Shown piece after piece: positions 1 to 64,000 of a stretch of 64,000 nucleotides of DNA. The notes under the pieces were generated by a model. The model saw only the letters and a program-made list of their open reading frames with translations, did no database searches and was not told the DNA's origin. The stretch's first letter is position 1; each line of letters begins with the position of its first letter. The DNA comes from Lytechinus pictus (Eukaryota), in NCBI RefSeq assembly GCF_037042905.1, contig NC_087251.1, positions 12,092,001 through 12,156,000 of the forward strand. The letters run 5' to 3'. Made by a program: the position numbers and the translations under genes.

Positions 1-362
1 CAGTTTATTAGCACGGGTAAGTATTGGGGTGTCGCCTAGAGTGGTTCTGGTACTGGTAGGTGTTACTGTCAGTTAGTAATAATCCCCATTTTTGGATTTG
101 GGGACTATATCACGATTAGGACCCTATGCCGCTAATGGAATGAAACATAAAGGAAAATACGTAAACTGAGCGACGATTGGGCAGCGTACGGTATGGAATC
201 TAAGACTAAGTCTAACTTAACTTTACTTTAGTTACATTCCTCCCTCGCCTCGGGCCTAGGTCTACGTGCTAACATAGATCTGAATACTTGGGACTAAAGT
301 AAAGAAAATTATTCCTATCCTAGTCAGAGTACGGAGTAGTCCTAATTACAGCTGCGACTTAC

Positions 363-497
363 CTGGCCTGGAGCAGAAGCACCCGGAAATTGCAGTTGAA
401 ATAAGTCATTGGCATTGTTAAATGACGCCCACGTCGCATCTAAAAGCAATAACAAAATGCTTAAAGTTGTAATCTGCGTTAAATTAAATTTCTCCAT
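363..497 (-). CDS. First coding exon (45 aa) of a secreted/ER protein gene that continues off the left edge of the window
   Basis: ATG in aaaATGG context at 497. Reads MEKFNLTQITTLSILLLLLDATWASFNNANDLFQLQFPGASAPGQ (hydrophobic signal peptide, probable cleavage after TWA). Ends in phase 0 at a consensus donor CAG|GTAAGT. A CpG-rich stretch lies just upstream. DLFQLQFPG loosely recalls the ERLEC1 N-terminus, but it is too short to name. Confidence 0.7.
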
Positions 498-728
498 TTT
501 AACAGTGGACGTACCGGTGCCGTGCAAGCGCAAGCAGGTTCACAACATATACAGATGTTGTTGTCGTACGTGTCAGTATCGGCCGTGTCGGCTAGCCGGC
601 CGCGAGGCCGGCCGGACCCGGCCTCCACGACCTATAGAGCGATGCTCTCACTGATCTATACACAAAACTCAAAAGTGAAGTAAATTGAAATATAATTATG
701 AATTAGAAAATTATTTACTCTTGGGTAT

Positions 729-1145
729 TCAAGTTCAAGTTCGTCTTTATTCATCCATATTGGAAATTTGTTTTGTTTATATTATAGTCAATAACATAAA
801 AAATGCCATATTAAACATATCATACAGTGAAAGTATATCATACCCGTTTACATAAAGACTAAAGACATAAAGCCAGAAGTGCTAACATTAATTCACAAAA
901 GTTACTGTATTGCCTCCAGTGTGTTATCAGCATTTCATTACAATTTGAAAATTTTCCTTTAATATCAGAGCATGAATTAAGGTATATTAGCACATTAAAT
1001 CCTAATTAAGGCTATTATAATACTGTTTTGCCGTCAAAAAGAATTAAATTAGAAATTTCATTACAAGCAGTTCAGCATTTCAAAATTTCATTGACAAAAA
1101 GGAAATTTACAACGTTCATCAAACTCAATAAGCGATATGAAGGGC
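729..1145 (-). mobile_element. Possible degraded 3' end of a non-LTR retrotransposon
   Basis: Short (GAACTT)n-like tail and AATAAA on the minus strand at ~729-752, with decayed ORF-like sequence upstream. Confidence 0.3.
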
Positions 1146-2353
1146 TTAATTTGGGAACGATTTGGCCGGGGTTTTGCGTCACCCCACCAGTCTTGCTGAT
1201 AGACATAAAGCTGATTTGTGATCGAACAATACCCAAAATTTCTAACCAAGCAAAGTGCCCGGCCTCACGAACGTGTTCTGTGCCCCTTTTACCCAAGAAG
1301 GATCGACCCATTTTATGCCGTAAGCATGTGCCCCTTTGCTTTCTTATAGGTGCCCTTTCTTGTATCAGCTCCTTTTACCTAAGAAACGTGCCCCTCGATC
1401 ACAAACATGCTCTTTACCCCTTTCACCTGAGAAGGACCTGTTTTATGTTTTAATGAGTGCCCCTTTGAAACAAGAAAACAACTTTTCTATTTTTATATGT
1501 ATACTACTTATGCAGGATTTTTTTAGAGTAACCCTGATGTATCACAAAATTTGATTTTCTTTATAATAGTGTCATTTTTTTGCTCGCTCGCAACTTCTTA
1601 TAAATTTTATGTGATGCGACATATTATCTAGCGAGGGTGGGAGGGTTTGGGTATAGTTGCCTTTTGACTCTGCAAATAATGGTTTGGAAGTGCTAATTGT
1701 AGGAGGGGCAGGTTGCCTGCCCCCCAAGGCGTGTGAGTGGACACCAAGGCCAGAGAGGGTGACCACCAGGTGGGAGAGTTGTGGCCGGGACTGCGCTTTT
1801 GGGGGGTTTTGGCGGCCATTTTGGATTTTGGCCCGGCACACTTTTTTCTCGGACCCGAGACGAGAGGTGTTGTCGTTTCATGTTGAGATAAGGTAAAAGG
1901 AACACAAAAAAACTGTTCCCACAGTAAAACCAAAAATCACCCATTTATAGCCCATTCCTACTATTATGTAAACCTGACAGTTCAATTTATATATTTGTTA
2001 CAATTACTGTTGTACTGTATTTCGTTGTTATTAATTTGATTTGTCATTGAAAAGATATCTTGTTATGTTTGAATACTAATAAAATCCCTGTGGAGGGGAA
2101 ACAAATTGAAAAAAAAAATATATCTAGCCCCCTCAAAATCTTGGGCCAATTACGCCACTGTAATAGATAAGTCTTTTTTTTCTTTGTTTTAAAATAGCGC
2201 GTGCCCTTTTTCCATGTGCCCCGGCCGGCCCTCCCCCTTTCAACTTCGCTCCGCCGCCCCAGCCAACAGTCATAATAGTGGTGCGATTTCAGCGCTTACT
2301 ATACATTATAATTATAAAGGGCAAAATGTTGGAAGGGTTCGGGGCAGTTCTAT

Positions 2354-5300
2354 TTTTTTTTCTTTTCCTCGTTCAGAGGTACTTTATTCTTCATATTCCT
2401 TTCTCATTTTAACATTTCTTTCGAGGCACAGTGCGTGTAGAGTTACAAAACATGTTACATATAAACATGTTATAGACATCAACAATTTAATCTAAAATGT
2501 GATAAAGATGAAATTTCTCTATAGGGTTAAAGCTCTTTGAACATTTGAATTAAATGAACATTGGATTTAAATCGCCATTTTACATAAAAAAGTATCTCTT
2601 TCTTGAACTCATACCAAATTGAATATATATTAAAAGCTCTTTCTTGCATCTTATACATGACATAAGATTTGTATATTGCATACTGTGCAAATATCATAAA
2701 CAAATTATTCAACGTAAACTTGCGATCGTGAATTTTGTATCCAATGAACAACGTCGTTTCGTTAATAGGAATTGCTATTTTAAACATAAATTGCAAAGAA
2801 TTCTTTATCTTTATCCAAAAATTGGCAACATGATTACATTCTAACATAATATGAACAAAAGTTTCTTCTGCTTCACAGAACATACAAGATGTGTCATTAG
2901 CTAATTTCCAACGACATAAATTGAATTTAAAGGGTAATAAATTGTGAAGCATTTTCAAGTTGTATTGTCGAATCTTGTTATACTTTAAATACTTTAGTTT
3001 GAAATTAAAAACATTTTGCCATTCAAAGTTTACTGGTAATTCTAATTTAGATTGCCAGTATTGTATAATGTGTGGATCGGATTTTTTTTTGGTTACAAGT
3101 AAAACATAAAAATCTTTTGATTTCATGTTCTTTAAGTCTACAATATCTCCTCCACTAATTTCAATTTCAAAAAGATCTTCTGGAAGCTTTGAAGATAAGG
3201 TGTCACATTTGTCAGTCCATTCAGCTGGGACAGCTCTTTTTAGCTTTGAATATTCAAACTCGACTTAAAGTGATTTACATGCTACTATTTCAAAAATTTA
3301 TTCGGAAGGTTTCCAGGCATGATTACGTAATAATTGGTGAACATAAAAGATATTGTGGTCGGACCATCTGTTGAAATATAAAAGGTTTCTTTCTAATTTT
3401 ATATGACTGTTATACCATAAAATTTCGTGTTTTATACTATTAATATTGTGATATTCAGTAAATCGTATGTCATACCAAGAGCATAATAGATCTGTATAAA
3501 AGGATGGAATTTGCTTTTTCATACATACAATTAACATATCTTTTTTCGAACAATTGAAACGGAGACACAAGGGCATCGGTCCTATCTTTGCTGTCCAAAA
3601 TTTAAACAAGTACATCCATGGTTGATCATCATATTTTAAATATTTTGAAATCCATGAAAGTTTTAATGAAGACAATTTTGAATTTAAGTCTATCATATCT
3701 AATCCTCCTTTATGGAATGAATTAATACAAACATTTCGTTTTATCTTTTCTTTTTTCGAGCCCCAAATAAACATATACATCATTTTCTCTAATTCACGAG
3801 CCATGTTGTTTGGCACGTGTATTACAATTGCAGGATAAACAATCTGTGATATTATCAAAGATTTAAGTAATACTATTTTGCCATATATAGTTAAATTTCT
3901 CATTTTCCAGATGTTCATTATAGAATGAATTTTAACTAATTTTGTATCCCAATTCATTCTTTCTTTTTTACGTTTATCTGTACCTACAAAAATACCAAGG
4001 TATTTCACTGGATCATTTGTCTATTGTATATCTCTTAAGGTTACGTCTTGAGGGAAGATGGACATTGCACGAGTTTTTGTTATATTAAGTTTAGGGCCTG
4101 CAATTTCTCCAAATTGCCTTAAATCTTCTATCGCAATATTACCAGAATTAACAGAACTCACAAAAATTACTGCATCATCAGCAAGCTGTGATATTTTGAT
4201 TTCTTTTTCTGAACACTGGGTTCCATTTTCTCCTGGAATAATGATTCCTTCAATACTATCGTTTTGTTTTGTTTTCCTTGCCATAACATCAGCAATTAAT
4301 AAAAACAGTAAGGCTGAGAGTGGGCAGCCTTGTCTTACAACTTGTTCTATTTTGAAATTTTGTGACATCCAACCGTTATTAATCACTCTTCCGGAAGCAT
4401 CATTATACAAAACGTTAATCCAATTAATAAGTACCCTTGAATTTCAATTTATGTAATAACTGAAATAAAAATTGATGGTTAACATTATCAAAAGCTTTTT
4501 TGAAATCTAAAAAAATGAAATAACCTGGAAGATTTAGGTGCGAACAAAGATCAATTACATCTTCAACTAAACGAACATTTTCTGAAGCTGAACGCAATTT
4601 TAGATAACCAGTTTGATCCTTAGAAATGATTTTATCGATAACACGTTGAAGACGTGAGCAAATGACTTTGGCTGCAATTTTGTAATCGATGTTTAGAAGT
4701 GATATAGGACGCCAATTGTCAAGTAAACCTCTGTCACCTTTTTTATGTAACAATATTAAAATACCTTGCTTTTGAGATTCTGACAACTTATTCTTTCTGT
4801 AGCCTTCGTTCAAACTATTGATAATCATCTATTTTATATCTTGCCAAAAACATTGATAAAACTCTGCTGATAGTCCATCACTACCTGGGTCTTGTTACCT
4901 TTCATTGACTTCAATGCTTTGTAACACTCGGATTCTGTAAGTAAACCTTCGCAAAGGTCAGCTTCTTCTTCCGACAAGGTAGTAAACTCAACAACATTCA
5001 AATAATCATATATTTCTGTTACAAGAACATTATTTTTATTTGAATATAGATTTTGGTAGTATTCATAGATTTCTTTTAAAATGGCTTCTTCATAAAAAAT
5101 GACATCTTTATCCCGTTTCAAAAAGTCTAGATGTTTCTTTATCCCGTTCCTTTTTTCCAAGTTGAGAAAATATTTTGATGATTTTTCGCCTTCTTCCATC
5201 CATTTTTCACGGGATCTCACAAAGGCACCTTTACATTTATCTTCAATTAATTTATCAATCTGCTTAGTAACATCGTTAAGTTCAGTGAGGTTATTGTCAC

Positions 5301-6849
5301 TCGGGTGAGCATCATTTGCTTTCGAAAGGATTTCAAGTTTACTTTGCAAGGTATGATATATTTGGTTTCTGTCCTTCTGTACTGTCTTTGAGTATTTTAT
5401 TAAATATTCTTTGATCTTAATCTTGCATAAATCCCATAACATTTGATCATTATAGTTTCTATATTCTAGTTTTACTTTCTTTATGATATTTCTGATTGTT
5501 TCTTTAAATATGTCGTCTCTAGAAGTGAGTTATTAAATTTCCATATACCTTTACCCTTGACTGAAGATGAAATTGTAAGTTTTAAAGACACAGCGTTGTG
5601 ATCACATATCAGAATGGGTCTTATATCTGCGGAATGTACAAATGAACATAAATTATATGATTTCAACCAATAGTCTAATCGGGAGTAATAACCAAGTAAG
5701 TATTGCCGCCAAGTAAATTGTTTGAGTGAAGGGTGACATTTTCTCCAGATGTCTACTAAGTTCAACTTTTTACATATATTTTGTAACAGGTCATTAGGTT
5801 TATATGCATAACTTATTCCTTGGGTGTCCATACATGAACTTTGAACTGAATTCCAGTCTCCACCCAATAATAGCAAATCATCTTTATGTACGTGTGCTTT
5901 CAGCCATGAAAGTAAACCTCTGAAAAAAATTAGACTTTTCCGATGATTTTGTCGGAGCATAAACATTTACAATAAAATAGAACTTATTGCTGTAAGATAA
6001 TCGAATACCAATCACACGACCACCGGGTTGTCTAATACATTCTATGATATCTATAGGTAAACCATCCTTTATTCCAATTAAAACACCTTTTGAATGGTTG
6101 GTACCGTTGTTAAAAAATAATTAACATTTTCTTTCTATTTTTAATATTGGTTCAAGGTCCTTGGTTATAAAAGTTTCTTGCATCAAAACGATATCGTATT
6201 TTTGAAAATCTAACCATTAGAATATTTTTTCTCGTTTCTTTTTATGTCGTATTCCTCTCACATTGACCGAAATCAAATGTAGAATTTTTTAATTAATAGC
6301 CATGTTAGTAGGGTTGAGTTTTCCGGCGTTCTTTCATTCGTTTCCGTCAATTTATCTTCCTGTGTTTGATCTTTCTTTTCTTTTCCGCTTCGGAGGTTTT
6401 TTGTTGGATTTTTTCGGTGTCGGGGTTTCAGGTGAGAAAGGCGATTGAAACTGGTCTGCCTCGCTCGATGTCTCGTCTCCTGAGTCGCATTCATTTGCTA
6501 CGTCTGTTGTGTTGTATTGCTCATCGGACTGTGACGGTGTGTGTCATTACGAAGAAAGCCCGTGATGTGTGTGTTTGCGAGAAGGTGACGGTGCGTCAGC
6601 TTGTTGTGTATGCCTCTGTGGCACATGCATTCTCTCCTTCGGGCGAGCCCCATTGGCTGTCGCGGCTTGATCACGTGATGTGGGTCCGGCTTTCATGGCG
6701 TTCTCACGGGGTTCACGATCAGCTGTGGTGTTACGTAACTCGCTGGGTGTGGCTGTGTTTACGTTTGCTGTGCAAGTGCTGCTTACGTGGCCGGTCTGTT
6801 TACAGTTTCTACATTTCACGCTGTTGGTGCATTGTGACGAATGGTGCCC
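2354..6849 (-). mobile_element. 5'-truncated, degenerate Tx1/L1-clade LINE (end of ORF1 plus fragmented ORF2: APE endonuclease, RT, C-terminal Cys/His motif)
   Basis: ORF1 zinc knuckle CRNCKQTGHVSSTC (~6780-6820). APE motifs SVNVRGI..QET (~6270), GGDWN, SRLDYW, CDH (5481-5966). RT motifs NWRPISLLNIDYKI, LDFKKAFD, RQGCPLS, ADD, KYLG. C-terminal CMFC..ETFVHIMLEC. A-rich tail at ~2354-2367. 15-bp TSD TCGGGGCAGTTCTAT at 2339-2353 and 6850-6864. Several stops and frameshifts. Confidence 0.95.
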
Positions 6850-7272
6850 TCGGGGCAGTTCTATAGTGAATGCATTGGATTACGATTTTTTCTGGATACG
6901 TCAATAATTAGGCAGCTATAAGTTATTAATTCCCATTCGTTCGAGATATACACGTACCCTGGGACTGATTGCACGATTGCAAGAGCCGTCTTTCGTGTCG
7001 CCCATTTATTATGATGCACCATGTGAAACACATTTTTAAAAAATACCTGCAAACATATTTCATTCATCTGTTATAAAAAGTAAACAAAATATTTGTTTAC
7101 TTGATTGTGTGATATCTCATGAAATTCTATAAAGATTTATTTAAGAGCTAGCTAAATAATTTATTTGTTTATCATAAATTTCAGAAATATCCCGCATACA
7201 GCACATCAATAAAGAATGGGGGACACGATAGACGGTCCTTCGGCAAAGACCCTTTCGTGCAATCGGCCCATC

Positions 7273-8420
7273 TTTTTTTTTTAAAGATGTTTTATTGTTT
7301 TTCTCTCAAATCAAATTCATACAATACAGTTCACAAAGTAACAATAAATTGTAAAAACAAAATTAACTCCTACATTATGCACATCGTGTAATATTATTCA
7401 AAGACACTGCATCGTACCAGATGAGGTGTGACTCACAAATATCAGAGAAAAAAAACTTTAAAAAGTATATGCGCGGTTCTACCTGCCCCCTCCTTACCCA
7501 CCCTCCCCCTTCCCTCCGACACACACGCAAACACCCACACTTCACACCCTAAAACACTCACACACTTCTCCCTTGCATACAGCGCCCGCGTTCCGTTTGA
7601 AACAAGCAAAACACCATAATTAAAGGGATGGTCCGGGCTGAAAGTATTTATAGCTTAATAAATAGAGAAGAATTCACTGAGCAAAATGCCGAAAATTTCA
7701 TCAAAATCGGATAATAAATAACAAAATTATTGAATTTCAAAGTTTAGCAATATTTTGTGAAAACAGTCGTCATGAATATTCAATAGGTGGGCTGATGATT
7801 TCACATCCCCACTTGTTCTTTTGTATTTTATTATATGAAATTAGGTTTATTCAAATTTTTTCCTCCAAGAACTATAAAACTTGGATTGACAACTAATTTA
7901 GTGCATTAGATATTGCTGCAACTTATTTCATTATAAGGGAGACATATTATTCACACAAGTATGATAAGGAAAAAATTATGATTTTATGTAATAACATAAG
8001 AAAACGGAAAGTGGGGAAGTGACATCATCAGCCCACGTAATGATATTCATGACGACTGTTTTCACAAACTATAGCTAAACTTTAAACTTAAATAACTTTA
8101 TTATCCGATTTTGATGAAATTTTTGGCATTTTGCTCAGTGAATTCTACTCTATGTATTAAGATATAAATATTTTCAGCCCGGACCATCCCTTTAACGAAT
8201 ATAATCTCGTGAGCTCTGTCGCCTCTATACTCTTGTAAGGAATTATTGTTCCCATTTTCTTATAATGGTTTGATAATTTACCTCGCGTTACTGCTGAAAT
8301 TTTCTCTTCTCGTTCATTTTCTAACATCTTCTCTCTAATTTCATTGGAACTTGGCCAGTGGTCTTTTTTTTAGTCCTGCTGTAAGCAAAGGTCAATATTT
8401 ATTGATTATCTGTTCCTTCC
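7273..8420 (-). mobile_element. Short 3' fragment of a second Tx1/L1-like LINE, interrupted by a MITE
   Basis: Poly-T plus TTTATT at ~7273-7296 (polyA/AATAAA on minus). Minus-strand translation at ~8250-8320 ends ...AVTRGKLSNHYKK(W), resembling L1/Tx1 ORF2 C-termini. Confidence 0.5.
7624..8191. mobile_element. Kolobok/T2-type foldback MITE, family A
   Basis: TIR AGGGATGGTCCGGGCTGAAA with TTAA on both sides; nearly palindromic; second copy at 61728-62305. Confidence 0.9.
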
Positions 8421-8428
8421 CTATATAT

Positions 8429-8972
8429 TCCACCCCAGAAAAATGTTGATTTGAATAAATAGAGAAAACCAAACAAAATTTCATCAAATCGGATGTAAAA
8501 TAAGAAAGTTATGACATCTTAAAGTTTTTGCTTATTTTCACGGCACATCTCACTTGAGACAGTTGATGATGTCCCTCACTCAGTCACTATTTCTTTTGTT
8601 TTTTATTGTTTGAATTATACAATATTTCATTTTTTATAGATTTGACAATAAGGACCAACTTGACTGAATCATATAGTATTAAACAATGCTCATCCCACAT
8701 GTTCAGGAAGGAATTAATCGCTGTTTCACTTGAACAAAATAGAAAATTCCCTATTTCATATAACAAAAGAAATAGTGAGTGAATGGCGTCATCAGTCTCC
8801 TCATTTGCATACCAACCAGGCTGTGCATATAACTGTTTTGTGAAATTAAGCAAAACTTTGAAATGTCATAACTTTCAAATTTTACTTCCGATTTTGATGA
8901 AATTTTCAGTGTTGCTTGTTGGATTTTTCTCTTTTTATTCAAATCAACTTTTTGTTGGGGTGGACTTGCCCT
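8429..8972. mobile_element. Kolobok/T2-type MITE, family B (left end clipped)
   Basis: Right end GGGGTGGACTTGCCCT-TTAA; homologous to copies at 35958, 43170, 44991 and 48607. Confidence 0.8.
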
Positions 8973-9084
8973 TTAACCTTTAACACCAATGAGTATATCC
9001 ACCCACCTGGCATTTTTTTATTTCATACAATTGGTTATACCACAATCTATCCACAATTCTCTCGTCTTTTCACATGTAAAAAAG

Positions 9085-11225
9085 CAGGGGCGGATCCAGC
9101 CTTCGCCAATAGGGGGGGGGGCCGGATTTTTTTTAAGCCACATTTTCCAGATCGGCCGCTCGAAGTTGATTTTTGTTCGTTTCTTTGAAGGGGTAGTCCT
9201 AATAGTCACTTCTAAGCTTTATTCTCATAAATAAATATATAATAATCTCATAAGCCTTATTTATAAACAGTGCTATAAACGAGCTATTTTCTTTTTATTT
9301 CAAGTATTTTGTCCGAAAATTAAAATATTCTGGGCAATGTTTGTGATCCTAAACCAGATGTGTATTCAACTAAATTATTACTGCGAGCGCGAGCTGAAAA
9401 TTTTGACATTTCCAACTGAAGAATGGAAATTCTAAGCACTTTTTGTAATCGTGATAAGGACAAGTATATAACAAAACAATTGATGCCAGCGCGAAGCGCG
9501 AGCGGAAAAATTCGAGATTTACACCTAAAGATGGGACACTCTATTTATGTTTTGTACAGCACGAAAATGATGAGTAATTGGAAATCTTTCTACATAAATA
9601 ATGCTTGCGCATAGCGCGAGCAGAAAATTTTGACATTTCCACCTATATAATGGAAATTTGAAGCACTTTTTGTAATCGTGATAAGGATAAGTATATAACA
9701 AAACAATTAATGCGAGCGTGAAGCGCGAGCGGAAAATTTAAAGATTTACACCTAAAATTTGGACACTCAATAAAAAATTCATGTTTTGTAAATCATGAAA
9801 ATGATGAGTAATTGGAAATCATTCTAAATTAATAATGCGAAAAAGCGCGAGCAGAAATTTTTTTATATATTGGATAACGATTTAAATAGAGAACAAGCTG
9901 CGTATCTGAATAAACATGCGCGATTTAGAATCTAGCCATTTTAAATACCTCTTTTATCATGAAAAAAAAAAAAGCGAACGCGAAGCGCGACATTAAACTT
10001 TTTGATATTCAAATCTGAAAAAGGGTCAATTTAAACTTTGTATTTCAAGCACTTTGTGGGAAAATTGTGAAGTGGATATGGATCACAGTTAAAAAAAAAG
10101 AGCTGATATGTTTCAATATTAATACTTTGAGTTTTAAAATAGGACCGGGACATTCTAAGAACATTTTGTGATCATATGAAAATGATGACTATCTTCCTAC
10201 TTCTCTTTCTTAAGCGCGAGATGGAACTTGTCGACATTCTATTCTGAAAAAAGGAACAGTTTGATTATTAAATTAATATCTCATTTATTGTCTAATAAGC
10301 CTTAAAAAGAGCGCGAAATATGTTAATATTATGGCTTGAAAACTGGACATTATTTTAAAGCACTTTTATAATGAATAAGATGCATGAGTTCATAAACAAT
10401 CAATACGAGCGCAAATCGCAAGACGAAGTTTTTGATAAACTGTCATGAAATGAGGATTTTAAGTAGTTTGTTACAGAATTAATATTGAGATATACATAAC
10501 TCACCAATCAAAGTGCGAGCGTGCAGCGCTATATAGCTGATACGTTTTGACAATCTGGGCCCCGTAACTCAAAGATTAGCGATTAATCGTTAAATAAAAT
10601 GGCAAATCAAGATCATCGTTACATGCGAATTTTGCTCAGTAGACTAGACTGGCTAGGAAACAATTAGAATTGCTCTTTCAAATTAGCGATTAATCGCTAA
10701 CCTTTGTGTTGCGGGGCCTTGACCTGAATAGGGATATTTTGAGAACTTTATGGAATACAGGAAAATAATAGGTACCTGACAAATCAAATTTTGCGAGCGC
10801 GCAGCGCGAGCAGAAAATTTTAATATTCAGACCATGAAACGGAATTTTTTACAGAGCACTCTTAAAAATCAATTTGTAAAGCAAACAAAATAATGAAAGT
10901 TCGATTTCCGAGCTGTAATATGTTTTGTATATTGACTTCGAAATTTTAATATTTTAAGCTCCATATTGAGCAAGATCTGTGAATCACCAAAAAGGCAATG
11001 TGAGCGCGAAGAGCGAGCGAAAATTTGATATAGTGACATGAAAGATTAAAAAAATTATTTTCCAAGTCTTCCCCTCATCTTATTTTATTTACTCGTCTTC
11101 CTCCTCTTATGTCTCCCTTTCTTTTTTCTCCTCTCTTTTTCTTTTCTTTCTTTCCCCCTTTTTTTTGCTCCGCCAATAGGGGGGCCCAGGCCCCTCAGCG
11201 GCCCCCCCCCCTGGATCCGCCTATG
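9085..11225. mobile_element. Non-autonomous DNA transposon with CAGGGGCGGATCCAG / CTGGATCCGCCTATG ends and internal GCGAGCGCGAAGCGCGAGC subrepeats
   Basis: Imperfect TIRs and a recurring GCGAGC motif. An inverted partial copy lies at 30455-~32235. A small GGCCCCG...CGGGGCC MITE is nested at ~10557-10718. No clear TSD. Confidence 0.75.
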
Positions 11226-11452
11226 AAAAACAGATGCTCGTAGGTTTCTTCTGTATTCCCACAAAATGAACATTCACTGTCTAAGGAAATTTTGAATAAA
11301 ATAATGTAAATATATTCTTCGTGTATATTAGTTCATAAATCATTTCAAATTGAAACTTTCTAAGCCTACTGCTTAGAGCACATTTTCTGGGTCTTGAAAT
11401 ATAGCATGGATATATTATATATCTTTTTAGGAGTAATTGTATTTCTTCTCTG

Positions 11453-11732
11453 CACACTAAGAAATAAAGGTTCAAAATTGAACCCCGAAAGGTTGATGCA
11501 AAATCAGCACCCTATGGATTCAAAAATTGAACCCCTGGTTGGGGTTCATTTTGGAACCCTGCGGGTTCAAAACTGCACCCCTAGGGGTTCAATTTAAAAT
11601 TTAGGGGTGCAGTTTTGAACCCGCAGGGTGCAAAAATGAACCATAACCAGGGGTTCAATTTTTGAACCCATAGGGTGCTGATTTTGCATCAACCTTTCGG
11701 GGTTCAAATTTGAACCTTTATTTCTTAGGGTG
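11453..11732. mobile_element. Near-perfect 280-bp palindromic MITE with CAC(A/C)CTAAGAAAT ends (CACTA/EnSpm-like)
   Basis: Arms are reverse complements around ~11580; internal GGTTCAAAATTGAACC subrepeats. Confidence 0.8.
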
Positions 11733-11940
11733 TATATTATTAAAGGCATACGATTTTTCAAATTTAATACTTTAAAGTGCCTTGTATATTGTCTTGGATG
11801 TCACGTACGTTTGGTAAACTTTTAGTCTTACCATTAAACATAAATTCTAGATTTAGACCAGTGTCTTCACAGTTGTATTTTTTCTTTAAAAGGTGATGCC
11901 ATGTTTCTGGAATATTTTCAAAAACTTTATAAACTTTATC

Positions 11941-14400
11941 TACTTCTTGTACTTGTACTTGTATATTTCCTTCCTCCGGTCTTCGGAGATCGGCGGCAAG
12001 CCGCAAAGTTCAGGTCCTTTCTTGATGGTGCTGTCGACATAGGTGGATTTTTAAGATGTATCTTAGGCAGTGACATGTCAGAGAGGAAGCAGAGGAGGGC
12101 AGAGAGTGTGAGTGAAAGAGGATGGAGGATGCAAGAATGAGGGGGTCATTTCCAGTGAAATCATTTTAGGATGTGTGCAGGCAAGTCAAGGTTCTCAACA
12201 TGCTGTAGTAGGTCCAGACGCTGCGTCAAGAGGACTGGACATGAGGCAAGAAAGTGGGTAGTGGTTTCTTCCTCTAGAGAGCAGAGCTTGCAGGTTGGGT
12301 CTGTGCTCTTCCCGATGGTGACTAGGCGTCGTTGTGTGGGATAAGTGGACGTAAGCAGCTGAGCGCGTAAAATCACAGCTGATCGAAGATGGGTCGGTAG
12401 TGAAGAAGGGTAAAGTGACGATATCTTGGGGAGCATTGAGAGGTTACTCTGACCATAGGCTGAGGGATGAGAATTTCTCAATGCACACTCTGGCTTCTTC
12501 CATTTGGGCATCATACACTTTACTCCTGCACAGAGTTTTCCAGCGGTGGTATGAGAAATCTTCAGATAGGAGAGAGGTGAGTGAGGGAAGGTTGTACTTA
12601 GAGAGTAGTTTATTCCAATAGATGATAGTAGGAGTCTTGGTGGAGAGAGCATGGAGGAATGAGCGAAATTCAAATCTATACTATGGTCGATGTTGAAGAG
12701 CTGTCCTATCAGAAGGAAAGTGTTCAGTTCAATCTCGCGGGAGAGGTGAAGTAGGTTATAGTTAACAGGAAGATAGATATATTGGGGGCAGATCTCGGTA
12801 GACCCAAGAGTTTCTTGAAAAGGGAGTGTTGGGCAGAATCAAGTTTGTTGAGTGAGGATTGAGTGAAACACAGGAGCTGTGACCCATAGGTCATTCCGGG
12901 TAAGTAGAAAGTTTTCCAGAGCTTCGCAAGGGTGTGGGGGAGGAAGAGGTTATTGCTGCTGTTGCTACCGATGATGGCGAAGAGGGTGTTGTATCCCTTG
13001 GTGATTATGTGTTGAGTGTGGTCATACGGGATGGTTGATTTGGTGATGCCAAGGTGGGGATGATGAGAGACCTCTCTGATTCTGTCACCGTCAATGAAGA
13101 ATTGGCAGGATGGGTGGATGCTGCGCTTTGACTTGAAGATGAGGATGGCACTTTTGGAGGGATTGATAGAGTATTCCCAATGAGTGGCATATTCATCTGT
13201 GACATTCAGCATTTGCTGAAGTTCAGTGGGAGAACTTGCAAGAAGGGCAACATCATCAGCAAGGATAATTACACCTGCGTATCTATTCTGGAAGGTGCAG
13301 CCAATCCCCTTGTCCCGGAGAGTCTTGATGAGGTCATCAACGAATACGTTGTACAGCGTGGGAGAGAGTATTCCTCCTTGTCTGACACCCTTGTTTAGTG
13401 GGATGAAGGATCTGACAGCACCTTTTTCCAGGTGACACGACTTGAAGCACCTTGGTAGAGGGCGTTCAAAGTGGATTGTACAGAGGATGGAATTGGTGTG
13501 TCTTGAAGTTTTGAGAAGAGGCCACTATGAGAAACAGAGTCGAAGGCTTTATTTGAATCCAGAAGGGCAAGATAGGTTGGGTTCATAGCAGATATGTTGA
13601 GTTCGATTGAGAGTTGGAGGGTTAGAGAAGTCAGAGTACACGACTTTCCTGCCTGGAACCCGATAAATATGGGGCTTCAGAACATTCTCCAGCAGTTTAG
13701 ACATGCACGAGGTAAGGGAGATCCCGGTAACTAGATGGATCATGTAGGGGTTTACCTTTGCCTTTTTGCAAGGGAATAATGAGGGCATCTTTCAGAGAGG
13801 AGGGGAAGTATCCAAATCTGATGCGATTGAATGAGAAGAAGAAGCAGTCTGCGGGTAATAGATTCTGAATGCTTGACATGATTGGAGGTTATGTTATCCG
13901 ATCCAGGGGCTTTCTTTGGTCTGAGTAAGGCTATTGCATTGTCTATATCTTCCAGGGTTAGAGTAACTTGTTGAGGAGTGGAGGCGGTACCTGAGCGGAC
14001 GAGGGGTGGGTATGACGAGGAAGCTACCTTGGAGTGGCAGGAACTAGAGGACTGAGAGGCGACGAAGGGGAATGATTGATGTCCGGGTCTTCTACAGGGG
14101 TTTTAGATGGGTTGAGAGAGCAGGCAGAGAGCATGGAGAAGTATCTCTGCCAACCTTCGATGACCTGCTCTCCTGTGAAGCGTGTGTTGTCATATTCTAA
14201 GTAGGCTAGATTTTAAGTTGAAGCATTACTTGATTTTCGCTTGTTGACTAACTTTTAGAAAATAGGAGCATTACGAGATTGGCCGGCACTTTCAATCTCC
14301 AATCTTGTGAGTGAGTTTAACCTTAGCAGAGGACTGCCTAAGGGATATGCGGAAGTTCTTCTTGGCGGTAAGGTACTTGGATCTGAGTGAGTGAGTGCCA
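11941..14400 (-). mobile_element. Degenerate 5'-truncated non-LTR retrotransposon, RTE-X-like
   Basis: RT motifs LLDSNKAFDSV, GVRQGGILSPTLYNVFVD, ADDVALLA, INPSKS, HLG. C-terminal DPTCKLC..EETTTHFLASC. 3' tail of (TACAAG)n at ~11941-11963. The clade call rests on motif and tail pattern only; the 5' boundary is approximate. Confidence 0.85.
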
Positions 14401-14962
14401 TCTAACCCAATTCTCAGAAAGTCTCTAATGGAGATTTGATGTTATACCTTCCCTGTCAACAATGATACAATTCATAAAATAGCATTTGCCCGTTTAGTCG
14501 AATAAGTTTGTTGTTAAAAAATATCTAATTTCTTTTAGATGTTGCTTTTTAAAGAAGTACTTCTTTGGTAGCGCCCCAAATTTCCAACATATCCATATAA
14601 TTTTGGTAATGATATTTTACAAATATTCAGTGACTCAAGTATAGTGAATAATAACCAAAGACCTCCTACATTACGGGTTCGATGTATACAAAAACGTTTG
14701 CTTCCACCATATCAATAATTTCTTTATTTCACTTAAAATCTCCTTGTAATCAACATTTCCTGAATTTCTAAATCTAATGAAAAAGTTATTCCCAATATTT
14801 TGATAGCTTCAACTAATTTACCAAAGCCAGGGAACACCAATCTAACGTTAAGCTGATAGTATTGATCAGTGCGGGCCTCGCGGCCAGGCCCCACTGATCT
14901 CTCCCGGTCCCTGATTCTGTCTGTAGCGGAGAGGGCGACAAATTATTTTGCAAATTAATTCA

Positions 14963-14976
14963 GTTGCTATGACTCC
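14963..14976 (+). promoter_or_regulatory. Degenerate RFX X-box-like motif upstream of the SPATA17 start
   Basis: GTTGCTATGACTCC lies ~30-40 bp before the ATG. One strong half-site matches the GTTGCCATGGCAAC consensus typical of ciliary gene promoters. Confidence 0.4.
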
Positions 14977-15003
14977 GATTGTCTACACGTACTGAGTGGG
15001 AAA

Positions 15004-18000
15004 ATGGCGACTCTTTTACGCTTACAGCGGAGCAACGGGTCTATTATGCAACAAATATTCATTAGAAATAAGTAAGTGATATCATTAATATGATTTATTT
15101 CAATTCATATATTCATTTCCATACTTATTGTAATATTTTATCACTTCTAATCACATTTCCGGAGTGATTATCCAGTGGCATTAGTTAGGTGTGGTCCCAC
15201 TCATTTATCCTTGTGTTGGATACAGACCCAGGCCCAGTCGGAACGACGCCGACTCGACTGGGACTCGGTACCTCGAGCGAAGTTCATGCAGGCTCCACTC
15301 CACTTAATTACCGCTACACTACGCTCCACCTACCCGAACTTCGAGACCGTGAACTCGATCTGATATTCCGAGTGACAAAGGTGGGATTTTATGGGGGGAA
15401 AATATAAAAATAAATTCATGCAACATCAGATTCAGACACCAGGGGCCCGTTTCTCAACACCTGGACAAGTTAGTCATATCTTTATCCACCAACCACGGAG
15501 TTAGTTCCAATCTTACTAAACCCGTTTCACGAAGGGCTTCCTAACTAGAATCCCTTGATATCGATACTATCGGTAGAAAGAGCAGACGAGACGTAGCCTT
15601 AGTCACAAAATAGCATAATTTTTGAAAAGCAAAAATGTGATAAAACTGCAATTATTGTGATTAATTTGGAAATAGGGCCTACATCTAATAAAAATAATAG
15701 CAGAGGCAAGATATGAACCATGCATACTTAAACCATGAAGACTTGAGCATCTAATTGCTGAGAAAATCAAATTATGAATATATGATTTCATGACTAAAAA
15801 ATCACATGGGGACAATGAGATGGGTATCCCCGGGATAGTAAATTTTGATAGTTTACGAAAGTAAACCACAATTGTTATCTTTGTAAAATAATGATAATTA
15901 TACGTTTATTTATGGTTCCAAACATCATCAAAATATAGTTTAAATTAATTTTTTTAAATTTTTTTACATACCGAAACACACGATTTGACAAATTCTTTGC
16001 ATAAATTAGAGATAGAATTTATCAAAAATGTTGATAAGTGTTTGAAAACGACGAATACGAGTCCAGTTATGGATGACCTGCCGTGGTAGAATCTTTATCG
16101 ATTCAATTACTTTACTACTTTAAAATGAGTGGTTTTGTTGCGTTTTACCAACAGTTTTGATAGTTTCTGTGCATAACAATTACTATTGAATGATCTATCA
16201 CACCTGTTTTGCAATGTAATTTCAACTTCTATGAATGATTACGTAAGATTACACTTTTCAAATTTCGAGGCAATTTTGCATGTCATAGTCTACCCACGTG
16301 ATGCCACTACGTCATTAAGAAAGAAGTTATGACAGGTTCGGAGGTGTCATAAATATTTAGTGAGGTTGTTGTACCTGATCTTGGTAAAGAGGGCTTTGTG
16401 AAACGGTTAGCAGACAGGTAGCTCACTATCTCCGATTTAGTAAAGAAGTTAGACTTATGACGGTGTTGAGAAACGGGCCCCAGTAGTAACTAGTAATAGT
16501 ATGGCAAGTTCCCCCAAGTCTGCGCAGTCCCCCTTGTCTGCGCACACGCATATTTGCGCGATTCTAGTAAAAGAAGATACGCAACGAACACAGACTTTAC
16601 ACATGCAATACATAGACAGGTATTCATAAAAAAATCTGACTCAAAATGGTGGAAAAATAATGAAATTTGGGCATTTCATGTGACGGCCTCAAAATGCAGC
16701 CTTTCTCATCAAAATCCCCGAATCGTGTGCAAAGTAAATGAGTGCGCAGACATGGGGTACTATTTTTTTTTCAATCTGAAAATGACTGCCCGAGGTTTTT
16801 TCAAGAAAATCCTATATTTTCTTTCATTTTTCAATGAGAAATTTGGTACACTTACTCATGATAATAAAAGGAACCTTATTAACTGAAAGATTTTGTGAAA
16901 TAAGAAGAAATTCATGTGAAATCTTAACTCAAATTGTTAGGTGCGCAGACTTGGGGCCCACCATCATACAGTACTCAGCAAATGGTGGGCACCAAGACGG
17001 CCAAGTCTGTGCACCTAACATGAAATGCCCTAAATTCATTATTTTTCCACTATTTTGAGTCAAAATGTTTTATGAATACCTGTCTATGTATTGCATGTGT
17101 AAAGTCTGTGTTCGTTGCGTATCTTTTAATAGAATCGCGCAGATACGCGGGTGCGCAGACAAGGGGGACTGCGCAGACTTGGGGGAACTTGCCATAGAGG
17201 CGCTGGTCAGAAAATTGGGATCGTCCCAGTTTACAGGGACTGTCTAAGTTTTTAAAGATTTCTTCACACAAGAAATCTAGGAAAGTTCATTCTCCTCCTG
17301 TCAAGTGCCGACACCAATCAAGTGCGCTAGTCAATGTAAACATATCAGGTTTCATAACAAGATTATTGGAAGACGGTCAGTCATGAAAAATAGATGGTGA
17401 ACTGGGTGGAATTGAATTGAGGTCACTGAATCTATTTTTAGCACTCTCAATTCCCGTAATTAATGTCTTTGTCCCCTAGGGGGAAGTGAAAAAAAAACGT
17501 CCCCATAATCAAGGACAGTCTCAATTTATCAAGACATGATTTGTCTTACTCTTGGTTTATGAGGATATCCTTGTTTTCTGGGACAATCCCAATTTTTGGA
17601 CCAGCGCCTCTACTGATCACGATCTTTAAAAACAATTAAAACTAATATTCTTACTTTACACAAAGTTTCACTTCTTTTCCATGCTTCTATCAGTCTCAAA
17701 ATTGGTGATTTAGAGCCAACATGAAGTTCCTCACAAAACATCGCATGCGCGAGGGTCCGAGCTTGGACCGGACCCAGTACCTCGCGCATATCGCATGCGA
17801 TGTTTTGAAATCAGCAGCGAATTATTTATATGTGTTAGGAACTTCATGTTGGCTATAAATCACCAATTTTGAGACTGATAGAAGCATGGAAAAGAAGTGA
17901 AACTTTATGTAATTTAGTAAGAATATTAGTTTTAATTGTTTTTAAAGATCGTGATGTTGCATGAATTTTATATTTTCTTCCCATAAAATCCCACCTTTGT

Positions 18001-21000
18001 CACTCGGAATATCAGATCGAGTTCACAGTCTCGAAGTTCAGGTAGGTGGAGTGTAGTGTAGCGGTAGTGAAGTGGAGTAGAGCCTGCACGAACTTCTCTC
18101 GAGGTAAGGACTCGGGAGCTATATTCGTTGCAGTTTTGCGCTGGCCGACTTCAAGCAAATTTTCCCACCGGAAACTGTTCACAAATGTTATGGCAAATCT
18201 CTGTCACATTTTGAGGTCAATAAACACTTTTCCAAATATCGCGATTGGGAACATTCAAACACGAACAGGAGATTCGAAGCTTTCCCCAAAATATCGTACG
18301 ACAGTCGGCAGATATTCTTTCATTACAGACATGAGTCATGACACTTGACAGACAAAGACATCAATCAAGAGTTCAAGACAGTCATCAAGACACATAAGCC
18401 AGCACAATCAATCACCATTAGAATAAGTAATATAGATCTACACACCAAACATACAGTACAGGCACCATGCACCACACACAGGATATGAAGTCACAATTTC
18501 TACTAACTCAGGGAGGTCTATCCTGACATCGAGGGCTTCGAGGCACAAACTGGACCCTCAAAAAAAGGAAAAGTTCTGTCTTGTTCGTTCTCCTTTCAAA
18601 AATTGAAAACAAACTTTTCCTTTTTTTTGAGGGTCCAGTTTGTGCCATGATGTCAGGATTCTGTGTCACGATAGACCTTCATCCATATAATCGAGGTAAA
18701 TGCATTATTTATTTTTTTACCCTTTTATTTGGAGTGCTATTGTGACCCCATTTTGGAGAGTACCCATGTCTGCCTTGTATTACACAGATGAGTCCTGAGC
18801 TCTCTGGGTTAAATTTCTACTAGTATTACTAGGAAACTGTAGGAATCAAATATTCAGTTTAGTTGTAGTTCTCAGATTCATGACAATACATTCCGAGTTT
18901 GGCCTTGGGACCATGTCTTCAAAATGATAAAAAAAATCAAACTAACAAAAGTTAGGGCTTGGTGAAAAAAAAGTCAACTGCATTGACTTTGTCAAATGAA
19001 ACTCCAGAGTTGCCTCGATTGAATCATAGAGTGTGATATGGATTGAAATTACAGGCCTATGACTATGTCAAATGATAAATTCTATAGGAGCCTACACAGT
19101 AAACTTCTATCACATGAAATGTGAAGGAACTGCTGATACCTATGTAATGTCACAAAATGTACTTACAAAATGTTTGTCCCTTTGTTTCTTTCATTATTCT
19201 GCTATATACTTCCTCTTTAACTTCTGAGTATTCCATGTATTTTGTTTATAATTCATTTTTGCCATGTGCTCACTCTAAACCATCCAGAGATGCAGAGGAG
19301 CAGAGAGATATTGAATACAAAGCAGTAGTGAGGGTCCAAGCATGGTTCCGTGGACAGCGTGTCCGGGCATATATTCTTCATCTGCATCGATGTGCTACTA
19401 TATTACAGAAGGTTTGGAGAGGTTATCTTGGAAGAAGAGTTTACCGGGCTATGATCAAACAACTCATGTTGGTGATGAGGATGAAATATTATAACAAGAT
19501 GGCTACCTTAGTAAGTATTGGGCATTACATTTTGTTTATATCAAACATTTTTGTATAAATAAACATCAACTTTTCATATATTTCAACCTTTCATTGTGTA
19601 CAAAATGTTTTAATTTGCTAGATAAGATGTACATGTATATTGTCTAATCATTGATAATTCAAAGGGATTGTTGAAATATTTTTTGGGTTATTTTTTAAAT
19701 GCAGATAATTTTCTTGACCTTAACCAACCAAATAATTAAGATTATGATAAATGCAACATATCCCAACCTCAAGCAAATAATTTGAACCCCCCCAAATAAA
19801 AAATAAAAAATAAATAAATAGAATAAAATATATATATGAAAGAGGAATGAATACATAAAATAAAATAAAAATAGATCAAAAGAATGAAGGCAAAATATAC
19901 TGCTGTCAGAGCATATGCTCAATGTGTGTCAAAATATTTTACCCAGGGGGGGGGGGGATTTCCATTGGCGAGTGGATACCATGCGCAAGCATGGGTCTCG
20001 AAAAGCACCCTAAACACGTATTTTCCATATTCTGAAAATGCACCCTTTAACAAGTATTGGCATGTGAAACCCTACCCTTAACAAGTATTGGAAACAAAAC
20101 GATACTCTTGGCAATTATTCCCTGAATTGAACCCCTAAACAAGGACATCGATATTATAATTATTATATGTCACGGACGTCGGTTTTACCTTTACCTACAT
20201 CATTGGGTTAAGTATGGCCACACCTCGTGCAAATCGGACTCTAAACACATTGGCCCGTATTTTGATAGCAGGTTTAACTTAAACTCAGGTTTAAAGTTGT
20301 GGTTGAAGTATGGGAAGCTAAAAGTATCAAAATTTTTTATTAAGTTGAACGTTTCTTATGTTTACTGTGCTCTTTCCTGATTCATCGATGGTGAAGACAA
20401 TAATCTATTTATACTTCCTAGACAATTATGAATGATTTGAGAGCCAAATGAGCTGAAATATGATATCTCCACCGTTAGTGATTTATGTAACAATTGGCTA
20501 TCCATACTTAAACCACAACTTTAAACCTGAGTTTAAGTTAAACCTGCTATCAGAATACGGGCCATAGTGTTGACTGTTGAGGCAGTACATCCTTTATAAA
20601 ACATTTTAGTCTTTTTTAAACCTCGCAAATTTGACCCTAAACATGTAGCTTTCCTAGTGAAAAAGATACCCTTTTCCATTATTTACATATGAAGAGTATA
20701 GTTGCAAAAGCGGTTAGGTCCACTTTGGACCATTCAGAGAAAAACCATGTTTTTTTATTCTCACTTATTGCAATATTCTTAAGGCAAACTAAATTGTCAT
20801 GGTGTGCTACCCTATCATGTGAACATATAATTGGGTATAAAAGAAATCTACCTGTCTTCAATTTTTTTCTATATATTTTTTTAAAAATTATCATCGTGGA
20901 CCTAACCCCTTTTGCAACTAAACTGAAATGGATCCAATCTCTTTTGATTAAAAACGTGATTTTTCTTTGCCACTTTCATTCACGTTTTCATTTGAATTTC

Positions 21001-24000
21001 AAATTTTCTTTGGTATCATCAGAGTGACAAAAAATTTAGAGGTTTAGAGACAGAAAACAATAAAATTTATGAAAAATTGACCTAACCCCTTTTGACCAAT
21101 GAATTATTCAGAAGAGTTTAGTTGCAAAAGGGGTTAGGTCCACTCCAAGAAAATCATTTTTCTAATTCTCCCATATTGCAATATTCTTATGCGAAACTGA
21201 ATTTTCATGATACCCTACCATGAGAACATAAAATGGGTATAAAAGAAATTTACCTGTTTTCATATTTTTTAAGATATCTATATTCTTTTCCCCAAAAAAA
21301 TCTGTGTGGACCTAACCCCTTTTGCAACTAAACTGAAATGGACCTAACCCTTTTGAAAAAAAATGATTTTCTTTGCCATTTTAGTTCACTTTTTAATAGG
21401 AATTTCAACTTTTCTTTGGTATCATCTTATAGAGCTACTTAAAATCTATACATTGAGACATAAAAATCAAATTTGATGAAAAATGGACCTAACCCCTTTT
21501 GCAAGTGAGCTCTTCATATGTAACGTGCCCTATCTTGAAAAAGGCATCCTTTTTTACGTGTTTTTTTTGTCGCGCATGCTATCCACTCGTCAATGTAAGT
21601 GGCCCCCGCCCCAGATATTTTACCCAATGAAATATTCTCATTAATTAGTACATTTGCATATTTACGGTTTTCATACTGTTTCTATTGTATCATAGAAAAT
21701 GGAAAGACAGAATATCATTGATGTATTATTTTTGTTGTCACGTTTCATGATGAGTTATTGACCTATTGGAATCACTTTACCTTTATGTAGATACAAAAGA
21801 TTTGGAAAGGATATTACACAAGGAAATATGTAGCGAACTACTTCAGTAGAAAGAGATATCTAGAAGGCCTCATCATCAAGAATGAAATAATAAGGTAAGT
21901 TGATCAGAATGTCTCAACTTAATGACCCATCTTCTAAACTATTTATGCTATAGATGCTTTATACTAAGGCTAAAAGTTATGAGTTAGAACACAGCCTCAA
22001 TAAGAGTAGACCAATTAGCAAATGAAAGAAATAAAATATACATAATTTATTAAATGCAATCATTCTCTTAGATCTGTTATTGGATAAAGATAGTATATTT
22101 AGCCCATAATTAGATTATATACCTTGGAGATTCAGACAGTAATGGAAGCTACTGTTCGCTTTCAATTCTTGGATCAAAGCTTGCAGTCAGTCCGATTTAA
22201 TGCACTTCATATCATAATGATTTGCAGAATAATTGGCCTTCCATATAAAATAGCACATGAGTCAGATGAATACACTAAAAAAAGACATTGGATTTGAATT
22301 AATGTTACATTGTATTGCACATTTTCTAAATGTGAAGTATGTAATATTCTATTTAAAAAAGGAATCTTATGTCACTGCGCTCAACCAACAATAAGAAATC
22401 ACAAAATATGGATCCAAGGTGAGTTGTAAAGAGGTTAATATTAATTTTACATGAAATATTGATATATTACATAAATTTCTTTCATATTTGCAGGAAAGAA
22501 TTGGAGGAGTACAAAATGCAGCAAGATGAAGAAAAAGCACAAAAACTACAATTAGAGATCAAAGAAAAGGTGTTTGAAGAAGCCAGGAAGAATCACTATC
22601 TCCTTAGTACTGAAGTGGTAAATAAATCATAAATCATATTATCGGATGTTCCTTATTACATTTTGATTTGTCCCTGCAAAAGAAACTGTGTTAGGTGTTT
22701 GATCAAGTCAGGGTCTACATTTGTTTTACAAAATAGTTGCAATGTCACAAGTTTTATTTCCAAAAAGACTATTCCAAATCCCAATATGAGCTCCAGTATT
22801 AAAGGAGAGAAACAAGTCATTTTCTAGATACATGTATGCAGTAACAGGTTCAATGCAAAAGGGTCAGCGCATGTGTATCCCAAAATGTTAATGATGCACA
22901 AAAGAAGGCCTTGACTAGAAAATTATGAGTTTTCATTGTATAGGATGTTACATTATTTTTCTTCTGAACAGAATTTTGTTACTCAGAAATTTTCAGAATT
23001 TCAAGTTCTCAAAGAGTTTTCTCCATTGAGGTGTAGTTGGAGTAATATCTTACTGTATAGGCAATATGAAATTGCATTCTGTTAAAAGCTTAATTGTTGG
23101 GCTATTTGGGCTACTTTCTTTGGTACAAGAATTTCAAAATGGCCCTATATACAGTGTAGGAAGCTATTTCTTCTTGTTTGCCAACCCTTGAAAAATAATA
23201 TTCATTTTCCTCCCCTGCAGGTTCCTGGTGTTTACAACTCACCTTTCAAGCCTTACCCAGACGAGATGGAGTTCATCTTAAGAAGTGTTAAGCCACGCCC
23301 ACCCCCTGGTCCAAACCCGAAGAGAGACAATAGATCAGGCAAGGTGATAGCACCAAGCCCTCCTTTACCCCTCACTACCCCCTTGCCACCAATCGGTCAG
23401 AAGCCACAGGTAAGATCATGTGACCTCGTTTTTATTTTTCATTTTCTTTCTCCTCCTCCTCATGCTTCTCTTGTTATCTCTCTTGCTCTCTCCCTACCTC
23501 TTTCTGCTCTTTGTCATTTTTTTTTCTCTTTCTCTTTAATTTTTGTCTCGCCTGCATAGCAGAGCGAGACTATAGGCGCCGCTTTTCCGACGGCGGCGGC
23601 GTCAACATCAAATCTTAACCTAAGGTTAAGTTTTTGAAATGACATAACTTAGAAAGTATATGGACCTAGTTCATGAAACTTGGACATAAGCTTAATCAAG
23701 TATTACTAAACATCCTGCCTGAGTTTCAGGTCACATGACTAAGGTCAAAGGTCATTTAGGGTCAATGAACTTAGACCATGTTGGGAGAATTATTTTCAAA
23801 ATCTTAACCGAAGGTTAAGTTTTTGAAATGACATCATAACTTAGAAAGTATATGGACCTAGTTCATGAAACTTGGGCATAAGGTTAATAAACTATTAGTA
23901 AAAATCCTGCTCGAGTTTCAGGTCACATGATCAAGGTCAAAGGTCATTTAGGGTCAATGAACTTTGGTCAAGTTGGGGGTATTTGTTGAATTACTATCAT

Positions 24001-26969
24001 AACTTTGAAAATATATGGATCTAGTTCATGAAACTTGGACATTAAGTTAATCAAGTACCACTGAATATCCTGTGCAAGTTTCAGGTCACATGACCATGGT
24101 CAATGGTCATTTAAGGTCAATGAACTTTGGCCGTGTTGGGGGTATTTGTTAAATTACCATTCTAACTCCAAAAGTTTATGGATCTAGTTCATAAATCTTG
24201 GGATATAAGAGTAATCAAGTATCACTTAACATCTCCTGTGAGTTTCAGGTCACAAAACCAAGGTCAAAGGTCAGTTAAGGTCAATAAACTTAGGCCATGT
24301 TTGGGTAATTGTTGAATTGCCATCATAACTTTGAAAGTTTATAGATAGAGTGAATGAAATGTGGACATGGGTGTAGTTGACAAGTCTTAAGTCACCGTTC
24401 AAATGTCATTTATGGTCAATGAATGTGGTATTATGTCATTATATGAATGGTGTTTTTGTCAATGATTATTTTGTAGTAGTTTTCAAAGTTAGCACTGCTG
24501 CTATATTAAATCGCGTAATGCAGGCGAGACTGCCAGAGGCGTTCCACTTGTTAATCTTTCTCTCTCTTCTCTCTTTTAATATTTTTGTTCTTCCCTTACT
24601 TTTACTTCAAATTTGCCTTAGAATTTGTTCCCAGGATCCACTTGTTTCATTGCTGTCTCAACATAAGTTTTACAAGTTTCCTGATAGGTATTAGTCCTCT
24701 TTGAGAAATGTTCTTTTTTAATCTTAATTTGTAAATTGTATTTACCCTATATTGATATGCATAATATTTCATGAATTTACATCTTAATTGGAAATTAACA
24801 CAATTATATTTTCATTTTTAAATTGCCTTTATATTCAATCTGAGTAGGTATATTGGGAAGAATTTTTTTTTCGCAGTTACATTTATCTGGACCAAAATTT
24901 GCTATATTTTTGCCAAGTGTACAAATTTTCAGTGTAACTGGTGATTCAAGTACCACTATACTTGGAGCCAGATTGGACTATGACATCTGTCAGTATACAT
25001 AAAACAGCACCTCTACTTGAATTTCCTTCCATCCTCAATATTGTATTCATTCAGGGTCCATTCCGAGAGCCTCTTGAAGTCCAGAAGCAGAGACACAAGC
25101 CCTTGCAACCAACCTTGAGGGTTTCCACCGACTACACCTCAGTAGAGGAGGCTAGAGCAGCAATGAGAGCTCAGGAATGGGTCATGAGAGTTAATGACAA
25201 CATGTAAGTCATACATCTATCTCATGAATATGAATTCTAGTTTTAATCACAGACCCATGTAACATGGTCATATTATATATATATTATGATTTGCGTGTGC
25301 CGGTATGTCAGCCAGGATGGAGAACCTCCAGACCAGAGCTAAACATCATGCTTCATTTGTATGTAAATGTTGTTTTCCACATTGTTTGTAAGAAAATGAA
25401 TAGAATGTTTATATCATAATGATATTTTTCAGAAAAAGAAAATTCAATTATCCCTGAAATTTTTTTTATAATGAAAATGATAATAATAATACATGAAACT
25501 TGTAAAGCACACTTTCCATGTTAATTAGATGCTCAAGGTGCTTCATACCATGAGAAAAAGTAAAAAACAAACAAATCAAACATTTAAAACATTATACACA
25601 CTTTAGCAATGAAAACGATGAGTCCATGTCAAGAAACGCGCTTTAACAGGTATATTTTCAGGATGCACCTGAAGATGGTCGCTGATGCCTGGATTTTCAA
25701 ACTCTGTGGAACTGTGGAAGAGAATTCCACAGGGTTAACCCGGCATGGGCGATGGCCTGTTCCCCAAAATTAGATGTTGAGGTTCATAAAGTTTTGGGGG
25801 GTTGTTAGTTATGTATCAAAGACTTTAAGTGTGGCCTAAAATCCTACATTTTACTCACCACCCTTCACCTCCAGCAATAATAAACAGTCATTTCATTAAA
25901 TAATGAATCATATAAGAAACTTTATATAAATGCCGGGGATGAGGTCTTGCTAAAAAGACAAAATAAGCATTGTGGTGGATTTGTCATCTGTTGATACATT
26001 ATCCATTAGACCTTGACATCTACAGGGCATTCTTTTATAGAGTCATTTGTGAGAGGTTTTGATGGACGAATTTGCTATTACTTTTATTAGCCAATCAGAA
26101 TCATGGATTTCAGTAGATTTCAATCACTCAAAATATTTTCATTGAAATTCACCTGCTCTATAAAATATCAGTCTCACTCACTATTTTTCGTCCTCTCTCT
26201 TTCTTACAGTTTTGTACCTTTTACAAGGAGAGATCGAGATTATGAGCCCTTGCTTCACACCACATCCAAATATGGCCACTTACCATATGGGTCACATTAC
26301 TACAGAGAATCGGATCAGTCAAAGCATATCACTGCTGAGGTAAGTGTGACAGTGTGACACATCTTGATTTCTTTAGGTGGTTTCAAGTCAACCCCAGTTT
26401 GCTCAATTTTATCTCAGTCAGCCCTGTTCAACACATAATGCCCATTGAAGAATTTTCGCTTGAGCATGGAATGTTATTCTGAGCTAAGGAACAGCATGCA
26501 CAATGTTTCCCTTGTGGAAATAGCATGCTATGGTATGTCAGGAAAAATGATCCCAAGCCCAAACTGTTAACATGTTTTATTCCCCAAGAAAAAATATCAA
26601 AAGACAACTCTGGGTTTTATTCGTGAAATGATACCCATGAAGCAGCCTAATGGCATCTATAATACAAATGATCTCAAGATTGTTCTCATCAGAAAAATTT
26701 GCTCATTCAGAAATCGCGGGATAATTAAACTAAAATGAAAAAAAAAACAGTGCAAAACTTTCTTAGCTCTGATTGGGTATCAAATGATAATATTAGTAAC
26801 CGAGCTTGATAACTATCATTCTTAAATTTTATATTTTCATTTATTAATTGATTTTCCTTATTTTCATACTTATTTTCCTTTGCAGATGTTTCAACCGGTT
26901 GTTTCTCCAATCCCTGTCTTCGATAAATTAAACGACACATACTCAAAAGGAACAGAAACTGTTCCATGA
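15004..26969 (+). CDS. SPATA17: Spermatogenesis-associated protein 17 (IQ-motif protein), complete 8-exon CDS, 356 aa. Exons: 15004-15071, 19288-19510, 21791-21894, 22494-22617, 23221-23409, 25055-25203, 26210-26339, 26886-26969
   Basis: All introns are GT-AG with consistent phases; 1071 nt from ATG to TGA. Translation MATLLRLQ...VQAWFRGQRVRAYI..LQKVWRGYLGRR..IQKIWKGYYTRKY..ARKNHYLLSTEVVPGVYNSPF..QGPFREPLEVQKQRHKPLQPTLRV..EWVMRVND..SKYG is colinear with vertebrate SPATA17 as I recall it (MATLARLQ, three IQ motifs, HYLLST.QIPGIYNSPF, QGPFR..PTLRV). Confidence 0.95.
15443..16480. mobile_element. PIF/Harbinger-like non-autonomous element
   Basis: TIR GGGCCCGTTTCTCAACACC; 3-bp TSD CAG at 15440-15442 and 16481-16483. 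Confidence 0.85.
16502..17194. mobile_element. TA-flanked foldback MITE
   Basis: Long TIRs beginning TGGCAAGTTCCCCCAAGTCTGCGCAG; TA on both sides. Confidence 0.85.
17195..17615. mobile_element. MITE with AGTAGAGGCGCTGGTC ends
   Basis: TAGAGGCGCTGGTC...GACCAGCGCCTCTACTG. The left TIR is interrupted at its TA by the 16502-17194 element. Confidence 0.75.
18522..18659. repeat. Small foldback/MITE
   Basis: GGCACAAACTGGACCCTCAAAAAAAGGAAAAGTT and its reverse complement, bounded by CCTGACATC/GATGTCAGG. Confidence 0.6.
19942..21614. mobile_element. Composite non-autonomous DNA transposon in SPATA17 intron 2 with two nested MITEs (20252-20563; 20688-21518)
   Basis: G-rich/C-rich ends with GAGTGGATA(C/G)CATGCGC inverted repeats. 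8-bp TSD ATATTTTA at 19934-19941 and 21615-21622. The second nested element has an internal ~420-bp tandem duplication. Confidence 0.8.
23541..24552 (+). mobile_element. Helentron-associated (HINE/DINE-1-like) non-autonomous element with internal ~160-190-bp tandem repeats
   Basis: Subterminal IR GTCTCGCCTGCAT (23545) / ATGCAGGCGAGAC (24518). 5' hairpin, T-rich ends, no TSD. Related copies at 59189-60490, ~50820-51130 and ~42960-43140. Confidence 0.7.
25480..25790 (-). mobile_element. 3' fragment of an L2/CR1-group LINE in SPATA17 intron 6
   Basis: Minus strand reads FGEQAIAHAGLTLWNSLP, matching the GxRAFSxAxPxLWNSLP C-terminal motif of L2. (ATT)n-like tail near 25480. Confidence 0.65.
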
Positions 26970-27412
26970 AGAGGTGCTGCTTAACTGATTCTTACGATGT
27001 CCTATATGTAAATGTCTTGCAATATTATCTCCTATATTCCTTCATTTGAAAATAATCAAATATATGATGAGTCATTTGGATTGTAAATTTCTGTACAAAA
27101 ATGTAAATGAAACTGTAATATACCTAACTGTACAAATCTGTATGATATGTTAATGTAGATATCCTATAAATGTAAATATACAGTACTTATATCTGTAAAT
27201 GATTTTATACTTCATTGATGTTTTGGAAAATGATAATGTGTTAATTCACTTTATTCCATTATAAAAAAAATTTGAAGATTAATATAGGCACTTTCTCTTC
27301 CCATGCTTTATCAGCATATGATGTAGTGAAATATCATAAGTGTAAAAAACCCATATTTTTTAATTACATATACTTGTATAATTTGTCAATTATTTATGAC
27401 AAATCTTGAAGC

Positions 27413-27418
27413 AATAAA
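27413..27418 (+). other. Candidate polyadenylation signal of SPATA17
   Basis: AATAAA ~440 nt after the stop codon; alternatives at ~28204 and ~28222. Confidence 0.35.
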
Positions 27419-28325
27419 AAATGATATAGCATCAATTTCCTGAATTTTTCCAAATTTCAAACATAAAGAGGCACCCACAGCAATCTGTGTTTCATGTTTT
27501 ACCAGCTTCTTATCCTCTGTACCAGGATTGAAGTAAAATGCATTTGAAGTGCTCTTACTGCCATGTGCATATCACTGATTTTTTTTTACATATCTCGAAA
27601 ATGCTGTATCCTCATTGGAAATTATATGGTCATTGTATGACCAGGTACTTCATCAATTTTTCATTTAAAAGTTATTCAATTAATCAGATGATCATGGAGA
27701 GTTAATGGTTCATGGTTTCTAGGACCCTATACCTCTAGTCTGCAGGCACAGACCCTGATTGAAACTAATGAACAAGAAGTAGGTATATCACATGGTACAT
27801 TACATGAATGGGTTGCTAGGATGGTTAACACAAAGATTAAACATGTTTAATTATTATTATGTTTCATCCATAATATGCAATGATGCATGTGTGTATGGAC
27901 AATATCAGGCATTTAGCATTTTTACTGCAATCAAACTGTTTTCATGAAAGGGAAACCAGCTATTAATATGATGTGCTGTTTTCTTATCTCACATGAACAT
28001 GATTAGATACATGAATGTTTACCATGAGTAAACAGGAAGCTACTTATTGAATTTCAATCACCATGCATGGTATTCTCATAATCAAACCTAGTTAAACTCC
28101 ATACTAAAAAATTAAAATGCTAGGAGGAAAAGAAGATGTTCCAAAGAACTACTGTAAATCCACTGTACAGTATATTAAGATTATAATTTTCTTATCATGT
28201 CACAATAAAAATAATTATGTGAATAAAATATTTCACTACAGGATTTCACAACAGGATTAACACAGTTGTACCTGGTGAATCATTCAGACTCCATAAAGTG
28301 TGTTAACCTAAATTTAGCTTAATCT

Positions 28326-28482
28326 GGGGAGCATTTCATCAACATTTTTCATCTGAAAAGTCAGATTCGACTACTTTCCTTGATTTTGATTGACTGAGAA
28401 GCACTGTTACTATGGCAACTGTCAAATAAAACAGGACTTGTCGGATAAAACGTCTGACAAGTACTTTCATTAAATTCTCCCC
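28326..28482. mobile_element. Short Harbinger-like MITE carrying an X-box
   Basis: GGGGAGCATTTCAT...ATTAAATTCTCCCC ends; GTTACTATGGCAAC at 28406-28419. Confidence 0.55.
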
Positions 28483-29247
28483 ATGCAGTGTTACAAGATG
28501 ATTCTAGTTCATTTAAAGATGTCTACCCTTTCTTGTATTGCAATGAGCATCACTGTGTTGTAAAGAATTTTATTATATACAAATTCAGATCACAAGCTGA
28601 TTTTCCAACCTTTTCATATATTTTTTTTGTCTTGATAATCTGCTAGAGTGGTCATTTTTTATTTAGACACAATTCCATGCATGGTACAGAAAAGTAATGA
28701 AAAAGGGAACAATTCATGTTTCACACATGTGCTACTATATTTATGTTCCTGCACATGACTGCTCACACTATTTCCTTAACAATTACTAAAACAAAATTCT
28801 TGGCTTATTTTCCGATTTTTTTTTGAATAATTATCACTGAATTGCACCACCCCCTCCCCTTGATATTTGACTACAAATGTATGCCTTTGTAAAGTACGAG
28901 TCAGTCAACAGACAAAAATTATTGTCTTTTGGCACAACACATTCATTCTAGCCCTCCACGTGATGCAAACTGGATCAAGATTCATTTTTCCCAATTCCAT
29001 TTCTGACTTGCTGATTATTATTGTATATGATTTTATGAATAAAATAATGTATGATACAGCTTATATACACATTTGTCTGCATTTTCTTGTTTTTCACGAA
29101 TGTTAAAAAAGGGTGCCTTTATTAATCTTTTCAACATTTTCATCAATGACCTGTACACTCATGTTCGGTTCATTCCATGAAATTGAAGATTAATATCAAG
29201 TGATGAAATATTACAAAATGTGGTCTTGTTGGAAAAGCCTCAGTTAA

Positions 29248-29955
29248 CCCTATCTAGACCGAGGTATTTTGGGAGATCATATAGCCGAGGGGTGGGGAGG
29301 CCCCCCCCCCCCCCCTTGAGATCTCGGCCGTTGATCGTGCAGAAAATTGGCACGCAGGTTGTCTGGGACATAATCTACAAAATTGTATATTAATTTACTG
29401 CATGGAAAGTACTTAAGTGATTATGCTAATTTATGCGTAACTAGTATGCAAAATCATACTTTTTCCGCTAACTCCCTAAATAAAGCTCCAAATTTTCAAA
29501 TTTTTGGTATAGAAACTCTTTGCAGTGTTCTTAGCAAATATACGTGAAAAAATTGATGTGATATCAGATCAATTTCTTATGTATTATATTGTTTTTTGCA
29601 ATTTTCTTATGTATTTCTTTGTTTGGACCTTTTGTTTTTCATTGTTTTTTTGATGAACTTTGTTGGGCACTCTTGAGATCATAAACAGCATAAAATAAAT
29701 TCGTTTAGATCAACAAAACTAAAAATAATCATACATTTATGATTTATGGTTGAAAACTCAATTTGCATTGACTTTGTACACAAAATCATGTTTTTGAGCA
29801 ATTTTTGTCCGGCAAGCTTGCGTAATTTTAAGAACCGCGTATACCCGGGCGTCGCAAAATTGGTCTCAAAAGATGCGCAAGACTTGAAAGTAAAAAGTCA
29901 GCAAGTGGCGTGGTTAAAAAAAATTCGCGCGGCGAATCGTAGAGGGGGGGGGGGT
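29248..29955. mobile_element. piggyBac-like MITE (right end degenerate)
   Basis: Starts TTAA-CCCT; internal homology to the intact copy at 51877-52625. Confidence 0.7.
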
Positions 29956-30454
29956 TTATTGAAACAAAAGATAACCAATTACTGCCACTAAAAGTAAAAT
30001 AAATTATTTCTACATAAAACCACGAGGGATAACAAAACAAAACATTTAAATGATTGAGAGATAAATAAGAATGAATTTAGAAGCGGCTTTATTTCACTCT
30101 TGGCATTACATCTCGACCGCGCCTGTCCCCAAAATTGAATAACCAACACTGAGTCAGCGAAGTGCTAGGTTATATGACATTCCTATATACTCACGTCCCT
30201 GATAATTATAAGCCTAGGAGATATGATTTTGGCTACGGGGCTGTTCCTATAAGCTTCTTTATTTATTTTTATTTATTTACCCAAGTCATTACGTTCACTT
30301 AATCATATCAAAGAAGGATAAGTCGAATTGTTTTCGGCCTATATGCCGCCTATTTAATATGTCAATGTCATCCGAGATGTATGGATATAAGACGAGTGTT
30401 TATTTAACGCGATGATAAGGGACCTACTTTTACTGACCCATAATTGCTCTCCAG

Positions 30455-32235
30455 CATAGGCGGATCCAGGAAGGGGGGGCGAGAGGCCCGCCCCCCCCCC
30501 CTATTGGCGGAGCAAAAAAAAAAAAAAGAAAAGAGAGGAGAAAAAAAGAAGAGGAAAGATAAGATGAGGAAGACGAGTAAAAAAACAGTTGAGTGGAAGA
30601 CTTGGAAAAAAATTCATGTCACTATATAAAATTTTCGCTCGCGCTTCGCGCTCGCATTGCCTGTTAGGTGATTTACATATCTTGCTCAATATGGAGCTTA
30701 AAATATCAAGATTTTGAAGTTATTTCAGCTCGGAAATCGAACTTTCATTATTATTTTTTATTTACAAATTGATTTTCAAAAAAGTGCTCTGTAAAAATGT
30801 CATATTAACAATTTTTGCTCGCGCTGTTTGATTGTCAGGTACCTATCATTTTCGTGATTCCATAAAGTTCTCAAAATATCCCCCGTTCAGGTATGATTGT
30901 AAAAAAGTATCAGCTAGCGCTGCACGCTTGCATTTTGATGAGTTATGTATAATTATCTCAATGTTAATTCTTTAACAAATTACTTGAAATCCCCATATCA
31001 TGAGAGTTTATCGAAAATTTCGGCTCCGATTTCCGCTGGCATTAATTGTTAAAAATATTAACTAATGTATCGTATTCATAATTTCAAAAATGCATGAAAT
31101 GTCCAGTTTTCAGGCCATAATATTAACAGATTTTGCATTCTCATTATGCTTATTAGATTGATAAATAAGATATTGATTTAATAATTAAATTGTCCCTTTG
31201 TTCAGAATGGAATACTAGTATCGACAAGTTTCATCCCGCGCTTAGGAAGAGGAATAGGAAGATAGTCATCATTTCAATATGATGACAAAATGTCCTTAGA
31301 ATGTCCAGGTCCTATAATTATGTCAAAACTCAAAGTAATAATAATGAAAAATATCAGGGGCCCATTTCATAAAGAGTTACAACTGTTGTAACTTCGCCAG
31401 TATGGCAACTACCATGGTACATTGATTGTGATTGGCTGCTGAGCCCTGTTGCCATGCATGGTAGTTGACATAATGGCAAAGTTACACTCGGAGTTACACA
31501 GTTGTGACTCTCTATGAAACGGACCCCAGCTCTTTATTAAGAGCGATCCATAAATTTATTAACCCTTTTTCAGATCGGAATATCAAATATTTTTAAACTC
31601 GCGCTTCGCTTTATTGATTTTCATGACAAAAGATGTATTTAGAATGCCTAGATTCTAGGTCTGAATCTGTAACACGTGCGCGCATGTTTATTCAGATACG
31701 CAATTGTTCTCTATTTATATCATTATCCAGTTTCGGATCACAATATCAAAAAAAAATCTGCTCGTGCTTTGTGCTCGCATTATTAAAGTAGGAAGATCCC
31801 CTATTACTAATCATTTTCATGATTTACAAAACAGGAATAGAGTGTCCCGTTTTTAGGTCTAAATCTCGAATCATCCGCTCGCGCTTCGCATCAATAATTG
31901 TTTAGTTATAAAGCTATATCCTGTTCACGATTACAAACAATTATTAAAATTTTCCATTCTTTATGTAGAAATGTGAAAATTTTTCAGCTCGCGCTTTGGG
32001 CTCGAATTATTATTGTAAGAAAGATACCCAATTACTCATCCTTTTCTTGATTTACAAAATATGAATAGAGTGTCTCGTTGTTAGGTCTAAATCTCTCAAG
32101 TTTCCGCTCGCATCAGTGTTTAAATATATAGCTATTCTTTCTAAGTTACAAAAAGTACTTAGAATTTCCATTCTTTAGATAGAAATGTCAAAATTTTTCA
32201 GCTCGCAGTATTTGATTGTTGAAATATGTAACGTC
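30455..32235. mobile_element. Inverted partial copy of the 9085-11225 element, with a nested Harbinger-like MITE (~31358-31527)
   Basis: Begins CATAGGCGGATCCAGG; colinear reverse-complement similarity to 11225-9300; GCTCGCGCTTCGCGCTCGC subrepeats. Confidence 0.8.
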
Positions 32236-32289
32236 TTCAATAACTGCGAGTCTGCAAGAATCTTCATGATTGGCAGTCAGTGTAGCCTG

Positions 32290-33720
32290 AAACCTACTCC
32301 ATGGAAACAAAACGATAGTCTTGGCAAGTATTCACTGAATTGAACACCTAAACAAGCACAGCATAACGGTTAGTCGCGTACATTTGAGTGTCCGAAAGTC
32401 GACACACATTGCAGCGCTTCAACACAGGGAACAGTTGTTTTCACCAGCGTAATATTGCAAAAAAACCTGGGTATATCTTTATAATTATTAATAATCCCAC
32501 ATGGCAATCAGTCGAAATCACCCGTATTTTTCGAGACCCTGGCACCTTTGTTTTCCCACTGAAATATTTCCAAAGTCGAGATTGACTGTCATCTCATTGC
32601 TAAATAGATTACCTACATGTTGGTGTATGTGACTGGTAATGATCTTGTTTTTTCCCCTGAACTTTTAGATCGAGCAGGCAGAACATGGCATATGGTTGTA
32701 GAACGTCACGTGATAGTTTCCGTGCATATGCCTAGACCCTTTTCATTTCAAACAATTAATACAGTTAAAACAAAATCAATTAACGCATTTAATGTTGATA
32801 GTAACAATGTTCTTGTACTGTAAATATTTACCCGGGATATTTACCTACTGATATTTATAACATATCTCAAATTCGAGAAAGCTAATATAGTAGTATCAAG
32901 TCCGGAATTGATTTTGATTTGCAATAGGGCCTGCATACGTATAAACTAGCAGTCTAGCATCGTCTGCTACGTAAACTAAATGATCGTAGATGACCAAAAC
33001 CATGGACCCTACCACTTTCATATGATATATTTTAATTGTACGTTAAGGACGTCGGTTTTACTGTCTTTTCCTACCTCATTGGGTTTAGTACGGCCCCATG
33101 CACCTCACACAAATCGGACTCTAAACACAAAGGCCCGTATTTATCTGGGTTTAAATGGTCTCATGCACTCTGTCCCCCTCTGTCCTAAAATAATGGGAAG
33201 CCAAAAGTGTCAAAATTTTTATTAAGTTGTATGTTTCTTATGTTTACTGTGCTCTTTTCTGATTCATAGCTGGTGAAGACAATAATCTATTTACACTTCC
33301 TACACAATTCTGAATGATTTGAGAGCCAAATGAGGTGAAATATTATATCTCTACTGTTATTGATGTAACAATTGGCTATCCATACTTAGAACACAACTTT
33401 AAACCCGAGTTTAAGTTAAACCCGACTTCAGAATACGGGCCGTAGTGTTTACTGTTGGGGCAAAAAAAAACATCCTTCATAAAACATTTTATTTTCTTAT
33501 ACCCTCGCAAATTTGACCCAATGAAACACGTTGCTTTCCTGGGGAAATAGATACCCTTTTTTAATTATTTAAGTGTTTTGACACACGTATTACGTTACGT
33601 TCGTAACGTGCCCTATCTGGAAAAAGACAACCTTTTTAGGTTTTTTTTTTTTTTTTTTTTTGGGGGGGGGGTTGCGCATGGTATCCACTCGTCAATGCAA
33701 ATGCCCCCCCCCCCCACCGG
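32290..33720. mobile_element. Second, left-truncated copy of the 19942-21614 element with the same nested MITE (33132-33441)
   Basis: Shared blocks GGAAACAAAACGATA.TCTTGGCAA, GGACGTCGGTTTTAC, GTAACGTGCCCTATC and CATG.TATCCACTCGTCAATG. Confidence 0.75.
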
Positions 33721-33788
33721 AAACCAATTCAAAGGTCGGTAATGCGAGAACGGGGTCATACAATAATGCTTCAACCATGCTTCTAATA

Positions 33789-33931
33789 GTGGTGCGCTAG
33801 TGCCCTTTGGTAAGGCATTTATCGATTACCAGGTCCCTCGGAGAGGACCTTAAGCCGTCGGTCCCCTGGTTGCTTGCTCACAGGCATTCGTGCTTTCTAA
33901 GCAGTCAGGTAAAAACCCTCGGTATAACATA
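33789..33931 (+). mobile_element. 5'-truncated tRNA-derived SINE (same family as 45259-45478)
   Basis: Near-identical to the 3' body of the 45259-45478 SINE. Confidence 0.85.
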
Positions 33932-34295
33932 ACTATGTACGCTTACACAATCTCCACGGGGACTGTTTTACGTGTATAATGTTGCAGACATGGTCAGCTT
34001 CGAGTCTGTGCTTGCAGACTACACAATGATCTTTTTTTTTCTTATGAAGGGTATCCACTAGCTGCAAGCAGCCCCAGCAGCCAAGCACAGAATCACATTT
34101 GACACCCTCTGTCTGTGCATGGATGGTCTGTGTCAGCCACAATATAGGCCTACCTGAATCTAGTCTCACTACTCAATTAAGACTCTGCGCCCGACTCTGC
34201 GTTATGCACAATGCTAAAACCAAGGGTCTGTGTCTGCAGACTAGATATGGCTCTCACTGCTGTGGCAGTCTGCCTGCATGTACCTAGGCCCCCCT

Positions 34296-35927
34296 TGATC
34301 CATGGTCTGAGACAGAGCATTCATTGCTCCAAGGTCCATGGTCTGTGAAAGAGCATTTATTGCTCCTAGGTCCATGGTCTGAGACAGTGCATTCATTGCT
34401 CCTAGGTCCATGGTCTGAGACAGAGCATTCATTGCTCCTAGGTCCATGGCATGAGACAGAGCATTCATTGCTCCTTGGTCCATGGTATGAGACAGAGCAT
34501 TCATTGCTCCTAGGTCCATGGTCTGAGACAGAGCATTCATTGCTCCTATAGGTCTGAGACAGAGCATTCATTGCTCCTAGGTCCATTGTATGAGACAGAG
34601 CATTCATTGCTCCTAGGTCCATGGTATGAGACAGAGCATTCATTGCTCCTAGGTCCATGGTCTGAGACAGAGCATTCATTGCTCCTAGGTCCATGGTCTG
34701 AGACAGAGCATTCATTGCTCCTAGGTCCATGGTCAGAGACAGAGCATTCATTGCTCCTAGGTCCATGGTCTGAGACAGAGCATTCATTGCTCCTAGGTCC
34801 ATGGTCTGAGACAGAGCATTCATTGCTCCTAGGTCCATGGTCTGAGACAGAGCATTCATTGCTCCTAGGTCTGAGACAGAGCATTCATTGTTCCTAGGTC
34901 CATTGTATGAGACAGAGCATTCATTGCTCCTAGGTCCATGGTATGAGACAGAGCATTCATTGCTCCTAGGTCCATGGAGTGAGACAGAGCATTCATTGCT
35001 CCTAGGTCCATGGTCTGAGACAGAGCATTCATTGCTCCTAGGTCCATGGTCAGAGACAGAGCATTCATTGCTCCTAGGTCCATGGTCTGAGACAGAGCAT
35101 TCATTGCTCCTAGGTCCATGGTCTGAGACAGAGCATTCATTGCTCCTAGGTCCATGGTCCGAGACAGAGCATTCATTGCTCCTAGGTCTGAGACAGAGCA
35201 TTCATTGCTCCTAGGTCCATTGTATGAGACAGAGCATTCATTGCTCCTAGGTCCATGGTATGAGACAGAGCATTCATTGCTCCTAGGTCCATGGAGTGAG
35301 ACAGAGCATTCATTGCTCCTAGGTCCATGGTCTGAGACAGAGCATTCATTGCTCCTAGGTCCATGGTCTGAGACAGAGCATTCATTGCGCTATTGCTCCT
35401 AGGTCCATGGTCAGAGACAGAGCATTCATTGCTCCTAGGTCCATGGTCTGAGACAGAGCATTCATTGCGCCTAGGTCCATGGTCTGAGACAGAACATTCA
35501 TTGCTCCTAGGTCCATGGTCTGAGACAGAGTATTCATTGCTCCTTGGTCTGAGACAGAGCATTCATTGCGCTATTGCTCCTAGGTCCATGGTCAGAGACA
35601 GAGCATTCATTGCTCCTAGGTCCATGGTCTGAGACACTGAGCATTCATTGCTCCTAGGTCCATGGTCTGAGACAGAGCATTCATTGCTCCTAGGTCCATG
35701 GTCTGAGACAGAACATTCATAGCTCCTAGGTCCATGGTCTGAGACAGAGCATTCATTGCTCCTTGGTCTGAGACAGAGCATTCATTGCTCCTAGGTCCAT
35801 GGTCTGAGACAGAACATTCATTGCTCCTAGGTCCATGGTCTGAGACAGAGCATTCATTGCTCCTTGGTCTGAGACAGAGCATTCATTGCTCCTATGTCCA
35901 TAGTCTGAGACAGAGCATTCATTGCTG
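34296..35927. repeat. 36-bp minisatellite, ~45 units, consensus CTGAGACAGAGCATTCATTGCTCCTAGGTCCATGGT, with a 317-bp higher-order repeat
   Basis: Direct head-to-tail repeats with no unique spacers; 29-bp deletion variants recur. Confidence 0.97.
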
Positions 35928-35957
35928 CCGTTGTTCTCCCACTGAAATACCATTTAA

Positions 35958-36533
35958 AGGTCGAGTCCACCCCAGAAGAATGTTGATTTGAAAAAAAAGA
36001 GAAAAGACAAACTAGCATAATGCTTAAAATAGCAACATCGAAAGTTATGACATTTTAAAGTTTCGCTTATTTTTCACAAAACAGTGACAATGCACAACTC
36101 CGTAACATGCAAATGAGACAGTCGATGACCTTCCTCACTATTTCTTTTTTTTTTTTTGAATTATACGATATTTCATTTTTTTTTACAGATTTGACAAGGA
36201 CCAACTTGACTGAACCATATATTATTAAACATTGCTAATTCCACATGTCCAGGGAGGATTTAATCGTTGTTTCACTGAGGACAAAATTAGAATATTTCAT
36301 AATTCATATAATAAAATACAAAAGAAATAGTGAGTGGATGACATCATCAGTCTCCTCATTTGCATACCGACCAGGATGTGCATATAACTGTTTTGTGAAA
36401 TTAAGCGAAACTTTAAAATGTCATGACTTAATTTCTAATTTTTCATCCGATTTTTAAGGAGTTTTCAGTGTTATGCTAGTTGGATTTTTCTCCTTTTGTT
36501 CAAATCAACTTTTTAATGGGGTGGACTTGTCCT
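35958..36533. mobile_element. Kolobok/T2-type MITE, family B
   Basis: TTAA-AGGTCGAGTCCACCCC ... GGGGTGGACTTGTCCT. Confidence 0.8.
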
Positions 36534-38128
36534 TGGGTAAAAACAGGTTTGTTTCATGATATACTAATGGTCGATTTTGTTTTCTCAAAGGGCAAGTCTA
36601 CTCCAATGAAACTTATTTGATGAGTGGGGGAAAAATCAAACAAGCACAATGCTGAAAATGTCATAAAAATCGGATGCAAAATAGGCCTATGACATTTAAA
36701 TGTCGCATATTCTTCACATTTGTATGCCCAGTGGTATTTGTAAAGACTGTTCTCTCTAGATTGCGATCAGGGGAAAATCCAGTTAGATTGAAGTTTCAAT
36801 CTAAGAGATTTGGGTGTCAATCTTATTCTATTGAAACTTTCGATCCAATTTTTGATTGGTCCCTGACCACAATCTGTCAGATAATTTAGACTTTCAATCT
36901 ACGGAATTTAGAGAGAATTCTTTCCAATGTGGAGGAGGGGAATAGAAAATAACAAATTAATGATCAAAGACATAAAAAGGCTAATTTCTAAGTATCTTTA
37001 TTGTAATAAATCAAAACGAATTATAACATAATACTGATGATTGGAATAATAAATAAGCAAATTAATATTAACATTAACATGTAGATAAAGACACAAATTA
37101 TTAATGTACAGTAAAACTCAACACATATCCTTCAGCGTACATCACACATGGAATGCCCAATCTATAGTATACAAATTTACTTAACAGAAACAACCATACG
37201 GGGGGAAGGGGCTAGATTAAACTTTCTAATACAAATTAGATTGATAACACTAAGTTAGGGATAATGTTATAGGGATCATAAACACATCATAAATCATTCT
37301 TTTAAAGGGGACTGTCCCATTATTCACAGTGGTATCATCCATAATCGATGCATACGTAGAACTGCTATTATTTGCCCCCCCCCCCTCCATGCAATATGGG
37401 ATCTCCTTTTTTTCTTCTATTGTGACCACGGTGGTGAGGAGTCATCAATGTTATGTAAAAGGAATTTTCACCACTGTTTTGGGATATATGATATCATATA
37501 TATATTTTCAAATGTTTCATTCTGGGTAAGAAACCTAGAAGTAAACATTTAAGCTCTCGCTTCGCATTTATATACTAGTAGTTCACACCACCATCTATGT
37601 ATAATTGAGACACGTCCGTGAATTCCTATATACAGGTCCTACATAATCTACATTCCTTCAAATGTTCCATTTTCAAGTAAGTATTTCAAAATTAAATTTT
37701 TACAAACAGTCCTTTCTTTTTTCAGTATCTCCAAGAATTTTCGCATGATTCTTTAGTGAAATACGCATCGTATTCATGCCTACAATATAAGTATGAAATC
37801 GCCCTTTTCTGATCAGTATTATAGGAAAATTAAATTCGCGCTCGTAGGTCTAAGGAGTTAAAGGAATTATAGGCCTATATATTATTCACAGAAATAATCT
37901 TACAAAATGACTATCTCTCCCACTCCAACTTTTCGCTGTTAGTGTATAGCCATTCTGTGGGAAATGTGGCTTTTCCTCAGCCCCCCTCCCCCCCCCAAGA
38001 TAATGCTATACTCACATTTTAAATATAATGATTATCAAGTTAGTATACTTTTAATATGTTTTATTGACACTATTTAGCAAGTTAAACAATCTGGAAATTG
38101 CAACATATACAGGGAATAAATATCTCCA

Positions 38129-38935
38129 TCATTCCCAGGTACTTTGCATCGTATTATTCTCGGTATTTTCGGTTGCTTTAATTTTCTGCTTTATTTTCCT
38201 TATCGGAAAGCCAGTCGTGAATTGGATTTTCAGTGAGTAAGTTGTGAGTTCATACTTTTTTAGCAATTTATCTTGCCTAAAACCACTTTTGGATATATTT
38301 TTCCATTGTCTCTTTATGTACTTTAGTTTCCCTTTCAATAGGCGAATATTACCCAAATCCACCTTATCTTCCGGTATATGATATCGACGGAGTATGGAAG
38401 CAAAACATTTGTGGACATTCTCATCGTTGATAAATCCCTTGGTTTCTCTTACCAAGTTGAATAAAATGATGTTTGGAACATCAATTTCAATTGTATGAGG
38501 CAAATCGCCATCATTATCAGTTGTGTGCACTGGACTGTTTTGGGCTGTCGTGGGCCTATAATTTTCATCAATTCTCCTTATCGGAAACTGACAGTCAGGC
38601 TTGAAATGGATTTTCATTGAGTAAGTTGTGGCGTTATATTTCTTAAGCAATTTATCACGTCTGTACCCACTTTTGGTATTTTTCCATTGTCTCCATGTAT
38701 ACTTAAGTTTCCCTTTCAATAGGTGAATATTACCAAAATCTACCTTATCTTCTGGTATATGATACCGATCGAGTATGCAAACAAAACTTTTGTGGACATT
38801 CTCATCGCTCATAATTCCCTTGATTTCCATTATCAAATTGAACAAAAAGATGTTTGGAACATCGATTTCAATTGTATGAGGCAAATCGTCATTTACAGCT
38901 GTGTGCACTGCACTCGCTTGGCAATCCCCATCCAT
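38129..38935 (-). CDS. Uncharacterised 268-aa basic protein with two tandem ~127-aa repeats (paralogue A)
   Basis: Uninterrupted 807-nt ORF in AT-rich DNA. The paralogue at 54763-55518 is also open. A conserved upstream splice acceptor at ~39460 suggests it lies in a large terminal exon. Confidence 0.65.
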   Translation of the reverse strand: MDGDCQASAVHTAVNDDLPHTIEIDVPNIFLFNLIMEIKGIMSDENVHKSFVCILDRYHIPEDKVDFGNIHLLKGKLKYTWRQWKNTKSGYRRDKLLKKYNATTYSMKIHFKPDCQFPIRRIDENYRPTTAQNSPVHTTDNDGDLPHTIEIDVPNIILFNLVRETKGFINDENVHKCFASILRRYHIPEDKVDLGNIRLLKGKLKYIKRQWKNISKSGFRQDKLLKKYELTTYSLKIQFTTGFPIRKIKQKIKATENTENNTMQSTWE

Positions 38936-39639
38936 AGTATGTCAAAAACGGTAGCACTTACAGAGTAGACATAAACGTCGAAAGAACCATTAATGGATAG
39001 AATAGCCAAGATTTCATACAAGTTTTGTTCTTCCAAAAATAAAAATGGCGAGCATTCAACAGCATACGATATAACTATGTCAAATGAAATTAAAATAGGT
39101 TCCAGGAGGGGTTACGAAACCGTCCTTCTTCTTCTGTTAGATTCACAAGTTCACTGATAAAAACTTGGTGTTATGGATGCAAGAGAAGGTATGATTCCTG
39201 ACTATCCAATGTAAAGAAGCCTTTATAGTCCACAGTAATTTTCATTTATCGATGCATTCAAACGCATGTACACTCCAATGTAGTTTATATTCTTTATTCT
39301 GAAATTTTCATTCAAACTGTTCAACTAAAAAGGTGATCAGGAGGTGGTGCATATACTGATTTGTATTGCTCAATTCTGATTTGCCCATGTCGAACAGCCG
39401 TATAGTTGTTGTAATCCGTTGACCGTTGGTTCTTACAATCCACCATCGAGTCTTTCAGTTCTGATGAGTAAAATATAAATAAAAGAAATAAAGAAAGTAG
39501 TGTTATCAGTTTCATAAAAAAGAATATATATAAGTGGATAAAATATGTGCGCGATTTTCACGCTAACCCCCCCCCCCCCACCAAAAAAAAAATGGTACGA
39601 GTCTCGCCTGATATCGCGATCGATAAAATATGTGATATG

Positions 39640-40100
39640 ATGATATTTTGACCTCATTATTCTCATGAACACACAAGGGTAAACACAATTTATGAGAAAA
39701 TAAAGAAAAGAGAGCAATTTGAACAATAACATGACTTTTTGACCCCTAGATGACCTTTGACCCCACCACTCTCATGGGCACACATGTGGTACTACCACTT
39801 TGTACCAAGTGTGAACATAATTGATGCAGAAATAAAGAAATGAGAACAATTTCAACAAAACTTGACCTTTTGACCCTAGATGGAATTTGACCCCATCACC
39901 AAGTATCAACATAATTGATGGAGAAATAAAGAAATAAGAGCAAGTTGAACGAAAACTTTAACATTATATCATTTGACCTTTTGACCCCTATATGACCTTT
40001 AACCCCATCATCCTCATTGACATACATTACCCTAGGATCATGTAGCAAGTGCCAATAAAATTGAGACAGAAATAGAGTAATGAGAGCAAGTTGAACAAAA
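39640..40100. repeat. Degenerate ~110-130-bp tandem repeat (TTGACCCCTAGATGACCTTTGACCCC family)
   Basis: 3-4 diverged units; same family as 57950-58870. Confidence 0.7.
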
Positions 40101-40166
40101 ACGTTTTGTACGCTGCCCAGTTATTTGAAATTACAATCATCCATTTACTGATACCGTCATTATATA

Positions 40167-42233
40167 CACAACAAAAAAAGTAAGTCCCCCCTTAAACAAA
40201 CATCAATCATTTCCGAACCAATGCGAGTTTTTAATATATTTTTACATGAGCGTGTAGGTAATTTTATAAGCTATACCCTCTGAGTAAATGTTATGGACGT
40301 ATTTTACGTCATGCCTCAGTGAGCACCGTCAGAAGGCAAACATGTCACTTTTCAAAAGTTACGAGCCAAATATCATGACTTTGATTCCATTTTATTGGAA
40401 CTAATTCCACATTCTCATCATGAAAAATAGTCAGAAGGCTTGTAAAAGGTACTTTCTAAAAGACGATACAACTTTTTTGGCTAAATTTCACGGTTGAATA
40501 AACACAAGACCAACTTTGTTATAATTGGATTTTTTACACATTTCTATCAATACAAATGATAGAATATGATGACAGTTATTTTTGGTAAGAGTATCTTCAA
40601 CAATATTCATCGTTTCACGGTTTAATGAACATTTATTGAAAACAAAAAATACGATTTTCAAATATCATAGGCAAGTATTGTTTCATTTTGGTAACAGTTC
40701 GTAACTGAAAATGATATTTTCTCAACTTTTTCGTCATGTTCATGACCAATTAACATGCTTCAATGATTCAAAGGCGTTTAATTAAACATTCAAATTGAAT
40801 GAACATGTGGAGTGTGATTAGCTCTTTTGTACGTTATTGGAAAAAATGCAATTTGTAACTATGGATATCTGTCACAAACCTCCTTGCATAGTTCATTTGA
40901 TTTGATTTTTATGAAAATCCCGATGTTTAATGCATCAGTGAGCACACAATATTCGAAAATTATGCAAATGAGAAGAAAGTTCAAGGCCTTGGCCCCACTC
41001 TGTGCCGTATCGATTGGTGTGCGCGTGTTTTGGATAGTGTTACTCTGAAGCCATGTGCGAAGTTTCATGAAATAACTGTTAGCAGAAGTAACAAAAAACG
41101 TCCATGAAACAAACACTCATTTCATATTTGTTAAAATTTTGACTTCCTCTCTCATAGACTTGTGTACATTATGGATGCATATTATGTTTAATAAGTAAGC
41201 CCTTATTCAATATGGTTGAACTTTTTTTCAAGTCTGTCTTTAGCAATGTCGTTTGGCAGTAATATTTATCAACCTATGGGCAGAATTCTGTGCAAAAATG
41301 AAATCGATTTGTTTATTTATGGATGAGTGAGCACGCATCAAAGTGGGAAAATTTTCAATGTCACAGACTCATTTTAAAGGGTAATAAAGTGAATATTGGG
41401 GGCAAATTCGGTTTCAAATGTGACTTTAATTGTTGTTGTTTTTATCATCCATCATTTCTATCACCACGCACTTTCCGAACTTTAAACATTTTCATGGTTG
41501 AGCGAGCACATTCGAAAACTTAGGAATGAATACTCTTTATACTGCATAAATGTATTCTTTTCCTAACAATTTCTCAGGATCAGTTGAATGTATGGACAAA
41601 TCAGTGGTGGATCCAGAATTTTAAAATGGGGGAGTGGCCTATAATCGGGGGAGCCACCAACATTTTCAAATTTTAACATGTTCTAACAAGTTGTAGAGGA
41701 TACTACCATAAACCCCTATGATGATACGTCACAATACAGGGGCCGCGGAACGGTTTTCAAAGTGGGGGAAGGGGGGCTGACCATGCAAAAAATCACAATC
41801 GTTTGGTCATTTTTACATTTTTGTACATGCTTTTGGAAAAAAAAGTGGGGGCTGAAGCCCCCCCCCCCCCGCTTCCGCGGCCCCTGCAATACATTGTGCT
41901 CACTCAGCCATGAACATACGATATCAAAATCTGGTCTGAAGTGGTTAAATGATGGATAGTAAAACAGCATAACACCATAAAATTCACCTAAAAACAACTT
42001 TTGCCCAACTTTGTATTTGAACAAACTGAAAAACGACTCTTGTGACTTAAAAAAATTGTCATTTTTAATTCAATCTTTAATTACTCATGCATGACTCAAC
42101 CGATCAATCTCATTTTTCTCCAGGACTTGCTTAATGAGTGTAGAAAACCACCTATAAAATATCATATCTCAAAATAATTCGCTTCAAAAGTTACAGCAAT
42201 TTGATTTAGGGGGGACTTACTTTTTTTGTTGTG
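40167..42233. mobile_element. 2-kb non-autonomous DNA transposon with CACAACAAAAAAAGTAAGTCCCCCC TIRs and TA flanks; nested 150-bp MITE at 41737-41886
   Basis: ~25-bp TIRs with TA on both sides. The nested element CAGGGGCCGCGGAA...TTCCGCGGCCCCTG is flanked by CAATA/CAATA. Confidence 0.85.
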
Positions 42234-43169
42234 TATAATTTCAAATGATCAAAGATGACCAAAATGACCTTGAAAATACAAATCGTAACTTTGGTCAAGT
42301 TTTTTTTATGTAGATACCGAGAGGCAAAAGAAACTTCTGGGGCAGTTACGCGAGCGTGGACTAATAATTTTTCTTACGTAAAAAATATATGCGTATCACG
42401 TTAAAAAAATAATGAAAACTCGAATCCAGAGCAGAAAAGATTGGAGCGTACAGACATCAAAACGGGATATTTTAAGCCCCGTGTTAGCTCTTAAGCGGAT
42501 TACTGTCTCATTCAACAAACAACAATTCGAGGACGAATCGTAAGCGAAATTATCATCTTTATAATAAATGATCTAAAAGTGTTTATGATTCTGGCCCGGC
42601 CATTGACATGATGGACAGACATTGGTAAATATTAAATTGTACACTATTATTGCTAAATGGTTCTGGTTTTTGCGTAATGCGACTTTGCGGGATCTCTTCA
42701 ACCATGCAATAGGTGCATGCTGCAACGAAAGTGAACTGAAAGCTGAGGTTACTGAACAGAGAAAAGTGTCAAAAATTGAAAAAGTGAAAAGTACTATTTC
42801 AATTGGTGCACTTTACAGCTTGCGTATGATGCTTTATGCTTATGACAATTACTATATATCTTTGTTTTTCAATATTTTGAAGGGGGGGGCATGCAACGCT
42901 TCGAACTGGGAGCACATGCCCAAAATAACCCCCCCCCCCTCCGTTGGTGCTGCCACTACTGGCCTTGATCATGTGACCTGAATCACATGCCGCACGACCA
43001 ATGAGACTTGTATATACACAAGTTTCATGAAATATGTCCTTATACTTTCAAAGTTATGATGATAATTCAGAATTGACGTTGGCGACGCCGCTATCAGAAA
43101 GGCGCTGCCCCTGACGCTTCTTTTATGCAGGCGAGACAACAGAAATTTACACATCTTCTCTATATTTAA

Positions 43170-43738
43170 AGGACAAGTCCATCCCGACAAAAAGTTGATT
43201 TGAATAAAAAGAGAAAAATCCAACAAGCACAACACTGAAAATTTCATCAAAATCGAATGTAAAATAAGAAAGTTATAACATTTTTAAGTTTCGCTTAATT
43301 TCACAAAATAGTTAAATGCACATCCCGGTCAGTATGCAAATGAGGGAAGTGATGACATCACTCACTCACTATTTCTTTTGTATTTTATCATATGAAATAT
43401 TATAATTTTCTCCTCATTGTCCTGTGAAACAAAGTTTATTTTGCCCTGAACGTTTGGAACTACTTTATGGTTCAGTCAAGTTGGTCCTTATTGTCAAATC
43501 TGTAAAAATTGAAATATTGTATAAATCAAACAATAAAAAAAATAGTGAGGGACATCATCGATTCTCTCATTTGCATGTGACTAAATTGTGCATAGCTATT
43601 TTGTAAAAAATAAGAGAAACTTTAAAAGGTCATAACTTTCTTATTTTTCATCCGATTTTGATGAAATTTCCAGCATTATGCTTCTCTGATTTTTCTCTAT
43701 TGATTCAAATCAATATTTTTCTGAGGTGGACTTGACCT
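43170..43738. mobile_element. Kolobok/T2-type MITE, family B (intact)
   Basis: TTAA-AGGACAAGTCCA ... TGGACTTGACCT-TTAA. Confidence 0.9.
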
Positions 43739-44348
43739 TTAAATACATCTTATGCAAGTCATCTAAGACTTATTATCTCCATGCATCATTTTATTAGGCA
43801 CTATCATTGACACGATGAAATAATTCAAGACTCGTCAGGGGGGGGGCAGGGATATGTCCCTTGCATGGGTTGTGACTCGTCAGGGGGGCAGTCTGCCCCC
43901 CCCCCCCCCGTAGGTACGCTAGTGCCTGTGATGTTACAAACCACATGCCTCCATGAACACATCCTAACTTCAAGATTTATACGGGGGGGGGGGGGGAGGT
44001 GGTCAATGTCACAAATACATGTAGTTGAAAGCGTCGGCAACGTCACTGTGTAATGTCTATAATTACCTAGGGTATAATTACGAACGCATATTTTTGTGTG
44101 TGGTAGAAAATAATATGCCGTCGGTTCTCGGAGCTCCAACAGATTAGTAGCCTGCAGGCAAATATCCTCGATTTTCGCTGTGCGAATCGCAGAGGGCACA
44201 ATGCAAAGTTTGAATTAGTGAGACTAGATTCACTATGTACTGTGGCTGGCTCTACACAGACAATCTTCGGAGTCTAGTCTTTACTCTAGACCTGTTATTG
44301 CATGGTTGAAGTATCAAATATGACACTTCAATATTATTGTCAAATTGT

Positions 44349-44650
44349 GGGCGCGTCGTGGTCTAGTGGTTCTGACTCTCGCCTTTCAAACAGAGGGTCG
44401 TGGGTTCGAACCCAAGCCATAGCGTGTTCAGCAAGAAATTTATCCACACTGTGCTGCACTCAACCCAGGTGAGGTAAATGGGTACCGGCAGGAAAAAAAT
44501 CCTCAAAAAGCTGTATAGGTAGCCTAAAAAGCTATGTAGCCTAGCTTAGCCGGGTAATTATAATAGCAGGGCTGCCCCGCTGGGAGAACAGTTTTCGTAA
44601 CTGACGTGGCTACTGGGTAAATATGCCGTTATCATTATTATTATTATTAT
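44349..44650 (+). mobile_element. Full-length tRNA-derived SINE
   Basis: A box TGGTCTAGTGG, B box GGTTCGAACCC, body CACTCAACCCAGGTGAGGTAAATGGGTACC, (ATT)n tail. Confidence 0.9.
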
Positions 44651-44990
44651 GAGTCTGTGCTTGCAGACCCGGGCTTGCAGACTTGGCCTAGATAGACCTA
44701 TGGGCTATATAGGCCTAAATCAATTAATGGCAACTATCGTTGATTTTAAGTATGAATTGCAGACAGCCTACATTGTAAAAAAATTAAAAAATACAACGCA
44801 GATATATGCAGGAAATAGAAACCATTTACATGGATGCAACTATAAAGATGGGGGTGGGCTTTATTCAACAAGTGTGTCTTCATACAAGACTAGGTCATGA
44901 AAACAACTTCAACGAGAGGGCCTTCTGTGTACTAAAGGCCTGAAACAGCTGCGAGAGCCTTTGCGTGGAGAGTAGACACCCACTTTTTAA

Positions 44991-45775
44991 AGGTCCAGTC
45001 TACCCCAGAAAATTTTTAATTGGAAATGATAGAGCAAAATCAAACAAGCATAATGCTGAAGATTTCATTATGCTGAGGATGTAAATTAAAAGATATGACA
45101 TTTTAAGCTTTCACTTATTTTCACAAAACAGTTATATTATGCACAATACAGTGATATGCAAATGAGAGACGATGATGTCCCCACTAATTTTTTTTTTAAT
45201 TATACAATATTTCAATTTTTACAGATTTGACAAGGACCAACTTGAATCCTAAACTCTTAAAATAATGTTATACCGAGGTTGTTTTACCTGACTGCTAAGA
45301 AAGCACGAATGCCTGTGAGCAAGCAACCAGTGGACCAACGGCTTAAGGTCCTCTCCGAGGGACCTGGTAATGAGGATAAATGCCTTACCAAAGGGCACTA
45401 GCGCACCACTTGGGAATCGAACCCGGGTCACCGGAATCCGAAACCCCCGCTCTACCGACTGAGCTATCGCGCCTCCCCTAAATGGTCAACGTTCAGGGAG
45501 GAATAAAATTTGTTTCACATGACAATGAGGAGAATATCAGAATTTTTCATATTTCATATAATAAAAAATACAAAAGAAATAGTGAGTGACGTCATCAGTC
45601 TGCTCATTCGCATACCGACTAGCAGGATTTAACTGTTTTGCAAAATTAAGCGAAACTTTAAACTGCCATATTTTTCTTATTTCAAATCCGATTCATTTGA
45701 CGAAATTTTATTGTTTTGCTTGTTGGATTTTCTCATTTTATCCAAATCAACTTTATATTGGGGTGGACGTGTCCT
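44991..45775. mobile_element. Kolobok/T2-type MITE, family B, interrupted by a SINE
   Basis: TTAA at 44987-44990 and 45776-45779; family B ends. Confidence 0.8.
45259..45478 (-). mobile_element. Full-length tRNA-derived SINE
   Basis: Minus strand begins GGGGAGGCGCGATAGCTCAGTCGGTAGAGCG (A box) ... GGGTTCGATTCCC (B box), followed by a non-tRNA body shared with 33789-33931. Confidence 0.9.
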
Positions 45776-45836
45776 TTAACAAACTTTCAACCAGGGCCTG
45801 TGCATGGCACCTCCCGAGACTAGACGGAAGGGGGGT

Positions 45837-47885
45837 CAGTCAGTCGGCAGGTCCCAAGAAAGTGGCTTCTTTCATCCAAGTGATATTCATGACTTGAGAT
45901 GTTTTGCATATATATTTAATGAGCTTGATGCGGACCAAAACACCTCTTTTCATTCGGTCATTGCTGCTCTAATTGTGCATCGAATTTCATGATTTTGGTA
46001 TCATTGTAAAGAAGAAGAATCATTCTTTCACGTCATGTGTTTGAATTTATTCAAAGATTTTGTAATATAGGTTAAAATTTTGATCTAAAATATGCTACAA
46101 AATAATTATTTTCACCTGACAAAAGCTGCTATTTTCACACTTTATTTTTGTTTGAGCCCAATGATGTTTGGATCCTGATAAAGCTGAGTATGTATCCTTT
46201 AAGGACGTTCCACAGTTAAAGTGAAATCCATGTCATTTTCACCAAACTTTGCACATAGATACTTTAGAACCTTAATATTCGAAATATGCAAAAATTAACA
46301 TAGGTCCATGTGCTTGATTTTTTGCTATAGAGCTTCAAAGTTCACCCAAATTGATGTTCTTAAGAATTGCGCATTCAAAAGAATTTGGCATTTTTAGACC
46401 GCCCAAGATTACTACAATGAGTTTAAACCTCCATTATTCATTCAAAATACATGAAAAAGTCATCAAATTTCGCAAGAGAGTTAATAATTGTATCGTTAGA
46501 ATGGAGAATCTATTAATAGTGCTATTTGTTTGCAATTTTAAGTTTAACAGCACTGTCAGTTCTTAAAAATGGCGTAAAAGATAACAAAATCCCAATCTAA
46601 AAAATGTAAAATTTCAGTAACAAACTACAAACGTACAATAAATGCTGCACTTTATTCAAAATCCATGTCATTTTCACCAAAATTTGCAGAGTTGTAGAGG
46701 AAGGTATACCTAAGAGGTACAAACATTAAAAAATAGGGGTTCATGTGCTTGTTTTTAAACTATCGGCATTTTTATTAGAGCAAATGTGCTTTTTAAAACA
46801 CCAAAAAATGGGCCGAATGCTTAGTATCTATGTGAAGAAAAAATCAAAACCACTCTACCATTTATTCAAACTCGGGCTAATATTCGTGATTCTTGGCAGC
46901 ACTGCAGAGTAAAGTATTTTGAAATTGTAGAGAATATTTTTTTGAATGGTCCATGGAATAATTCAATTTTTTAGCTTCATGAAATAACGCATCGGATCTG
47001 CAGTTAAAGTGCAGAAGATGAGAAAAATCAGCTCATACCCGCAGCTAATTAATCACCTGTTCATCCATTGTGACGTCAGCGCGCAGAGTGTAAACTATGC
47101 GCAGATCATAATGCGCACAAATATAACTGTGGAACGTCCTTAAAATGGTATAGGTTTCAAAATAAGAATTGGTTTAATCGGGTCAAGATCACACTTTTCA
47201 TTGGCCAAGTACATAAAACAGCTTGAAAACAAAAATACTGCACTCCGATTGGTCAAAGAGACCACACACTGGCAAATTCCAACGGTTCCAGTGCCTGGTT
47301 CATGGGAAGGTCACACTTCCCATGTGGTAATCTCCTCAAATTACCCGCGCCTGTTGTTCTGCGAACCTTATCCAGCCAATCAGAACTCTGGATTTCATGC
47401 AAGTACAAAATTTCAGAAATCTCGTCTTGTACCTTGGTGGGAAAAATGTGATCTTGACCCTTAAAGTTGTTATAGTATACATCTCTATGTCTTGACCCGA
47501 TTAAAAGGTGCCGCATATCAAGAGTGGCATTGTGAGAAAGTACAGAAGTTCAGCTTTATGGTGATATATGTATCATTGAGGCTCAAAATAAAAAGTTTTG
47601 CACAATTTGCAAAAGAAAACAGAGGAAGAAAATTCAGTTTTGAGGCACATTTTCAGGCCAGAAATGTACTTATTTATCAAAATATTGTATACAAAATAAA
47701 CGACCAATATGAAAGAATAACAATTACTCTATCTGATGGTGCAATGATATTTCATTTAACAGGTAAATTCTTAGAGAAAGAAAATCTCACGAATCACGAG
47801 ATTTTGCAAGGAGGATTCAGCCACGAGATGATTTGGATAAATCTGGCCTTTTTGCTCATTAGCATAGGGACCTGCGGTCTGACTG
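45837..47885. mobile_element. Non-autonomous DNA transposon with CAGTCAG.C.GCAGGTCCC TIRs and nested elements (46203-47139; ~47178-47500)
   Basis: 19-bp imperfect TIRs with GGGT on both flanks. The nested GGACGTTCCACAGTTA...TAACTGTGGAACGTCC element is flanked by TTAA. Confidence 0.75.
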
Positions 47886-48606
47886 GGGTTTGGCAGACAC
47901 TGCTGCTTATGTAGCTGCTTGCAATTTGACTTTATGTATTTTTTGTTTTACTTAAGTCTAAATTTCAAGGCTCACCTTAATTCCAATCTTTGCTCCTAAT
48001 CTTCGAGACGAATGTCTTCTTTGGCCGGAGATGAGGTTGCGTTGCTACAACATCATGGGTCTCAACTATCAACAGCATATAGTTTCACCCAGCATGCCCG
48101 GTAGACAACAGAGATATTGATATCTATTGACTATAAACAAGGGCACCTCCCTAGGCTGTGCACGTTATAGTTTCACCGCAGCCAGAAAATTAGACTTTCT
48201 CAACGCTTTTCGAGTAGATCTATGGGCGACGAAGCATTCGAAAGCCTGTGTTGAGTTTCAAATTCCAGTCTGCTTGCTTGCTGTAGGGCTGTAGGGCTTG
48301 AAGAGAATTTCGTGATCTCTTCGTGTTGGGAGCAAGGCCTATCACGATTGCTGTCACACCTAGTCTGCAGGCACAGACTCTTATTTAAACTTTGATTAAC
48401 GAGTGTGTCTCCACGCAAAGACTAACACATACACAACTTGCAGTACACAAGGCACAAGTAAGCTGCACATTCAGACCCTTCGAGTGAACGTTTGCACAGA
48501 AGACTCCACATGGCATTCGGGTCATGGTTTGCTTAGTCTGCAGGCACAGACTTGTTTTTCGCAAGATCTTGTACTTGTTATACAAACAGTCAGAATTAAT
48601 CATGAA

Positions 48607-49199
48607 AGGACAAGTCCACCCTAAAAAAAGGTGAATTGAATAAAAAGATAAAAATCCAAGAAGCATAACGCTGAAAATTTCATCAAAATCGGATGTAAAA
48701 TAAGAAAGTTATGACATTTCAAAGTTTCGCTTTATTTCACAAAACAGTTATATGCACATCCTGGTCGGTATGCAAATGAGGAGACGGATGACGTCATCCA
48801 CTCACTATTTCTTTTGTATTTTATTATATGAAATATAAAATATTCTAATTTGCCCCTCATTGTCAAGTGAATCAATGATTAATTCCTCAATGAACATGTG
48901 GAATTAGCATTGTTTAATACTATATGATTCAATCAAGTTAGTCCTTATTGTAAAATCTGAAAAAAAATGAAATATCGTGAAATTCAAACAATAAAAAACA
49001 AAAGAAATAGTGAGTTTCTGTTTCATTGGCATGTCACTGAATATTGTACATAATGACTATCACCGTTTTGTGAAAAAAGGCGAAACTTTAAAATGTCAAA
49101 ACATTCTTATTTTACATCCGATTTTGATGAAATTTTCAGTGTGACGTTAGTTTGATTTTACTCTTTTTATTCTAATCAATATTTTTCTGGGGTGGACTT
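48607..49199. mobile_element. Kolobok/T2-type MITE, family B
   Basis: AGGACAAGTCCACCC ... GGGGTGGACTT; homologous to 43170-43738. Confidence 0.8.
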
Positions 49200-49860
49200 T
49201 ACAATGCCAAAAACATATTCTTTCGAAGAACCCTTTTCCCCTTTCACCGTGGTAGACTATACCTCCATGCTAGAGAAGAATGGTTGTTGTGGGATGTCAC
49301 TCGCCATATTTTATTGTTTGAAGCCGTTTTTTTTTCTTCAGATTTCAAACAAACACTATTCATCGAATCAAAATAGATTACAAGAGTGTCAATTCCTCAT
49401 GGTCAGGGAGGACTGAACATAGTTTCACATTATCATGAGAACATTAAAATATTTCATGTAGGCCTAATATGTCCTTGATTCTTTTGCATACCGATTAAGA
49501 TGTGCATGTGACCGTTTTGTGAAAATCAATAAAAATGTCATAACTTAATCGATTTTTATTAATGTTCATTGATTTTTTCGCAAAAAAATGTGCACTAAAA
49601 AGACACAAAAGCGCCTCGATTTCAAGATTCTTCAAAAAAACCTAACTCTCCAACCCCTGCAATAGCTCTGTGTACTGTGCGCCCTAAATGCCACAAAAAA
49701 TGAACCCTTTAAAAATAAATGAGGCTCAATTTGCGCCTCCTCCCCAATCCAGAATTTCTTACGCGCGCCTGGCTCCTCATATAGAAAACAGAATGTTGTT
49801 CAAGGATTTCATTCGAATCGCAGTTTGAGAGAACCCCCCCCCCCTTTCCAGAGGTCCTCT

Positions 49861-50018
49861 CTCATCATCATCATCATCATCATTATAATCAACATCATCA
49901 TTATAATAAACATCAATATTATAATCAACATAACATCATCATTATCAATTCATCACCATCATCATCCGTCATCATATAATCATATAATCATCATTCATCA
50001 TCTTCACAATCAACATCA
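49861..50018. repeat. Degenerate (ATC)n microsatellite
   Basis: CATCATCAT... run with ATA/AAC variants. Confidence 0.9.
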
Positions 50019-51876
50019 GTTTTCCCTTCCTCCTCATTTATGTAACAAATATGGGGTCATCCCGGTGACCCGGTCGGTCAGCTCATTAAGGTCATCGCAT
50101 GTAACATGTGTGACCCGGACCAGAGTCCTTAATGTCGGTCCTACTGAATATGCATTCTTCCAATTAAGGTTGTTACAACCCCAAACTTCCCTTGTTTTAG
50201 AGTGAACTGGAAAAATACGTACTTCATAATCTTTCGTTTTTTCACATAACAAATAAAATCAGCTGTCAAATAGGGCCTACCCAGGATTTCATACCATAAA
50301 TGTAAAAAGTCGAGCAGAAATTAAATGTGATCAAGAGAGAGGGGGGGGGGGAGAGAAGCGATAGGGGGATAGGAAGGCGGAGGGGCCGGGATTAACAAAA
50401 AACTTTCAGGACATTGTAATTGTAAAGACTGCATAATTATGTTTCTCCTTCTTTTCAACATAAAATTCAGAAAAGGGTCGATTTTATCCTTGAAGTGGAG
50501 ATAGTTGGAAAGAAACGAAGTGATCGAAGACATACAAGGCTAATTTCCAAGTATATTTTAATTGTAAAACAATCAAAACGAAGTATAACATACTTAAAGG
50601 ATTAATATCAAATTACACGTATATTGATAACGACAGAACTTATCAATGTACGATAAAACTCAACAGAACACATATCGTTGAGCGCACATCACACATGGAA
50701 TGCTTTACTCTATTTACAAATTTACATAACCATGATAACAGTAACAACCATAATACGGGGGGGGGGGGCTAGATTAAACTTTCAAATCATTTGAATATTA
50801 GATTAAAACATTAAGTGGAGCGATGTCCAAGTTTCATGAACCAGATCACAAAAAATTCAAAGTTATGATGCAAATCAACAAATATATGGCCAAAGTTCAT
50901 TGCCCCTAAATGACCTTTGACCTTGGCCATGTGACCTGAAACTCGGGCAGAATTTCCAATAATAGTTAATCACCCTTATGTCAAAGTTTTATGAACTAGG
51001 TCCATATACTTTCTCAGTTATGATGACATTTCAAAAACTGAACCTTTGGTTAAAATTTGATGTTGACGACGCCGCCGTCGCCGGCGGAAAAGCGGTACCT
51101 ATAGTCTCACTCTGCTATGCAGGCGAGACGGAAAAAACCGTTAGGGACAGAGTTATAGATGTCATAAACACATCGTAAATAAGTGGTGTCATTAACTCGA
51201 TGCATACCATGAACCTACTACAACTGCCATTAGCGTACCTAAGGGGGTGGGGCAGACTGCCCCCCCCCCTGACGAGTCACAACACATGCAAGGGACGTAT
51301 CTCTGCCCCCCCCCCCCCCTGACGAGTCAAAACTGATCCCTGACGAGCTAAGTGGGCCCCGCCTTTGAACTTGAAGACAAATAATGAGAATGTTATGAGC
51401 ATTTGAATATTGCGATCACTAATGCCATGGAGATCCTCATATTGGCAATGTGACAAAGATGTGTGATGTCACTTGTGAACAACTCTCCCCATTAGTTTAG
51501 TATATATTTCACTTAAATTGCCTCTTTTATCACATCTATCTGTAGATCATGTGTTCTTTCTGTAGGAGGGCATGTAATACAGATTTTAAAGAATACATCA
51601 TGGATAAAGAGTTTGTATCACCCTAAGAAAGAGCAAAAATTGACATTTTGGTGGTATTTTACAGTCCATCAAAGGGAAAGTTGTTCACATGTGACATCAC
51701 ACATCCTTGTCGCATTGCCAATGGAGGATCTCCATAGCATTAGTGATTGCAATATTCACATGCTCATAACTTTCTCATTATTTGTCCGATTTTTCTCAAA
51801 CTTTCGTTGATCTGTTTATTTTATTTTTCTGTTTCGACACAAGCCTACTTGTTCCAAAGGCTCCATTCTCCTTTAA

Positions 51877-52625
51877 CCCTAAAGAGACTGGGCTATTTCG
51901 ATGCCTAAGAAGACTTGGGGGGGGGGGGGGGGCTGATTCAGCCCCATATGATCTCGACCGCGCGATCGCGACGAAAGTTGGCACGTGCATTACCCATGGC
52001 ATAATCTCCAAGACTGTAGGATCAAATTTTCCGAAAAATCTCATAATTCATTAATTATGCTAATTTATGCGTAAAATCAAACATTTGCTCTAATTAACTA
52101 AATAAGGCCTCTAAACTGCTAATTTTTATTCACAGACTCTTTGAAGGATTCTGATCAAATGTACTTAAAAAAAATTCAATATCACAATTCTTTTTTTATG
52201 TAATTTTATTGTTTTTAAAATTTCTTATGTATTTCTTTGTTTTTCGACTTTTTGTTTTTTATTGTTTTTTCAATGGAAATCGTCCGCTGCTTTATTTTGA
52301 CCATAAACAAGATGAAATTAATTGAGTGTGATTAGTAAAATTGAAAATAATGATACATTTATGAATTTTGGCTAAAAACACAATTTGCATTGGATTTGTA
52401 CACAAATTCACGTTTTTGAGCAATTTCGGGTCGACATGCACTTACAAAATGTTGCGTAATTGCGGAACCACGTACCCGGGCGTCGCAAATTTGGTCTCAA
52501 AAGTTGCGCAAGACTTGAAAGAAAAAGTCATGGAACGGCACGGCGCCAGCTTTTCGCGTTACAGATTTATCGCGAAAAATGTCGAGGGGGGGCTGAATCA
52601 GCCCCCCCCCCCAGTCTTTTTAGGG
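51877..52625. mobile_element. piggyBac-like MITE (intact)
   Basis: TTAA-CCCTAAAGAGACTGGG ... CCCAGTCTTTTTAGGG-TTAA. Confidence 0.9.
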
Positions 52626-53464
52626 TTAAGGTAAGAAACCTTGAAATAAACTTATGAGCTCACTCTTAGTTCGCATATACCGGTACACTGGGCGCTGGGA
52701 ACTTTATTTTTTACTGGGGGTGCTGAAGTAAATTTGATAAGCATAATAAAGGGGTTCACTACAGAATGGAGGTGGCTTCGGTCCCGAGAAATTTGACAAA
52801 AAAAGGATTTTCCTACAAAATGTCGTTCATTTTGGTTACATGTGTGTGCCATGGCATACCTTCCAGGGGGTGCTGCCTATGGAATATAACACACGCAGCA
52901 CCCCAAGGAAAATCTTGGGGTGCCCGCCGCTTCCCAGGGCAATGACTACCTAGTCTGCAGGCACAGATCCTGATTGAAATTTTGATCAGCAAGTGTGTCT
53001 CCACGCAAAGACTAGCACATACAAAACTTGCTGTTTCAATGCAGGCGAGAGGGCCTTCAGTACACAAGGCATGAGTAGGCTGCACATTCAGACCCTTAAC
53101 TCGAGTGAAGGGTTTGCACAGACAGCAGACGAATGACTACCACCAATGTTCGTGAATTCTTATACATAATCTACAGTCCTTAAATGTTTTTTTCATGTCA
53201 GTATAACAAAAAATATCAATATTGACCTCGTGTTTTGGGCTTGCAAAATATTATCGTGACTAATGAATTTCTACGAACAGTCCTGTCCTTTTTCAGTATC
53301 TCAAGGAATTCGCATAGTGAGATAAATCATCGTATTAATGCGTACAATAAACTAAATTAAATTGCCCCTTTCAGGTCAGTATATATATATAAATATCAAA
53401 TTCGCGCTTCACGCTTGCATTGTCAGGTTAGGTCTAATGAATTATAAAAAAAACCCCAAAAATT

Positions 53465-54523
53465 TGACGTGTCCAAAGGACACAGATGCCCCCTCTTAAC
53501 GCGATCAGAAATTCATTCAATATGATTGAACTTAATATCGTGCAGAAACCAATATGCATATATATAATGAACAAATTTAGACCTTTGAACCAATTTGCAT
53601 ATATAATGAGCTGTGACCTCTGACCTGCGGACTCCGAATTCGAACTTAGCTTGCATTTTGCTTGTATTTTGGTGTTATCTACCTACACACCCCAATATTT
53701 CTAAATCTGTTGAATATTTCATAAGTTATCATGCGGAAACCAACTCGCATATATAGTGAGCTGTGACCTGCGGACTCCGAATTGGAACTTAGCAGCTTGT
53801 ATTTTGGTGTCATCTACCTACACACCCCATTTTTTTAAAAATCTGTTGAATATATTTCATAAGTTATCATACGGAAACCAAGTCACATATTTAATGAGCT
53901 GTGACCTTTGACCTGCGGACTCCGAATTCGAACTTAGCCTGTATTTTGGCGTCATCTACCTACACACCCAAATTTTTAAAAATCTGTTGAATATTTCCTA
54001 AGTTATCATGTGGAAACAAACTTGCATATTTAATGAGCTGTGCCACTCGCATATTTAATGAGCTTTGACCTGTGGACTCCGAATTCGAACTTAGCCTGTA
54101 TTTTGGTGTCATCTTCCTACACACCAACAATTTTTAAAATCCATCGAATATTTTTCGAGTTATTGCGTGGAAACCCACTCGCATATTTAATGAGCTGTGA
54201 CCTTTGACCTGCTGACTCCGAATTTGAACTTAGCCTGTATTTTGGTGTCATCTTCCTACACACCAACAATTTTTAAAATCCATCGAATATTTTTCGAGTT
54301 ATTGCGTGGAAACCCACTCGCATATTTAATGAGCTGTGACCTTTGACCTGCGGACTCCGAATTCGAGCTTCGCCTGTATTTTGGTGTCATCTACCTACAC
54401 ACCAAAATTTTCTTAAATCCATCAAATATTTTTCGAGTTATTTCGCGGAAACCGAGTGGGGGACGGACGGACAGGGGCAACGCTTAATGCCCCCTCCGGA
54501 CTTCATCTGCGGGGACATAAAAA
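53465..54523 (-). mobile_element. Second HINE-like element with ~6 internal 139-bp tandem repeats
   Basis: GAGCTGTGACCT recurs at 53608, 53758, 53896, 54035, 54192 and 54331. Terminal hairpin ATGCCCC...GGGGACAT followed by an A-run. Absent from the paralogous position at ~37.9 kb. Confidence 0.7.
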
Positions 54524-54762
54524 ACTTGTATATAATTGTTTAAGCTCTCCCACTCCAACCCGGCTTTTATCTGTTAGAGACAAGAGACAATGCTATACAC
54601 GCATTTTAAAATACCGATTACTGAGTTAGTATAGGCCTACTTTGAATATGTTTTATGAACACCGTTTGGCAAGTTGAACGAATATATCTCTGGAATTGAA
54701 ACATATACAGGGAACTCATTATGGTACTGGGCATCGGATTATGTTTTTTTTTTTCGGTTGCC

Positions 54763-55518
54763 TTAATTTTCTGCAATTCTCCTTATCGGAAAGCCAGTCT
54801 TAAAATGGATTTTCAGTGAGTAAGTTGTGATGTTACATTTCTTTCTAAATTTATCACGCCCGGAACCACCTTTGATATGTTTCCACTGTCTCCATATGTA
54901 CATTAATTTACATGTTAATGGATAAATATTACCAAAATCTACCTGATCTTCTGGGATATGATACCGACGGAGTATGGAAGCAAAACATTTGTGGATATTC
55001 GCATCGTTGATAAATCCCTTGATTTCTCTAACCAAGTTGAACAAAAAGATGTTTGGAACATCAATTTCAATTGTGTGACGCAGATCACCATCATCATCAG
55101 TTGTGTGTACTGGACTGTGTTTGGTTGTTGTAGGCCTATAATTTTCATCAATTCTCCTTATCGGAAACCGACTGCCAGACTTGAAATGGATTTTCAGTGA
55201 GTAAGTTGTGATGTTATACTTCTTTCTAAATTTATCACGCCCGGAACTACCTTTGATATTTTTCCATTGTCTCCATATGTACATTAGTTTACATGTTAAT
55301 GGATATATATTACCAAAATCCACCTGATCTTCTGGGATATGATACCGACGGAGTATGGAAGCAAAACATTTGTGGACATTCCTATCGTTGATAAATCCCT
55401 TGATTTCTCTAACCAAGTTGAACAAAAAGATGTTTGGAACATCGATTACAATTGTATGAGGCAAATTGACATCACTATCAGCTGTGTGCACTGCACTTGC
55501 TTGGCAATCCCCATCCAT
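54763..55518 (-). CDS. Uncharacterised 251-aa basic protein with two near-identical 127-aa repeats (paralogue B)
   Basis: Uninterrupted 756-nt ORF with 381-nt internal repeat spacing. Same MDGDCQASAVHTA start as paralogue A. Upstream acceptor at ~56097. Confidence 0.65.
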   Translation of the reverse strand: MDGDCQASAVHTADSDVNLPHTIVIDVPNIFLFNLVREIKGFINDRNVHKCFASILRRYHIPEDQVDFGNIYPLTCKLMYIWRQWKNIKGSSGRDKFRKKYNITTYSLKIHFKSGSRFPIRRIDENYRPTTTKHSPVHTTDDDGDLRHTIEIDVPNIFLFNLVREIKGFINDANIHKCFASILRRYHIPEDQVDFGNIYPLTCKLMYIWRQWKHIKGGSGRDKFRKKCNITTYSLKIHFKTGFPIRRIAEN

Positions 55519-56644
55519 GTCTACACAGATAATATCGCTTAGAAGAAAACATTAAAGGTTTTATACAAGCTTTTATGACAAGCGTTCAGTAGCATACAAG
55601 ATAGCTATGCCAAATGAAATGAAAGCAGGTTTCAGGAGGGGCTAATACTTAAACCTTCTCTTTGTTAGATTCAATAATTATGAGTTAAGAGTCTATAAAA
55701 ACCGCAGTGAAATATGTTTATAATTATCTAATCTAATATGTCTTTCGATCCTGAATACATCCCTCTTCTCGTTCAATAATGACTGTCTAGTGAGACTTTC
55801 GTAGTGTTGGTGCATGGGGTAGTCGTATCCTGAACAAGTTCGGTTTTCTGGATGCAAGAGAAGGTCCGAAGTCCAGACTGTCCAATGTAAAAAGCCTTTA
55901 CAGTCCATGAGGCATCTCAATGCATGTACTCTCCAATGTAGTATATTCTTTATTCTAAATTACTGTTCAACTTAAAAGGTAGTCAGGTGATCAGGTGGTG
56001 GTGTATAATGTCTGATACTGATGATTTGTCCATGTCGATGAGCCATTACCGTCGACCGTTTGTTCTTCCACTCAGCCGTCAAGTATGTATAAGTTTCTGA
56101 TTGATCAATATGGATAAAAGAAAAAAAAAAGTCATATTATCAGTTTGATTAAAAAACCCAAAATGTTTTAAAGTGGATCAAATACACAGTACATTCATGG
56201 CCCTAGGAAGCGGGGTTGCTGAAGCACCCCCAAGATTTTCCATGGGGGTGCTGCGTGTGTTTTCTCCATAGGCAGCACCCCTTAAATTCTCGTATGCAAA
56301 CTTGAGAAATGTAACCACAATGACCTTAAATTTGTAGTGACTCCATCCCCTGTTTTTTTTTTTTTTTTTGCTTTACAATTTTCTCTGGACAAACACCCCT
56401 TTTTTTTGCTTGTAAAATTTTTCGTGACCAAACTGACTAGCTTCATTATTGCATTGATATCCTTTTTTTGCTTGTCAAACTTACATCAGCACCCCCTGTT
56501 AATAAAAAAATCAATCCCAAGGCCCTGAATACACTCCCGATTTTCACGCTTAGCCCCCCCCCCCCCCCCCCCAAAAAAAAAAAAAAAAAAAAAAAAAAAA
56601 ACGCTGTTTCATTTATTTTATTTCGACACGGTACACGTACTTCA

Positions 56645-56784
56645 GGGGCCCGTTTCATAAAGAGTTACAACTGTTGTAACTTTGCCAATATGGCAACTAC
56701 CTTGGTAACAGGGCTCAGCAGCCAATCAAAATCAAGGTTACCATGGTAGTTGCAATAGTTATAACTTTTTATGAAACAGGCCCC
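56645..56784. mobile_element. Harbinger-like MITE with X-box/CCAAT-like motifs
   Basis: CAG-GGGCCCGTTTCATAAA ... TTTATGAAACAGGCCC-CAG; same family as ~31358-31527. Confidence 0.8.
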
Positions 56785-57949
56785 AGGAAAGGCTATTCTT
56801 CAGAACTTCCGTGTTTATTAGTTTTAAGTATGTTGTTTCAGCCAGTCACTCTATACAAGTAATACAACTATAACAATTATTAAAGTTTTAATCAAGTTAT
56901 TGAAACGTTTAAACGATTTAAAAAATGTTCAGACTTGTTAGAGAGTTAGAGCGCACTGCATGCATGACTGGTTTAAATAACATGCTTGTTTATTTATTTT
57001 TACAGTGATGGGATCTTTAAATTTGTTTTTGTTATTCATTAAATAGTTTTTAACAAATAACAAAAATACAGTTTTAACAATTAATTCATCTGTTTGACCT
57101 TGACCCAGTGACGTATCATTAAATTTAGGTAATCGTAAATTGTGATAACCGACATGTCGGATTGTCCTAGTTTAATTAAATAAGGACTTCATATTTCAAC
57201 AACAAAAATATTTTTTCAGTTCAAAATATCAGCCTTTGGTTAACGTTTTGAAGTTGAAACCAGCTAGTTTACTGACCCTAAAGCTAGGGGTACACCTAAA
57301 CTGAATCAGCTGCAAATTCATCAGAATACACGTATTCGGGTGGATTCGGGAGATTCTGTTTTCCCTCCGCGAATGCGAGAAAATTTGGGAGGGATTCGGG
57401 AACTTGGCCTATACCGTGTCCGTGATCGTCATTATATTACAGTTTATGGTCTTGAAAATAAATATCTTAACTTCGGTCAAGTCTTATTTTATGTTGACAC
57501 CACAACATGGTGAACGTTCATTGAACCTGTTGACCAGAGGCAACACCATGATTTTTGTCATATATAGGGGGCAAGGGGAGGGGCAAAACCTCTGGGGCAG
57601 TTATCCGAGCGCATATTGTGGACTATTTTTTCTTACATAAAAATATTGTATATCGTTAAAACAAAATAATGAAAACTTTAATCCAGAGCAGAATTAATGG
57701 AAAACGGGATATTTCAAGCCCCATTTTGCTAGCTCTTAAGCGGATCTCAGTCCGATCAACGTGCAATTCGAGGACGAAACGTGAGCGAAATTTTCATCTT
57801 CATAAATTATCTGAAAGTATTTCTCTACCGGAATCCCGGCCCGGGACACTGACGAAAATTGGTAATCAACGTTACATGCACTTTTATTTCTAAATGGTTC
57901 TTGTTTTTAATATCAATAATAATAATAACGAGGTGGTTCACGAACCAAC

Positions 57950-58870
57950 CATGATCTTTTGACCCCTACATGACATTTCGGAATCATCCTCATTAACATA
58001 CGTCTTTCCCAAAGATACCGAGTAAGAACACAATTGATGCTAAGTTGAACAAAAAATTGAAAAAAGGATGGACATGACCTCATATGATCATATCATTTGA
58101 CCTTTTAATTCCTAGATGACCTTTGCACCCATCATCCTCATGGACACATGTATTACCCAAGGATCATTTGCATCAAGTGTGAACATTCATGTATCTGATG
58201 CACAAAGAAATGTGAGCGATTTGAACCAAACTTTGACTTTTTGACCCCTGGATGACCCTGACCCCATCGTCCTCATGAACACACATGTAGTATTACCCAA
58301 AGATCATTTGTACCAAGTGTGAACATAACTCATATTTGAACAAAAACTTGACCTTTGGACCCCATGTTCAACAGCACACAGGTGGTATTACCCAAGGATA
58401 ATTTGTAATGAGCGTGAACATAAGTCATAACTGATGCAGAAATAAAGAAATGAGAGCAATTACATGTAGAACAAAAACTTGACCTTTTGACCCTTAGATA
58501 ACCTTTGACCCTTTCATCCTCAACAACACATTACCAAATGATCATTTGAACCAAATGTGATCAAAATTGATGGAGAAATAAAGAAATAAGAACAATTACA
58601 AGATGCACAAAAACTTCAAAAAAGGATGATTATGACCTCATCATTTGACTTTTTGACCCCTAGATGACCTTTGTCCCCATTATCCTAGTGGACACACGAT
58701 CAATTGCACCAAATGTGATATAATTGATACAGAAATAAAGAAATTAGACCAATTGAACAAAACCTTTACCTTTTGACCCCTATATGACCTTTGACCTCAT
58801 CATTCTCATGGGGTCACATGTGATACTACCCAACATATGTACCAAGTATGAACATAATTGATGCAAAAAT
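57950..58870. repeat. Degenerate ~120-165-bp tandem array
   Basis: About 7 units with TTGACCCCTAGATGACCTTTGACCCC and ACCAAGTGTGAACATAATTGATG. Confidence 0.75.
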
Positions 58871-59188
58871 AAACAAGAGGAATGCCTCTGACTGTCTCAC
58901 CTGCATCACGCGATTCAATATAGCAGCAGTGCTGACTTTGAAAACTGCTATAAAACAGGGTTGAATTTTTTTTTTTCATTAAAATAAAACAAATAAAACG
59001 TTTTAAATTGTTTTAAAACGTTTTTTTCCAACGAATGATGCAATTTCATTACCGGTAAATCAATATGCTTTATTTCATTTGAATCAATTATACCAATTTT
59101 AGTGCATGAAATACAAATTCTATTCATATCTATAAATAAAGCCCTTGAACTACTTATTTTTTCTAATTCCTGAGGAATTCTGATAAAA

Positions 59189-60490
59189 AACAAGTGGAAT
59201 GCCTCTGGCGGTCTCACCTGCATCATGCGATTCAATATAGCAGCAGTGCTGACTTTGAAAACTACTATAAAATAATTATTCACAAAAACACCAAATATAA
59301 TGATACAATACTACGTTCATTGATATTTTACCTGATCATGTGACCTAAAACTTGTCAGTGATACTTGATTACCCCTATATCCACATTTTATACACTATAT
59401 CTATAGACTTTAAAAGTTATGACAGCAATCTAATAATTATCTCTAAAATGGCCAAAGTTCAATGACCTTAAATGACCTTTGACTTTTGTCATGTGACCTG
59501 AAACTCGCATGAGATGTTCAGTGATACTTGATGACTCTTATGTCCAAGTTTTATGAACTAGACCAATGTACTTACAGAGTTATGATGGTAATTCAACAAA
59601 TACCCCCAACATGGCCAAAGTCCATTGACCTTTGACCTTGGTCATGTGACCTGAAACTCACACAAGATGTTCAGTGATACTTGGTTACTCTTATACACGT
59701 TTTATGAACTAGACCAATACACTTACACGGATATGATGGTAATTCAACAAATACCCCAAACATGGCCAAAGTTCATTGACCTTAAATGACCTTTGACCTT
59801 GGTCATGTGACCTGAAACTCGGAAAGGATGTTCAAAGATACTTGATTACCCTTATGTCCAAGTTTCTGAATCAGATCCATAAACTTTCGAAGTTTTGATG
59901 GTAATTCAACAGGTACCCCCATTATGGCCAAAGTTCATTGACCTTTGACTTTGGTCAGGTATGGAAACAGGAAGTTCAGTGATACTTCATTACTCTTATG
60001 TCCAAGTTTTATGAACTAGACCAATAAACTTTAAAAGTTATGATGGTAATTCAACAAAGTTCATTGACCCTAAATGACCTTTGACCTTGGTCATGTGACG
60101 TGGAACTCAAGCAGGATGTTTAGTAATACTTGATTAACCTTATGTCCAAGTTTCATGAACTAGGTCCATATATTTTCTAAGTTATGATGACATTTCAAAA
60201 ACTTAACCTGAGGTTAAGATTTTGTTGTTGATTCCCCCAACATGGTCTACATGTAAGTTCATTGACCCTAATGACCTTTGACCTTGGTCATGTGACGTGA
60301 AACTCAGGCAGGATGTTAAGTAATACTTGATTAACGTTATGGCCAAGTTTCATGAACTAGGTCCATATACTTTCTAAGTTATGCTGTCATTTCAAAACTT
60401 AACCTTCTGTTAAGATTTGGTGTTGACGCCGCCGCCGCCGTCGGAAAAGCGACGCCTACAGTCTCACTCTGCTATGCAGGTGAGACAAAA
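59189..60490 (-). mobile_element. HINE-like element (same family as 23541-24552) with internal tandem repeats; an extra 3'-end fragment lies at 58871-58950
   Basis: Subterminal IRs GTCTCACCTGCAT (59211) / ATGCAGGTGAGAC (60474); colinear reverse-complement homology with 23541-24552. Confidence 0.8.
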
Positions 60491-60991
60491 ATGTTGTTTT
60501 GGAGCACTCTACATTTGAGTAGGATGCTTACGATAACAGTTAATACTATACATTTCATGCGTGTTGTTTTTAGTTTTGAACATTTTGGGGGGAGGGAGCG
60601 GCAGTCAAATATATTGCTGTACTCACGCGTGACCCAAAAAACGTGTTTAAAGGGGTGTTTTTTCAGTTTTGGACGCGGGCTGCGCTTGCACTAGTCCACC
60701 TCTTGGACTGTTGTTATTTGGTACGATACGACTACCAAACACATAACACACTACATCCCCAGAACACGCATACACACATCCCAGATTTTTTTCGGGGAAA
60801 GTGAATCAGTGGGTTAGGTGAATCAGTGGGTTAGGCGAATCACTGGGGGTAAGTGAATCAGTGGAGGGCGTGTGTGTGTTGGATATGCACAGAGATACGA
60901 TCTTACGTATAAGCTCCCGAAGGGAGCTAGAGAGGGAACTCTTTCCGCGCGTTTTTATTTCCCATAGGTTTTGTACATAGCCAACATGGCT

Positions 60992-63622
60992 GCCGGTGTA
61001 CCGGCGGATCCTGCGCCTGGCAGATACTGTTCTAGGCACCAAATCCGCCGGCGGATCGTGTTCTACTCTGGCGGATTCACTACCACTCTCTTCGGAAGAT
61101 ATCGTTCTTGCGCTATCGCGATATCATTCATTCACATACGTCACGTGGTACGAGAAAACTAGTCAAAAGCGGTAGATTTCATCAATTAAAGCTTGCAGAA
61201 AAAGATATTTATGTTATCTCTATGTGATATGAGTGAAAAAATAAAATGCGTAATCTGAAAGGGGAAAATAACGCATTTTCTTGTTACAACTCTATGGAAT
61301 TACACCACTTCTACATTGCGAGGCCGGTGAAAGCATTTTCGAAACCCGATATATTCAGCTGTAAGCGATGACTGCATGAAACTTGCATTTCTGTTTTTAG
61401 TTTAAATTAATAGCTTTCGATTTGTCTGATTTGTCAATTAAATTTTGGGGTCTGGGTCTTTAAATAGTCCACACTTAGTCTTCATTCAACTGTCAATGTC
61501 TGCTGCACTACTAGTATACAAAGAATTTTCCCCCAAGATAATGATTGTATTCAAATAACATGCATTTGTTAATTTATTTCATACCTATTAATTTATTGCA
61601 GTATGACAAATCCTTCTTATCACAATTTTAGGGATAAATTGGGCACAATATGCATCGATTAATACAGAGTATTAAATGAAGGCAAACAATGGCAGTTTCG
61701 ATAATTAAAATCAGTATTTTGTATTAAAGGGATGGTCCGGGCTGAAAATATTCATATCTTAATACATAGAGCAGAATTCACTGAGCAAAATGCTGAAAAT
61801 TTCATCAAAATCGGATAACAAATAATAAAGTTATTGAAGTTTAAAGTTTAGCAATATTTTGTGAAAACAGTCGTCATGAATATTCATTAGATGGGCTGAT
61901 GATGTCACATCCCCACTTTCCGTTTTCTTATGTTATTACATAAAATCATATTTTTTTCATTATTTCATACTTGTGTGAATAATATGTCTCTTTTATAATG
62001 AAATAAGTTGCAGCAATAAATATCTAATGCACTAAATCAATTGTCAATCCAATTTTTCTCGTTATTGGAGGAAAAAAATTGAACCTAATTTCATATAATA
62101 AAATACAAAAGAACAAGTGGAGATGTGACATCATCAGCCCACCAAATGAATATTCATGACGACTGTTTTCACAAAATATTGCTAAACTTTAAAATTCAAT
62201 AACTTTGTTATTTGTTATCCGATTTTGATGAAATTTTCGGCATTTTGCTCAGTGAATTCTACTCTATTTGTTAAGCTATAAATACTTTCAGCCCGGACCA
62301 TCCCTTTAAGCTTTCTAAAGGGAAGTATAAATAATGATCACTGCAAATGAAATTCTTGATTTACGAAATTCCAATGTATTACTATTATTTCCTCCACATT
62401 TTCTCGTATATTTTTTTTTATTTTCTCTCCCTCCCCTTCCTCTTTCTGTTTCTTCTTTTTGGTGCTATATTACCCACGCGTATACGCCCCAGATATATTA
62501 TTCATAATGTGCCAGAAAGGTTACGAAACTGGAAAAGAGGCAAAAGGGGCGAAATGAGCAGGGATAGAAAGAAAGGCAAAACAAATAAAGAAATGAAAAC
62601 CAGGAGGGGTATAGTGAGAAACAAAAGATATAAAGGAGAAATTATATTTCACTAAAGATCCCATATTGATCTTAAAATTAGATGACTGAGAGGTAAATTA
62701 GGGAGCACCAAACGGTACGTGGCGTATCTAACTTTTGTCCGGGTGAACTTCCGGTCCCCTTTAATTAATTCAGATTCCTTAACATTGAAAAAAAAAGAAT
62801 GTTTTTTTTAATTCTTTTTTTAAATACATGAAAAATTAAAAATATAGGCTTACAATTAACTACATAAGAAGTTGATCACGTTTTGACATTCTTTTTTTAT
62901 GTTTGTTAGAAATATCAAATTTATGTTTTTACCAAAAATTAGCATTCTACAAGCAATAATATTATGAGCGAACAGCAAAACATAATTATTTTCATACATA
63001 ATTTGCATCATTTATTTTGAAATATGAAGTTTTAACTTGTTGAAATTTTTCTAAACATTTGTAGTTTAAAAAACCTATAGGCCTATATGGGGTGCAAATT
63101 TTCGCCAAACAGTCTGGCAAACTGACACTAAACATGGTGTGAAAAAGCACAGTTAAAGAGGTCGATGCATACTGCGGACTGAAAAAAGTATAAAAATTCA
63201 CAAAATAGAATGATGAAAATTTCATCAAAATCTTATAATAAATAGCATAGTTTTGGCGTATGTGCCAGGTCTATGTAATACATGAAATATCGAGACATCA
63301 TTTCTCCTTTGTCAAAAGCTGTATGGATCCGCCCCTGAATAAGAATTCACTAAAGGCGGACGAACCCCCCCCCCCCCCCCCATTGCGATCGACATTGCCT
63401 GCAGAGCCGCGCATGCGCGCGCTGCCGAGGTTGTCTGTCCAAATCAATATTAAACGTATAGTCAATAGAACCAAATCCGCCGAGGAACCAAATCTGCAAA
63501 CATCAAGCCGCGTCAAACCCGGCGGATATGGTTCCGATTAAAAACGATATCGGCCATTTAGAACCATATCTGCCGGCGGATACGGTATCCGCCGGTGGAA
63601 CCAAATCCGCCGCTACACCGGC
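60992..63622. mobile_element. Probable 2.6-kb non-autonomous element with GCCGGTGTA ends and (GAACCAAATCCGCCG) subterminal repeats
   Basis: GCCGGTGTACCGGCGGAT / ATCCGCCGCTACACCGGC inverted ends; repeated ATCCGCC motifs near both ends; no convincing TSD. Confidence 0.55.
61728..62305. mobile_element. Kolobok/T2-type foldback MITE, family A
   Basis: TTAA-AGGGATGGTCCGGGCTGAAA TIRs; inverted copy of 7624-8191. Confidence 0.9.
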
Positions 63623-63669
63623 GGACAATTTGAAGGTTGATTTTGGAGGGTCAATGTTTTATTCATGAG

Positions 63670-63962
63670 AATGACGTCAAAATACGCATAATGCACTTGT
63701 ATGATTGGATAAAACGCTAATGTTTTATTCATGTAGTCATGCATTAAACATTTTTTCCCTCCCACAATTCCCTACGATATCTGTGCGAAGTGTCGTTCTT
63801 TTGGACTCTGCGAATTCCAAGTTTCTGAAACGAAATAGCTAGACTAATTATCTGTTTATAGAATTGGTGTTCGAAATCATGGTTTCTGAGTGAACTTCAT
63901 TGGAGCAGAAAATCTTGGAGGGAACATCAATACTATTCTAATGACATTCCATACGAATAAAC
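63670..63962 (+). promoter_or_regulatory. Possible promoter and first exon of a gene running off the right edge
   Basis: TGACGTCA (63672-63679), ATTGG (63704-63708), then a consensus donor AAC|GTAAGT at 63963. Confidence 0.25.
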
Positions 63963-64000
63963 GTAAGTTACGCTCATTTTCATGTTTTGATCTCACTTGC

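Follow-up and report, generated by a model that had tools for sequence, protein, structure and literature searches.

The window, a 64,000-nucleotide stretch of the Lytechinus pictus genome, contains two paralogous open reading frames, ORF1 and ORF2, at loci separated by 16.6 kb and oriented alike (Table 1). A sequence-only reading of the window had described both as fully open and as holding, between them, four copies of a module of about 127 residues. This description stands: the two frames begin with the same residues (MDGDCQASAVHTA), and each carries two tandem modules with a period of 381 nt (127 codons) and a folded core of approximately 95 residues. Identity to the first module is 69–74% across the four, and tblastn found no fifth copy in the window. 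A stop codon sits three codons ahead of the ORF1 ATG, and an unbroken contig spans that stop. Past the residues FPIR, the C-terminal tails of ORF1 and ORF2 are mutually out of frame (2-nt indel).

The flanks of the two loci are 20–27% diverged and riddled with repeats; together with the common orientation and the spacing, this is the pattern that an old local duplication would leave. At 16 of 20 informative sites the modules cluster by locus, yet the start and linker are common by position. The claim that every transposable-element ORF here is broken was examined at the LINE remnants of 2.5–6.9 kb and 12.2–14.1 kb and holds at these two, which are split over several frames. Rfam gave 0 matches in 36000–64000.

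Table 1. Features of the two loci, in window coordinates.
Feature	Coordinates	Strand	Basis or remark
Locus 1 transcribed exon	37549–39460	−	X1 contigs; 525 nt, ORF1, at least 580 nt past the stop
Locus 1 polypyrimidine tract and AG acceptor	39461–39500	−	AG at 39462–39461
Short frame, phase 1 from acceptor	39321–39458	−	45 codons; locus 2 homologue at 55972–56094, 40 codons
ORF1 (locus 1)	38129–38935	−	268 aa, two modules, pI 9.3
Module L1a core	38594–38878	−	95 aa; homologous to P0003 residues ~30–125
Module L1b core	38213–38497	−	Sequence comparison
ORF2 (locus 2)	54763–55518	−	251 aa, two modules, pI 9.6
Module L2a core	55177–55461	−	Sequence comparison
Module L2b core	54796–55080	−	Sequence comparison
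Locus 2 homologous polypyrimidine tract and AG acceptor (predicted)	56097–56140	−	Sequence; AG at 56098–56097
Collinear homology round locus 1	36237–42671		Blocks of 68–87% identity broken by repeats
Collinear homology round locus 2	49391–57908		Blocks of 68–87% identity broken by repeats
Upstream non-coding block	42269–42671		Common to 57451–57908

Exon structure and transcription

Locus 1 is transcribed. Contigs of run X1 (presumed, like X5 and X8, to be RNA) tile the exon up to the acceptor in pieces covering 37549–37834, 37806–38093, 38066–38405 and 38559–39461, and align to ORF1 with 0–1 differences in these pieces; contigs of X5 and X8 also support transcription here. The last X1 contig ends at 39461 with 27 unaligned letters, which coincides with an AG and bears out the splice junction that had been proposed at ~39460. 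At locus 2, an AG is likewise present at the position (~56097) where the sequence-only reading placed the equivalent junction, and the predicted exon would begin at 56096, 578 nt ahead of the ATG. Stranded reads of X19 over the ORF have their first mates on the plus strand only, as minus-strand RNA would give in most stranded libraries. About 6 in 100 of this run was read; raw-read depth over the ORF is below 4, and the bulk of these reads resemble locus 2. Cross-aligned reads and a contig break indicate that locus 2 is probably transcribed as well. A unique-looking control region, 42287–42800, has zero depth in all four runs, while X1 contigs tile the exon. With zero depth over this region, the upstream non-coding block was set aside as a first exon for lack of read support, and no first exon of locus 1 was found within 37400–42800. 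Membership of the ORFs in an IQ-motif gene was also rejected, the exon-like stretches of that gene lying on the plus strand at 19.3–26.3 kb.

Contigs from a second organism keep most of ORF1 without gaps. Pieces over 38355–38986 differ at 21 of 692 letters and contain 0 gap letters, versus 50 differences in 955 letters and 23–38 gap letters in each piece over the UTRs (p 0.036). These contigs extend 11 letters into the intron; there is no alignment on 37934–38354, so that the final ~75 codons of ORF1 are uncovered.

The exon structure bears on a reading in which an upstream host gene uses the two units, products of a duplication, as alternative last exons, with the ORFs untranslated and decaying and the selection signal left over from an earlier period. 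No upstream exon was found in the interval searched, and both exons begin with a short frame in the same phase, which might make each ORF a second cistron that follows a host frame. The 12 upstream ATGs in the 525 nt before the start of ORF1 would be a poor context for scanning initiation (there are 9 in the 578 nt at locus 2), and the many private amino-acid changes in L1a and the divergent tail frames also fit decay. However, the amino acids of the short frame appear unconstrained (of 38 codons compared, 14 are identical, 4 differ only synonymously and 20 are changed), and a 45-codon open frame arises in some phase at 26% of random positions. Moreover, both long ORFs remain open from end to end, and the second-organism pieces are free of gaps in the ORF and not in the UTRs. 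We regard the last-exon reading as improbable.

Selection on the open reading frames

Between ORF1 and ORF2, dN is 0.139 and dS 0.301 (NG86), giving an omega of 0.46 with a 95% bootstrap interval of 0.31–0.73; maximum likelihood gives 0.50–0.55 (p 0.005–0.012). Overall, dN/dS is below 1 (0.46–0.55, p 0.0006–0.012), a ratio which here describes divergence between paralogues only. Before correction, 38.5 of 155 synonymous sites differ (25%), which matches the 20–27% seen in the flanks. Among the four repeats, for which such a calculation had been proposed, the interval includes 1 in two of the six module pairs.

The reading frames themselves have been preserved. Only 2 indels, both of 3 nt, occur in 735 aligned ORF bases, versus 34 in 1196 aligned bases of the homologous flanks, 22 of which are not multiples of 3, in line with the many flank indels of the sequence-only reading. 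At the flank rate 13.5 frameshifts would be expected in the ORFs and 0 are observed, and both copies remained free of stops in just 8 of 5000 neutral simulations. These comparisons support the purifying selection that had been suggested, which is of moderate strength. A dN/dS below 1 and transcription are among the criteria given for domesticated genes (PMC8700633).

The module and its transposase relatives

The module was thought to be an orphan, which proved not to be the case. A profile of the four modules matches P0003, a protein of 749 residues, with an E-value of 6e-12, and the module and P0003 are 33–34% identical in pairwise comparison (E 2e-19). A full HMMER scan of 1.84 billion proteins returned 32 matches, of which 31 are true relatives with a single module, located at the N-terminal end of family members or in fragments of them, and the remaining one is a repetitive artefact; the tandem, two-module form occurs in none of the 32. 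Named relatives come from a sea star, a brittle star, a crinoid and a sea cucumber. The window modules are only ~20–46% identical to known relatives and form one clade (support 100/100) on a long stem branch (0.79). Pattern searches for the module matched metagenome contigs 593 times and viral contigs 215 times, with no match confirmed.

The relatives define a family of DDE proteins of about 750 residues with the module at the N-terminus. P0004 and P0005 have the same layout as P0003, and D351, D428 and E685 lie in invariant motifs. The D–E spacing of 257 compares with 253 in RAG1 and 206–214 in Transib (PMC1131882). A low-confidence model of one family member (mean pLDDT 40.5) gave 49 Foldseek matches at E≤0.001, and all 37 of the matches listed are RAG1, HzTransib or BbRAGL; the VIA comparison of the model with HzTransib gave a Z of 8.0 (rmsd 3.4 over 126 residues). 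Atlas features on the parent point to DUF1280 (0.91), a domain treated in PMC3985635, and RAG1 RNase H (0.87). From the motifs, the spacing, the modelled fold and these features, the parent family is classed with RAG1/Transib-type transposases of the Transib superfamily. A sub-threshold Pfam match to RAG1 was obtained in just 1 of 16 members, and no RAG1 or Transib chain came up when PDB sequences were searched with parent profiles. With the parent pattern, none of 54 matches in prokaryote genomes was confirmed, and in metagenomes one of 200 was, a 1290-nt fragment without the module. The proposed derivation of the module from the N-terminus of a DDE transposase is supported by the profile, pairwise and HMMER matches and by the fold matches of the parent model.

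The family also has a leader. In all 19 relatives with at least 29 residues before the module, a 9-residue hydropathy peak of 2.56–3.91 is found there, versus 0.62 and 1.36 in the window proteins, from which the signal-peptide-like leader is absent. Such a leader is unexpected for a nuclear enzyme.

The module is predicted to fold as a strand, four helices and a strand. The Lys/Arg-rich helical end noted earlier is real, residues 48–95 containing 11–13 Lys and Arg versus 2 Asp and Glu. The structural comparison of a single repeat that had been called for gave no clear match: Foldseek found none at E≤0.001, and among 48161 chains compared with VIA there was no Z of 5 or above, the best being 4.6 (rmsd 4.2 over 58 residues, DUX4), with homeodomain-like rows within background. 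Such weak scores do not demonstrate a new fold. Pfam had no match at cut-off for ORF1, ORF2 or a single module, searching the PDB by sequence gave only 3 matches (E 0.74–1.2), none of 315 candidates scored in a search for homologues of near length, and the ESM Atlas search with the module gave no usable match. The module has no invariant Cys or His in a 7-row alignment and no conserved Cys in a 27-row alignment.

In the VIA alignment of the parent model, residue 303 of P0003 corresponds to RAG1 529, and the nonamer-binding region of RAG1 spans 387–480 (PMC1131882). This register places the module ahead of the nonamer-binding-like region, and it is therefore probably not the TIR-recognition domain of the parent transposase. 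An accessory position of this kind, ahead of a long helix predicted at residues 131–177 (low-confidence model) and of the RAG1 DNA-recognition-like region, would also suit a protein-interaction module of the same origin, kept by the host as a dominant-negative decoy: it would bind transposases of the parent family and poison them, or else send them to wrong targets. The window proteins carry nothing beyond the module, and an omega of ~0.5 with a long stem branch fits a protein tracking a changing partner. Against this stand the low identity to known relatives and the strongly basic C-terminal half, which suits nucleic acid at least equally well, and we consider an interaction decoy unlikely.

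Within the window there is no catalytic core, tblastn and an HMM of three full-length relatives matching only the four modules, and no paired termini common to locus 1 and locus 2, in agreement with what had been noted from the sequence. The sole inverted repeats bounding either locus are copies of unrelated dispersed repeats. Domestication of a transposase is recognised by loss of mobility, low genome-wide copy number and an intact orthologue in another species. The first of these is apparent in the window, where TIRs, TSDs and a core are all absent. Transib elements are characterised by RSS-like TIRs and a 5-bp TSD (PMC1131882). At the window loci neither these nor a DDE core was found.

The same observations bear on whether the ORF is instead a cargo or accessory gene of a mobile element with more copies elsewhere, selected for the element and not for the host. 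The sequence is transposon-derived, single CAC-type heptamers occur at 37325 and 37427, and active elements can also show dN/dS below 1. However, the region of 37427 is absent from locus 2, neither locus is bounded by inverted repeats of its own, and the arrangement and divergence of the two copies are those of the local duplication described above. On the RNA side only, the intron repeats have a summed raw-read depth of 10–187 versus less than 4 for the ORF, and X1 depth over 38848–39390 is that of one contig, which suggests that the locus is not a high-copy repeat. None of the database matches has the tandem form. A cargo gene seems an unlikely explanation.

Proposed origin and comparison with known systems

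We favour, as the probable explanation, that the ORFs are two tandem N-terminal domains of a RAG1/Transib-type transposase, without its core and under selection, and that they are probably young host genes, whose small basic proteins have a predicted role as regulators that attach to DNA or chromatin and do not cut it. We hold the origin from a transposase N-terminus, together with purifying selection, with high confidence, and DNA or chromatin binding as the job of the proteins only tentatively. Of a transposon of an echinoderm family, nothing would have survived but the 5' end, which began at the start codon and stopped shortly after the N-terminal domain. The parental leader would have shed its hydrophobic core, so that the product would no longer enter the secretory pathway, and the domain would have doubled in tandem. 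A segment of 6–8 kb holding the doubled domain may then have been duplicated, and later gene conversion would have made the module pair of each locus more alike. These stages, from truncation and loss of the leader through tandem doubling to gene duplication and conversion, would still be legible in the DNA. Two basic helical domains per chain would be predicted to bind nucleic acid avidly and bivalently in the nucleus; with neither a nuclease nor an effector domain, the protein would work through occupancy.

A more specific and speculative proposal, to which we give little weight, is that an undescribed echinoderm RAG1-like family combines a leader with a front domain of new fold, and that the host took this domain, dropped the leader and doubled it, creating a bivalent nuclear decoy that binds the DNA or the enzyme of the element and restrains the parent family. 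If true, this would be a home-made, protein-based anti-transposon gene pair. The small, confidently predicted domain of 95 residues, which has no clear structural match, is open to expression and testing. In the titles and abstract openings searched, we found nothing on the domain, the window genes or a leader-bearing Transib-type family. The two loci are probably young genes, domesticated from a domain of a transposase that is as yet undescribed.

Members of the Transib superfamily (Transib, TransibSU, Chapaev, Chapaev3 and RAG1; PMC1131882, PMC4411706, PMC3985635) resemble the parents P0003–P0005 and P0038, which likewise combine a CxxC motif with a DDE triad of RAG1-like spacing; the parents differ in their signal-peptide-like leader and non-zinc N-terminal domain, and the window genes in having neither core nor TIRs. 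The Chapa domain and the RAG1 NZD are likewise accessory folded domains N-terminal to a RAG1/Transib core, but these are zinc fingers with conserved His/Cys ligands, a pattern absent from the window module, and the same preprint describes the N-terminal extensions of Transib as diverse and without an NZD (bioRxiv 10.64898/2026.01.24.700457). Nor is the window domain related to the zinc-binding N-terminus of RAG1. KRABINER, a host–transposase fusion, also reuses a non-catalytic transposase domain via a splice acceptor and shows sequence-specific binding (bioRxiv 10.1101/2020.05.07.082677), whereas binding by the window proteins is predicted only; an in-frame host fusion of this type is not seen here, given the stop three codons before the ORF1 ATG and the lack of an effector domain, although an acceptor within the ORF, or the first exon, might still provide one. 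PlRAG1La and PlRAG1Lb are echinoid host genes that also come from a RAG1/Transib-superfamily transposon and are reported to be immobile and expressed, one of them being proposed to have no nuclease activity (PMC9885083). Both keep the catalytic core, PlRAG1Lb being reported without the N-terminal 407 residues (PMC9885083), whereas in the window genes the core is gone and the N-terminal domain is doubled. Transposase domestication is well known, and the RAG1/Transib cases reviewed here retain the catalytic core. In the window genes an unnamed accessory domain is all that was kept, and it has been doubled and duplicated.

The two loci and their module

The feature is real at both loci, and the ORFs are likely to be young domesticated genes, of predicted function, derived from a transposase domain. 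The pair of open frames claimed by the sequence-only reading is present, stop-free and on the minus strand. Within each ORF the two modules are spaced 381 nt apart, the four 95-residue cores show 69–74% identity to the first, and tblastn found no fifth module in the window. The loci sit in collinear homology of the same orientation, interrupted by repeats (~36.2–42.7 kb for locus 1, 49.4–57.9 kb for locus 2), in AT-rich animal DNA with LINE remnants. Elsewhere in the window, the two GC-rich clusters at its far end, 2.4–2.6 kb apart, may mark the termini of an ancient non-coding DNA transposon around a palindromic miniature element.

Features of the window
Feature	Position	Strand	Description
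ORF1	38129–38935	−	268 aa, fully open, two modules
ORF2	54763–55518	−	251 aa, fully open, two modules
IQ-motif gene, exon-like stretches	~19.3, 23.2, 25.05–25.2, 26.2 kb (within 19148–26300)	+	gene at 19.3–26.3 kb, presumably SPATA17-like
LINE fragment	2527–6879	−	zf-RVT and RVT_1 matches across the two LINE fragments
LINE fragment	12161–14102	−	second fragment of the pair
Minisatellite	34299–35926		36-bp unit, ~46 copies; source of several spurious repetitive ORFs
GC-rich cluster	60982–61065		17–19-nt motif, 28-nt imperfect inverted arms
GC-rich cluster	63467–63632		17–19-nt motif, 28-nt imperfect inverted arms
Palindromic miniature element	61724–62309		

Pfam, PDB sequences, a search for homologues of near length and the ESM Atlas returned nothing for the module or the ORFs. 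Against longer proteins, a four-module profile matched one of 7987 candidates, the 749-aa DDE protein P0003 (E 6e-12, residues 20–155), which bears out the proposed origin from a DDE transposase N-terminus; two further full-length relatives, 58–62% identical, have the same layout. HMMER with a seven-row profile then gave 32 matches among 1.84 billion representative proteins. One, P0032, was discarded as a repetitive artefact; the other 31 are true relatives, and the module is therefore no orphan. Each carries a single module, N-terminal in the parent family or in family fragments, and the tandem form occurs in 0 of the 32. Among 20 of the 32 matches looked up, the four named (Patiria miniata, Amphiura filiformis, Anneissia japonica and Holothuria leucospilota) are all echinoderm and annotated as uncharacterised or hypothetical. 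In a 27-row tree (the window's copies and 23 relatives in which most of the module is present, shorter fragments omitted) the four copies make up a single clade (100/100) with a long stem. Chapa and NZD, which are zinc fingers in the available text of 10.64898/2026.01.24.700457, were rejected as identities because the module lacks conserved Cys. Literature titles and abstract starts do not describe the domain, which is likely undescribed at that level, and the parent family may already be present in Repbase or in transposon-survey supplements.

Searches of the window with three full-length relatives matched the four modules only, and no inverted repeat bounds either locus except unrelated dispersed repeats, in agreement with the earlier statement that TIRs and a catalytic domain are absent nearby. 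CAC-type heptamers in the window are isolated, neither paired nor common to both loci. With core and terminal repeats absent from the window, the loci were rejected as a Transib element.

Selection, duplication and transcription

Over 245 codons ORF1 and ORF2 differ by dN 0.139 and dS 0.301, giving an omega of 0.46 (bootstrap 0.31–0.73, Fisher p 0.0006), and with transition bias included in a codon model the estimate is 0.50–0.55 (p 0.005–0.012), values that uphold the purifying selection previously claimed; among the four repeats, the six module pairs range from 0.32 to 0.66, with two intervals including 1. Inter-locus conversion does not explain this conservation, because synonymous sites (25% different) are as diverged as the flanks (20–27%). 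The ORFs differ by two indels, each of 3 nt, against 34 in five flanking blocks (1196 aligned bases), of which 22 break the frame; no frameshift is observed where the flanks predict 13.5, with the proviso that AT-rich flanks may accumulate indels more quickly than coding-like sequence. In 8 of 5000 neutral simulations both copies were stop-free. Modules group by locus at 16 of 20 informative sites and the start and linker are common by position rather than by locus, from which we infer that tandem doubling of the module would have come first, segment duplication second and conversion inside each locus last. Separately, the first module of locus 1 holds a cluster of private, mostly amino-acid-changing substitutions (38770–38837) where the other three modules agree, which we ascribe to relaxed or positive selection on that module.

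Four of the 21 listed sequencing runs were aligned over 37400–42800, covering locus 1 only. Contigs of X1 (presumed RNA) cover 37549–38405 and 38559–39461 with 0–1 differences among the pieces listed, and the final one ends on the predicted acceptor (39461) with 27 further letters unaligned, in keeping with the splice junction anticipated at ~39460. Depth over 42287–42800 is zero in all four runs; this stretch therefore serves as a silent control, and its candidacy as a first exon is not supported. Stranded raw reads of X19 (~6 in 100 read) give a depth of 0.07–3.8 over 38124–39390, first mates on the plus strand only, and 0.19 on the opposite strand in the bin immediately downstream. Three signs from these alignments point to locus 2 RNA: surplus depth in X19, X1 and X8 at 38305–38666, where reads from locus 2 could clear the 85% likeness cut-off; the locus 2 letter at 38632 in 5/5 X19 reads, which carry at least 15 other differences versus at least 17 expected for full-length reads; and the end of X1 record 4 at 38559, where 36 bases identical to locus 2 would interrupt contig assembly.

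For the second organism, B (X5 and X8), the pieces listed over 38355–38986 total 692 letters with 21 differences and no gaps, versus 50 differences in 955 letters and 23–38 gap letters each in UTR pieces (p 0.036, with two runs mixed and 51 UTR bases and overlaps included). These contigs extend 11 letters into the intron. None aligns on 37934–38354; the last piece starts at 38735 (38354 + 381) and contig ends are offset by the 381-nt period, which suggests modules collapsed in assembly, homogenised or extra, with a deletion the less probable reading.

At locus 1 the ATG is preceded in the exon by 525 nt with 12 upstream ATGs; at locus 2 the figures are 578 nt and nine. Each exon also has a phase 1 frame that is open from its acceptor, of 45 codons at locus 1 and 40 at locus 2, and less probably the two units are duplicated terminal exons of a gene lying upstream. 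Judged by its sequence, this short frame is likely to be chance, since it is unconstrained (20 codons changed versus 4 with synonymous differences only) and a comparable open frame, in one phase or another, arises at 26% of random positions. An in-frame stop three codons before the ORF1 ATG rules out fusion of ORF1 from upstream of its ATG.

The parent family and possible function

Motifs around D351, D428 and E685 are invariant in the full-length parent proteins P0003–P0005, which also have CxxC at 447–450. Their D–E spacing is 257, compared with 253 in RAG1 and 206–214 in Transib in the available text of PMC1131882. The AlphaFold model of the parent is of low overall quality (mean pLDDT 40.5); with this low-confidence model Foldseek gave 49 matches at E≤0.001, of which the 37 listed are all RAG1, HzTransib or BbRAGL. 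VIA placed parent residues 304–438 on HzTransib (Z 8.0, rmsd 3.4 over 126 residues). Among Atlas features DUF1280 scored 0.91 (51% of the cluster) and RAG1 RNase H scored 0.87, at a recognition score slightly below the tool's mark; Chapaev transposases are DUF1280 and group with RAG1 in the available part of PMC3985635. Counting against a RAG1-type assignment, a Pfam RAG1 match appears, below threshold, in only 1 of 16 family members, and sequence profiles of the parent found no RAG1 chain in the PDB. As read from sequence and model, the parent is a Transib-superfamily (RAG1-type) DDE protein, placed no further. A broken piece of its core occupies 1105–1288 of a 1290-nt metagenome contig, adjoining a remnant that we take to be piggyBac-type.

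All 19 relatives with at least 29 residues before the module (P0003–P0006, P0008–P0010, P0013, P0016, P0018–P0021, P0023, P0025, P0027, P0028, P0031, P0036) have a Kyte-Doolittle 9-residue peak of 2.56–3.91 there, and in many this leader ends in a small-residue, P-x-x-A-like motif. Six relatives with shorter starts peak at −0.2 to 2.2, and at least one of them (P0011 versus P0036) is a leader-bearing sequence called from a later start. The window's proteins peak at 0.62 and 1.36 and retain sequence words downstream of the parent leader. Outside the leader, P0003–P0005 have no strongly hydrophobic segment; full-length P0038 lacks any. By hydropathy the leader appears signal-peptide-like; a conserved basic PxKRK word follows the module in the parent family. 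Such a leader is odd on a nuclear enzyme and the family may merit separate study; titles and abstract starts describe no leader-bearing RAG1/Transib-type family, which supplements or Repbase may list. P0014/P0038 (724 aa) is a full-length, leaderless member. In the basic loop between the last two helices it resembles locus 1 and the P0003–P0008 group resembles locus 2, likenesses that diverge although both loci are of recent common origin.

The structure prediction for a single module is confident (pLDDT 94; predicted strand, four helices, strand), and the structural search brought no clear match, with nothing from Foldseek at E≤0.001 and a best Z of 4.6 against 48161 chains. Homeodomain and histone folds scored within background. 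The Lys/Arg-rich helical end described earlier is evident as 11–13 K/R versus 2 D/E in the C-terminal half, and the ORF1 and ORF2 products have pI 9.3 and 9.6. Charge and ancestry make nucleic-acid or chromatin binding the most likely predicted role, and a bivalent, non-catalytic protein would act in this way; the main functional rival is a decoy role through binding to the parent enzyme. In the structural alignment of the low-confidence model, P0003 residue 303 corresponds to RAG1 529; the RAG1 nonamer-binding region is 387–480 in the available text of PMC1131882, and its equivalent would therefore fall near P0003 160–250, downstream of the module. This modelled position argues against simple recognition of transposon ends.

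Comparison with known domesticated transposases

As tests of domestication, the loci show transposase homology, selection, transcription, probable for locus 2, and, in the window, local immobility, and in mode they appear to resemble other transposase-derived, non-catalytic host genes. The nearest published counterpart in the literature covered is PlRAG1La/b; in the available text of PMC9885083 these keep the core, whereas the window's genes lack it; of the host-transposase fusion gene in the available text of 10.1101/2020.05.07.082677 the loci are not a demonstrated case. Transposase-derived host genes are a known kind, and a core-less gene pair from this domain is a new variation on it.
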